From: a virus
Taxonomy: Duplodnaviria; Caudoviricetes
Reading direction: 5' to 3' (one strand)
IMG/VR virus record: IMGVR_UViG_3300010293_000008
Location: 1-44,573 of that record
Length of the DNA: 44,573 nt
This document shows positions 1 to 44,573 of this stretch, one piece after another. The position numbers and the translations under genes are program-made. Under the pieces are notes generated by a model. It saw nothing but the letters and a program-made list of their open reading frames with translations, was not told the DNA's origin and searched no databases. Each line of letters begins with the position of its first letter. Within the stretch, counting starts at the first letter, position 1.

Positions 1-324
1 AAAGAAGAACACATTATTCGATATATCAAAATGCCACTGAGTCAGCGGTTCTTGGGAAATTTGGAAGTCGTCAACAAATATGGCGTCCGCAAGTTTCCTA
101 TGAAAAAGACGGAAATCGGTCTTTCTGGAGTTCCTCGGACACCAGAAGACGTCGCCGACACGATCATCCTCGCACTCGATTCGATCTCCACGTTCGGTCC
201 GTATGAAACCGATGCTGTCAATGCGGCCATCGATTCCGCAAAGCAGTTCAAACAACAAGAAAAGAGAAACGCTCGATACAGCGCTCTGAAAGAACATATT
301 TTCAAGATGCTTCGGGGTGTGTGA
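1..324 (+). CDS. hypothetical protein, probably 5'-truncated by the window edge
   Basis: Frame is open from base 1 to TGA at 322-324 and abuts the next gene. No motif recognised. Confidence 0.6.
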   Translation, partial: KEEHIIRYIKMPLSQRFLGNLEVVNKYGVRKFPMKKTEIGLSGVPRTPEDVADTIILALDSISTFGPYETDAVNAAIDSAKQFKQQEKRNARYSALKEHIFKMLRGV

Positions 325-325
325 C

Positions 326-1555
326 ATGATCATTTGCGGAAACAACATGGAAGAACTAAAAGTCTTCGAAGACAACACATTCGACTCAATAGTAACCGAT
401 CCGCCTTATGGCATTTCTTTCATGAACAAGAAGTGGGATTACGATGTTCCGTCAGTCGATTTCTGGAAAGAAGCACTACGCGTTTTGAAACACGGCGGAC
501 ACATCCTTGTTGCTTGCGGAACAAGAACGCAACACAGAATGGCTATCAATATCGAAGAAGCCGGATTCGAGATTCGTGATATCGTGGCTTGGGTTTATGC
601 GTCGGGATTTCCAAAGTCAAAGAACGTTGCTCTCGCAGTGGACAAAGGCGAGGGGATGCCGAACCGCGGACACAGAATTGCTGTTGCAAATCGTTTCCAT
701 CCAGACGGAACCGAAGAACCAAACGGGGAAGACTTGGAACCATACGAGGCAAAAACCAATTTAGCAAAGCCGTGGGAAGGTTGGGGAACCGCTTTGAAAC
801 CCGCGATGGAATTGTGGACGCTCGCACGAAAACCACTTGACGGTACAGTGGCTAACAACATTGTTAATTACGGCGTTGGTGGTATCAATGTCGACGGTTG
901 CCGTTTAGACGCGACCGAGCCGATTGCGGTCAATGTCGATTTTTCAGACGAACTTCAAAGCGAAGGTTGGGGAGTAAAAAAAGCCATCGTTGATAAGCAG
1001 TATGTTGGCCGATTCCCAGCAAACTTCATTCACGACAACAGCGGCGAAGTAGTTGAACTTTTGCCAAATGCTGCAAGGTTTTTCTACACGCCAAAGCCGA
1101 ACAGAAAAGAACGCGATATGGGCCTTTTTGATTTCGACGAGCAAGAGGTTCGCGGTGGCGGCGGACGTGTTGAACAAGGGTATGACGAGAACGATGAGGA
1201 ACAACAGCGTCTTCGTCGCGCGTCGGCTGCGTTCGGTGCAGTAAAGGCAAAGAGGAAAAACGTTCATCCGACAGTGAAACCAGTTGAACTTATGCGTTAC
1301 CTTGTTCGTCTGGTCACGCCAAAAGGCGGTGTTGTTCTTGATCCGTACCTTGGGAGTGGAACAACTGCAGTAGCAGCAAAGTTGGAAGGGTTCGATTGCG
1401 TCGGAATCGAATTAGAACCAGAATACGCAAAAATCGCCGAAGCCCGCGTCGGCGCTTGCGATACGAACTACGATGTAAAAGAACAAATGCTTCGCGGTGG
1501 TGCTACCGAAGTGTTTGATATCTTTGACTTTGACGTCGAAAAGACGGAGGAATAG
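326..1555 (+). CDS. DNA N6-adenine/N4-cytosine methyltransferase (beta class)
   Basis: Catalytic TDPPY near the N-terminus, then HPTVKP and SAM-binding VLDPYLGSGTT near the C-terminus. ATG 326 follows GGGGTG (ORF track starts at GTG 317). Confidence 0.93.
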   Translation: MIICGNNMEELKVFEDNTFDSIVTDPPYGISFMNKKWDYDVPSVDFWKEALRVLKHGGHILVACGTRTQHRMAINIEEAGFEIRDIVAWVYASGFPKSKNVALAVDKGEGMPNRGHRIAVANRFHPDGTEEPNGEDLEPYEAKTNLAKPWEGWGTALKPAMELWTLARKPLDGTVANNIVNYGVGGINVDGCRLDATEPIAVNVDFSDELQSEGWGVKKAIVDKQYVGRFPANFIHDNSGEVVELLPNAARFFYTPKPNRKERDMGLFDFDEQEVRGGGGRVEQGYDENDEEQQRLRRASAAFGAVKAKRKNVHPTVKPVELMRYLVRLVTPKGGVVLDPYLGSGTTAVAAKLEGFDCVGIELEPEYAKIAEARVGACDTNYDVKEQMLRGGATEVFDIFDFDVEKTEE

Positions 1556-1557
1556 AT

Positions 1558-1977
1558 ATGAAGTTCACTGGGGAATACAAGATTTTAGGACGCGGACTTG
1601 TATACACAATGACGATGGACGATTCTGATCCGGTTATTCATTGCGGCGATTTGATACCGCATGATGGCAAACTATACGAAGTGCGCGGTATCGAAATGTC
1701 GCGAATTATGACAGCGCCTCCGCGTCTTTCGCCGCACGTCGGCTTCGTTGTCCGTGAAGTAAAACCGACTCTTCGAATGGTATTGGAAAAGCACGCTGAC
1801 CATCCGCTTTTGCGGGTGTATACGGTCAACGCGCAACAAAAGACTGAATATATCGGCAATCCCAAAACGCGCGCAAACGCCAACGTAATCGCTCGGTATT
1901 TGGATTGCTTGGTCGACAAAGAAATCGAATACACGCGCGACAAGAACGCACGCTGCATCTATGTGGAGGTGAAATAA
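1558..1977 (+). CDS. hypothetical protein with an N-terminal EF-Tu domain II-like beta-barrel
   Basis: GGAGG RBS. ILGRGLVYT..GD..VRGIEMSR..HVGFVVR parallels EF-Tu domain II (ITGRGTVAT..GD..VTGVEMFR..NVGVLLR), aligned by eye. Confidence 0.6.
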   Translation: MKFTGEYKILGRGLVYTMTMDDSDPVIHCGDLIPHDGKLYEVRGIEMSRIMTAPPRLSPHVGFVVREVKPTLRMVLEKHADHPLLRVYTVNAQQKTEYIGNPKTRANANVIARYLDCLVDKEIEYTRDKNARCIYVEVK

Positions 1978-2234
1978 TGGACGACTATAAGAGCAACAAT
2001 GGAAGAAATCAAGCAGATTCTGGAGGTGGAAGAATGAACGGACTCGAAGCGTTATCAATGCTGAAATACGGCAAGAAAGAAAAGCCGTATGTGGAAATCA
2101 TCGAGCAAGAATTGGCAACTTTGCATTTCATTCGATCAATCTGGCTAACACCGAAAATAAGCGAGAAACAAACGGTCGAAATGATTACGGAACTACTTTT
2201 TTCGGGGAAACGGTGGATGAAAAATGAAGGGTAA
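1977..2234 (+). CDS. hypothetical protein (start at 1977 or 2034)
   Basis: Both in-frame ATGs follow GGAGGTG. Overlaps its neighbours in the operon. Confidence 0.6.
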   Translation: MDDYKSNNGRNQADSGGGRMNGLEALSMLKYGKKEKPYVEIIEQELATLHFIRSIWLTPKISEKQTVEMITELLFSGKRWMKNEG

Positions 2235-2451
2235 TATCGTCTATCAAAATCGCGAGTGTATGTTTTTTATAGACAAAAACAACTGCCTTGCGCTCGAAAT
2301 GAAAGACTGTAAGAACTGCAAGTTTTTCAGGCACAAAGTCCACACAACGCCAGAAATAGAAAAACAAAAGGTTGCATACAAAGCGGAACGCGCAAAGCAA
2401 AAGGAAGAATCAAAAGTCGTAATGCGAAACTCGTTTGAGTCTGTAAAATGA
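2224..2451 (+). CDS. small Cys-rich, putative Zn-binding protein
   Basis: Four Cys (C..CLAL..CKNCKFF). ATGA overlap with the next gene. Confidence 0.65.
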   Translation: MKGNIVYQNRECMFFIDKNNCLALEMKDCKNCKFFRHKVHTTPEIEKQKVAYKAERAKQKEESKVVMRNSFESVK

Positions 2452-3848
2452 TCTGGACAGATGACGGCTCGCTTGAACTCATAAAGAACGAGGATTCGTT
2501 CGGCATATTTTACGACATGGGCCTCGGAAAGACCGCACTTTTGCTCGGATTGATTGACCACAAGTTTTTCAACGAGAACGTCAAAAAGGTTCTGATCATT
2601 ACACCGAAAAAGGTTTCTCTCAGCACGTGGCAAAACGAAATTAAAAAGTGGGATAACTTCAATTACATGATGGACATTGTTCAGTTGATCGACAAAGGCC
2701 CAGACGAACGAATTACAAAACTTCGTGATACTGGAGAATTCTCCATACACATTATCTGTTCCGCCTTGATTCCTTGGCTTTACGGGGAATATGAAGAAAA
2801 GATATCAAAGTCCGGAAAGAAGTATAACGTGTTTCATCCAAACGTCGAACGACCAGACTATGACATGATTATTGTTGATGAATGTTCGCAGTTTAAGTCC
2901 GCAAAGTCAAACCGATTCAAGGCGCTAAAAGGCATCAACGCGTCAAAGAAAGGCGCGCCAATGAAATTGTTTTTGTTAAGTGGAACACCATTTTCAAATA
3001 TACGCTACGTCGAAGACCAATATGGCGACTATTACGTTTCGGTTGAAGAACTTTATTATCTGTTTTTCTTCCTTGGAATATACGTAAAATCTGCATACGA
3101 GTTCGAGAAAGAATTCATGTACACGACGCGCTGGGATCAATTCAAATTGCGCACAAGACCCGACATTTACAAAGCACTTGACGAAGCGCTTGAACTTCGA
3201 AGTATTCGAAGAAAACTGCAACTTTCAATAAAGAAAAACGAGTATAAAGTCTATTGCGAAATAGACCAAGAACGCATGGACATGTTGGAAGACCATTATG
3301 CTGTATTAACGGAAAACTTCCAGACCATCACCGCGGCAAACCGCGCCGTCATGATCAACAAGGCACTGCAGTTGTCGAATGGGTTTATCTACGACGAGTT
3401 CAAAAATGCTCATCGATTAAACACGTACAAAATAGACCTTTTGAAAGACATTCTTTCCGTCGTTGATGGAAACGTCGTGATTTATTACAACTTCAAAGAA
3501 GACCGCGAATTGCTGCTTTCGTCTTTTGACGGCATCAAAGAATATACGGTCGAAAATGAAGCGGAATGGAACAAGGGAAACATACCGTATCTGTTATTGT
3601 CGCCGTTTTCTGAGAAATACGGAATCAATATCCAATTCGGCGGACACACAATCATTTGGTTCGGATTGATCTGGAGTGGCGAAAGTTATCTGCAAGCGAA
3701 CGGAAGACTCTACAGACGCGGGCAATCGCACGACGTGGACATTTACTACCTTTTAGGAAAAGGGTCATACGATAATTTTGTTTATGATGTCCTCGTTTCT
3801 AAAACAAAAGCAATCGGTAGTTTCATAGATATTGTCAAAAAACACTAA
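2448..3848 (+). CDS. SNF2-family helicase
   Basis: Motif I DMGLGKT, motif II IVDECS, motif III LSGTP, motif VI QANGRLYRRGQ. Confidence 0.92.
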   Translation: MIWTDDGSLELIKNEDSFGIFYDMGLGKTALLLGLIDHKFFNENVKKVLIITPKKVSLSTWQNEIKKWDNFNYMMDIVQLIDKGPDERITKLRDTGEFSIHIICSALIPWLYGEYEEKISKSGKKYNVFHPNVERPDYDMIIVDECSQFKSAKSNRFKALKGINASKKGAPMKLFLLSGTPFSNIRYVEDQYGDYYVSVEELYYLFFFLGIYVKSAYEFEKEFMYTTRWDQFKLRTRPDIYKALDEALELRSIRRKLQLSIKKNEYKVYCEIDQERMDMLEDHYAVLTENFQTITAANRAVMINKALQLSNGFIYDEFKNAHRLNTYKIDLLKDILSVVDGNVVIYYNFKEDRELLLSSFDGIKEYTVENEAEWNKGNIPYLLLSPFSEKYGINIQFGGHTIIWFGLIWSGESYLQANGRLYRRGQSHDVDIYYLLGKGSYDNFVYDVLVSKTKAIGSFIDIVKKH

Positions 3849-3882
3849 AAAGTGTGGTCGCGAAAAAGGACGGGGTTAAAAA

Positions 3883-4212
3883 ATGCTTGAAAAAGGGTAT
3901 AATAAGGTTGAAATCAGGATTAAAAAGTTCATTGACACGGTTCTTTTGGGCGAAATGCCTATGTTGTTCGTCATTGATACTGAATGCGGAATAATGGCTA
4001 TACAGCGCGAAAATCAAGAGCCGGATGTTCAATCCGAAATGTTTGATGGAAACGGGCGAAAGGTCGAATCCGCTGAAAATTGCTTCTACGATATATGGGT
4101 TCACAAGAATTTCCAAATCAACAAGTACAAGTTCAACTTCAACGCTTTTGTTATCACTGGACAAGAGATGTACGGCAAAGTACTCTTTGTCAGAAAGGAA
4201 CAAAATGGATAA
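3883..4212 (+). CDS. hypothetical protein
   Basis: AAGGACGGGG upstream. Overlaps the next gene. Confidence 0.6.
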   Translation: MLEKGYNKVEIRIKKFIDTVLLGEMPMLFVIDTECGIMAIQRENQEPDVQSEMFDGNGRKVESAENCFYDIWVHKNFQINKYKFNFNAFVITGQEMYGKVLFVRKEQNG

Positions 4213-4471
4213 GTCTAATTTTGTCAAATTGGCGATTGGTTCATTGTCTGAATTTACACAAAAAAATATAAAGAGATCCGAAGAAAACATAGCACATCTC
4301 AAACGAAGAAAAGAAGTAAGTCAGATAATTAAAAGTCCTTGTGGTGATTACACCGAAGAACAATTCAACATACTGATCAACATTTACGAAGCGGCGTTGA
4401 GAAACGAACGGTTGGTAGATGAGGTCATAAACTCGCAAACCAAGTCATATTTGGAAGGAGGAAAAGAATAA
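4205..4471 (+). CDS. hypothetical helical protein
   Basis: ATG 4205 after AAAGGA. TAATG coupling to the next gene. Confidence 0.65.
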   Translation: MDKSNFVKLAIGSLSEFTQKNIKRSEENIAHLKRRKEVSQIIKSPCGDYTEEQFNILINIYEAALRNERLVDEVINSQTKSYLEGGKE

Positions 4472-4734
4472 TGGTACTTCACAAGCACATTAGCGGAAGA
4501 ATCGTTGGCGACCAAACCGTCGTTTACGACCCAAGCACCGACAAGCACTTTCTTGTAACTTCAGTTTCGAATCCCGCCGTTGACAAAACGTTTGTTCAGC
4601 GTTGCTACGGAAACGGCCAAGTCATTGACCGAAACGAAGTTTACACGCTTGTTCCGGCCGACCACATCAAGGTCCTCGGAATGCTTTACAACGGCGAACT
4701 GACGTCGGAAAACATGAACATCAAAGTCATCTAA
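4471..4734 (+). CDS. hypothetical protein
   Basis: GGAGG RBS and translational coupling. Confidence 0.75.
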   Translation: MVLHKHISGRIVGDQTVVYDPSTDKHFLVTSVSNPAVDKTFVQRCYGNGQVIDRNEVYTLVPADHIKVLGMLYNGELTSENMNIKVI

Positions 4735-4772
4735 AGAGCACGTTTTAGCACACACCAAGGGAGGTGACAATC

Positions 4773-4925
4773 ATGCCGAAATGGAAGTTGGTCTACGACG
4801 GGAAACCGACGAAGAAAAAGTTCGACAAGCAAGAAGAAGCCGAGGCCGCAAAGGCGAAGATCCAAGCGGATTTCGATGCGCGCGGAATCGACATCAAAGT
4901 TGATGTTCGTGAGGTTCAGAAATGA
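4773..4925 (+). CDS. 50-aa hypothetical protein (MPKWKLVYDGKPTKKKFDKQEEAEAAK...), absent from the ORF track
   Basis: Strong GGGAGGTG RBS. ATGA overlap with the next gene. Translated by hand. Confidence 0.8.
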   Translation: MPKWKLVYDGKPTKKKFDKQEEAEAAKAKIQADFDARGIDIKVDVREVQK

Positions 4926-5212
4926 AACGCGACGAAATCTACAAAAAAGCAATAGACACTTTCGGTTCCGTAGGTCAAGCGCACATGCTTCTCGAAGAAA
5001 TTGCCGAGTTGCAAAAAGAAATCTGCAAAGACCTACGGAACGGAACCACCGAACAATCCAAGGCGCGCGTCATTGACGAAATCGCCGACGTCGAAATTAT
5101 GTTAGAACAGATGAAAATCGTTTATAACATCGATCCGAACGTGTTCATGTCGCGCAAACGCTTCAAGAAAAAACGGCTTGCGAAAATGCTTGAAACCATA
5201 AAACAAGATTGA
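4922..5212 (+). CDS. MazG-like all-alpha NTP pyrophosphohydrolase
   Basis: EEIAEL...DEIADV acidic metal-binding pattern (ExxE...ExxD). Confidence 0.8.
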   Translation: MKRDEIYKKAIDTFGSVGQAHMLLEEIAELQKEICKDLRNGTTEQSKARVIDEIADVEIMLEQMKIVYNIDPNVFMSRKRFKKKRLAKMLETIKQD

Positions 5213-5237
5213 CAATTCTTGTTTTTCATGGTATAAT
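5209..5237 (+). promoter_or_regulatory. consensus sigma-A/sigma-70 promoter with extended -10
   Basis: TTGACA (5209-5214), 17-bp spacer, TG-N-TATAAT (TATAAT 5232-5237), upstream of the SSB gene. Confidence 0.9.
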
Positions 5238-5266
5238 TAAATCAAATGATAAGGGAGGCAATACCG

Positions 5267-5752
5267 ATGGCAAACAAAGTTCTCAAAACCGGAAACGAAA
5301 TTGCGATTCGAATCGACGATGTGTTTACGACAAACGAGAAATATCTCGTGACTCCTTACACAAGACCGGACGGCACGCAAAAGTTCTTCGGTTCGTTCAA
5401 GTTCAAAGACCCAGACGCAGCCAAAGCGACACTGAAGCAAGGCGTCGATTTGGCCATCATGGATCTCGGCGTCAAAGAAGACACCGTTTTTTCCGGCCAG
5501 TATCCGAGGTGGAAAAGCGACAACTACGGGCAATCGCTCGAAGTTCAGAACAAAGTCAAGTTTTTCAAGGACAAGGAATGCACCGATGAGGTCAATCCGC
5601 TTGAAATTCGCGACGACGTGTTCTCGCTTGAAATCCACTTGAAGAAAACAAAAGACGACGGCATTTTCCTCATTGTAGCGCGTGCGATTCTCACCGGCGT
5701 CGAGTCGCGATACAACGATGATCTGTTCGAAGAAGACGTCTTACCGTTTTAA
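5267..5752 (+). CDS. putative single-stranded DNA-binding protein (DUF2815/gp2.5-like)
   Basis: GGGAGG RBS. Beta-rich body, acidic tail ending EEDVLPF, replication-module context. Confidence 0.65.
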   Translation: MANKVLKTGNEIAIRIDDVFTTNEKYLVTPYTRPDGTQKFFGSFKFKDPDAAKATLKQGVDLAIMDLGVKEDTVFSGQYPRWKSDNYGQSLEVQNKVKFFKDKECTDEVNPLEIRDDVFSLEIHLKKTKDDGIFLIVARAILTGVESRYNDDLFEEDVLPF

Positions 5753-5779
5753 CGGCGACGTCAGAAGGGAGAAACAACC

Positions 5780-6124
5780 ATGCAAGATGAACAAGAACTG
5801 ACCCGCGATGTAGTCGGCGAATATGTCGAACTGAAAAAGCGGATGAAGTCAGACGAAGAAAGAATGCGTGCGATTGAAACGGTCATTTTCGACAATCCGG
5901 TTATGCAGACGGACTCACGCATCAAAATCGTTCAAGGGTCCACGAAGTATCTCATCACCCAAGCGGGATACGAAAACCTCGAAGTCGTCGGCGTCAAAAC
6001 CACAATCACCGAAACGCGCCGAAAAGACTTTGACGAGTTCGACACCGAAACACAAGGTCTGCTTTTGCAGAATCCGTTGAACGTTGAATCGAAAACCTCG
6101 AAAGCGAGCATCCGCGTCAGATGA
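5780..6124 (+). CDS. hypothetical protein with N-terminal coiled coil
   Basis: AAGGGAG RBS and ATGA overlap. Confidence 0.75.
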   Translation: MQDEQELTRDVVGEYVELKKRMKSDEERMRAIETVIFDNPVMQTDSRIKIVQGSTKYLITQAGYENLEVVGVKTTITETRRKDFDEFDTETQGLLLQNPLNVESKTSKASIRVR

Positions 6125-6516
6125 ACGACACCATCAAGCGCGTGCTCTATCCGATCCAGAAACGCAACCGTTTGAACGAAGTGTACGTTCTTGACGAGCC
6201 GAACCAAACCAACGGTGCTTCGCATCGATACGGCGTCAGCATCGTTCGCGAAGAAAAGGATGGCCGCAAGTACGTCGAGTGGGTCGTCGTTCAGTTCCAA
6301 GACGGACCACGCAACGGAGCCGGAACCATTCACGGCATTCTCGATGGCGATCTGCTCGAAATGATCCGCGACAGATTCAAAGGATTCCAACAAGGCGCGT
6401 TTCCGTCCGAGGAAACCGCCAAGGCGCTCGAACACATCGATATCGCGCTCATGTATCTCAACAAGAGGGCGGAAGACCGCGCCGAACGCGGCGTCCTCGG
6501 AAAGAACAAGGTGTAA
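6121..6516 (+). CDS. tad1: Tad1-family anti-defence sponge protein
   Basis: IQKRNRLN..GASHRY..QFQDGPR..HGILDGDLLEMIRDRFKGFQQGAFPSEE..ALEHID.ALMYLNKRAEDRAERGVLG matches the Tad1 pattern as I recall it, over the full length. Confidence 0.88.
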   Translation: MNDTIKRVLYPIQKRNRLNEVYVLDEPNQTNGASHRYGVSIVREEKDGRKYVEWVVVQFQDGPRNGAGTIHGILDGDLLEMIRDRFKGFQQGAFPSEETAKALEHIDIALMYLNKRAEDRAERGVLGKNKV

Positions 6517-6519
6517 GTC

Positions 6520-7485
6520 ATGGCAGAAAACTGGAAAGAACTTTGGAACAAGAACTACCGCGGCGAAGGCGACTGCGCCGAACTGCAAGCGTTCATCAAA
6601 AAACTGAATTACGGCGCACGAACGAACATTTCGTATCTGCCGTGGGCGACCGTCGATCGCATTTTCCAACTCCAAGACGGAACGCACGAATTCATCAACG
6701 CGCCAGACTGGGCAATCGTTTATGATCAGAAAGGCGAAATCACCAAGTCGCCGTACAACTCGATTGTTCACGCAGACATCGCCCACACACGCGACCGCGT
6801 GAACGCAGCCAATGGTATCATCGAAACTGAACTCGTGTTTTCCTACTTCATTCTCTGCAAGGTCGAATGGCAAGGACGGAAGCACACCGAAAAGTATCCG
6901 CTTCAAGATTCGAACGGACGACCAATTACGGTATGGACGCAGAACGAACTGAACAAGTTGTCGATGCGTGCGCTCGTCAAGGCCATCGCCCGCGTTTCTG
7001 GAATCGGATACAAACTGTTCGAAGACGGCGATCTGCAGTTCGACGACCCAGACGCAAAGAACACGACGGGAATTGGTGACAACAAAGGCCAAGACGCATC
7101 CGCCGCCCAAACCGCGGCCGCAGAAAAACTGAAGAAGGATGCCGAATCGAAAGGCAAAAAAGGCGCCACCACGACACCGCCTCCCACCGCCGAACCCACC
7201 TCGACACAGGAGCCGACGAAAGCGTCCGAAGCGCCCACGCCGTCGCCCGCCGTTGCGCCCGAACCAGTCGAACCTACTTCGGAACCGTCCGCCACTCCAA
7301 CGCCGCAAAAGGCCGCAGAAACGGTCACGGTTGCCGAAGCAATCGAGCGCATCAAGAAGTTGTTCATTCAAGGCAAGCCCGAACACACCGGACCAGTCAA
7401 AGCAATGCTGAAGACATTCACGGTCGCCAAGGTTTCCGACTTGCCCGAAGAAAAGATTTACGAACTTTACCATCAAATCAACTAA
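6520..7485 (+). CDS. sak: Sak-type (DUF1071, Rad52-like) ssDNA annealing protein with Pro/Thr/Ala linker and small C-terminal helical domain
   Basis: ISYLPWA and NKLSMRALVKAIARVSGIGYKLFEDGDL resemble Sak3/DUF1071 motifs. Confidence 0.75.
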   Translation: MAENWKELWNKNYRGEGDCAELQAFIKKLNYGARTNISYLPWATVDRIFQLQDGTHEFINAPDWAIVYDQKGEITKSPYNSIVHADIAHTRDRVNAANGIIETELVFSYFILCKVEWQGRKHTEKYPLQDSNGRPITVWTQNELNKLSMRALVKAIARVSGIGYKLFEDGDLQFDDPDAKNTTGIGDNKGQDASAAQTAAAEKLKKDAESKGKKGATTTPPPTAEPTSTQEPTKASEAPTPSPAVAPEPVEPTSEPSATPTPQKAAETVTVAEAIERIKKLFIQGKPEHTGPVKAMLKTFTVAKVSDLPEEKIYELYHQIN

Positions 7486-7508
7486 ATCAAACAGCATTCA
7501 AGCGAATG

Positions 7509-7530
7509 GGGTGCGCCGAAAGGCGCACCC
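7509..7530 (+). other. perfect 9-bp GC-rich hairpin with GAAA tetraloop and no U-tract
   Basis: GGGTGCGCC-GAAA-GGCGCACCC in the intergenic gap. Confidence 0.85.
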
Positions 7531-7572
7531 TTGCCGCCTAACACAGAACCAAGAAATCGGGAGGCAACAAGA

Positions 7573-8262
7573 ATGTACAAACTATCGCCAAGTAAGGCAC
7601 ACCGATATTTGAACTGCACTAAATCACTTATATTCGATACAGAATTTGTCGAAAACGCGGCAACAATTCGCGGCAATATGCTACACAAGTTGGGCGAGAT
7701 GTTTATATTCGCGCAACGTGACAACGAGGAATGGGTCAAAGAAATCGATGAGTATATCAAGCAAAACAAGGTCGATGGTTACGAACTGTTTCTTGTCAAA
7801 GGCTACGAAAAGGCCGTTTGGGAAGAATACGTTCGAATTGGCGCCAAGGAAATTCAAGTTGAACAAAAACATCCAGTCAATTTGTATGGCTTTTCCATCA
7901 ATCTGATCATGGATGTATACATGTTCAACGAAACAGTTGCAAGTATCATTGACTTAAAAACCGGAAACGGCGACGTAGAAGCAGTCGACAACGAACAGTT
8001 GATTTTCTACGCTTTTTGTGCGCTTTCAGAAAAGCCGGAATTAAAGACGATACGCACGTCCATTTTTCAAAAAGGCAAGATGAAGACAGTCGTTCTCACA
8101 AGCGATCAAGTTCTCGACTTTTTCGTTGATAAAGCGGCCGCGTTCGAACAAATCAAAGAAGGAAATCTTTCGTTCAATCCCAGCGATAAGGCTTGCAAAT
8201 TCTGTGGACACAAGCGCGACTGCGTTGCGAGGGCGAAATGGATTCTTGACGGCAAGAAATGA
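7573..8262 (+). CDS. Cas4-like PD-(D/E)XK exonuclease (DUF2800-like)
   Basis: LSPS..RYLNC, VEQK, IIDLKTG, QL..YA, C-terminal CKFC..C. GGGAGG RBS before ATG 7573. Confidence 0.85.
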   Translation: MYKLSPSKAHRYLNCTKSLIFDTEFVENAATIRGNMLHKLGEMFIFAQRDNEEWVKEIDEYIKQNKVDGYELFLVKGYEKAVWEEYVRIGAKEIQVEQKHPVNLYGFSINLIMDVYMFNETVASIIDLKTGNGDVEAVDNEQLIFYAFCALSEKPELKTIRTSIFQKGKMKTVVLTSDQVLDFFVDKAAAFEQIKEGNLSFNPSDKACKFCGHKRDCVARAKWILDGKK

Positions 8263-10973
8263 ATACAACTAAATACAAACTGACAACGTTCAAGAACAGA
8301 TTCCAAACAGAAGGAACGTTAATCGAGAAAACGTTCGAGGAATTGTATCTTGCTTTCACCAACAAAGTCAAGCGCACGAGAGAAAAATACACCGAATACA
8401 TGCGTGCTGACAAAGCAACGCAGTTGACCATCAAAGACGTCGGCGGATTCATTGGCGGACAGACCGAGGGCGGTCGACGTGTGAATGGAATCAAGGTCAC
8501 GCGTCAGTTACTGACACTTGACATCGACACAAAATGGCCCAACGTGTTCGCGTATCTCGAACGCAATGTGCATTTTTACTGCATGGTTCATTCCACACAC
8601 AAGCACAACCCACAAGAAAATCGTTTTCGGCTCATAGCACCACTTTCTCGCGAAGTCAACGAGGACGAGTATGAAGCGCTTGGTCGTAGAATTGCCTATC
8701 AAATCGAAAATACGCCTTATGAAATACTTCAAGGGTTATTCGACGAAACGACATTCCAAGCCCATCGGTTAATGTTTTTTCCGTCAGTTTCTGCAGACGG
8801 TGAATACATTTGCGAACTTCTGAATCTTGATATGACGGCCGACGTGCAAGCAATCATCGACGTCGACAAAGAACTTGACATGTACCTTGATAGAAATGAC
8901 ATTTTTGAATGGTATAAACCGGAAAGGGTCAACGATGATCAGATTGGCAAGACGTCGCTTGAAAACAAAAACCCACTAAAAGCCAGCGGAATGGTTGGCG
9001 CATTCAACAGAACATATACCATTTCGCAAGCGATCGACATTTATCTATCGGACGTTTACAAGCAAGAACGTAACGGTCGATACACTTTTCTTGGTGGCGA
9101 AAGTCACGGCGGCGGAATGACGCTAAATAACGACACATTGTTCTATTCACACCACGGAACCGATCCGGCAAACTTGTATTATCGGAGTGCGTTTGACCTC
9201 GTTCGGATTCATAAGTTCGGAAAGTTCGACATTGGGTTTACGCCAGAGAAAATCATCGAAAAGGGAATCATAGAAAAAACCGAAAGTTTCACAAAAATGG
9301 TCGAATTCTGCAGAACGATCCCCGAGGTTGTAGCGAACAGCGATACCAACGTAGCACTTGTACGAAGACTTGAACAACAACAAGAATACGTTAAAGAGAA
9401 CTTTGAAAAGAAGGAAGAAGAAACAAAAAAAGATGATTCGACAGACGAGATTGCAGACGAATTCCGCGACGTTCAAGCCGAACTTGAAGCGGAACTTGAA
9501 CAAATGGAATCGGATGCCAAGGCGGACGCCGAAGTTAAAGAATCAATGGAAATCGCTGTAGAGGCTTCAAAGGTCGAAAAGGAAGAACCAAAGAAAGAAA
9601 ACAGCAAAGCGTGGCTCATGCGACTTGACGGTCTAAAAAGCAATTTGGCCAAACTTGACTTGATCCTTACAAATGACGAGCAAATTGGTAAACTGTTTTA
9701 CTATGACACGTTCCGCGAAAACATCTGCTTTTTGAGAAAACCTTATTGGCATCCGAAATGGGTTGAAGGTGCAGCGCTTCAAGATAAAGACATGGCTCAC
9801 ATTCGCGTCTATCTTGATAAAGTTTACAGCATACATGGCGAAAAACAAATCGATGATGCCGTCATTGTCGAGGCCGATAAGATTCAAAAGAACCGAATCC
9901 TCGAACACTTCGAATCGCTTGTGTGGGATGGCAAGAAACGGATTGAAACGTGTATGAACGAATGGTTCAAAGTTCCCCTCAATCCATTCACGCGTGCCGC
10001 ACTGAAGCACTGGCTCGTTGGCGCCGTTTCTCGCATTTACGAAGCCGGCGCGCCGATGGACTTATTGCTTGTTATCAAAGGCGAGCAAGGAATCGGAAAA
10101 TCGCTTTTCTTGAAAAAGTTAGCGACTATCGACTTCAAAAAAGCCGGTGATCACCTTTACTCTGACACGAAGATCGACTTCGACAAAGCCAAAGATAGTT
10201 ACGAACAACTCGAAGGAATCTGGATCTACGAATGGAAAGAACTCGCCGGAATGAACATGTCAGAGCAAGAAAGTATCAAAGCGTTCGTCGACAAGACCGA
10301 AGACAAGTTCCGCCGTTCATACGGCCGTAGAAACGTCGAAATTAAGCGCCGTGTTGCGTTCGCCGGTACAACCAATGATAAAACACCACTGCGTGACCGA
10401 AGCGGAAATAGACGGTTCCTTGTCATGGAAAGTCCGCTTGCGTATCGCGAGTGTTACGTCAACGACGCAACGAAGTTCACACAAGAATATCGTGACCAAC
10501 TTATTGCGGAAGCGATCCACTACTACAAGGAAGGATTCAATATCTTCGAATGGTCGCAAGACGAGAGTCTGTGGTGGGATAAAGCAAACGAGGACAACCT
10601 TGTAGAAAACGACATGACCGGTTCGATTCAAGCGTATATTTCTATGAACAGACCGAAACAGTGGTATTCGATGTCGGTTGACGAGATGATCTCATACGTA
10701 AAGGCATACGACTTCCAAAATGGTCGTTCATTACATCCACACTTTTCGTCCTATGAAATGGAAAGACCGTCACGCGTTTGTACCATGGAAATATGGAAAG
10801 TGGCACTTGGTCAACGCGATGTGAATATCAATCGATTCCATCGCGAACTCATTCTTCAGTCTTTCGAATCGCTCGGATGGGAACACGGTAAGGTCCAAAA
10901 ACGTTTCGGAATGTTTGGACACCAACTTCCTTTCGAGCCGAAAGGCGGTGATCCGAATGAGTTGCCATTCTAA
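8259..10973 (+). CDS. primase-helicase (AEP-like N-terminus plus VirE/VapE P-loop ATPase)
   Basis: LDID, HSTHKH and RFRLIAPL primase motifs. Walker A GEQGIGKS, FRRSYGR, GTTN, DRSGNRRF. Confidence 0.9.
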   Translation: MNTTKYKLTTFKNRFQTEGTLIEKTFEELYLAFTNKVKRTREKYTEYMRADKATQLTIKDVGGFIGGQTEGGRRVNGIKVTRQLLTLDIDTKWPNVFAYLERNVHFYCMVHSTHKHNPQENRFRLIAPLSREVNEDEYEALGRRIAYQIENTPYEILQGLFDETTFQAHRLMFFPSVSADGEYICELLNLDMTADVQAIIDVDKELDMYLDRNDIFEWYKPERVNDDQIGKTSLENKNPLKASGMVGAFNRTYTISQAIDIYLSDVYKQERNGRYTFLGGESHGGGMTLNNDTLFYSHHGTDPANLYYRSAFDLVRIHKFGKFDIGFTPEKIIEKGIIEKTESFTKMVEFCRTIPEVVANSDTNVALVRRLEQQQEYVKENFEKKEEETKKDDSTDEIADEFRDVQAELEAELEQMESDAKADAEVKESMEIAVEASKVEKEEPKKENSKAWLMRLDGLKSNLAKLDLILTNDEQIGKLFYYDTFRENICFLRKPYWHPKWVEGAALQDKDMAHIRVYLDKVYSIHGEKQIDDAVIVEADKIQKNRILEHFESLVWDGKKRIETCMNEWFKVPLNPFTRAALKHWLVGAVSRIYEAGAPMDLLLVIKGEQGIGKSLFLKKLATIDFKKAGDHLYSDTKIDFDKAKDSYEQLEGIWIYEWKELAGMNMSEQESIKAFVDKTEDKFRRSYGRRNVEIKRRVAFAGTTNDKTPLRDRSGNRRFLVMESPLAYRECYVNDATKFTQEYRDQLIAEAIHYYKEGFNIFEWSQDESLWWDKANEDNLVENDMTGSIQAYISMNRPKQWYSMSVDEMISYVKAYDFQNGRSLHPHFSSYEMERPSRVCTMEIWKVALGQRDVNINRFHRELILQSFESLGWEHGKVQKRFGMFGHQLPFEPKGGDPNELPF

Positions 10974-11370
10974 ACCTTTTGATCAGATACAACCATTCGA
11001 TTTGTTCTATGGATTGAAATACAACGAGTTTGGAAACAAAATGCCACACTATTACGTTTGCATCTACACGCAAAAAGAAGATAAGAACAATAGCCTTGTA
11101 AGCGACATATACGGACTTCTTGTCACGACGAACCCCAAATATCAGAGTATACCAAACGATTACTTCGTCAGCGCGCAGATTTATGGAAAAAAGGCATTCA
11201 TTTGTTGTGACAAGATGGAACGTTTTGTTTTGACAGATGAAATTGAAATCAAAGGTATTAAACTTCCGCAAATGGTAATCGATTCTATTCTTTACAGATT
11301 CAAAAAGTTCACAAACGAAGTATACCGACAAATGGAAAACGGAGGAAATAAAGATGGTAACAATTATTAA
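10957..11370 (+). CDS. PemK/MazF-fold-like protein
   Basis: Pattern FDLFY..K.PHYYVCI..N..LLVTT..KKAFICCDKMERF..I.IKGIKL...IDSI follows PemK/MazF topology. ATG 10957 after AAAGGCGGTG. Confidence 0.5.
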   Translation: MSCHSKPFDQIQPFDLFYGLKYNEFGNKMPHYYVCIYTQKEDKNNSLVSDIYGLLVTTNPKYQSIPNDYFVSAQIYGKKAFICCDKMERFVLTDEIEIKGIKLPQMVIDSILYRFKKFTNEVYRQMENGGNKDGNNY

Positions 11371-11971
11371 AAAATCAAAGCGAAGCATTCGCGCAAACAA
11401 AGTCGTACTTTCCGCTTCAGACGCTAAAAAGTTCTTGTTTCAACTGGAGGACAAGGACTTGAACATCGACGACTATATAGTGTTCAGTGCGGACACGCAA
11501 GACGAATATATTGACGTCGTTGGCTTTTTCTCGCCATCATTTCTTCCGACACAAGCATACGAAGGATTTGACGCTCATGTCGTTCAAAAGGATATTGCCA
11601 AGGATCGTCGAATGCGTCAAACAGGCGCAACCATCACGGCAATCGAAAACTTCAAAGTAAAGATTCAGAAATTGCTCATGAAAATGACTGATTTTTACGA
11701 CGACTTCACGATTCAACTGAGCGTTACAACGGAGTATAACATCGACTCGTTCGTAATAACTATCATTTTTCCTTTTTCGGAAGCGAAAATGCGGTTCACT
11801 TACGCGTATGACTTGCAGATGCTCGACGCTTCGATTGTTCCGATGAATGTCGAAAAAGATATTCCGGCGTTAGTTCTTGCAAACATTACCAAAAAGGTAA
11901 ATGCTCTTTTCAACAAGCAAAGATATTACTACAAGAAAAAGGTCGAAAACAATGCCAAGACCGAAAATTGA
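11354..11971 (+). CDS. hypothetical protein
   Basis: GGAGG RBS. Overlaps both neighbours. Confidence 0.8.
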   Translation: MVTIIKKSKRSIRANKVVLSASDAKKFLFQLEDKDLNIDDYIVFSADTQDEYIDVVGFFSPSFLPTQAYEGFDAHVVQKDIAKDRRMRQTGATITAIENFKVKIQKLLMKMTDFYDDFTIQLSVTTEYNIDSFVITIIFPFSEAKMRFTYAYDLQMLDASIVPMNVEKDIPALVLANITKKVNALFNKQRYYYKKKVENNAKTEN

Positions 11972-12245
11972 AAACGACGTTGAAAAAATGCTCGTCGACG
12001 CATGCGCGATTAGGGGGATTCGGTGTATTAAAGGCAAGACCGCAATCGGAACCGGATTCCCCGACCGAATCGTGTTTCATCGATTCAGAAAGAAAATCTA
12101 TTATATCGAAGTGAAAAATCAAAATTATGAACAGCAACTGGACCAAAAGGAATGGGAAAAACACATTCGCGAAAGTGGTGGTGAATTCTTCTTAATCGAC
12201 GGTCCGGTCGAAATGAAGCGGTTCATCAAGGGTTTTATCGAATGA
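11952..12245 (+). CDS. VRR-NUC domain nuclease
   Basis: E..VE, GFPDRI, YIEVK, Q..W motifs. Confidence 0.85.
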   Translation: MPRPKIENDVEKMLVDACAIRGIRCIKGKTAIGTGFPDRIVFHRFRKKIYYIEVKNQNYEQQLDQKEWEKHIRESGGEFFLIDGPVEMKRFIKGFIE

Positions 12246-13276
12246 GCGATAGATACGGAATTGTCTACCTTGGTAGCAAAGAAAAGATTCTTGACCTTAT
12301 CAAATACATATTCGAACGCGAATACAAGCAGAAAAACTTCATTGACCTTTTCTGCGGCGGTCTTTCCGTTTCAAGTTTCGCGTTACAGAAAACAAAGTTT
12401 AACGTGTATGCGAATGACTTGAACCATTTTGTCATCGCGCTTTACAAGGAACTTCTGAATGGCGGACACGAGTTCAAAGAAGTTCAGTACGACTGGATCA
12501 GCCGCGAACAATTTAACAACGTTCGCGACTTTCCGGAAATGTTTCCGGATTGGTATGTCGGTTACGTCTTGAACGTTTGGTCGTTCGGGTGTAATCAAAA
12601 GGACTACCTCTACGCAAAAGACATCGAGTATCACAAGATGGCGCTCCACGAGGCTATCGTCAACAACGACTTCAAGCACATGAACGGGTGCGTTGAATTC
12701 GACGGATTCATTCCAAATGAACGCGTGACGCAAATGAATTATAGAATCAATCCAAGGAAGCGCATTGACTTTATGGCCCACTTCAAGCAACTGAAGAACA
12801 CGGTTGCCACCGAGGCAAGAGCGCAACACCTTGAACGTTTGGAGCAACTTGAAAGCCTTTCGCAAATGGAACACCTTTCGGCAATCAAGAAGAATTCATC
12901 GTACAAGAGTCGCTTGACGTTAAGCGCTCTGGATTGGGAAGAATGCTACAACGGAATACCGACTGACGTGTTGGAACAATCGTTCATTTACTGCGACCCA
13001 CCTTATCAAGACGCGAAAAAGTATCTCATGGGCGGCAACTTTGATTACGATCGGTTTTGGCAATGGTTTCGTGATTGTCCATATTCCGTGTACGTATCGT
13101 CCTACAAGGCGCCGGAAGACATCAAGCCACTTAACTTCGGTCTGAAAGCCCAACTGCTTGACAACGGCAAGCGCGGCGACAACAAGCCAAAGAAAGTGGT
13201 GCAAGAAAACATCTATTGGAACGGCAAAGGAACCGCCGAACCGATGATGATCGATATCCTATTTGGAGGGGAATGA
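12242..13276 (+). CDS. Dam-like (D12 class, alpha) DNA adenine methyltransferase
   Basis: YLGSK, FIDLFCGGLSV, YANDLN, IYCDPPY. Confidence 0.9.
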   Translation: MSDRYGIVYLGSKEKILDLIKYIFEREYKQKNFIDLFCGGLSVSSFALQKTKFNVYANDLNHFVIALYKELLNGGHEFKEVQYDWISREQFNNVRDFPEMFPDWYVGYVLNVWSFGCNQKDYLYAKDIEYHKMALHEAIVNNDFKHMNGCVEFDGFIPNERVTQMNYRINPRKRIDFMAHFKQLKNTVATEARAQHLERLEQLESLSQMEHLSAIKKNSSYKSRLTLSALDWEECYNGIPTDVLEQSFIYCDPPYQDAKKYLMGGNFDYDRFWQWFRDCPYSVYVSSYKAPEDIKPLNFGLKAQLLDNGKRGDNKPKKVVQENIYWNGKGTAEPMMIDILFGGE

Positions 13277-13620
13277 AAATGACATTTGAAAAGTACATCG
13301 AAACACCGTATGCGACGTTGTTCTCAACGGAAAACTTGTTAGGGAAAGATAAGGATTTCTACGATAAGTTCAATAAAAAAGCAGAAGAAATTGTAGTGAG
13401 AAAAAGACTCGACGGATTTATCGTCAGATTTCTTTACGAATCCGATTGCAACGGATCCGCCTCGCCGACCGCATGTAAGAAAATTGCCGAATTGATCAAG
13501 AAGTCCGGAGAAACGTTCGCACTTTCCTATGCGGCACACGTTGGCCCAAATGAAACGGAGAATATCATCAAGTTCCTCGAAGAATGTCACGCCAAAAAGT
13601 CAAGAATGGAATGGAGTTGA
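13273..13620 (+). CDS. hypothetical protein
   Basis: GGAGGGG RBS and ATGA overlap. Confidence 0.75.
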   Translation: MKMTFEKYIETPYATLFSTENLLGKDKDFYDKFNKKAEEIVVRKRLDGFIVRFLYESDCNGSASPTACKKIAELIKKSGETFALSYAAHVGPNETENIIKFLEECHAKKSRMEWS

Positions 13621-13625
13621 TCGCG

Positions 13626-14162
13626 ATGACAAAAACAGATCGCTATTATCAGCAACTTCAGATTCTGTGTCTTGAACTTTTGATTGTCTTCATGTGGATA
13701 CGTTCGAATGCTTGGATGACCATTTTGTTTTTACCAACAATATGTGCCCATGTCATTACGGAAGTAAAATATCGGAAGTACAATCACATGTTCGGCCCAG
13801 AAAAACAGAAGGCACATGTTGAACGTCTTTGTTCGCTTTTGGAGAGAGGGTACAAAGTCGACAACTACGAACAGAAGCCGGATATATGGGCGCGCATCGA
13901 GATCGACAACAGACTTGCGTTCGAGTTCGACTATTTTGGAAAAACACTTACGTTCCTCATGGTGGATGGATATTACAACTTTCATCGCGACGGAGAAAAG
14001 TTCTTGAAAGCCGAGAAAGAACTTGGATGGTTGCTTGACAACGGATTCATCACGAAGGCAACGTACAAGCGCGTGTTCAAACACGTAGACGAATTCCTAT
14101 CCATGATGGAAATATGTCACTGGGAAGAGTTTGGATTATTGGCACAAAGAAAAGTGGACTGA
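13626..14162 (+). CDS. hypothetical protein with N-terminal hydrophobic segments
   Basis: ILCLELLIVFMWI and WMTILFLPTICAHVI. Start uncertain (13584, 13611 or 13626). Confidence 0.65.
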   Translation: MTKTDRYYQQLQILCLELLIVFMWIRSNAWMTILFLPTICAHVITEVKYRKYNHMFGPEKQKAHVERLCSLLERGYKVDNYEQKPDIWARIEIDNRLAFEFDYFGKTLTFLMVDGYYNFHRDGEKFLKAEKELGWLLDNGFITKATYKRVFKHVDEFLSMMEICHWEEFGLLAQRKVD

Positions 14163-14176
14163 CGTCCACTTTTTTT
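14150..14176. terminator. bidirectional intrinsic terminator where the two arms converge
   Basis: AAAAGTGGAC-TGAC-GTCCACTTTTTTT between the convergent stop codons. Confidence 0.85.
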
Positions 14177-17100
14177 ATTCGGCGTATCTTAATGCTTGAG
14201 CCACCACGTCGGATTCGTACTTTGGTTCTTTTGTAAGATACTCCATGTTTGCGTTAAGTTGCTTCCTCATATCGTTGTTGCCGCGCGAAGCATAATATGC
14301 GACAGACTTGAGTTTCATGAAATTGTAGTAATAATTGATCACGCGTTGGACGGCCTTTAAGCGTTCTTTCGGCACGAGGTTCCGGTATTCGCCGGACGTG
14401 ACCAAACGTGCAAGGGCGCGCTGCGATTGGGCATTGTATCGGTTATAAACGCTGTCTTTGATTTTGTAGTCGACGTATTCGCCGTCTTTGTTTTTCATCC
14501 GGAAGTTCTTGTCAACACGCATGCTTAACGACGCGTCCGGAACGTTCGTGAGCAGATTGACAAGTTCTCGCTTCACGGAATTGTTCGAGAAATACTCGTT
14601 CGCATAATACGCGATTTCTTTTTCGTTTCCGCGTTTGATCGCTGCGCTTAATCCTTGCTGTACCTTTTGTGACTTGAAGAAATTATTCGATTCAACGAAG
14701 AAGTCAACGCCTTGCTTACTGAGAATGAACGAAAGCGTCGACGCCATTCTGACTGCGTTTTTGATCGGTGCGCCGATGATCATTCCGGCACTCTCGATGA
14801 TGCGAAGAACTTTTCTGCCGATATTCTCGCCGGTGTACATGGTAGACAACGTTGACGCAATAGTTTCCAGTTCTTTCGAACCGGCAATTACCGGCAAGAA
14901 CCCAGTAGAACGAATTCCGGTTTCCTTGTCGAATTCAATCATGTTAGTAAAGGCATTCACGATCGGGATCGCGCCGACAATGTTACCCCACAAGAACTCG
15001 TTGACCGTGAGGTCGAACAAGTCAATTCTTTCTTCGTTTCCACGAATGATTTGGAAAACACCATTGACAAGCGCCGTGAACAGTCCGGAAAACAGAAACG
15101 CAAGGAAATCGCGACGACCGTAATACTTTGCCCGTTTGGCACCATTCTTCGCCATTGTTCGATTTCGAATGAGCGCACTTACTTGAAGAACGTTTTCAGA
15201 TTGGAACTTGGTAAGCATCTTCATCGCGTATTCACGGGCATTCAAGATATGGGCGCGGAACGCTGCGTCGGTATTTGCGACACCGTATAGAAGAACTTCT
15301 TTGAACAATTCGTTTGCTTTCTGGAACACTTCTGTTTCGGTCATCGGAACAGTTGCTGTTCTTTCAACTTCTTGACAGATACTCATGAACGCGCCGACGA
15401 GAACGGCATTATCGAACCAACCGACCGACGCCGAAAGTTTCCTTGTCAGTTTAATAATTGCTTCTTCTGAACCTTTTAATACGCTGGCCGGAATGGCATC
15501 AACTAAGTTCGGAATGTTCCCCGATTTTGCGCGGTGATAGAAGTTCTCGTTGTTTTCCATCAACCATTCTCGGTATTTATTGTTTGTTGCCAAGGCGATG
15601 GCGACGTTCTTCATCATATCGCCAAAGTTTACATTGTTTTTCAGCGCAATCGTCGATACGGACGCCAACTGTTTTATCGTCGACGGGATATTCAAGGCCA
15701 TCGTAGCGGCAACCGTGTTTCGAAGCACCTTGCGGAACGTCTTGCTTACTTTCGACTCGTTCAAGTCACTGAATTGAAGAACGTTCATGAACATGCGCTC
15801 GATCATGTCGGCGATGTTGTTCTCAACACCAAATATACTGTTGCTTCCGCTCAATATGCCGGTTCCAAATGTCAACCCACCGGAACTGTTCACGAGTAGA
15901 TTTTGCCAGTCTGAAATAACACGTTCGAAACTGTAGTTTGCCGACATTCTTGTTGCGTTTTCAACAACACCGAATATGTTTTCAATCCGGAGCGCTCCGG
16001 TCGCACCAAGTGTCGTAGCGGTCGCCAACGAGTTTGGAGCGCCAACATTGCTTCGATTAACCACTTTCAGTTCAAGTTCGCGGTCGTAACTACCGTTAAT
16101 GGTAGAAAATGGAATGTATGTGCTTTGACGCGGCAAGTCCTCTTGATACTTTGCCGAAAAAATCGTATTTGCATGCACGTAGTTTACATCGAATCTGGCC
16201 CGCGCAAAGTCAATGATTTCAAGATCTTCTGCTTCAAGAAGTGTGGAAAGATAGTCCAAAACTTTTTGTCTATCTTCGGCGAACAAAGTAAAATGTTTTG
16301 CGTTTTTCTTGGCGTAATCGTATCCCTTATTGCGCATATCTTCGTCACTGAAGACGTGGAATTGATTGCCGAAAGAAAAGTGTTCTGTCGGCTGGATATT
16401 GTATCCGGTTCCGTTCGCAACCATTTTGTGCATTTCAATTTCGCGTGCGATCGAAAGGTACAAGGAAATAATCTCACCACGCGACATGCTCTGGTCTGCT
16501 TTTCCGGATGCCGCATACTTGATGAGTGCGTCTTGAATTTCTTTCGTTTTATTGAATCCTTTTAACTTGTCAGAAGCCGCACGCTTTTGCTGACGAAGCA
16601 TACTGCGTTCGTTCAAAAGCGGTTTCACTTGGGCTTGAAGCAACTTGATCATGTTCTCAATAATGCGATATTGCGGATCGCTTTGCGGAAGTTTTGCGAG
16701 TTCATTTCGACGCTTCTGAATTTCGCCGTAAAGTACAGAAAGTTGCCGCTTCAGTTCGTTCAAACGTGGATCGTTCGCTTTTTTATCGTTTCTGAGTTTT
16801 TCTTGTTCGTCATTGATATTTTTTACAAGCAACGAATAAGCGACTTCGTTAATTTGAATGGCGACATTATAGGCAATATCGATCCGCTCAAGTGACCTTT
16901 TTTGGTAATCGGTATCGCTTTTCAGAAACTGCTCGTATGCCTTCTCAAAGTTCATCATCAAGTTTCCGCGCATTTCTGCCGCTTTTCGATACTCGCGGAA
17001 GAAATCGTCAAAGAACGACATCTTTGCATTTTTGCCTTTGCCAAAAACCTCGATATAAGCGAGGAAGAAATCTTGTGGATTGACGGCCTTGAACAGTTTT

Positions 17101-20100
17101 CCCATGAAATTTCCGTCGAACTTTTCGCCGCTTCCAAGAATCGCGACGCCTTGTTTGTTGGTCATTTCAGCGTATTCGTCAAGCGTCATGTTGTCATTGA
17201 ATGTGCTCGTGTATTTCTTCTCAAACGCTATGATAATACGCGACAATGCACTCGCAAGCGTCTTTTCATTGAAAAGCAATTTGACATACTGAAGTTCCGG
17301 TCTTGCTTTTCCAAACGGCGTCAACAAGATACCTCGGTCTTCAAAAAGCGCAGCGAATTGGGAGTATATGGTTACGAAGTCAGATTCAACCTTATCTTTT
17401 ACATCGTCTGGAAGTTTTTTTGATAAAGTAACTACTTGTCTGATTTCGTCGACAATTCGAACGACTTGATCCGCAATTCGCGTTTTTGTTCCGCCGATTA
17501 CCGACACTTTCGCACTAAACGGATTGTTCTCAATCGTTTTAGCGAGTTGTTCGATAAGTTCGTAAACATGAAGCATATCTTGATTCATTGGCGCTTGGGA
17601 GGCGCGGTTTGACTGCGACTTTCCACCACGGGAATTTACCGCAACACGGCTGACCGCATTTGAAACGCGTGTCCGAATAGTCAAGACGAGGTTTTTAATC
17701 ATTGTTTCGCGTGCTTTTTTCTGAACTTGAAGCAACTTGAAATTAAGATTCCCGCCTTTGCTGAGATCTTTTTTAATCTCGTTTAGAACATCATTTTTCT
17801 TTTTGAAATCGATCATAAGCGTCGTCAAAAGTGCAAGATTGTTCGTCATTGCATAATGAGCAGCGTTGTTTACAAGACCCCTATTATAGAGGTCGTGTGC
17901 AATGTAAATGTCTGTTTGAAGTTGGAAATACGCGTCCATTTGTGGTTGCGTCATGTTTGCTGTATCTTGCGTGTAAATGTCAATGATTCTGTCAAGTTCG
18001 GCAATGATGGAAGAAACGTCATTTACCATCGAATTGTACTTCGGCATTCCAAACAACGTGATAACGTCGGAGTTAATATCGGCATAAACGTCGATAAATT
18101 CCGAGAACATTTCACGAAGGTCTTCATAGAAATCAATGGAAACAATAGCGGTACCCGCGACGATCTCGTTGTGTAAAGTTTTGTGCATACTGAGCATATC
18201 TTGATAAAGATCGAACATGGTGCCTTTGTACTTGAATGTTCCAAAATCAAACACACGTCGTTCGTAAAGAATCAGCGCTTGGTCCGGATGTTCAATCAGT
18301 AAAAGCATGCCGCGTTTGAACGTTTCGAATTCTTCTTGAATGTTCTTGTATAAAGCCGCTGCGCTTTGAACGGTCTTCGAAAGCAACGAGGACACATAGA
18401 TGATATTATCGATCGCGATCGTCGCCGGACCACGCTTTTTATTCGACTGTTCCTTTTGATATTCGTTCAGCAACTGACCGCGGGTGGTGAATTGACCGTC
18501 CGTAAATTCGTTCAAGAAGTCATTCAATTCCTTGAGTGTATATTTTTCCTTGGACGGGAATTTTTTCTTCAAGATTTCCATGTGTTTCTTCATGATATCC
18601 GAATAGATTGTTTTTGCTTTTTCAATCAAACGGCGGGTGGTTGCATCTGTTTTTCCAGAATGAATGATTTGTTCGAATATCTCGTAGTAGGAAAAGAACG
18701 TCGACGAACTGCCATGCAACGTTTTTTCGAACACATCTTTCGACGACATCAACTTACCAACCATCTGCGCCATGACTTCGTTCATGTAGTCGTTAAGTTC
18801 TTGATCCGTATGGTTTGTTGAAACTTGTTTCATTGCTTGATACAACTTTTCAAGCGTGTTGATTTTAGAAAAGTTCTTGTTAACACTACCGTATCCGGCT
18901 TTGAGATATTCCAAAAAGTTATTATAACGATTTCGTCCGCTATAGAGATTATCAAAAGCGCTATACACCGCGGTCGGAACTATTTTACCTTGCGCATCCT
19001 TTTCGAACAAAACGTCAGCAAGATTTCCGGCCATGTAGAGAATCATGTTTGGACTTGTTTTGAACGCCTCGTGGAATGTTTCATGAATTGCCACTTCGAC
19101 CATTCTCTGAATTTCAATTCCATTGTGGAAGTAAGACATGTCAATAAATACAACCGGCGTTTCGTTTCCGCCAAAGAAAGGCGGATTCGGGAGCGAAATG
19201 GAATATCCAATCGCATCGGAAGCCTTTTTGCTCTTGTAAAGAATGAACGATATATCAGAAGTAGAAAGAACGTCAAAGAACAAACGTTCATTTGGCGTCA
19301 TTTCCGAAAGTAACATCGGACGTTCGTACTCGTGAAATCCATGAAAATTATTAATCGTTGTATCAACAACGTCGACTGCCGTGTGAACCGCGTAGTCTTT
19401 CGAAGAGTAAACTTTGATTCCGGACGATTGGGTAAGAACCTTTACTTGATCGCGGACCTTGTTCGAATTGACGACACGTTCGTTCTTGAGAACAAGATTG
19501 CCTTTGCTATCCAACTTGAAAAAATCCTTTGCGAATTCAAGGTTTCCTTCGCCGAGAACACCTTTCACAAGTTTCTCGTCTTTTGCAGACAAGTCATACG
19601 TTTTCGCTACGCGCTTAACGGTGATATCACGGCTTCCGTATTCCATGTACATGCTTCCGGAACCGGTGCTGATCCGTCGCTGCGCGACTTGCTGCGTTTC
19701 TTCTCGCGTTGCTTCTTGATTAAACAAAAACACATCAGCCCTAAAACCGGCCTTGTAAAAAGCCATCGCTGAAGAAACACTGGAAACTTGCGCACTTATA
19801 GAGCCTTTCGTAACCAACTTTACGGCCTCAATAAGCGCGGTTCCGATCCCGTGCTTTCTTGCTTTTTCATTCACATACAACTCAGTAATCGAATTGTCAG
19901 CCGGCGTATACGGGCTGTTTATCCACACCTCAACAACTCCGTTGTCTGTTTCGATTCGAATGCTTTCAATCTTGTTGTCGTCAATTTCTCTTGTTTCGAA
20001 TTTGACGCCAGTAATGTATTCGCCGACTTTTCGAAGGCCCTTTTCGATAACCTTTACAATCTTTTGTTCTTTTAGAGCGATTTCCAAAAGATAGTTAGAG

Positions 20101-23100
20101 GCAGAACCCGTAACGTCATTGTTGTCATATACGACATTTCTTTGGTCATTCAACTTGCTTTCGAATCCGATAATTTCTTTATATGCCATCATTTGCTGGG
20201 CAGAAGGACTCAAATTAAATTCCGTTTCGGACTCATACGGATATTCGCTGATTGGTCTGAATTTACGCATTAAAATCTTTGCTTCAAAAGGTATTTCAAT
20301 CGCAAGATGTTTTTTCGACTTTCCGACAAATTCGTATCCGGAATTGATTCTTTCGCTTGTTTCAAGGTGATGAACGGTTGTTATATAAAGTTTATATCCA
20401 TCCGTTTCGTTGAAAGTAGATAGCGGGATCATCGGGCCAACGTGCCAAGAACCAGATTCTTCAACGCCAACCCTAAACAAGAAAGTATTTTCATCTCCGA
20501 CGTTGTTTACAAAAAGTTGTTCCGCCGCTTTTCGAATCGACGATTTAACCTCGTTTATATATTCCCCAACAATAGCAAGAGCCTTTTCGTCATATTCGAG
20601 AAAGTCGTATTGATGTATCGTGGCGTTCGGTTTTTCAAAAAACTTCGCGATATCTTGTCTTGTTGTTTTTGTTCTGTCGCGATATTCTTGTTCCACCTTC
20701 GAATTTAGTTCTCTGATTTCTGCATTCAATTTTTCGAAGAATTCCGCGGTGTCTTGTGGATTCGTTTTTGTTCTTTCGCGGTATTCTTTCATCTCTTGCA
20801 TGTAATAAACGTCATCCATATTCATACGCTTCGTTGTAACCGGATGAATGGTCGGGCGAACGTTGTCGACAGACTTCAGTTGATTCGCATTAAACACAAT
20901 ATACGAAATAACCGGTTCGTTACTGTCCGGTTTTCCTTTGACCAGATCTTTTTCAATGCCTTCAACCACAACAATCGTGTCATATCCTTTTGATTTCAAT
21001 ACTTTCAGATCTTGTTCCGAATTGAAGAATGTTCCTTCCTCAAGCGTCATTTGATGGTAAAATTCAGCAAGCGACGAGAACCCGTTATATTTCGCATAGA
21101 CTTGAACGTCAGAAAGGCCCTTGGTTGAACCTTTTTCTTCCGCTTCAAGTTCGGCGCGTTGGTTATCGAATTCTTCTTTATTTGCACCTTTTTCCATCGT
21201 TTCTTCGAAATAACGCTTGATAATGTTTTCAAGTTCTTGACCTTGGTACATCGAAGAAGCGCCGAACGGATGGACGATCGACTTTTTCGATTTGAGATAC
21301 ATTTTCATCGTGACACCGTTTTTTCCGGACTCTTCAATGTCTTTGAACCGTTCGCTAAAAGCACGATTCGGCGTAACGAAGAATCCGAGTTCGGTTCCAC
21401 TAAAACCGGTGTTTGATCCAAGCGCTTTCGAAGAAAATTCATCAAAAATGATATTCGATGAATGATACATGACCGCGACTTTTCCGTCCTTGTCACGAAC
21501 CGCTTCTTTTCCGAGGTAATCCAGTTGTTCGGCAGAGAATTCGTTTCCTTCACTATCATATACCTTTGTGTTTCGCAACGCCGTGTTTGCGACCGTTCCG
21601 ATAGAGGATTCGACTTCTTCATACGCTTCAACAAGATCGGCGACGTTGAAACCCTCGCGTAAGTTTTGACCAACTTTTGCAAGATACTCAAAGTCGATTT
21701 TTTCCAAGTTTTCCATGACGCGCTGGTGTTCGCCTTGCGTCATCAAGTCTGGCGAAACGCGAACAAGAATGTATTTTTCTGTCGGCTTCAGTTCGCTTAT
21801 ATCATGATATACCTTGTTGAAGTCGGCTCCATTCCCTTGACTACGAACGGCAAAATCGAACTTCCAGTCCGTCATCTTTTGGTATCTTTCGGCAATGCCG
21901 ACCAAAGAACGGGTTTCAAAGTCCGGATGCTTATCTTTTCGTTCGCTGAACTGACGCATATTTTTGAATGGTGTGTTTAATTTAGAGGTATCTTTCGCCC
22001 AAATCTGAAGAGCAACTTTGATCGGCTGGTACTTTGCACCCATTTTGAATGACTGCATTCCGATCGGCTCACTGTGAATAAGCGTCGTGTTTTCGTCGAC
22101 CTTTTTGTGGTTTTCAAACGACTTATGCCACGTGATAGGAACAATGACCGCGACGTATGGAGCGACTTGCAACGAACGATTAACAAACTCGGAAACATTA
22201 TCAAAAGACGGAATCCCCATAACGATTCCATTTTCGTCGTAATTCTCATGATTTCTTCCAAAAAAGGTTATTTCACCAGCAAAATCATAGAAATCTGCTT
22301 GATTTTCGAACGGTTTTACGTTCGTATAGCCAACAGATTCGAGCATTTTTAGAAAGTCATTTTGCGAAGAATTCGGGTTTATTACATTCAGTTGCGTGAC
22401 ATCAATACCATTCTCAACAAGAACTTCTGAAATTCGTTCAATGCTTCCGCGAACAATTTCTTCCATGCTCTTGTTAAGTTCAGCACCTTTTCGTTCTGCC
22501 GATCGTCTTTCTTTCGCTTCGGCGTTCGCGAGTTTTTCTTTCTGAAGTTCAGCGTCTTCTTTTAACGTTCTTTCGACAAATTCATCCGTCGGATAAACAA
22601 CATACTGGGCGCTCTTGCCATTGTTGACAATTCCGGCGGCCGTTTCAAAGATGTTCGGATATCTGATTTCGAGATAAGCATTGATGTAACCCAAGGTCGC
22701 AGCCATTTCAGTTTCGGATTCGGAAGGATTATCGAATTCCTTGACCAAAACAGCACCACCGTCAGCCGATCGCGCCTTATTAGTCCATTTAACGTCGTTC
22801 TTGTGGTCACGAATCTGCGTGTCTTCGTTCAAGTGCTTCACAATCATTTGAACGGCGTTTCGAATCACGCGCATTTCGTCCGTTTCAACGAATTCGTTTT
22901 CACGGCGTTTGTCCTCGTATACTTCTTCGGTCAAGGCAATGATTTCGGCCAAAAGATCGATATCTTCTTTCGAAAGTTCTTCGCTTATGATAATGCGAGC
23001 CTTTTTCTCGCCTTCTTCATTTTTCTGGTCGCGAACAAGGATATCGTCCATCAAATCTTCGATATTGTTTGCCGCTTTGTATCTCGCACGGTTTTCCTTT

Positions 23101-25820
23101 ATTTCAGCAATCCATCTTTTTTTCTTGGCGATTTCGCCGGACTTCGCGGCCTTGATCTTTTCCTCAAGGATATTGTTTGTTTCAACGAGCGACGTCACAT
23201 AGTCTTTGATAAGACGCATGTAGTGTTTCTTTTGCGACGGGTCATAGACAAACTTCGAAACTGCTTCATCAATCTGCTTTTGGCTCAGACGATTAATGCT
23301 TATTTCCGGCTTTTCGATTTCGTCAATAATCTCTTGATTCACATACTCGCGTAACGTGAACGTTTCGCCGTCGATCACAATATCCGATGAATTTTCGCCG
23401 GCTTCTTCCATCGCCTTGAAAAGTTTTGCAAGTCCAAAACGCTCGACAAGTTCCGGATTGAAGAACTTCGATAGGCTAAATTCTTTTCCGAGAAAGTCGC
23501 CAACAACGTAACCCAAGGTCATTTCGATTTCTGCCGTCTTTTTGATTTGTGCAGCAAATGTTTTGTCAAGTTTGTTTAGTTTTTTGTAAAGTCGAGAATC
23601 GTTTCCGGCTATCTTCTTCAGCATTTCGCTTCCGAACACCTTTTCTCGAAGCACGTCAACAAGTTTTGATTTTGTTCTTGAAATAGCACGCAAGAATGGA
23701 CCACCTTCGAATACGTTCTCCATGAAGTAAGCGACGACCTCTTCATCTACGAGTTCGGCGGTTTGTTTTGCGTCATTGTTTGTTTGTTTCAAGTAGTCGA
23801 TTAAAGAAGCGCGAATCTGATCCTCGAAGCCGCTTTCTTTCAAGTATTCGCCAAGCGCTTTGTTTGTGTAATTGAACACCGGAAGACCGGACTTTGCATC
23901 AAACGAAACTGAAACAAGGTCATTTACACCTTGTCTTATTTCTTGATATTCTTTCGGGCTTTTCTTCGATAATTTATGCACGGCCTCGTGACGCGCCAAA
24001 GTATCACGGATTTGTGTATTCGTCATACCAGAAACAGCATTTTGATTAAAATATAAAATGTTGCTTTTTTTACCGTAGAATCCCGACGTCGCTTGATCGC
24101 CATCAACTACAGCAACCGGAACGTTCATGTCTTCCGCAATCTTCAAGAGGCGTTGACCGTCCTTGTTCAAGTCAGAACGTTTTACCACATTTCGAACACC
24201 GCGTTCGCTGATGTCGACACCGCGCGTACTCGTATTGACGGCATACTCACCTTTGTTGATGGCCTTTCTTGTAAGTTTACCGTCAGCACTTCTTTCCATG
24301 ACATAGTTATCGAACATCGTCTTGTCGATTTTCTTCGCTGCTTCGGTTGTTTCGAATCGCTGAGTTTGTTCATTGTAGTGAACATACGTATCCAAACGAG
24401 TGTTTTGCAAAAACGATTTCTTTTCGTCGAGTGTGAGTTCGCCGGTGAATGTTCCGCCTTTTTCATTGACTTTGGTTCCTTTGGTTCTTTCGTCGTTCAA
24501 GCGCTCCACAAGGCTGTTTAATTCCTTGTGCATACGCGCTACAGTCGCTTGCTCACCGTTCTTTTCGACGGACATATCAAACGTCTTTCCAAAGCGTTCT
24601 GCCGCGTTTTCGACTGTTCCGTTCAAATACATCATATTTCCGGCGCCAAGGCCAGCGGACGCAAACGCGCCGCCAAGGAAAGCGAATAATGCGCGTTTAG
24701 TGAATTCGCCACTCCCAATCGCCGGCGCATCGATCTTTCGATCCGGATTAGACCACATTTCAAAACTGGTAGTTCCATACTCGGCCGCAAGTTCTTCTAT
24801 ACCCTCGTCACGAGCGTTTTTCATAATCTTGGTAAACGTAGATGTATTCGCGAGTTTTTGTGGCGTGTTTCCACCAAGGTTCTCGATTGCGGTTTCGATA
24901 AACGCACTCGCAATCGCGTAGGTATAAGCGTCTTGCAATGTCGATCCATTCACAACGGCGCGAGAATACGAATCGCCAAAAACATTCGCAAAAAAATACG
25001 ATTGCGAAACAGCGCTGACCGCTTGAGGACTCAAACCGGCTTTTGCACCGGCTTTGGCCATGTACCGCGCCGCCAAGATTGCTCCAATACTATTTACCGC
25101 ACTTGATAAACCTTGATACAATTCACTATTTCCGAATTGCTTGTCGGCAAGTTCAACAGAAACCTCGCTTTTGAATCCGTATGTTTTGCTGTTGTAAGCG
25201 GTTTTCAAAACCTTTTCTGCTTGCGAAGAAAAGTGTTCCTTGAACCTCGAACCACCAATCAGTTCGGCACGAATATCTTCGTAGTATCTGTCGTCGATTG
25301 CATTTCGAATCGAATCAAGATCCTGGCCCTTCATACCGAGCATATCGCCGCGCGCTTGCGTGAATTGGTCGTCTGCTTGCTGGGCTACGCCGTCTTTACC
25401 AAACGCCCATTCCGGATCAATACCAACTATTCGGCCAAGGTTGCCGGCTGTCGAAATCCCGAATTGAGCAACGCCCTCACCTACAGACATGAAAAAACTT
25501 CCGATTGCATAATTTATTTCAGCGTTCGGGTCTTGACCGTTCTTTGATGCATCACCAATCCTACGGATATCATTGCGAAGATTATTAGCAATCACGCCAA
25601 TGGAAAAAGCGGCATTGATTGCTGATTGCACGGCACCGTTCACAAGTTCGTAAATGAATTTGATCGGAAGAGAAACGACGCCCAAAAGCGTCTTTTTCGG
25701 ATTCACGACAGAATTCACATATTCTTCATATCTGCGAGAACCCGCTTTGTATGCTTCAATCGCTTGCGAATAAGCCTTTTCGTAGATCTGCTGTCTTGTA
25801 AGTCCTACGACTTCTGCCAT
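14175..25820 (-). CDS. giant (3881 aa) polyvalent internal virion/ejection protein: two HExxH peptidases, degenerate MTase, two ADP-ribosyltransferase-like domains, GNAT
   Basis: HEAVH..EEVVA; HETFH..NEVMA; ART-PolyVal-like YHSS..GFFVT..GYDTI..YIVFNANQLKS; LFRVG..PLSTF..ESETEF; GNAT RKHGIGTALI..FYKAGF. Last gene of the virion arm. Confidence 0.85.
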   Translation of the reverse strand: MAEVVGLTRQQIYEKAYSQAIEAYKAGSRRYEEYVNSVVNPKKTLLGVVSLPIKFIYELVNGAVQSAINAAFSIGVIANNLRNDIRRIGDASKNGQDPNAEINYAIGSFFMSVGEGVAQFGISTAGNLGRIVGIDPEWAFGKDGVAQQADDQFTQARGDMLGMKGQDLDSIRNAIDDRYYEDIRAELIGGSRFKEHFSSQAEKVLKTAYNSKTYGFKSEVSVELADKQFGNSELYQGLSSAVNSIGAILAARYMAKAGAKAGLSPQAVSAVSQSYFFANVFGDSYSRAVVNGSTLQDAYTYAIASAFIETAIENLGGNTPQKLANTSTFTKIMKNARDEGIEELAAEYGTTSFEMWSNPDRKIDAPAIGSGEFTKRALFAFLGGAFASAGLGAGNMMYLNGTVENAAERFGKTFDMSVEKNGEQATVARMHKELNSLVERLNDERTKGTKVNEKGGTFTGELTLDEKKSFLQNTRLDTYVHYNEQTQRFETTEAAKKIDKTMFDNYVMERSADGKLTRKAINKGEYAVNTSTRGVDISERGVRNVVKRSDLNKDGQRLLKIAEDMNVPVAVVDGDQATSGFYGKKSNILYFNQNAVSGMTNTQIRDTLARHEAVHKLSKKSPKEYQEIRQGVNDLVSVSFDAKSGLPVFNYTNKALGEYLKESGFEDQIRASLIDYLKQTNNDAKQTAELVDEEVVAYFMENVFEGGPFLRAISRTKSKLVDVLREKVFGSEMLKKIAGNDSRLYKKLNKLDKTFAAQIKKTAEIEMTLGYVVGDFLGKEFSLSKFFNPELVERFGLAKLFKAMEEAGENSSDIVIDGETFTLREYVNQEIIDEIEKPEISINRLSQKQIDEAVSKFVYDPSQKKHYMRLIKDYVTSLVETNNILEEKIKAAKSGEIAKKKRWIAEIKENRARYKAANNIEDLMDDILVRDQKNEEGEKKARIIISEELSKEDIDLLAEIIALTEEVYEDKRRENEFVETDEMRVIRNAVQMIVKHLNEDTQIRDHKNDVKWTNKARSADGGAVLVKEFDNPSESETEMAATLGYINAYLEIRYPNIFETAAGIVNNGKSAQYVVYPTDEFVERTLKEDAELQKEKLANAEAKERRSAERKGAELNKSMEEIVRGSIERISEVLVENGIDVTQLNVINPNSSQNDFLKMLESVGYTNVKPFENQADFYDFAGEITFFGRNHENYDENGIVMGIPSFDNVSEFVNRSLQVAPYVAVIVPITWHKSFENHKKVDENTTLIHSEPIGMQSFKMGAKYQPIKVALQIWAKDTSKLNTPFKNMRQFSERKDKHPDFETRSLVGIAERYQKMTDWKFDFAVRSQGNGADFNKVYHDISELKPTEKYILVRVSPDLMTQGEHQRVMENLEKIDFEYLAKVGQNLREGFNVADLVEAYEEVESSIGTVANTALRNTKVYDSEGNEFSAEQLDYLGKEAVRDKDGKVAVMYHSSNIIFDEFSSKALGSNTGFSGTELGFFVTPNRAFSERFKDIEESGKNGVTMKMYLKSKKSIVHPFGASSMYQGQELENIIKRYFEETMEKGANKEEFDNQRAELEAEEKGSTKGLSDVQVYAKYNGFSSLAEFYHQMTLEEGTFFNSEQDLKVLKSKGYDTIVVVEGIEKDLVKGKPDSNEPVISYIVFNANQLKSVDNVRPTIHPVTTKRMNMDDVYYMQEMKEYRERTKTNPQDTAEFFEKLNAEIRELNSKVEQEYRDRTKTTRQDIAKFFEKPNATIHQYDFLEYDEKALAIVGEYINEVKSSIRKAAEQLFVNNVGDENTFLFRVGVEESGSWHVGPMIPLSTFNETDGYKLYITTVHHLETSERINSGYEFVGKSKKHLAIEIPFEAKILMRKFRPISEYPYESETEFNLSPSAQQMMAYKEIIGFESKLNDQRNVVYDNNDVTGSASNYLLEIALKEQKIVKVIEKGLRKVGEYITGVKFETREIDDNKIESIRIETDNGVVEVWINSPYTPADNSITELYVNEKARKHGIGTALIEAVKLVTKGSISAQVSSVSSAMAFYKAGFRADVFLFNQEATREETQQVAQRRISTGSGSMYMEYGSRDITVKRVAKTYDLSAKDEKLVKGVLGEGNLEFAKDFFKLDSKGNLVLKNERVVNSNKVRDQVKVLTQSSGIKVYSSKDYAVHTAVDVVDTTINNFHGFHEYERPMLLSEMTPNERLFFDVLSTSDISFILYKSKKASDAIGYSISLPNPPFFGGNETPVVFIDMSYFHNGIEIQRMVEVAIHETFHEAFKTSPNMILYMAGNLADVLFEKDAQGKIVPTAVYSAFDNLYSGRNRYNNFLEYLKAGYGSVNKNFSKINTLEKLYQAMKQVSTNHTDQELNDYMNEVMAQMVGKLMSSKDVFEKTLHGSSSTFFSYYEIFEQIIHSGKTDATTRRLIEKAKTIYSDIMKKHMEILKKKFPSKEKYTLKELNDFLNEFTDGQFTTRGQLLNEYQKEQSNKKRGPATIAIDNIIYVSSLLSKTVQSAAALYKNIQEEFETFKRGMLLLIEHPDQALILYERRVFDFGTFKYKGTMFDLYQDMLSMHKTLHNEIVAGTAIVSIDFYEDLREMFSEFIDVYADINSDVITLFGMPKYNSMVNDVSSIIAELDRIIDIYTQDTANMTQPQMDAYFQLQTDIYIAHDLYNRGLVNNAAHYAMTNNLALLTTLMIDFKKKNDVLNEIKKDLSKGGNLNFKLLQVQKKARETMIKNLVLTIRTRVSNAVSRVAVNSRGGKSQSNRASQAPMNQDMLHVYELIEQLAKTIENNPFSAKVSVIGGTKTRIADQVVRIVDEIRQVVTLSKKLPDDVKDKVESDFVTIYSQFAALFEDRGILLTPFGKARPELQYVKLLFNEKTLASALSRIIIAFEKKYTSTFNDNMTLDEYAEMTNKQGVAILGSGEKFDGNFMGKLFKAVNPQDFFLAYIEVFGKGKNAKMSFFDDFFREYRKAAEMRGNLMMNFEKAYEQFLKSDTDYQKRSLERIDIAYNVAIQINEVAYSLLVKNINDEQEKLRNDKKANDPRLNELKRQLSVLYGEIQKRRNELAKLPQSDPQYRIIENMIKLLQAQVKPLLNERSMLRQQKRAASDKLKGFNKTKEIQDALIKYAASGKADQSMSRGEIISLYLSIAREIEMHKMVANGTGYNIQPTEHFSFGNQFHVFSDEDMRNKGYDYAKKNAKHFTLFAEDRQKVLDYLSTLLEAEDLEIIDFARARFDVNYVHANTIFSAKYQEDLPRQSTYIPFSTINGSYDRELELKVVNRSNVGAPNSLATATTLGATGALRIENIFGVVENATRMSANYSFERVISDWQNLLVNSSGGLTFGTGILSGSNSIFGVENNIADMIERMFMNVLQFSDLNESKVSKTFRKVLRNTVAATMALNIPSTIKQLASVSTIALKNNVNFGDMMKNVAIALATNNKYREWLMENNENFYHRAKSGNIPNLVDAIPASVLKGSEEAIIKLTRKLSASVGWFDNAVLVGAFMSICQEVERTATVPMTETEVFQKANELFKEVLLYGVANTDAAFRAHILNAREYAMKMLTKFQSENVLQVSALIRNRTMAKNGAKRAKYYGRRDFLAFLFSGLFTALVNGVFQIIRGNEERIDLFDLTVNEFLWGNIVGAIPIVNAFTNMIEFDKETGIRSTGFLPVIAGSKELETIASTLSTMYTGENIGRKVLRIIESAGMIIGAPIKNAVRMASTLSFILSKQGVDFFVESNNFFKSQKVQQGLSAAIKRGNEKEIAYYANEYFSNNSVKRELVNLLTNVPDASLSMRVDKNFRMKNKDGEYVDYKIKDSVYNRYNAQSQRALARLVTSGEYRNLVPKERLKAVQRVINYYYNFMKLKSVAYYASRGNNDMRKQLNANMEYLTKEPKYESDVVAQALRYAE
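20620..20790 (-). repeat. degenerate tandem duplication within the giant protein
   Basis: EYRERTKTNPQDTAEFFEKLNA and EYRDRTKTTRQDIAKFFEKPNA. Confidence 0.8.
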
Positions 25821-25835
25821 GTTTTAGCCCTCGCT

Positions 25836-27197
25836 TTATGCCCTTTTCATCGGACGAATCTTGCCATAGTTGTTGCAAACATAAAACCTTCCGTTGTAGA
25901 AAACAACCGCGTTGTTTTGAAAATCCTCGCCGTGAACCTTTTTGAATTCGGCGATAATGTTCTTTTGTTCGGTAGTGAGAACGCTTTCTTTCGATCCGCG
26001 ATCGAACATTTCACCACCGCCGAGGTGTTCTTTGTACGTGATTCCGTTTACCGTCAGCGTGTCTGCTCCGGAACTTGTTTTATACATTCCGTTTGAACTT
26101 TGGGTTTGTCCGGCCGCGACTTTCCACGTCGTCTGACCAGATTCCGGATTGTTAACGAAAGGAAGAAGCGAAGATGAACCGGGCATTTGAGAAACGAGCC
26201 TATAGAACTTTCCGCCTTTGAAAACGTAATAAATGCCACGATAATCAAGGATTTTACCATCGCTTAACGTTTTTCCGGCATATTTTTCATTGCCTTGGAA
26301 TTCCGCAAAAAGGTCATCCGACGAAACCGATTGCGGAGCGTTTTTCTTTTCCTTATCACTGTCGACGTCGTTTTGGATGCGAGCATGTTCCATTCCACCA
26401 AAGCGATAAACATCGGTACCTTTTCCAAAATCATGTTCCCCTTCAAAATAGTACGAAGGATCGTAATTTGGTTGATAATACGGATTCTCGGTTCCGTCAT
26501 CCATAGTCGGACGGCCATAATCGTACACGGTTTCCGGCTTTGCGTTTTCTTGTTCCATAAGCGACAAATATATAGAACGATACGTCGCTTCGTCCATACT
26601 TCCCTTATGCTTTTCGAGATACTCAAGAGCGCTCAGATCGCCCGTTTCCCCAGATTCGATTGCGAACATGACGTCTTGCGCACCTTTTTGCAACTTGGCT
26701 GTTTCGATTCCGAACTGCGTGAACATGATGTTGTTCAACGTTTCGTTTCTTGCTTTCTGATATTCACCAGAAAGGTTCAACTGGAGTGCATCAAAGTTCT
26801 CGTTGATTTCATTGATATGTCCTTGATAGTTCGAATAGATGTCAATCAAGTTTCCACTGACATCACCAATTTGATTATTAGAAGCATATTCACCGGCGTA
26901 TTTCTTCGACATTTCACGAATATAGTATGCGTCTTGGACTTGCTTTTGTTTCGAAGCGTCAAGAGTCGCATAGTTCTTTTGGTAATCGTCAAAGATACTT
27001 TGAAGTCCGGTTTCATATAAATACTTGCTTAATTCAAGTGATCCAAACGGAGAACGTGCCAAAGATTCCGCTGTTGGCTTTAATTGCCCACCAGAAACGG
27101 TTTTAGGCATATCACCCATAGTTCCGATGTCGGAACCTATTTTTGCGCTGTCGTAAACATCTGATAATTTTTCTTGACCGAGATCGAATTTGGACAT
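25836..27197 (-). CDS. putative internal virion/ejection protein
   Basis: GGAGG RBS. Q/N-rich helical N-terminal half. Directly upstream of the giant gene. Confidence 0.6.
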   Translation of the reverse strand: MSKFDLGQEKLSDVYDSAKIGSDIGTMGDMPKTVSGGQLKPTAESLARSPFGSLELSKYLYETGLQSIFDDYQKNYATLDASKQKQVQDAYYIREMSKKYAGEYASNNQIGDVSGNLIDIYSNYQGHINEINENFDALQLNLSGEYQKARNETLNNIMFTQFGIETAKLQKGAQDVMFAIESGETGDLSALEYLEKHKGSMDEATYRSIYLSLMEQENAKPETVYDYGRPTMDDGTENPYYQPNYDPSYYFEGEHDFGKGTDVYRFGGMEHARIQNDVDSDKEKKNAPQSVSSDDLFAEFQGNEKYAGKTLSDGKILDYRGIYYVFKGGKFYRLVSQMPGSSSLLPFVNNPESGQTTWKVAAGQTQSSNGMYKTSSGADTLTVNGITYKEHLGGGEMFDRGSKESVLTTEQKNIIAEFKKVHGEDFQNNAVVFYNGRFYVCNNYGKIRPMKRA

Positions 27198-27230
27198 AAC
27201 TTACCTCCAGCGTTGCTATTATTATACAAT

Positions 27231-27269
27231 AAAAGCCGAACTTTTGAAACGGAGTTCGGCGTTTTTTTT
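27231..27269. terminator. intrinsic terminator after the membrane-protein cluster
   Basis: AAAA-GCCGAACT...AGTTCGGC-GTTTTTTTTT. A minus-strand TATAAT lies at 27221-27226. Confidence 0.75.
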
Positions 27270-28531
27270 TATGGAATTTGATAATATGAGGTCTGCGGAC
27301 GCTCGTTTTCAGACGAATCTTTGTTATCAAGTAGTGGCCGCAAAGGATCGATTGTGATAGAGGTTGCGATTTGCTTTGAAACATCAACTGCTTTTTGGGC
27401 CGGCGTAACCGCTTTTGCAAGTTCTTCTTTTCTCTTCAGTTCATCAGCAATCCGTTTCGCAATGTCGATGTATTTTTGTTTGGCGTTTGCGAATTCGATA
27501 AGCAAGTCGCCTTTTCCAATAAAGCGAAGACGAAGTTCGTTCATGCCATAGTCAATGCCGACAAGGTACGACGAGAATGCCGTTGAAAGGATAATGAACG
27601 CGTACGACAACCCAACTTGCCAGTTCCCGATCGTGAATCCAAACACAACAGTAAGTCCGGACGCAACGATGGAAAACGACTTGGCCAACGAGGTTTTGAT
27701 AATGTAGTTTCTTTCAAAACGCGCTTGATCAATAGGAAGGAGTGATATTTTTGTTTGGCTTCTTCGAACCTTATCTTGCAACAAATCCGCGTTTGAGATT
27801 CCTTCAATTCGAATCTTGCGAATTAACTTCAGAATCTTTTTCTGCCACTTTTCTGCGACATACTCATTGGCCTTGTAGTCCTCGTACTTGATACCGGCTT
27901 GCTTTACGATACGTTCAACGGCGTCGTTATACGTTTCTTCATATTTGTCAGAACAATACTGCGAAAGATACTGTGTGTCGTTTTCGACGCGTTTTTTGCA
28001 TTCGCTATAATACTTTTGCGACGCCTTAAACTTGTCTGACTTTTGACTCGATGATACGCCGGACCTAAACATGGTACTTGCAATGTATATCGAAAGCCCA
28101 AGTGCGATGACGTTCAATGCCCAAAACTTCCAATCACCAAACACATATTTCATTTCGCCTTCGTATGCAAAATACCACTTCACCGGAACGAACGAATCGT
28201 CGTATTCTTCAACGACAAAGTAGTATTCCTTTCCATTATAAACGAAACGTTCGACCATTTCTTCCGGATACGTATTCGGTCCGAGGTCATTTGCGACGCG
28301 CCAGTTCTGAAGAATCTTTCCACCGAGATTTCGCGACGCATGAATCTCGCGAGTACCCTCCAAGGACGCGATGATGAACATGATACCAACCGCGATAAGC
28401 ACAATGAAGATGCCAACAAACGAAAGCGCCCAGCCTTTTAACTTCGATGCTTTGCTTACTGCATCCGTATAATTGCTGTTTGCATCGTCCGGCCGAACGA
28501 TCACTTCCGGTTTAGACGTTTCCAAAGTCAT
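27269..28531 (-). CDS. polytopic membrane protein (about 4 TM)
   Basis: Hydrophobic spans WALSFVGIFIVLIAVGIMFIIASL, FWALNVIALGLSIYIASTMF, FSIVASGLTVVFGFTIG, VGLSYAFIILSTAFSSYLVGI. Confidence 0.8.
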   Translation of the reverse strand: MTLETSKPEVIVRPDDANSNYTDAVSKASKLKGWALSFVGIFIVLIAVGIMFIIASLEGTREIHASRNLGGKILQNWRVANDLGPNTYPEEMVERFVYNGKEYYFVVEEYDDSFVPVKWYFAYEGEMKYVFGDWKFWALNVIALGLSIYIASTMFRSGVSSSQKSDKFKASQKYYSECKKRVENDTQYLSQYCSDKYEETYNDAVERIVKQAGIKYEDYKANEYVAEKWQKKILKLIRKIRIEGISNADLLQDKVRRSQTKISLLPIDQARFERNYIIKTSLAKSFSIVASGLTVVFGFTIGNWQVGLSYAFIILSTAFSSYLVGIDYGMNELRLRFIGKGDLLIEFANAKQKYIDIAKRIADELKRKEELAKAVTPAQKAVDVSKQIATSITIDPLRPLLDNKDSSENERPQTSYYQIP

Positions 28532-29048
28532 TCAACTCCTCATGCTTCTTTCGCGCTTCTTGTCGGGCAAGAATGCGTCTTTCTTCTTTCTGGTATTCAA
28601 GTTCGGTTTCGCGTTGTTCTTGCGCCAATACAAGCGCCCGCTTCGATAAAGGCGTAAACAACACCTCGTCAATGACGGAACCAACCAAGGCGCCGGCAAG
28701 CGTCGCAATCGCCATAATTGCAATGCTGTAGACACCATAAAGAATTGCCATTGTCAAAACAATTCCAATCGAGGAACGGCCTTTGAAAAAATCACGGTCA
28801 CGCTTCATTGTGACAAAAAGGAAGATGATCATTCCGATGACAAGCGGAACCGCAAAGAACGGATTCAACGTCACGTGTTCTGGGTCAACCACCATAAACG
28901 TTTCCGATTCCAACGTCGTTTTGAATGCTTCAAAATCAGTAAGCGCTTGATAGCCAAAGAACCCACCGACCGTGGTGAGTCCTAACGTAAGCGTTCCGCC
29001 AAAGTGAAGCATTTTGCTTCGCAACTTATAATGTTTGTGTTTTTGCAT
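28512..29048 (-). CDS. membrane protein (3-4 TM, charged C-terminus)
   Basis: Spans GGTLTLGLTTVGGFFGY, FFAVPLVIGMIIFLFV, IGIVLTMAILYGVYSIAIMAIATLAGALVG. Confidence 0.8.
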   Translation of the reverse strand: MQKHKHYKLRSKMLHFGGTLTLGLTTVGGFFGYQALTDFEAFKTTLESETFMVVDPEHVTLNPFFAVPLVIGMIIFLFVTMKRDRDFFKGRSSIGIVLTMAILYGVYSIAIMAIATLAGALVGSVIDEVLFTPLSKRALVLAQEQRETELEYQKEERRILARQEARKKHEELNDFGNV

Positions 29049-29673
29049 AGCCAGCGTTCCTCAGCATTTCTTCGAACTTTTCGCGGCCGATCGTCAAAAG
29101 CACTTCTTTCATAGCGTTCTCGAAAGCGACCGGATTAGTCACGAGATTCAATGGGAAGTTTTCAAGTTCTTCTTTTGTTCGATTCAAACGTGCGGATAAA
29201 GTCGAAGCAACGCCGTCGCGAACAAGTTGCGGTTCCTTTGCGACCAGTCCGAGAATGACGTCGATATACAGTTTCGACTCAACAGCGACAAGGTTGATAT
29301 GATCGCGATTTGACTCCAAAAACTGGTTGAACGTAGTCAATTCTTTTTTCATGCCAACAAGCGCGTCATTCACGCCTTCGGTAATTTGCTTAACGGAACT
29401 TGCAACAAGCGTCTGCATTTCGGACTTGAATACATCAAGCATGTTCGAGAATTCCGCAGTCGACTTCAGAAACGCTGTTTCAAGCGTCTTTGTACTTACG
29501 CCGAAAAGGTTGAGCAATTCTGTTTTCAGCGCCGATACGGTTTCTGGGAATGAACTCGTCGTGTTTTTGATCCTTGAAAGCGAGATGCCGACCGTGGTCA
29601 AAATACTGATCAATGATGGAATACCGGCAATCGCCACTCCAATCACGTTATTCAAAAACGTATTGATGTCCAT
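29026..29673 (-). CDS. membrane-anchored helical protein
   Basis: N-terminal VIGVAIAGIPSLISILTTVGISL followed by amphipathic helices. GGGAGG RBS. Confidence 0.8.
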   Translation of the reverse strand: MDINTFLNNVIGVAIAGIPSLISILTTVGISLSRIKNTTSSFPETVSALKTELLNLFGVSTKTLETAFLKSTAEFSNMLDVFKSEMQTLVASSVKQITEGVNDALVGMKKELTTFNQFLESNRDHINLVAVESKLYIDVILGLVAKEPQLVRDGVASTLSARLNRTKEELENFPLNLVTNPVAFENAMKEVLLTIGREKFEEMLRNAGYAKTQTL

Positions 29674-29683
29674 AATTTCCTCC

Positions 29684-29968
29684 CTATTTATATTGCACGC
29701 TCTTTTTGAAAATGATTTTATGTATTAGAATCGCCAATGGAAATGTTACCAATTTTTCTGGTGTAAACGGCATCCAAAGTATAGTGAGATACGCCGTTCC
29801 AACCCACTTCGCCCAAGCGATATCGAACTGAATGCCGATCCAAAAAGCAATGTACGCCCACCCATTCGTAATCATCCACGCAATAGCAAAAACCAAAAAC
29901 GCAGATGGGCGAAGGAATGGGCGTACTTTTCGATTGATCGCTTTGCAAAATTGATTAAACTTCTTCAA
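29684..29968 (-). CDS. small membrane protein, holin-like size
   Basis: 94 aa, basic termini, hydrophobic Trp-rich core. Confidence 0.7.
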   Translation of the reverse strand: MKKFNQFCKAINRKVRPFLRPSAFLVFAIAWMITNGWAYIAFWIGIQFDIAWAKWVGTAYLTILWMPFTPEKLVTFPLAILIHKIIFKKSVQYK

Positions 29969-30368
29969 GACGAACCGGCGGAACCGGATAATCAGATTCG
30001 GTAGTATGCAGATTGATTGTCGACGTAAAATTCAGAACTTGAACACGCCAGTTTCTTTCCGCATCCGTGACCGGACTATACGGCCGTCCGGTTGATGGAT
30101 CGAGGTCGCCTCTTATGATGTAAAGTCCAAGCCTATCATAAGCCGAAAGATATTTCGAACGCCAAATGCGATACTCGTTCTTCTTGTCGAAAATCGTTTT
30201 TTCGTCAACGAACTGCGTTGTTTCGATGAACGAATGCCCATTCCACTTGTAACGGTACGGCTCGATTAACGCATTTTCCGGAACGAACGTCATGACTGTA
30301 TCTGGCGCATCATAATCATAGACAGCAAGAATTTCGCCGCGAGGTCCAATTTTAATGTTCTTGATCAT
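29955..30368 (-). CDS. putative tail fibre assembly chaperone
   Basis: Follows the fibre genes. C-terminal WRVQVLNF..YPVPP resembles the fibre-assembly chaperone pattern. Confidence 0.5.
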   Translation of the reverse strand: MIKNIKIGPRGEILAVYDYDAPDTVMTFVPENALIEPYRYKWNGHSFIETTQFVDEKTIFDKKNEYRIWRSKYLSAYDRLGLYIIRGDLDPSTGRPYSPVTDAERNWRVQVLNFTSTINLHTTESDYPVPPVRLEEV

Positions 30369-30376
30369 GATATCAC

Positions 30377-31033
30377 CTAATCCAAAGTAATGACGTCATA
30401 GACATAGGCGTAAGTTGAAGCAATCGCAGAGATGGTATCAGCAGACGCCGTTGCTTGATACTGAAGTTGTGTATACGTATTTCTGATAAATAGCGTATTA
30501 TTTCCGCTTTTAAGATAAGCGTTGAACGCAATGTGCTGCACAACTGCACTCGATAGCGATATGCCACCAGATAGAACAACGGTATCGGTCGAGGTTGTGT
30601 CAACGAGTTCAAGCCACACAATTTGTCGATGGCGAGTACCCATATATACATATCCGAACACGATTCCAATTTTTTTACCGCGTGGATTTTCTGTCAAAGC
30701 GCAAGAAATCTCAGTCGTTCCATTGAAAGAAACAGACGTAAAGTTCTTAATCGAACGATAGTAAACGTTGCTTGTTGCAATAGAACCGAGTTCAAGCGCC
30801 GTTCGTGCATTAGCGGCCGTTTTTGTTTCGAGAGCGCCGGCACTCCCAGTAAACACTGGGAGGCCGGCAGTTGAACCTATTTTTCCATCGTTAGTAACGT
30901 TTCCGTGTGTGTGTGATGCCGGATTGAACGACGCCGGAATGTTCAAAAGGTTAGCCCAAAGTGTTTTTGGATAATAGACATCACCGTATGTCGTAGATGT
31001 TCGTTTGCGAATCTCAACGGAGTAAGTTGCCAT
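30377..31033 (-). CDS. tail fibre/receptor-binding protein 2
   Basis: HTHG metal-knot motif, AANARTALELG fibre motif, N-terminus shared with the upstream fibre. Confidence 0.7.
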   Translation of the reverse strand: MATYSVEIRKRTSTTYGDVYYPKTLWANLLNIPASFNPASHTHGNVTNDGKIGSTAGLPVFTGSAGALETKTAANARTALELGSIATSNVYYRSIKNFTSVSFNGTTEISCALTENPRGKKIGIVFGYVYMGTRHRQIVWLELVDTTSTDTVVLSGGISLSSAVVQHIAFNAYLKSGNNTLFIRNTYTQLQYQATASADTISAIASTYAYVYDVITLD

Positions 31034-31052
31034 AAGGCGTTACCTCCGTCAA

Positions 31053-32306
31053 TTAGGATACGATGACGAGTGCAAGTGAACCGTCAGCAAATCCGGAAGC
31101 GGCGGCCGAAGTATTCGCCGCGGTCAAATCTGCAAAAATCGGAAGTGTGCTGAAAAAGTCGATTGCTGCTTTTGCTGAGTTCGGCGTCATCAAAACCGTG
31201 TTGTCTGTTCCAGCCTTTGCTTCGGCGGTCGTAGCAAGACGTGCGATACCGGTCAAAGTGGTCGTGGCGGCGCGGATAGATTGTTTCGATCCGGCCGTTA
31301 CGTGTCCAGTAGCGTCAACCGTAAAGTTTGCCATCGTTTCAACAGAACTCAACGAAAGGTTCGCAATCGCGGAATAAGCCGGATGGCTGTAGTTATTCGC
31401 GTTTGCGGCGATACCATCAAGTTTCGTCTTGTCGGCCGCACTCATCAAGCCGGCAAGGGAAGTGGTCGAGTTTCGAATCGTTTGTTTCGTGACGTTCGTG
31501 ATGTGTCCGGCCGCATTGACGACGAGAGCATCGATCGTTTCGATCTCGTTGTTGTCAATCGAGAATCCGGAACCGCCGTCAGCCGGATGGCTGTAGTTGT
31601 TCGCATTCGCTGCGATTCCATCAAGTTTCGTCTTGTCCGCCGCACTCATGACGCCGGCCGCACCCGTAGTCGCATTCGGAAGCGTTCGCTTCGTCGCGTT
31701 AGTTACGTGACCAAGAGTGTTGATGGAAAGAACGTCGATGACCTCAACACCGTCTGCGTCGATTGAAATTGCCGTTTGCGTCGGGTGGGCATAGTTGTTC
31801 GCGTTTGCGGCGATACCATTAAGTTTCGTCTTGTCGGCCGCACTCATCATGCCGTTTGTTGATGTGGTAACGAGCGAATGTTCGTTGTCAACCAAAACAA
31901 ATTCCGGAGTGCTTCCGGTTCCAACGTTGATCAGCCAGTCGCCGGCTTGCATGGTGAACGTTCCGGACGTTGCCGGAGATCCGCTGTGCGTATCGCGATA
32001 CGTTCCGGTATCGACGGTAACGGTCGTATCGGTCGAACAAATGAAGAACAGACCGCGATACGTTCCGCCATGCGTACCGATATACGTTTCCATAAAAGCC
32101 TTCAGTTCCGATGTCGTATCATGTGTCGTCGGAACGATCGCGCCAACGAAACGGATGCCATCGAAAACCGCAGCCGGCATCCATGATGCATCGATCTTCC
32201 CGCCAGAAAGAAGTCCAACGATGTTTTCCGGCAACGTCTTCGGGTAGTAAACGTCACCGTATGTGGTCGTGGTGCGCTTTCTTATTTCAACATTATAGTT
32301 TGCCAT
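31053..32306 (-). CDS. tail fibre protein 1
   Basis: Three copies of G.MSAADKTKL(D/N)GIAANANNY.HP and a GIARLATTAEA fibre motif. Confidence 0.85.
   Translation of the reverse strand: MANYNVEIRKRTTTTYGDVYYPKTLPENIVGLLSGGKIDASWMPAAVFDGIRFVGAIVPTTHDTTSELKAFMETYIGTHGGTYRGLFFICSTDTTVTVDTGTYRDTHSGSPATSGTFTMQAGDWLINVGTGSTPEFVLVDNEHSLVTTSTNGMMSAADKTKLNGIAANANNYAHPTQTAISIDADGVEVIDVLSINTLGHVTNATKRTLPNATTGAAGVMSAADKTKLDGIAANANNYSHPADGGSGFSIDNNEIETIDALVVNAAGHITNVTKQTIRNSTTSLAGLMSAADKTKLDGIAANANNYSHPAYSAIANLSLSSVETMANFTVDATGHVTAGSKQSIRAATTTLTGIARLATTAEAKAGTDNTVLMTPNSAKAAIDFFSTLPIFADLTAANTSAAASGFADGSLALVIVS
31380..31850 (-). repeat. three internal tail-fibre repeats
   Basis: AGTTTCGTCTTGTC(G/C)GCCGCACTCAT recurs near 31420, 31624 and 31822. 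Confidence 0.9.
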
Positions 32307-32316
32307 TTCTTATTCC

Positions 32317-32862
32317 TCACTTCCGTGTGATTTTTTCGTTCAACAAGCCGCGAAGTTCAACGGCCATTTCGGCGGCGCCTTGAACGCCTTTGATGAATGC
32401 ATCGAATTGATAAAGACCTTGTTCAAGTTCGTCCGAACGACGAGCAAGCGCCGCTTTGTAAGCATCGACTTCGGCTTGCTTTTCTTTCAGCCGTTGTTCG
32501 AACGAATCGGCAATCGTCTTTTGTTGCGCTTCTGATTCTTCACGAAGTCGTTTGTACTCTTTCAGAATTTCGGCATCGTTTGCCTCTTTTTCCAAAATGA
32601 GTTTGTCGATCTTCTTTTGCGCTTCTTCCTTGACGGCCTTTACCTTGACTTCAATTTCATCTTTGATCGTTTGCGCTTCTTCCTTGACGGCCTTTACCTT
32701 GACTTCAATTTCATCTTTGATCGATTGTTTCAGACGCAATATCTCAGCGTCTTTGGAATTGACCGTTTCAGAAAGGTGAACGTCGCGTGCGTGATCCGAC
32801 TCCAACCTTTTTGCATATTCGATCAATTCCGCTTTGGTCATTTGCTCTACTTTCTTTTCCAT
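32317..32862 (-). CDS. coiled-coil protein
   Basis: GGAGG RBS before ATG 32862. E/K/A-rich heptads. Confidence 0.75.
   Translation of the reverse strand: MEKKVEQMTKAELIEYAKRLESDHARDVHLSETVNSKDAEILRLKQSIKDEIEVKVKAVKEEAQTIKDEIEVKVKAVKEEAQKKIDKLILEKEANDAEILKEYKRLREESEAQQKTIADSFEQRLKEKQAEVDAYKAALARRSDELEQGLYQFDAFIKGVQGAAEMAVELRGLLNEKITRK
32616..32723. repeat. perfect 54-bp tandem duplication (2 copies, in frame)
   Basis: TTTGCGCTTCTTCCTTGACGGCCTTTACCTTGACTTCAATTTCATCTTTGATCG at 32616-32669 and 32670-32723. Confidence 0.95.
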
Positions 32863-32872
32863 ATTTCCTCCA

Positions 32873-33193
32873 TCAATCAACTATTTTGAACCAAAAGTCT
32901 TCGCCATTTTGCGGTTCTTCCGCTCCGGAAGCGAACGTTCCGGCGTATACACCATTTTCATTCAAAACTGCGTCGAAGATATTTTTGATGTCTTCAAGAC
33001 GCCCTTTCAAAATAGAAAGCAGACTGTCACTTTCGCCAACAATCGCTTTCGAAAGCATTTCACGAATCATTTGTCCGGTCCAACCTTGTGCTGTCGGATT
33101 CAACGGCATCATGTTCGGCGCATTGTTTTTAACAGCAAGTTCTTCGGCAAACGTTAACGCCAAGGCATCGATCATTTGATCTACGGTAGGCAT
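32873..33193 (-). CDS. hypothetical tail-associated protein
   Basis: GGTGA RBS. C-terminal SGAEEPQNGEDFWFK resembles fibre-adaptor motifs. Confidence 0.65.
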   Translation of the reverse strand: MPTVDQMIDALALTFAEELAVKNNAPNMMPLNPTAQGWTGQMIREMLSKAIVGESDSLLSILKGRLEDIKNIFDAVLNENGVYAGTFASGAEEPQNGEDFWFKIVD

Positions 33194-33215
33194 GTTTTCA
33201 CCACTTTCTTCACAT

Positions 33216-33225
33216 ATTATACCAC
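33216..33225 (-). promoter_or_regulatory. extended -10 promoter (GTGGTATAAT)
   Basis: Intergenic, upstream of the fibre and membrane genes. Confidence 0.65.
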
Positions 33226-33229
33226 TTTT

Positions 33230-36200
33230 TTATCCGATTGTCTTCAGCAACCGGTTTAATTTGTAAATAATTTCGATAGCATTTAATTCGACTTGACCTT
33301 GCGCCGCGACGAGAAACTGAATATAAAGGAAGTTGTTTTCCTTCGCCGGAACCGATACCGCGAATTCATTGAACGTATTGATCGTAAATGTATTCAAGTC
33401 AATGTCGCCAAAGTCAAAAGTGTTTGCCAAGTCGATTTGCTTGTTTACAGCGATTGCTTCATTTTCATTCAATCCGCGAAGCCGACGCATTGTTTTATAC
33501 CCGAAATACAGATTGTTAACAGCGTTCATTCTCGTTGCATAGAAGTTTACACGAAACATCGTTTTTTCCATTAGGTCATTTCCCATATCAGTAATTGCGC
33601 TGAGCCAAGTTACATCAATGATTTGTTCTGTAAAGATCGTGCAATCTTGAAGAGCAAACAGTGCAGCAAATTCAATGGAATCAACGACGTTAGCATAAAC
33701 GCGTGTGTAAAAGTTAGGAACACTTTCGTTTTGATTCTTCACAAGATGCGGAACATCTTCTTTTTTGACAGTTGAGAGAATGAAACCGATCCCCCCATCA
33801 TTCGGAATAAGGAACGTCAACGCTATATATAACGCTGTCGTTCCGGTTTGATCCGGAACTATAAAAGACAACTTTTCTGGATTTGCAAGCAAGCCATCAA
33901 ACGACGACGGTAACTGGAAATATATTTGTGATAAACTGACCGTTTCTGGAACTTCCTCATCACCGTAAAGATACGAAAAGTATTGAACAAACAATGCGGC
34001 CTCGTGGAATGTTGCCAACATGTCTTTGTCGTTGAATTCAAAGTGGTAAATCATTTCGTTTCCTTCTACAACAAACATCGGATCGCCATCCGAAACTTTT
34101 CCAAATCGCAAAGGCAACGGCAATGCCCATTTAACGATTTCGTAACTGTAATTTTCAATGACACTATTTGGATTGTGAGAAATATATCTGCTGTCACATA
34201 CAAAAGCCTTGTTTCCAACGATAATATACATGTTGTAATTATTTTCCACGATAAACGGAACTTCTTTACCGACCAACGAAAGTTCGCGAACAAGGTCTTT
34301 ATTGATGAAACCACTGCGCAATTTCAGAAGTCGTTCGTCAGTCAAAACATTGCTTGAAAGTTCAATAGCGAAAAGGCCATTCCTTGAAAGAATGACAACA
34401 TCATTATAAAACCTTGCCAAGCAACGTGGGTTGATTGGCGATTCGCCAACGCTTGTTTTGAATTCGTTATACCAAACAGAACCATTCTCGTTGACGTTTC
34501 GAATGCGAACAAACAGAACGTTGTCGTTTGGATACGTTTCTTTCGTTACGTAAAGTTGATTATCCGTTGCAACGATATATCCATTGATAGCGCCGCGACC
34601 ACCAAGAACACGATAGTTCTTCGACGGAAAATATGATAATTCATAACTTTGCGACTTCACGTTGTTGCCAAGTAAATCATTCGAAACATTGAACCGATCA
34701 ATGTTCGGGAATTCCGGATTGCCAGCCAGAAACAATCTGTTTTCACTTCCGAAAACAGTTCCGAATTTACAATTTGCTATGTAGTCATAGTTTGGATTGT
34801 TTTGGAAAGAAACCGATATATCAATACTCGGTTCATTGTTGTAATCGTAGAAGTAATCATTTAACGTAAACTTGAAGAACGCAGAGTCATCGCTCAGTTC
34901 AAAGCGATAAAGATTTTCGACGATCGTTTGCGTCGATTTTGATACTTTTCCAGTAAATGAAAAACTTTGCCTTACTTGAAAATCGTATGTTCCGCTCTTT
35001 AGGTATGCGAACGGAACCACGAGGCATTGACCACGATATCCAGTTCCTTCCGGAAGATCAAACGACGTCTGAACTTTAATTTTAGCGAACGCGTTTCCGG
35101 ACGACAAAACTAAATCGCCGCTCGACCCGACCAAATCAACAATAGCATTTCTTATTTGATTGTAAAGCGCGCTTCCTTTGGTATAGTTGAACGTCCAACC
35201 AGTTTGCGATATCAGTTGACCATATTCGATTACCGGCAATGCAGATGGATTCGAAAATGAAGGATACGGCGTAACCGTTGAAAAGTCATCCCATACAAGA
35301 TCGTTGTCAATATCTCCAATATGCCAAGAAGAAGAAATCCCAATCTCGGCGTTTCGATCGACCGACTTCGTGTCGATATAATACATACGGCCTTTTATGT
35401 ACACCAATTCGGCGTCATCGAAATCGTCTTTGTTATCAATGAGATACGAAAGAGCAAGATTTTTGAAGTCATTTGACGTGTAGTTCTGACGAAGGATTGT
35501 TCCAAGGTCTATTGTTTGATCTGGCGTAATTGTAATTGTTGGATAGTTTGGATAAGGAACGCCGGTATCTTCTTCATTCAAAACAACTGATGACTTCAGT
35601 TCTTGATCGACAAACGCGAAAGTAAGTTCATCATACTTCTTGATTTGAACATAAACATTTATATTCTTGTCGACAACGACAATTTCATTCACATAGTTAT
35701 TTGATATGTTACGGAAGATTGATCGGCACTTTGTTTTGACGGTGAAATACAATACCGTATTATTCGAAACGGTTTGCGTTGTAATATAGTTGATAAGATA
35801 ATCAAAAACCGTTTGGTCGGTCGAAAGTCGCATGTTGAAAAACACAGTACGATCAATTCCGTAATCCTCGACAATACGTGTCGGCGTCACATCGGTAGAA
35901 GCACCAAAATACTCAAAGTCGCGTTTTGGATAAAATGTTCCTTCCAACGTGATTGGTTCGAATCCTATCGGCGTCGCACCAAAGTCGCTTACATCAGTAA
36001 AGTTCTCACCAAGTACACCCATGAAAACCGGAAACTTATCAAGACCTTTGTATCTGTTTTTATAGAACTCGATGGTAGGAGTAAAAGAGCCGTGCTTTTC
36101 TTTAACGTAATGAGTCGGAAGAATGTAAATCTTTTTTCCGTCTATCGCATTTCCAGTTCCGGCAAACAATCGATATTTTGTGACGCGCGACAAAAGGTTT

Positions 36201-36796
36201 ACATCTTCGAATCCGCGGTCGCCAAGGTAGATCGTCGGTTCGTATGGTTTCGGTAATTCTTCAAAACTCAAAAATCTTCCATCCGTTGAAGAAAACGGGT
36301 TTTCCGGCTTTGTTTTAATGTCATAAAGTACATATCGAGAAACAAAGATTCCGTCAAAAATCAAAGCAAAGACGAAAATGTATCCAAGCCCAAACAAAAA
36401 CAAGCAGTCTTTTTCCTCGCGAAAAATAGGCGTTCGGCCGCTGAAGTCGAATGGAAGAAATGTGTTTTTGATCCACAACGGCATTCCGCCGGAATACGGG
36501 TTATCGTCCTCGTTGAAAACACTTGCGCCATCTTTGACGTAGATATGATAATTCGTCACATATAGACGAACGTTTTTGAAGTCGTGCCAAGCAATAACAA
36601 TTTCATTTTCGCCCAAAACGAAAGGCAATTCTTCTTTGAAACGAAAAGCCGGACGCGTTTTCAAAGTATCGCTGTCCAGCATGAAGTTCAAGCCGTCCGA
36701 CGCCCGTGGAATGGACACTTTGACGGCCTTATTCTCTTTATCGAGTCCTCGAAAGTTTTTGATCGAGAACACCTTTCTGTCTTTGACTGCGCTCAT
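33230..36796 (-). CDS. podovirus tail nozzle/stabilisation protein with large insertion
   Basis: N-terminal NFRGLD..N..D..LKTRP and beta-propeller-like ENRLFLAG. Position after the adaptor gene. Confidence 0.7.
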   Translation of the reverse strand: MSAVKDRKVFSIKNFRGLDKENKAVKVSIPRASDGLNFMLDSDTLKTRPAFRFKEELPFVLGENEIVIAWHDFKNVRLYVTNYHIYVKDGASVFNEDDNPYSGGMPLWIKNTFLPFDFSGRTPIFREEKDCLFLFGLGYIFVFALIFDGIFVSRYVLYDIKTKPENPFSSTDGRFLSFEELPKPYEPTIYLGDRGFEDVNLLSRVTKYRLFAGTGNAIDGKKIYILPTHYVKEKHGSFTPTIEFYKNRYKGLDKFPVFMGVLGENFTDVSDFGATPIGFEPITLEGTFYPKRDFEYFGASTDVTPTRIVEDYGIDRTVFFNMRLSTDQTVFDYLINYITTQTVSNNTVLYFTVKTKCRSIFRNISNNYVNEIVVVDKNINVYVQIKKYDELTFAFVDQELKSSVVLNEEDTGVPYPNYPTITITPDQTIDLGTILRQNYTSNDFKNLALSYLIDNKDDFDDAELVYIKGRMYYIDTKSVDRNAEIGISSSWHIGDIDNDLVWDDFSTVTPYPSFSNPSALPVIEYGQLISQTGWTFNYTKGSALYNQIRNAIVDLVGSSGDLVLSSGNAFAKIKVQTSFDLPEGTGYRGQCLVVPFAYLKSGTYDFQVRQSFSFTGKVSKSTQTIVENLYRFELSDDSAFFKFTLNDYFYDYNNEPSIDISVSFQNNPNYDYIANCKFGTVFGSENRLFLAGNPEFPNIDRFNVSNDLLGNNVKSQSYELSYFPSKNYRVLGGRGAINGYIVATDNQLYVTKETYPNDNVLFVRIRNVNENGSVWYNEFKTSVGESPINPRCLARFYNDVVILSRNGLFAIELSSNVLTDERLLKLRSGFINKDLVRELSLVGKEVPFIVENNYNMYIIVGNKAFVCDSRYISHNPNSVIENYSYEIVKWALPLPLRFGKVSDGDPMFVVEGNEMIYHFEFNDKDMLATFHEAALFVQYFSYLYGDEEVPETVSLSQIYFQLPSSFDGLLANPEKLSFIVPDQTGTTALYIALTFLIPNDGGIGFILSTVKKEDVPHLVKNQNESVPNFYTRVYANVVDSIEFAALFALQDCTIFTEQIIDVTWLSAITDMGNDLMEKTMFRVNFYATRMNAVNNLYFGYKTMRRLRGLNENEAIAVNKQIDLANTFDFGDIDLNTFTINTFNEFAVSVPAKENNFLYIQFLVAAQGQVELNAIEIIYKLNRLLKTIG

Positions 36797-36807
36797 AAAA
36801 TCACCGC

Positions 36808-37509
36808 CTATTTACCAAAAATCGGTGAACGCTTGACTTTAGTTTGAGTGATGATGGACGGGTTGCGAAGACCCGCGCAAAAGGCGATGTATTCTCTTTT
36901 TGCACTTTGTGCCAACGAGGCCTCGTCCTCTTCATACAATTCGCCTTTTACGTAAAACGGAATCTTGCGCTGGACCTCTTCCGGAAGAAAAAGCGTATTG
37001 AGGTCGAACGTCAGTTCATTCACCGGATAAGGAAGATTCAATTTTTTCATTCGATAGAACACACGGAATTTAACCGATACATCGGTATACTGCGTGTAAT
37101 GTAACAAGACGTCGCGATCCAAAAACTCAAGTTTCATAGTAATTGGATCGAACGAAAAATTGACCGCGTTCATGGTTTGCGCCAGTTGGTTTCCGGAATT
37201 TTTGACAAGATAAATCAGAATGTCGACGCGGGTTGGATACCCAAAGTCACTCGGAAAACCGTAAATATAGTTTTGCCGAACGTTGTCTATAACATGAAGT
37301 TCTTTTTCTGTGAAGCGCTGCCATTCGCCTACATAACTATAATACAAGTCGATAGCGCGACGTATACTGTCGTCCATTCGAACAAGTTTTTCTGCAGTGT
37401 TTGCATTCAATCGGATGGATCCGTTTGTGAATTCTGCTTCACTGAATTGAATGTCCGAATCAGCAAACATCAATCGAAGCGATTGCGCTTTGATATCCCA
37501 AAGTTTCAT
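36808..37509 (-). CDS. putative head-tail adaptor
   Basis: Size and position between the capsid module and the nozzle gene. Confidence 0.6.
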   Translation of the reverse strand: MKLWDIKAQSLRLMFADSDIQFSEAEFTNGSIRLNANTAEKLVRMDDSIRRAIDLYYSYVGEWQRFTEKELHVIDNVRQNYIYGFPSDFGYPTRVDILIYLVKNSGNQLAQTMNAVNFSFDPITMKLEFLDRDVLLHYTQYTDVSVKFRVFYRMKKLNLPYPVNELTFDLNTLFLPEEVQRKIPFYVKGELYEEDEASLAQSAKREYIAFCAGLRNPSIITQTKVKRSPIFGK

Positions 37510-37775
37510 GACGGCCTTCCTTTCACGTCGACAAGAACGCCTTTCTGTTTGATCAGATTCGTATTTACGCGTTCTTTGTACGCGCGATACGATATTGGTG
37601 TAATGTTGACATTTGGTTTGTCTTCCGGATTCATATATTGCGGGTATAGTTGTTTGCAGTCGCTTATGATTTGCGCGTGGTTTCCGCCCTTAAAATAGGT
37701 GATGAGGCTTTTCTGACCTTCACGAATAATAGCCAAAGACTTTATCTCAACCTCATACAGTTTATGCTTGTCCAA
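37506..37775 (-). CDS. hypothetical protein (probable TTG start at 37775)
   Basis: GGTGA RBS. Longer starts would run into the promoter and terminator. Confidence 0.55.
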   Translation of the reverse strand: MDKHKLYEVEIKSLAIIREGQKSLITYFKGGNHAQIISDCKQLYPQYMNPEDKPNVNITPISYRAYKERVNTNLIKQKGVLVDVKGRPS

Positions 37776-37797
37776 AACGATCACCATCCATGCGCTT

Positions 37798-37806
37798 ATT
37801 ATAACA
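37798..37806 (-). promoter_or_regulatory. extended -10 promoter (TGTTATAAT)
   Basis: Immediately downstream of the capsid-operon terminator. Confidence 0.55.
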
Positions 37807-37807
37807 T

Positions 37808-37846
37808 AAAAAAGAAAAAACCGCACCATTCGGCACGGTTTTTTTT
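37808..37846 (-). terminator. intrinsic terminator of the capsid operon
   Basis: Minus strand AACCGTGCC-GAAT-GGTGCGGTT followed by a long U-tract. Confidence 0.8.
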
Positions 37847-37861
37847 GAGGTTTTTTGCCGA

Positions 37862-38407
37862 TTAGGCGGTACGCGCGATGAGCGCGAATTCGAGCGCCGG
37901 CGTGGCTTCGTCGTTGGTGACTTGGATGATCAATCCGTCTTCGGTCGAAACGCCGCCGAGGAACAGACCGAGGTCATACAAGTCAATCTCGTAGAGTTTC
38001 GTGCCGGAGGTGAAGCCGCCGGTGGCGGCCCATTCGACAACTTGGTCGGGGATGCCGTACTTCGTCGATCCTTTGATGACGAACTTGTGCTTGACCGTTC
38101 CGGTCGACGCGACGCCGGTTCTGCGAACGAGCAGAATCAGTTTTTCGGTCGGGGGGAGTTGGTAGCCGAGTTTGCCTTCCGTGTTGGTCGTCTTGGATCC
38201 GCCGAGGTCCGAGGAAACGTCGGTCGTGGAATGACGGAAGAATCCAGCGGACTTCAGCGCGGAGTAGTTCGCGATGTCGACGAACGGGTAACGACGCGGA
38301 ATGCGGAAGTAGTCGTTCGCGGCCGCAGCCTTGGCGAACGTGATTTCGGCGGAAACGCCGCGAACAGCGGGCCGATGGATGGTGAGCGGAATGTTCTTGG
38401 TTGCCAT
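37862..38407 (-). CDS. putative capsid decoration/minor head protein
   Basis: Directly after the capsid gene, same strong codon bias, before the terminator. Confidence 0.6.
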   Translation of the reverse strand: MATKNIPLTIHRPAVRGVSAEITFAKAAAANDYFRIPRRYPFVDIANYSALKSAGFFRHSTTDVSSDLGGSKTTNTEGKLGYQLPPTEKLILLVRRTGVASTGTVKHKFVIKGSTKYGIPDQVVEWAATGGFTSGTKLYEIDLYDLGLFLGGVSTEDGLIIQVTNDEATPALEFALIARTA

Positions 38408-38437
38408 GATTTTTTACCGTCCTTTTCTCAATTTCTC

Positions 38438-39370
38438 TTACGAGCGCGTCGGCAGAGTCGGGTTCGCTTTGTAGTACAGCGGAACGCGATACAGCCGCGT
38501 CGGGTAGAGATTGAAGAAGTCGTAGTATTCGACGGTTTGGTATCCCTTGCCGCCGAGAAGAATCTCGGTGGGTTGAATGTCGTACGAAACGGTGTTCTTG
38601 TAAGGAACAACGTATTGCACGCCGTCGCGGGTTTTCCAAATCGCGTATTCCGCTTCGACTTGCTTCGAAGTGGAGTTGCGGGTGGTGATCGACGCAACTT
38701 GAATCTTGCGGACGTCGACGCCATCGACGATTCCAACCGCGCCGGAACGGAACGTTTCGTTCGCGTCGAGCGATGCGAACGGAAGTTTCGTGTCGCGAAG
38801 GACGTTTTCGAACCGTTCGGAGCAGAACAGTTTGAAGTCGGCCGGTTCCATGTTTTTGTCGACGGCGTGGGCCTTCAGAATGTCCAGAACTTGAAGAACG
38901 TTGTCCTTCGTGAGATAGCCGGTGGTCGACCACGAGAGAATGGTCGGGATGTCGATGGTCTGGGCGGCTGCCAGATCGAACGCGCACCATTCGGCAAGTT
39001 CCTTTTCCGCTTCGGTGGCCCATTTGTTGACGAGCATCTTGCGGACTTCGGAATCTTCGGCGGAAAGGCGGTCGATCAGTTTGCCGATGTTGGTCTGACC
39101 CCAGTGGGAATACCGGCCCTTGTCGATCGACACGCGTTTCGTGGACGCTTTGACGAATTCGATGGCGGCGGGTTTCAGTTCGCGTTCTTTCAGCGAGGTC
39201 AGATGAATGGAAATGTCGTGGTAGACGGGGATGTCCACTTCGCGCGTTTCGAGGTTGAATTCGCCTTCGAAACTATTGTCGCACGATTGAACAAGAACGG
39301 TCTTCGGGAGCCATTCCTTGTAGATCTTCGCGGACAACTGCGGGAGTTTTACAAATTCAGTGTTTGCCAT
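38438..39370 (-). CDS. major capsid protein (HK97 fold, P22-coat-like)
   Basis: 310 aa after the scaffold gene. FEGEF..VDIP and G.VGIVDGVDV motifs. Strong codon bias. Confidence 0.85.
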   Translation of the reverse strand: MANTEFVKLPQLSAKIYKEWLPKTVLVQSCDNSFEGEFNLETREVDIPVYHDISIHLTSLKERELKPAAIEFVKASTKRVSIDKGRYSHWGQTNIGKLIDRLSAEDSEVRKMLVNKWATEAEKELAEWCAFDLAAAQTIDIPTILSWSTTGYLTKDNVLQVLDILKAHAVDKNMEPADFKLFCSERFENVLRDTKLPFASLDANETFRSGAVGIVDGVDVRKIQVASITTRNSTSKQVEAEYAIWKTRDGVQYVVPYKNTVSYDIQPTEILLGGKGYQTVEYYDFFNLYPTRLYRVPLYYKANPTLPTRS

Positions 39371-39386
39371 GATTTACTCTCCGATC

Positions 39387-40130
39387 TTATTTTTTGGTTT
39401 TTTCGTGATAAGCGATTGAGCGTTCGAGTTTGTCCGATACTTTCGCGGCATCTTTTGGATTCATGAACGGAAGTTTTTGCGCCATTTTGATCATTTCTTC
39501 TTCCGAGTAAAAATCAGATGGCGTTCCGGCACCACGTGACGCCGACGATCCACTCGAACTTTCAGCCTTTTTGGCATAATTGCCCGCGATATCGTCTTTG
39601 CTCGAATTGCCGGTCTTCGCTCTAAATTCAAGATACGATTCGTACAGTTCGGTGAAATTCTTCTTGCCCAAAAGTTTTCCGTCAATGTATTCCTTGAACA
39701 ATGGATCAGCGTCCAGTTGTTTCAAGTCGACGTCCGGATGGGTTGCAACGAAATCGACCAGTTGCGTCTGCAGTTGCTTTTGCGGGTTTTTTCCGTCCTT
39801 TTCCGCCCTTGCCTTGTCCTCGGCTTCCTTCTTGGCCTTTTCTTCGGCTTCGGCCTTTGCTTTCGCTTCGGCTTCCGCTTTCTGTTTGGCTTCCTCGAAT
39901 TCCTTGGCTTTGACTTCCGCTTCCGCTTTGGCTTTGGCTTCCTCGTCGGCTTTCGCCTTTTTGTCTGCTTCTTCCTTTGCTTTCGCTTCCGCCTCGCGGC
40001 GCTTTCGCGCTTCTTCCGCGTCTTTGTTCTTTCGACGTTGTTCTTTTTCTTCTTCGGTCAACGTTTCGTCGACTTCATCCAACAAGTCACCGAAAAGATC
40101 AAGTTCATCGTCTTTGTTTACGTCTGACAT
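39387..40130 (-). CDS. capsid scaffolding protein
   Basis: Acidic N-terminus and EAKAKA low-complexity coil. Lies between portal and capsid genes. Confidence 0.75.
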   Translation of the reverse strand: MSDVNKDDELDLFGDLLDEVDETLTEEEKEQRRKNKDAEEARKRREAEAKAKEEADKKAKADEEAKAKAEAEVKAKEFEEAKQKAEAEAKAKAEAEEKAKKEAEDKARAEKDGKNPQKQLQTQLVDFVATHPDVDLKQLDADPLFKEYIDGKLLGKKNFTELYESYLEFRAKTGNSSKDDIAGNYAKKAESSSGSSASRGAGTPSDFYSEEEMIKMAQKLPFMNPKDAAKVSDKLERSIAYHEKTKK

Positions 40131-40203
40131 TTGTTCTCCCTTCTAACGCTCCGGTTAGCGACACTACCTTAACGATGGTAGCAGCACGACTTTTTCTGTA
40201 TTT

Positions 40204-40213
40204 ATTATACCAC
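40204..40213 (-). promoter_or_regulatory. extended -10 promoter (GTGGTATAAT)
   Basis: Intergenic, upstream of the scaffold-capsid operon. Confidence 0.7.
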
Positions 40214-40236
40214 GTTTCAAGCAAAATCAAGCGCTT

Positions 40237-42153
40237 CTATGCAGTTTTTTTCGAATTGATGATATTGAGAATGTTTTGCATATCGGCAGTCTGTTCGGTG
40301 TCTTTCTTCGTGGCTTCTTGAAGACGCTGGATAGCCTTTGCTGACACTTCGGCTATCATCGACTTCAGATTTTCGTTTTCGCGAATTACGACGTCGATAT
40401 TCTTTCGGTCCTCTTGCGTTTGTTTGTAAGCCTCGGCCATTTGTTTCATGATTTCGACCATTTGTTTCTTTTCTTCTTCGAGTTTCTTGATTTGAACAAG
40501 CGAGTTGTTCTTGGCAATCTTCAACAGTTCTTGTTTGTTTGAAATGTATCCATCTGGCAAAAGCGTGATGTAAGCCTCTGGAGGAAGTTGTCCGGACTGG
40601 ACCATCATGCCCATCATTTCCATGTTGTTGTATTCCGAGAACGACAGCGCTGAACCGACCTTGATCGTGATCATGACTTCATCTTCCAAATAGTCCGTTC
40701 CGTCGAACTTGTCGTCACCCATATAGGAACGAACATTGTCTTCTTCGAATCCGTGTTCGGTCATGGTGAATGATTCATTGTCATAGAAGAACTTGGCGAA
40801 CAAGAAAATGATTTCCGCTTGGTCTTTCTTGAACTGGTTGAACATCATTGCGTTGTCAGACGCGTTTTCCTTCGCACGTTCGAGAAGCATTTGCGTTTGT
40901 TTTCCGCTTTGTCCGGAATAGTCCGCTTGTCCGAGTTGAACATTGGATGCACCGGCGATTTGGCGTGAAATGCCCAACAGCGCTTGCGAATACTCGTGTG
41001 AACCTTGCGGCGGGTTCGCGACCGGCAGCCGTGCGAGAATAGCCGAAAGTTGTTCATTCGGCATCGAATTGATCCCAATCATGTTTCCATTTTCGGCAGT
41101 CAATTCATTCGGATCAACCGCACCTATTCGATACATCCATCCACCCAAAACGTTGTCTTGCAACGCCTTGTCATAGACAGAAAAATGGTTGTTGATCGAT
41201 TTCTGCGCTTCGATATATTCGATCGTGACCGGCATACCATAGAAGCAGTTGTCGAGTTCGTTCAAAGCAAGGCGGCAAAACGGATACAAGTTCCAAATAT
41301 GCTTGGAACGGTCTTTTGGCTCTGAGTCTTTCCTTGCTTTTTCGTCGAAAATGCTTGTTGAACTTTCTTGTTCGGTCGGGTCTTTCTTTTCCGGCTTTTC
41401 ATAGAACGGATTGATCGGCGTCGGGTTCTTCAATATGCACGTTTCGGTCACGACAACAAAGAATACCTCACCTTGTTCGTCACGATAAAACTTGGTATAC
41501 ACATCGACAAGTTCTTCGTCGACGTTTCGTGCGACCGGTACTTTTTCGGTTCCGCCGGTATAGTTGTTTGCGCTCGGAACGATGTTTTTTTCCTTGCCAT
41601 ATCTCGCCTTGAGTGCGCCGACCTTTTCTTGCGTGACAAAAATGACCCATTCTTGATCTTGAATGTTCTGCAAATAAGGATTCGCAACGGCAAACTTGCG
41701 GATGTCGACCATTTCATAACGCATTTGTCCACCGGAACGACGCATGAATCCGTGTTTTTGCGCATCCCAGTAAAAGTACCCGATAGCCGTTCCCTTCAAG
41801 TAATCGTCGTTCAAGGCTTTCAAGTCCTTGGACCGAATATCGTTGATATCGGCAAGATACTTCAAAAAGTCTTGAATCTTACGAACGGACTTGAAGTTCG
41901 TTGAGTTCACGAGGTAACTATATTCGTTTTGCATGACGCTCGACTTGCGAACCTTCCCGATTTGCTTGATGATGTTCAAGGTGATTTTCGGATAGTCCGC
42001 AATGTCCTCGTCCATGCTCCATTGCTTACCATTTTCGAACTTCACGCTTCGTTCGATCCCTTTCAGAAGTTCAATGTTCTGTTTGAACGACCGGTCATTA
42101 TCGAACTGTTCCTTGATTTCCAGAAATAATTCGTTCGATTGTTCTTCAGCCAT
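40237..42153 (-). CDS. portal protein (P22-like)
   Basis: 638 aa after TerL. F.NGKQW, ITLNII, YPF, FYG..., Q..IN, SG motifs and a C-terminal coiled-coil barrel. Confidence 0.85.
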   Translation of the reverse strand: MAEEQSNELFLEIKEQFDNDRSFKQNIELLKGIERSVKFENGKQWSMDEDIADYPKITLNIIKQIGKVRKSSVMQNEYSYLVNSTNFKSVRKIQDFLKYLADINDIRSKDLKALNDDYLKGTAIGYFYWDAQKHGFMRRSGGQMRYEMVDIRKFAVANPYLQNIQDQEWVIFVTQEKVGALKARYGKEKNIVPSANNYTGGTEKVPVARNVDEELVDVYTKFYRDEQGEVFFVVVTETCILKNPTPINPFYEKPEKKDPTEQESSTSIFDEKARKDSEPKDRSKHIWNLYPFCRLALNELDNCFYGMPVTIEYIEAQKSINNHFSVYDKALQDNVLGGWMYRIGAVDPNELTAENGNMIGINSMPNEQLSAILARLPVANPPQGSHEYSQALLGISRQIAGASNVQLGQADYSGQSGKQTQMLLERAKENASDNAMMFNQFKKDQAEIIFLFAKFFYDNESFTMTEHGFEEDNVRSYMGDDKFDGTDYLEDEVMITIKVGSALSFSEYNNMEMMGMMVQSGQLPPEAYITLLPDGYISNKQELLKIAKNNSLVQIKKLEEEKKQMVEIMKQMAEAYKQTQEDRKNIDVVIRENENLKSMIAEVSAKAIQRLQEATKKDTEQTADMQNILNIINSKKTA

Positions 42154-42382
42154 TGACCTTTACCTCACTATCCACCGGTTCGCCACGAAGCCATTTTCGA
42201 AGCGACGCTGTTTCAGCGGCTTTCTTGGCAACCTTTACGTTATTTTTTGCTTCTTCCAAATCTTTTTCCAAAGTATTGACTTTGGTGGTCAGTCCGTCGA
42301 CGCGTGCATGGAGTCCTTTGATCCTTTCATCGTATTCTCGAAATTGTTCTGCGAATACCTTGCGTAACCATCGTTTAAGCAT
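42146..42382 (-). CDS. small coiled-coil protein
   Basis: Overlaps both terL and the portal gene. Confidence 0.7.
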   Translation of the reverse strand: MLKRWLRKVFAEQFREYDERIKGLHARVDGLTTKVNTLEKDLEEAKNNVKVAKKAAETASLRKWLRGEPVDSEVKVNG

Positions 42383-44144
42383 TGTTGTTGTACAACCCCT
42401 TTCGAATCAATGTCTTTTTTGGCTTTGGCGGAACTGCGAAAATCGAACCAGACGTTTGCTCAGACTTTTTCACGATGGCACGATTTTGTTTGGCTTGCAA
42501 ACTGTTCGAAACATACAAAGCGATAGCCGTTGCGATGATCACGTCGTCGTGATGGCCGGAAGACGCGCCCATGATTGATTTTTGGACGTCAAGCAACAGA
42601 TAATACTCCGCTTCGAACCAGAATTCCTTGTCTGGAAAGTTTTCCGGATGCGCATTCATGACCGAACGTAGATACGATATCATCGGCGGTTTTGACGCCG
42701 TTGTCGTTTTCCAACCGTATTCAATTCCACCGACGACTTTCACGTCTTGTCTTGCAACCGATTCCGTGATGAAGATATTCTTGTATCCCAGTTTAATGAT
42801 GTAGTTACAAATCTCGTGCGAATAGTTCGTTTCTGGCGCAATTAACGCATTGTTGTATTTCTTTGCTATCTCAACCGCTATTGCTGCAAGCATTTCTTCA
42901 GAAACGTTTTTCTTTTCGAATCGCGCCGCGACTTTCTTGGTCACGTTGTTGACCACGACGACTTGGTTCTTGTCCGCGCCCATACCGGCCGTATCAATCC
43001 CCAACGTATACGGCGATTGATAGGTCACTTCTTCAAGTAACAGATCCGTATCCACATAGATGTATTTTTGTTCTTCGTCGGACCAGACCGATTTCTTGGC
43101 GTAGTTCTTTTCAGTCCGATATTCCGGTTGTTCCCATACCATCAATCGTTCAAACACATCGACAGTCTTGAGTCTTTCCTTGGCGATCGGTTGTTTCGCG
43201 CTTGCGTATCCTTTGATAATCGTATCCGGATCGAATACCCCGCCGCCCGACGCTACGAACGCTTCTTCCGGCGTCATCGGATACTCTTGTGCGAAATACA
43301 TCTTGTTGCCTTGGTAGTCCGTATCAATCTTGGTTCTGCGCCAGTATAACTGGTCGTCCGTCAAGTTGAACTTTTCCTTTAAGACTTCTTCTTCGTCCGT
43401 CAGTTCGAAACCTTTCGGCGCCGGTTTCGTATACTCCGCATGGCCTTGCCATCCGAAGAAGAACGGCGTTTCGTCCGATTCCCCGCGCACGGCCCGATCC
43501 CATTTGTCCTTAAATGTATTGTATCCCTTGGCGGTACTTTCAACGACCTTGATCGTTCCCGACGTATCCGCAATGGTCGGGTTCAGCGAGTTGTTGATGG
43601 CTTCAATGTCGCCCTCCCAAAACGCATATTCCGACTCGTGTAGATACGTAAACGTTTGTCCGCGGTATACCCCGTCATTGACCGTCGCAAACTTAATCTT
43701 GCTATTGATCCCTTTCCCATTCTTCTTATCGAATGTAATCCCATCACCCGAAAACTGCGTTGTTGACGGTTGCAATTCCGTTGGCATGTTGTTGTAAAAT
43801 ACCTTACATTTCTGAAAGATACTTTCAGACGAGTCGAATCTGTGCGCCACGATTCCATACGACGTGTTTTTATGCATCGCAGCATACCAAAAACCCAGCG
43901 CCGCGAAAAAGGTAGTTGCTCCAATTTGCCGCGCTTTCAACAGTATAATCCGTATCGGCAAATCGTTCGCCATGCAGAATTCCACGTGTTCCAACATTAC
44001 CGACTGCTCATTGTTTAATTTGAATTTCACTAATCGTGAGTTCTTGTCAACAATGTATAGTAGGTTTTCTATGAACCATCTTGGGCTGAATAGCGTTTCC
44101 TTATAATTCGGTGCGCTGAGTGGGTTGTTATTTCTCGCCGTCAT
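42375..44144 (-). CDS. terL: terminase large subunit
   Basis: Walker A LKARQIGAT, Walker B YLHESE, ESTA coupling motif, nuclease GIDTA and HHDDVIIA. Confidence 0.93.
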   Translation of the reverse strand: MTARNNNPLSAPNYKETLFSPRWFIENLLYIVDKNSRLVKFKLNNEQSVMLEHVEFCMANDLPIRIILLKARQIGATTFFAALGFWYAAMHKNTSYGIVAHRFDSSESIFQKCKVFYNNMPTELQPSTTQFSGDGITFDKKNGKGINSKIKFATVNDGVYRGQTFTYLHESEYAFWEGDIEAINNSLNPTIADTSGTIKVVESTAKGYNTFKDKWDRAVRGESDETPFFFGWQGHAEYTKPAPKGFELTDEEEVLKEKFNLTDDQLYWRRTKIDTDYQGNKMYFAQEYPMTPEEAFVASGGGVFDPDTIIKGYASAKQPIAKERLKTVDVFERLMVWEQPEYRTEKNYAKKSVWSDEEQKYIYVDTDLLLEEVTYQSPYTLGIDTAGMGADKNQVVVVNNVTKKVAARFEKKNVSEEMLAAIAVEIAKKYNNALIAPETNYSHEICNYIIKLGYKNIFITESVARQDVKVVGGIEYGWKTTTASKPPMISYLRSVMNAHPENFPDKEFWFEAEYYLLLDVQKSIMGASSGHHDDVIIATAIALYVSNSLQAKQNRAIVKKSEQTSGSIFAVPPKPKKTLIRKGLYNNNA

Positions 44145-44487
44145 TCTCTCTGATCACATCGTCAATCGTCTTGACGTTCAGATCCAACACGTCGCGTTTT
44201 TGATATCTCTTGTTCGTGCGTTCCAACACGAATTTTGCATCCGTTGTATCCCCTTGCTCCAGTTTCTTGAATACCACTTCCAAAAATGCCATCTCAACAT
44301 CCGTTGCGACCTTTTCCGCCGCTTTGTCGTAGCATTCCTTCAGATAACTGTCTTCCTCGATTTCATTCAGAAATTCAATCGTCGTAAGTCCGATTTGCTT
44401 CGCAATTTCCGGATCAGTCTTTCCGCACGATTTCATTACCACGATCGTCTTCAAGTTCTGCACGACCACGATATTGTTCTTGCCCAT
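44128..44487 (-). CDS. terS: terminase small subunit
   Basis: HTH-like GKTDPEIAKQIGL, GDTTDAKFVLER. Overlaps terL. Confidence 0.75.
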   Translation of the reverse strand: MGKNNIVVVQNLKTIVVMKSCGKTDPEIAKQIGLTTIEFLNEIEEDSYLKECYDKAAEKVATDVEMAFLEVVFKKLEQGDTTDAKFVLERTNKRYQKRDVLDLNVKTIDDVIRENDGEK

Positions 44488-44504
44488 GCTATCACCTCTT
44501 TTTT

Positions 44505-44514
44505 ATTATACCAC
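44505..44514 (-). promoter_or_regulatory. extended -10 promoter (GTGGTATAAT)
   Basis: Upstream of the terS RBS (GAGGTG). Confidence 0.65.
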
Positions 44515-44573
44515 CTTTTCTTGTTTTTTATCCCGTTTTTGCGAAAATTGCAGAAATCAAAAATGGAAGTACC

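Follow-up and report, generated by a model that had tools for sequence, protein, structure and literature searches.

Does the small gene at positions 1558 to 1977 of this viral DNA encode a piece of the translation factor EF-Tu, and if so, what might a phage use it for? The stretch analysed (hereafter the window), 44,573 bases long, comprises an entire virus record with an estimated completeness of 82%. A first-pass annotation, made from the letters alone, had described the 139-residue product as a mini EF-Tu domain II. The four domain II motif blocks that it quoted are all present in the ORF, and, in keeping with its claim that a GTPase domain is missing, the G domain and domain III are both absent from the 139 residues. 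The relevant features of the window are the following.

317–1555, plus strand: N6/N4 DNA methyltransferase, upstream neighbour (PF01555, E 1.3e-34)
1546–1550, plus strand: Shine-Dalgarno GGAGG, 7 nt 5' of the ATG, read from the sequence
1558–1977, plus strand: the ORF, mini EF-Tu domain II plus a small phage domain, 139 aa
1558–1764, plus strand: truncated EF-Tu domain II barrel, residues 1–69, equivalent to E. coli EF-Tu ~212–282 (mature numbering)
1582–1602, plus strand: I-x-G-R-G-x-V, residues 9–15, the a2-b2 turn (EF-Tu I220–V226), from the family alignment
1693–1695, plus strand: Glu46, equivalent to EF-Tu Glu259, from the family alignment (excerpts of PMC9540759 and PMC9071432)
1717–1722, plus strand: Pro54-Pro55, a family-specific signature in the hairpin after Glu46, from the family alignment
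1765–1974, plus strand: unrelated small domain, residues 70–139, not in most family members
2448–3848, plus strand: SNF2-type helicase, downstream (library matches)
6121–6516, plus strand: homologue of Tad1 (Thoeris anti-defence 1; PDB 8KBE, E 2.9e-25), ~4 kb downstream in the same gene run

The stop codon of the methyltransferase gene (1553–1555) lies between the GGAGG and the ATG of the ORF, with two bases separating stop and ORF. The left part of the window, on the plus strand, carries DNA methyltransferases, the SNF2 helicase, a Sak-like annealing protein, an exonuclease and a primase-helicase, and the right part, on the minus strand, carries the terminase and tail-like genes. The ORF sits in the replication and accessory run, well away from the morphogenesis genes, which occupy the opposite strand. 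The Tad1 homologue falls in PHROG 2428, which is annotated as of unknown function.

Several other features of this phage deserve mention. Two distinct DNA methyltransferases are encoded in its 44 kb, both on the plus strand (317–1555, PF01555, and 12242–13276, PF02086). A 3881-aa ORF on the minus strand (14175–25820) has only a weak acetyltransferase PHROG match over residues 1967–2028 (E 1e-4) and possibly encodes a giant virion or ejection protein; a helicase-related phage (L004) has a 2450-aa ORF after its helicase, in a similar position. Among the 17 scanned morphogenesis-strand ORFs at 25836–42153 (minus strand), only one matches a PHROG at E 0.001 (tail-fibre-like). Since capsid, portal and tail genes could not be assigned, the phage represents a divergent lineage.

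Homology to EF-Tu domain II

Taken alone, the ORF bears only a suggestive likeness to EF-Tu. BLASTP aligned it with E. coli EF-Tu at 27% over 67 aa (E 0.01), precisely on domain II. Its score was equalled by 13 of 5000 shuffles against domain II and by 106 of 5000 against whole EF-Tu, and one of the 1092 six-frame stretches of the window, an unrelated one of 68 aa, outscores the ORF against EF-Tu. Searches of Pfam (including PF03144), of NCBIfam and, with the single sequence, of the PDB gave no match to the ORF, and the sole match in PHROGs was one unnamed family (E 0.029).

At the level of the family, the homology is clear. An exhaustive phmmer search with the ORF across 1.84 billion representatives returned, besides the ORF, 22 proteins with E-values of 0.001 or less, from which two repetitive artefacts were removed. 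All 20 remaining relatives align to residues 1–72 of the ORF only and 17 of them are 52–89 aa long, which indicates that the N-terminal domain is the family unit and the C-terminal half a local fusion. On these matches, residues 1–69 belong to a small, unnamed family of mostly stand-alone proteins. We built a profile, A1, from the ORF domain and 17 short relatives (18 sequences), leaving EF-Tu out. A1 matched 77 PDB sequences with a best E-value of 2.4e-9, and EF-Tu/EF-1A made up 59 of the best 60 of these 77 matches, all on domain II. It scored 34.5 bits on E. coli EF-Tu, against 4.0 bits with its columns reversed and at most 6.4 bits in 100 column shuffles; 18 complete EF-Tu domain II stretches scored 24–41 bits and EF-G about zero. 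A reciprocal profile, built from 16 EF-Tu domain II sequences, recovered all 27 rows of the family alignment at single-sequence E-values from 8e-12 to 0.013 (7.5e-4 for the ORF). Individually, 5 of the 18 members matched NCBIfam EF-Tu models (best E 1.9e-5). With tblastn alone, the member P0017 reaches EF-Tu (E about 1e-3), and it is the only one of 22 proteins scanned to match PF03144, at 18 bits (E 0.004) against a gathering cut-off of 30.3 bits. Taken together, the PDB matches, the controls and the reciprocal profile uphold the earlier proposal of a mini domain II and confirm that the domain genuinely derives from EF-Tu domain II and stands on its own.

The predicted structure agrees with this. 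Using the A1 alignment, AlphaFold2 returned an all-beta model (pLDDT 95), and Foldseek of this model against the PDB gave 44 rows, all of them translational GTPases or complexes that contain one, apart from two phage neck proteins. The translation-factor beta-barrel that the first-pass annotation had named as the fold to look for was borne out, at TM 0.60–0.72 in the top ten and with weak E-values, none of which reached 0.001. An Atlas model of the domain matched SelB barrels at TM 0.67–0.68 and head-tail adaptor barrels at TM 0.63–0.67; the fold alone does not discriminate between kinds of barrel, but the sequence profile does. The adaptor barrels, the weak single-sequence match and the lack of a Foldseek match at E 0.001 would suit a chance likeness of a generic small beta-barrel, for example one like the head-tail adaptors, that does not descend from EF-Tu. 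However, we consider this extremely improbable and largely refuted by the A1 profile (E 2.4e-9, with EF-Tu/EF-1A as 59 of the best 60 PDB matches), by shuffled and reversed controls that stay at or below 6.4 bits against 34.5, and by the reciprocal profile, which reached 27 of 27 members at E 0.013 or lower, 8e-12 at best. The head-tail adaptor families PF05521, PF05354 and PF10665 gave only sub-threshold PF05354 matches (best E 0.001), seen in three of the 22 proteins, and the gene is located among replication and accessory genes, outside the head-tail operon.

In a tree of 43 rows, the family splits from EF-Tu and two bacterial-type proteins, P0029 and P0030, on a long branch (1.86 changes per column, support 100/100), and its median end branches measure 0.31 changes per column; the family is a distinct, old clade. 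P0029 and P0030 are likewise free-standing domain II proteins and the best A1 scorers outside the family (42–44 bits). They differ from it in their length of 128–134 aa, with an N-terminal extension and a complete barrel, and in being 49–54% identical to E. coli EF-Tu; they pass PF03144 and group with EF-Tu, not with the phage family. Both carry a short hydrophobic-basic N-terminal motif.

The C-terminal 70 aa of the ORF found no relative among the phmmer matches; P0002, a close homologue on another contig, is of equal length and has the same two-part build. Residues 69–139 show no similarity to EF-Tu or to its domain III, 2954 and 3276 of 5000 shuffles scoring equally high, and their predicted fold resembles unnamed phage proteins of 108–143 aa (TM 0.75–0.79). 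The EF-Tu-like domain is joined to differing unrelated partners in P0001, P0005 and Mycobacterium phage Phabba gp276. It had been suggested that the ORF ends in an unrelated domain of ~70 aa; this half is indeed unrelated to EF-Tu, but it is a local fusion, most relatives being too short to hold it, and likely an incidental one.

Residues kept, lost and gained

To describe conservation, 27 family rows were compared with 16 EF-Tu sequences in mature E. coli EF-Tu numbering; three of the 27 rows were found by patterns requiring E and P, and three pairs are near-copies. The family starts at the equivalent of EF-Tu 212, most members having no N-terminal tail. In the a2-b2 turn, G222 and G224 are kept in 26 of 26 rows, R223 in 23, and I220 and V226 in 21 each; T225 (4/26) and T228 (12/26) are poorly kept. 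Glu259 is present in all 27 rows, and the F218 position holds F, Y or H in 21 of 25 (F 12, H 5, Y 4). Further kept residues are G239 (25/27), G257 (22/27), L264 (23/27), G275 (25/27) and R279 (20/27), and poorly kept ones are M260 (6/27), F261 (5/27), R262 (9/27), D266 (8/27) and N273 (4/27). Many of the kept positions hold glycines or core residues, which folding by itself would be enough to preserve. At the F218, E259 and R262 positions, the ORF itself reads Y, E and R. Conservation of both GRG and GIEM.R in homologues had been proposed as a test, and it holds in part: G-R-G and G-I-E are kept, M260 and R262 are not, and the EMFR segment retains only Glu259.

The family alignment ends at about EF-Tu 282, and the last strand and R288 are absent; the R288 position is a gap in 22 of 27 rows and R in one, within an unrelated tail. 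The c-d hairpin is four to five residues shorter than in EF-Tu, and new prolines occupy positions 267 (27/27) and 268 (25/27), the first of which is proline in none of the 16 EF-Tu sequences. The ORF domain is charge-neutral, with 9 K+R and 9 D+E.

In EF-Tu, this face meets several partners. Excerpts of two papers describe contacts of domain II with the tRNA ends through E259 and R288 (PMC9540759), with F218, E259 and R262 contacting the 3' acceptor and R288 the 5' phosphate (PMC9071432). According to the same excerpt of PMC9071432, the tRNase CdiA-CT EC869 docks on F218, E259 and R262 of EF-Tu and needs them. According to part of PMC5737660, CdiA-CT NC101 binds domain 2 only, its contacts being E259, F261, R262 and D266 in mature numbering, and the a2-b2 turn shifts together with the tRNA 3' end and relocates on decoding. 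A portion of PMC12851939 places the binding of Cas12a3 on the tRNA region that EF-Tu also occupies, and free tRNA is its proposed cleavage target. Because tRNA ends, toxins and possibly the ribosome share one face, conservation alone cannot choose among them. We take I220 and V226 to line the A76 adenine pocket, and the a2-b2 turn presumably touches 16S rRNA; EF-Ts docks on EF-Tu domains I and III, which makes it an ill-suited partner for the co-folding suggested in the first-pass annotation.

Judged by its residues, the family retains the A76 side of the site and loses the 5'-end side and much of the amino-acid side. Specificity for aminoacylated tRNA appears unlikely, because both the aminoacyl-pocket side and Arg288, which contacts the 5' phosphate, are eroded or missing. 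A stand-alone, domain-II-like barrel with a Glu259 equivalent is also found in Pbp11 of Thermococcales (PDB 7ANU; NF041207), an archaeal, cellular protein that, according to an excerpt of PMC9540759, keeps both E259 and R288, shifts tRNA in gels, loses binding without its disordered N-terminal tail and binds the PAN proteasome ATPase. In contrast, Arg288 is missing from the phage family, and so, in most members, is the tail; NF041207 was matched by one of the 18 members (E 0.076) and not by the ORF.

The reading that we favour, though tentatively, is that the family protein is a GTP-independent binder of tRNA CCA ends that would cap tRNAs or hand them on and so aid phage translation. The kept E259 and turn, the stand-alone precedent of Pbp11 and the adjacency to tRNA genes in two contigs (see below) speak for it, and the poorly kept R262, F261, T228 and N273 and the absent R288 speak against it. 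Affinity for tRNA may be very low, as the domain has no tail, no R288 and neutral charge and Pbp11 needs its tail. Host tRNA and EF-Tu are very abundant, which would make stoichiometric capping costly.

The conserved turn could instead point to the ribosome, where G-R-G would seat the protein in the domain II site of the 30S shoulder and host translation would be slowed or redirected. No stretch is better kept than G222-R223-G224, the turn changes place on decoding (part of PMC5737660), and one member adjoins a phage tmRNA. However, ribosome affinity should be low without a G domain, and A1 scores EF-G at about zero and EF-Tu at 24–41 bits, even though EF-G domain II also meets the ribosome. 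The invariant Glu259 points to the tRNA-end face, and the open-access literature gave no paper on a contact of R223 with 16S rRNA. We regard this role as quite improbable.

Occurrence and gene neighbourhoods

Scanning viral contigs for the motifs added six that hold a member (L008, L010, L014, L020, L050 and L094), bringing the family to seven viral contigs including the window. The six range from 32% to 61% G+C and include one P22-like phage, and purine-rich ribosome-binding sites were found in the four member loci checked besides the window. The L050 copy (5934–6204, minus strand), near terminase genes of the P22-like phage, has a frameshift after the G-R-G turn, which reflects either an assembly error or a pseudogene. 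A pattern scan of 185,579 prokaryote genomes produced 28 matches and no true member, with a pattern that fits 16 of the 27 known members. The top viral Foldseek match (E 0.01) led to Phabba gp276, a 158-aa hypothetical protein (L100 6018–6494) with an EF-Tu-domain-II-like barrel at its C-terminal end. It keeps the G-R-G turn and the G-D and G-I-E blocks, is without the Pro-Pro hairpin, reaches a profile E-value of 4.9e-6 in that genome and is a looser relative in a cultured phage (on M. smegmatis).

Two of the seven member contigs carry tRNA genes, and on both the family gene adjoins them on the same strand. On the 128.9-kb contig G007 (L014), it lies 151 bp after the tRNA-Arg of a cluster of tRNA-Arg/Phe/Met and tmRNA, and the third gene downstream encodes Ro60/TROVE. 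On the 70.8-kb contig G035, it lies 682 bp from the single tRNA gene, tRNA-Asp, with an RNA ligase 5 kb away. The fraction of the contig that is as near to a tRNA is 1.4% and 2.6%, respectively, a post hoc figure with n = 2, and in any case phage tRNA arrays are where small accessory genes tend to cluster. Our search found no tRNA gene in the window or in four other member contigs, which are fragments (G009 was scanned over 7.4 of its 13.7 kb). The G007 locus (L014 3602–8088) combines Ro60/TROVE with a complete tmRNA and three tRNAs; its 12 kb gave no Y RNA at the Rfam cut-off.

On L010, the third gene downstream encodes Tad3 (E 1.7e-19), and on L008 and L020, the family gene follows a GIY-YIG-type ORF and precedes a DprA/SLOG-like ORF. 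Phabba gp276 has PRPP- and nicotinate-transferase genes 3–5 genes before it, which we take to resemble NAD-reconstitution anti-defence, and a polynucleotide kinase nine genes upstream. The neighbourhoods lean to tRNA genes and anti-defence genes. They hold no fixed partner gene, so the family protein acts alone or on a host component. Small Cys-rich ORFs lie 3' of the family gene in the window (2224–2451) and on L010 (6102–6323) and are similar by eye.

The anti-defence neighbours, namely Tad1 in the window, Tad3 on L010 and the transferase genes near Phabba gp276, would also fit a protein decoy whose domain II docking face soaks up a host defence toxin or sensor in a complex that is unproductive without domains I and III. 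It is on the face kept by the family that tRNase toxins dock: EC869 needs F218, E259 and R262 (excerpt of PMC9071432), where the ORF has Y, E and R, and NC101 binds domain 2 only (part of PMC5737660). A core that never varies and rim residues that do are in line with an arms race. However, CDI toxins are inter-bacterial weapons, the NC101 contacts F261, R262 and D266 vary across the family (kept in 5, 9 and 8 of 27 rows), and the EF-Tu that a decoy has to outcompete is very abundant. Among small phage genes, moreover, anti-defence genes are common, and the neighbours vary by locus. We know of no anti-phage system that docks on EF-Tu domain II; Lit acts on EF-Tu domain I and Doc on domain III. 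A decoy role seems to us rather unlikely.

The barrel may also have been exapted, descending from EF-Tu domain II and now serving an unrelated role through its new Pro-Pro surface, with EF-Tu-like residues kept for folding. This would account for the long branch that separates the family from EF-Tu and the bacterial stand-alone domains (1.86 changes per column, 100/100), for an invariant proline that is not EF-Tu-like, for the differing fusion partners in P0001, P0005 and Phabba gp276, and for the frameshifted L050 copy; head-tail adaptors have the same barrel shape. The preservation of a surface Glu and a turn Arg across deep divergence argues against it, as do the adjacency to tRNA genes in both tRNA-bearing contigs and the position of the window gene in the replication and accessory run, far from the morphogenesis genes. 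Exaptation is, in our view, unlikely.

Proposed role and meaning

If the family protein is a tRNA CCA-end binder, as we favour, its kept patch would bind A76/CCA of tRNA irrespective of charging state, and the Pro-Pro hairpin might replace the affinity lost with domains I and III or recruit a partner. Such capping of tRNA ends could help to maintain phage translation when host defences attack the ends, and the benefit may lie in protection from 3'-end-attacking effectors or in support of tRNA repair and supply. Covering this region of tRNA could protect it, because Cas12a3 binds the region that EF-Tu binds (portion of PMC12851939).

With EF-Tu domain II (PF03144), the family shares sequence homology, the barrel fold, the G-R-G turn, Glu259, G239, G257, G275 and R279. 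It differs in being phage-encoded, about 70 aa long and without the G domain, domain III, the last strand and Arg288, as well as in its shorter c-d hairpin, variable F261/R262, Pro-Pro at 267–268 and scores below the Pfam cut-off. Tad1, Tad3 and phage tRNAs have no sequence relation to it, but they are likewise small accessory genes of the same gene runs, and the family may follow a similar counter-defence logic. The first-pass annotation knew of no described phage system like this one, and we likewise found no paper on such a phage family in the open-access literature, searched apart from supplements; outside phages, however, a stand-alone domain II is known in Pbp11 (excerpt of PMC9540759). 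New is the truncated, phage-associated EF-Tu domain II clade with its own signature; stand-alone domain II proteins as such are known.

It is conceivable, if doubtful, that unrelated phages repeatedly acquired a 70-residue miniature of the EF-Tu tRNA-end face as a new class of anti-defence protein, which either caps CCA ends or traps EF-Tu-docking effectors. If this is true, the miniature may point to undescribed anti-phage systems that read EF-Tu domain II. Bacterial toxins and anti-phage effectors often strike EF-Tu or the 3' ends of tRNAs, and the responses that we know from phages are extra tRNAs, repair enzymes or direct inhibitors. A phage protein consisting only of the EF-Tu tRNA-end face would be a different counter-measure, mimicry of a core translation factor; to our knowledge, no phage anti-defence mimic or sponge mimics an elongation-factor domain. 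The family is invisible to Pfam and NCBIfam cut-offs and to PHROGs, and one invariant Glu and one turn are its sharp features. If the family binds CCA ends, it would also reveal the minimal part of EF-Tu that is able to do so.

Follow-up and report, generated by a model that had tools for sequence, protein, structure and literature searches.

The way in which tailed phages escape from wall-less bacteria is still poorly understood, and a block of membrane genes in the virus record IMGVR_UViG_3300010293_000008 raises the question of whether membrane proteins alone might be enough. Short-tailed phages of wall-less Acholeplasma and Spiroplasma are described as exiting by a slow, budding-like route (PMC13375369). 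In the accessible portion of that source the word "holin" occurs 0 times and no accession is given for phage L3, and the accessible portion of PMC12474301 adds nothing on exit genes. The literature on lysis in phages of wall-less hosts, to the extent that it is openly covered (most subscription journals lie outside that coverage), does not describe the gene module analyzed here.

The window, by which we mean the whole stretch of 44,573 bp that was analyzed, is a single virus record with a GC content of 44%. No terminal repeat was found in its 44,573 bp, and it is about 5 kb shorter than its complete relatives; in two of these, G001 and G002, which are collinear with it, the stretch absent from the window holds early genes, an AAA ATPase among them. 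The gene arrangement is a podovirus layout. One arm, on the + strand, is devoted to replication and modification (methylases, SNF2, Sak, exonuclease, primase-helicase, and VRR-NUC); the other, on the - strand, runs from the small and large terminase genes through a presumed portal, scaffold, capsid, a 1188-aa nozzle-like protein, and fibers to four membrane genes, a 453-aa protein, and a 3881-aa polyvalent protein. The roles of the portal, capsid, nozzle, and ejection proteins are inferred from where the genes lie, how large they are, and which annotated relatives they have.

Four membrane genes and their flanking signals

The four membrane ORFs lie on the - strand, between fibers and ejection-type genes. 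Upstream, the fiber and fiber-associated genes (29955..33193, - strand) are marked by fiber-type repeats and a weak PF11133 match; downstream, the 453-aa and 3881-aa proteins (14175..27197, - strand) are assigned a putative ejection role from position and size, the larger of them containing ART-PolyVal and GNAT domains and 0 peptidoglycan hydrolase matches. In order of transcription the membrane ORFs are M94 (29684..29968; 94 aa, 2-3 TM), M215 (29026..29673; 215 aa, single-pass, with its TM at about residues 14-32 from alignment and hydropathy), M178 (28512..29048; 178 aa, 3-4 TM and a charged C-terminal helix, from its alignment), and M420 (27269..28531; 420 aa, 4 TM). M94 overlaps the gene upstream of it by 14 nt and is separated from M215 by a gap of 10 nt; M215 and M178 overlap by 23 nt, and M178 and M420 by 20 nt. 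Alignment across this last overlap suggests that a TTG at 28525 may be the M420 start.

The membrane topology of these proteins is predicted. Family-averaged hydropathy gives 2 (possibly 3) membrane segments for M94, 1 for M215, 4 (two of them weak) for M178, and 4 for M420, the last predicted at about residues 39-57, 138-156, 284-302, and 306-324. Between these segments, the M420 loop at 57-132 is acidic (8 K/R, 13 D/E), beta-rich, and predicted to lie outside, and the loop at 154-281 is basic (27 K/R, 18 D/E), helical, and predicted to be cytoplasmic; the loop charges therefore predict that the N-terminus is inside (N-in) and that the large loop is cytoplasmic. An AlphaFold2 model of M420, the candidate lesion former, reached a pLDDT of 77.5 and a pTM of 0.63. 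The long helical region of M215 is probably cytoplasmic as well, and many M215 homologues have an extra signal-peptide-like N-terminus and a short acidic ectodomain. Elsewhere in the window, ORF 37506-37829 seems to begin with a TM segment, but this probably reflects a misplaced start codon, since its homologues are 91-98 aa long and do not have the segment.

The block is closed by a hairpin of 10 pairs (27235-27260). Read on the + strand the hairpin runs into a T10 tail, and read on the - strand it leads into TTTTATT and an extended -10-like element, which are consensus matches only. The feature as a whole (27221..27260) is, again by consensus matches only, a likely terminator for both directions that shares sequence with a promoter-like site oriented toward the ejection genes. 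Across the whole window, 17 terminators are predicted versus 10.5 +/- 3.6 in shuffles, modestly above chance. TGA is used as a stop in 14/43 window genes, consistent with the standard genetic code, which is necessary, not sufficient, for an Acholeplasmatales-type wall-less host. A preliminary description of this DNA had presented the four ORFs as tightly coupled, with about 2-3, 1, 3-4, and 4 TM spans, closed by a terminator, in a genome that uses TGA as a stop; all of this is borne out. That description also treated the four genes as one lysis block. The ORFs exist as described, but the fixed unit proved to be three of them, with M94 as an optional member.

Order, spread, and relatives of the triad

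An alignment of 39 close M420 homologues retrieved 58 loci besides the window's own, near-duplicates included. An M178-type gene stands directly upstream of the 4-TM gene at all loci with at least 300 nt of upstream sequence (47/47), and an M215-type gene stands two genes upstream at all loci with at least 1000 nt (43/43). The 215-, 178-, and 420-aa genes are a fixed three-gene module, hereafter the triad, in the order M215-M178-M420, and the three products are its core subunits 1, 2, and 3. Divergent M178 forms are joined to the family by HMM (E about 1e-5 to 2e-3), and divergent M215 forms are joined more weakly, with an hhalign probability of 64% or by position and architecture alone. M94 is a mobile accessory outside this core: its homologues occur at 14/58 loci and in varying genome positions, beyond the giant ejection gene in the complete G001 and G002 (E 1e-7 and 6e-8) and after a minor capsid gene in L090.

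The family extends well beyond these loci, for which (L001-L059) GC ranges from 28 to 41%. A profile search with M420 at E<=0.001 found 219 representatives (at 50% identity), mostly forms of about 300 aa without the outer loop, and hhalign places short and long forms in one family (98.5-99.9%). The three-gene order is kept with short M420 forms in G005 (26% GC), G407 (34%), G408 (53%), and L092. Exceptions are G410 and G411 (30% and 56% complete), where the 4-TM gene is flanked by capsid genes on one side and head-tail genes on the other and has neither M178 nor M215 as a neighbor; G409 lacks its upstream sequence, so gene order there falls outside the comparison. Alignments were needed to find relatives at all: a single-protein scan of viral contigs returned 0, and five triad queries against 50,697 GenBank phage records found 0 homologues.

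The position of the triad varies with the type of virion. In all podovirus-type carriers it lies directly upstream of ejection-type genes, in some without a gap. A second virion type (G003, L008, and L041), represented in G003 by an SPP1-like portal, Phage_min_cap2, a Prp protease, and a scaffold with no long tape measure gene, carries the triad after the fiber genes, so the module crosses virion types. The triad ends the late operon in L041 and in L008, L010, L012, and L013, which share the G003 triad variant; HTH or integrase genes follow it there, with no ejection genes in L008 and L041. The end of the late operon is the usual place for lysis genes in temperate Bacillota phages, so the triad sits where lysis cassettes commonly stand.

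The C-terminus of M178 is invariant in a way that points to selection on the protein. Gly-x-Val followed by a stop ends all 27 distinct M178-type junctions (27/27), and the same end is found in three distant phages, L087, L092, and L093. At 23/27 junctions the Gly-x-Val-stop runs over an ATG that in most cases starts the downstream gene, which would invite a reading of the motif as a mere by-product of gene overlap. In the overlapping frame, however, the base that fixes Val falls at a wobble position that is free to vary, and it is G at 27/27 junctions versus 745/6146 (12%) of four-fold sites in M420 genes; moreover, Gly-x-Val is kept where the ATG is absent or where its frame closes within a few codons. 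Given the wobble G and the persistence of the motif without an overlapping start, the by-product reading was rejected; both point to a protein-level motif, putatively a docking peptide.

Comparison with known proteins gave no assignment of the triad proteins in Pfam, PHROG, PADLOC, or PDB. There is a formal likeness to MotA/ExbB/TolQ complexes, in which the 4 TM segments are similarly spaced, TM2 and TM3 are separated by a cytoplasmic domain, and a gene for a single-pass partner lies close by. Kinship with M420 was rejected, PF01618 being matched in 0/95 homologues and hhalign giving 0.5-1.3% against 7 MotA-family proteins. Searched by sequence, the PDB gave a best E-value of 0.29. The preliminary description had suggested that the 4-TM protein, with its large internal loop, could form a large pore; structural comparison with the PDB by Foldseek, solved 4-TM large-pore channels included (innexin and CALHM are channels of this type), gave 0 matches at E<=0.001. 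The ESM Atlas matched M420 and M178 to unnamed clusters alone; scores there did not exceed 0.80, and the TM-scores were <0.5. The only significant structural neighbors of M420 are four BFVD models of about 300 aa from uncultured Siphoviridae or Podoviridae sp. (A0A2Z4GU85, A0A8S5M2A9, A0A8S5M9I1, and A0A8S5S6F4; E 5e-6 to 1e-3, TM-score by target 0.45-0.57), which are uncharacterized proteins with no attached function. Anti-phage TM effectors in PADLOC had 0 matches at E<=0.1 to 9/10 proteins, all four window proteins included, and one weak 2TM match (E 0.0035) for L090.

Endolysin searches and related prophages of walled hosts

Lysis families were sought in PHROGs and Pfam (E<=0.01) among the 43 tiling ORFs of the window, taken from 209 six-frame ORFs, and 0 were found, both ejection-type proteins included; the four membrane proteins likewise had 0 holin family matches. 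Among 95 M420 homologues there was one sub-cutoff match to Phage_holin_3_6 and one to Antiholin. The search extends to complete genomes: G001 (49,324 bp) and G002 (50,803 bp), which have direct terminal repeats, yielded 0 lysis families in 75 ORFs by Pfam and 0 in 66 by PHROGs, in scans that left out most ORFs already matched to annotated window genes. A PHROG "peptidase" match in a 555-aa early gene beside the AAA ATPase of G002 is weak (35 residues, E 3.6e-5), and we do not count it as a lysin. The 98%-complete provirus G408 gave 0 in 46 ORFs (Pfam) and 0 in 30 (PHROGs), G005 gave 0 lysins among 38 proteins, and the neighborhoods of other loci gave 0 among 92 proteins, one representative per cluster of neighboring ORFs. 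All giant ejection-type proteins scanned contained 0 virion-associated peptidoglycan hydrolases. The preliminary description had seen no endolysin, in agreement with these scans, and had allowed that one might lie in the missing part of the genome or that homologous clusters might routinely be paired with endolysins: the complete relatives carry none, and an endolysin was found at 0 of the triad-bearing loci scanned.

Related prophages in walled hosts serve as a control. A search with the G408 portal found them in 4/401 Bacillota genomes, all four murA-positive, and these prophages carry a P22-like portal related to that of the triad phages. Each has an endolysin (Amidase_2 in one, Amidase_3 in two, and an M15 peptidase in one), one also has Phage_holin_4_1, and the triad is present in 0/4. 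Since all four endolysins were found, the same scans do detect lysins in this broad phage group. On the portal tree, triad phages and endolysin phages are separated by a single split (100/100), so that this is one contrast and the four controls are not independent replacements. The contrast, endolysin without triad in murA-positive hosts, favors an egress reading of the triad.

Set beside holin-endolysin cassettes of Bacillota, such as the Phage_holin_4_1 and Amidase_3 of the G343 prophage, the triad is alike in consisting of late-operon membrane genes, in belonging to the same broad podovirus group, and in its presumed end-of-infection job. It differs in having three fixed subunits, no endolysin, and no holin family match, in the size of its largest subunit (290-420 aa, with a large soluble domain), and in its location, the control lysis genes lying after the ejection genes and the triad before them.

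Host and function

Several features of these phages point toward a wall-less or wall-poor host, namely, the lack of an endolysin and of a virion hydrolase, the standard code, Bacillota-type genes (Prp among them), a GC content of 28-41% across loci L001-L059, and the label of one genome as "Bacilli bacterium." Labels of the genomes whose contigs bear homologues are mixed ("Bacilli bacterium," "Clostridia bacterium," "Crenarchaeota archaeon," and "Syntrophomonadaceae bacterium"). The Syntrophomonadaceae genome has mraY, and its homologue contig is only 3.5 kb; the Clostridia, Syntrophomonadaceae, and archaeal labels may reflect misbinned phage contigs. The GC contents of G408 (53%) and the window (44%) exceed typical Acholeplasma values and count against an Acholeplasma-type host. 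L012 has, downstream of its triad, an amidoligase/GGCT pair that may be wall-modifying, which also weighs against such a host.

Searches of bacterial genomes bear on the same question. A profile search of 401 genomes of the G006 phylum returned 3 weak matches only (E 4e-6 to 5e-4; ORFs of 896, 869, and 327 aa). Small genomes in this sample have murA in 14/15 cases and mraY in the remaining one, and a Mollicutes 16S primer matched 0/251, which together indicate that the searched Bacillota sample is wall-bearing and without wall-less genomes. The search of the G308 order gave 0/51 and that for the flanking GNAT gene of G408 0/301, and a phage lipoprotein search found only phage-like relatives. 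Acholeplasmatales, RFN20, and ML615J-28 are predicted, in the available part of PMC10868615, to mix thin-walled and wall-less species, which makes "reduced wall" a safer guess than "Acholeplasma"; the available part of PMC12306168 does not address wall loss in Clostridia. The wall-less Acholeplasmatales host first proposed stays hypothetical, the genome labels being mixed and some pointing to walled groups; a host with little or no peptidoglycan is likely.

We give even odds to the reading that the triad products assemble into a membrane-only lysis complex which, late in infection, opens the cytoplasmic membrane of the host. M215, M178, and M420 would be co-translated late in infection; M420 would oligomerize into the lesion, M178 would be a partner that docks by the invariant Gly-x-Val at its C-terminus, and M215 would be a single-pass subunit for timing, regulation, or tethering, with M94 as a dispensable accessory. 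Rupture of the bare membrane would then free the virions, and would suffice if the host has little or no peptidoglycan. The membrane-only egress envisaged in the preliminary description is thus partly supported, by the lack of an endolysin in complete relatives and by the control contrast, while its wall-less host stays a proposal.

Other readings deserve weight. The triad might instead be a scaffold for budding or vesicle release that gathers finished virions at a wall-less host's membrane, from which they leave in blebs with no pore. Acholeplasma L3 and Spiroplasma SpV3 and ai resemble the triad phages in podovirus morphology, genome size (39 kb for L3, 38-51 kb for the triad group), and exit without wall lysis, release in these podoviruses being reported as budding-like (PMC13375369), and a simple holin would not need three coupled subunits whose helical domains are large and predicted to be cytoplasmic. 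The accessible text of that report, however, names no exit genes and supplies no L3 accession through which the sequences might be linked; the lack of homologues among GenBank phage records and 0 significant structural matches to membrane-remodeling proteins also weigh against a scaffold, which we consider rather unlikely. A holin-like system in a thin-walled host, relying on an autolysin of that host or on a phage hydrolase whose fold is unrecognized, would suit the Clostridia and Syntrophomonadaceae labels, the many small ORFs without family assignment, and the mixture of thin-walled and wall-less species predicted in orders near Acholeplasmatales (PMC10868615, available part). It is made distinctly unlikely by the ordinary, readily detected endolysins of related prophages in walled hosts and by the surroundings of the triad, where no soluble enzyme-sized ORF is conserved and the upstream neighbors vary and are fiber-like or smaller than about 125 aa.

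A role outside exit has its own appeal, given that the podovirus-type triad adjoins ejection-type genes, that the 4-TM gene stands among head genes in G410 and G411, and that a variable outer loop could sense incoming virions; the module would then be a component of DNA entry (an ejection conduit) or of superinfection exclusion. Yet the triad also occurs in a virion type without downstream ejection genes (L008 and L041), a hairpin separates it from the ejection genes in the window, separate lipoprotein morons in these phages fit exclusion better, and complete phages would be left without any exit gene, all of which render such a role quite improbable.

To return to membrane-only lysis, the triad is a real, conserved, and previously unnamed module of tailed phages without a recognizable endolysin, and its function in exit is plausible. 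Its proteins represent at least three new families of membrane proteins, and together its genes provide a concrete, conserved three-gene candidate that is open to expression testing. More tentatively, and at somewhat less than an even chance, a widespread tailed-phage lineage (podovirus and short-tail, lytic and temperate) has replaced holin and endolysin with a dedicated three-subunit machine, new in fold, for rupturing or budding through the bare membrane of wall-less Bacillota. If so, tailed phages of wall-less bacteria would gain their first exit system known at the molecular level, and proviruses of 53% GC that carry the triad would flag further, unrecognized wall-deficient host lineages. 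The triad could mark phages of wall-deficient hosts in genomic data, and if it permeabilizes membranes without any enzyme, it would represent a new class of phage lysis machine.

Genes adjoining the membrane triad

Several further genes lie near the triad of membrane-protein genes (M215-M178-M420) in relatives of the window phage. At three loci (L001:912-1931, L008:321-1340 and L092:775-1782), a reverse transcriptase (RVT_1) and a 105-118-aa gene lie directly upstream of it and downstream of fibre-like genes, a pair that is possibly a diversity-generating retroelement. Many relatives have two small, very basic genes of 91 and 52 aa adjoining its upstream side (L061:11355-11782; also L003, L017, L018, L025, L037, L040 and L053), which match phrog_7595 and phrog_16028, both of unknown function. 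The distant triad carrier G005 has, between fibres and triad, a six-gene cassette of unknown function (L069:13833-17128) with Gln/Asn-rich, Gly-rich and Cys-rich products (phrog_21718, 16490 and 3754). Downstream of the triad, L012 encodes an Amidoligase_2 and gamma-glutamyl cyclotransferase pair (5360-6756).

Virion modules and the lone four-TM homologue

SPP1-like head genes characterize the virion module of G003 (L066:9849-14633), L034, L090 and L091; because only a 137-162-aa gene occupies the tape-measure position in all four, a very short tail is suggested. In L034, this module occurs together with podovirus-type ejection genes. In L090 (10001-10960) and L091 (9983-10918), a lone homologue of the four-TM protein M420 has the major capsid gene on one side and head-tail adaptor genes on the other. 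A conserved 73-aa gene precedes it in each, and early-type genes are inserted between minor capsid and scaffold at both loci.

Accessory and variable genes

The window's 3881-aa polyvalent protein (14175-25820, minus strand) carries ART-PolyVal (residues 1443-1656) and GNAT (about 1960-2030) domains, and its relatives, 2000 to >4400 aa in size, have swapped central domains (MuF_C, LPD3, DUF3990). Neither of the two complete relatives has a homologue of the last gene in the window's replication arm (13584-14162, plus strand; 192 aa), whose product has a single hydrophobic segment (residues 32-50); both relatives encode a pyrimidine-dimer DNA glycosylase (L060:7147-7629, L064:9338-9868) not found within the window. 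Lipoprotein-like morons, candidate superinfection exclusion factors, occur at L066:1272-1814, L079:2128-2631, L094:16468-17046 and L096:4250-5056, two of the four within packaging genes or just before them.
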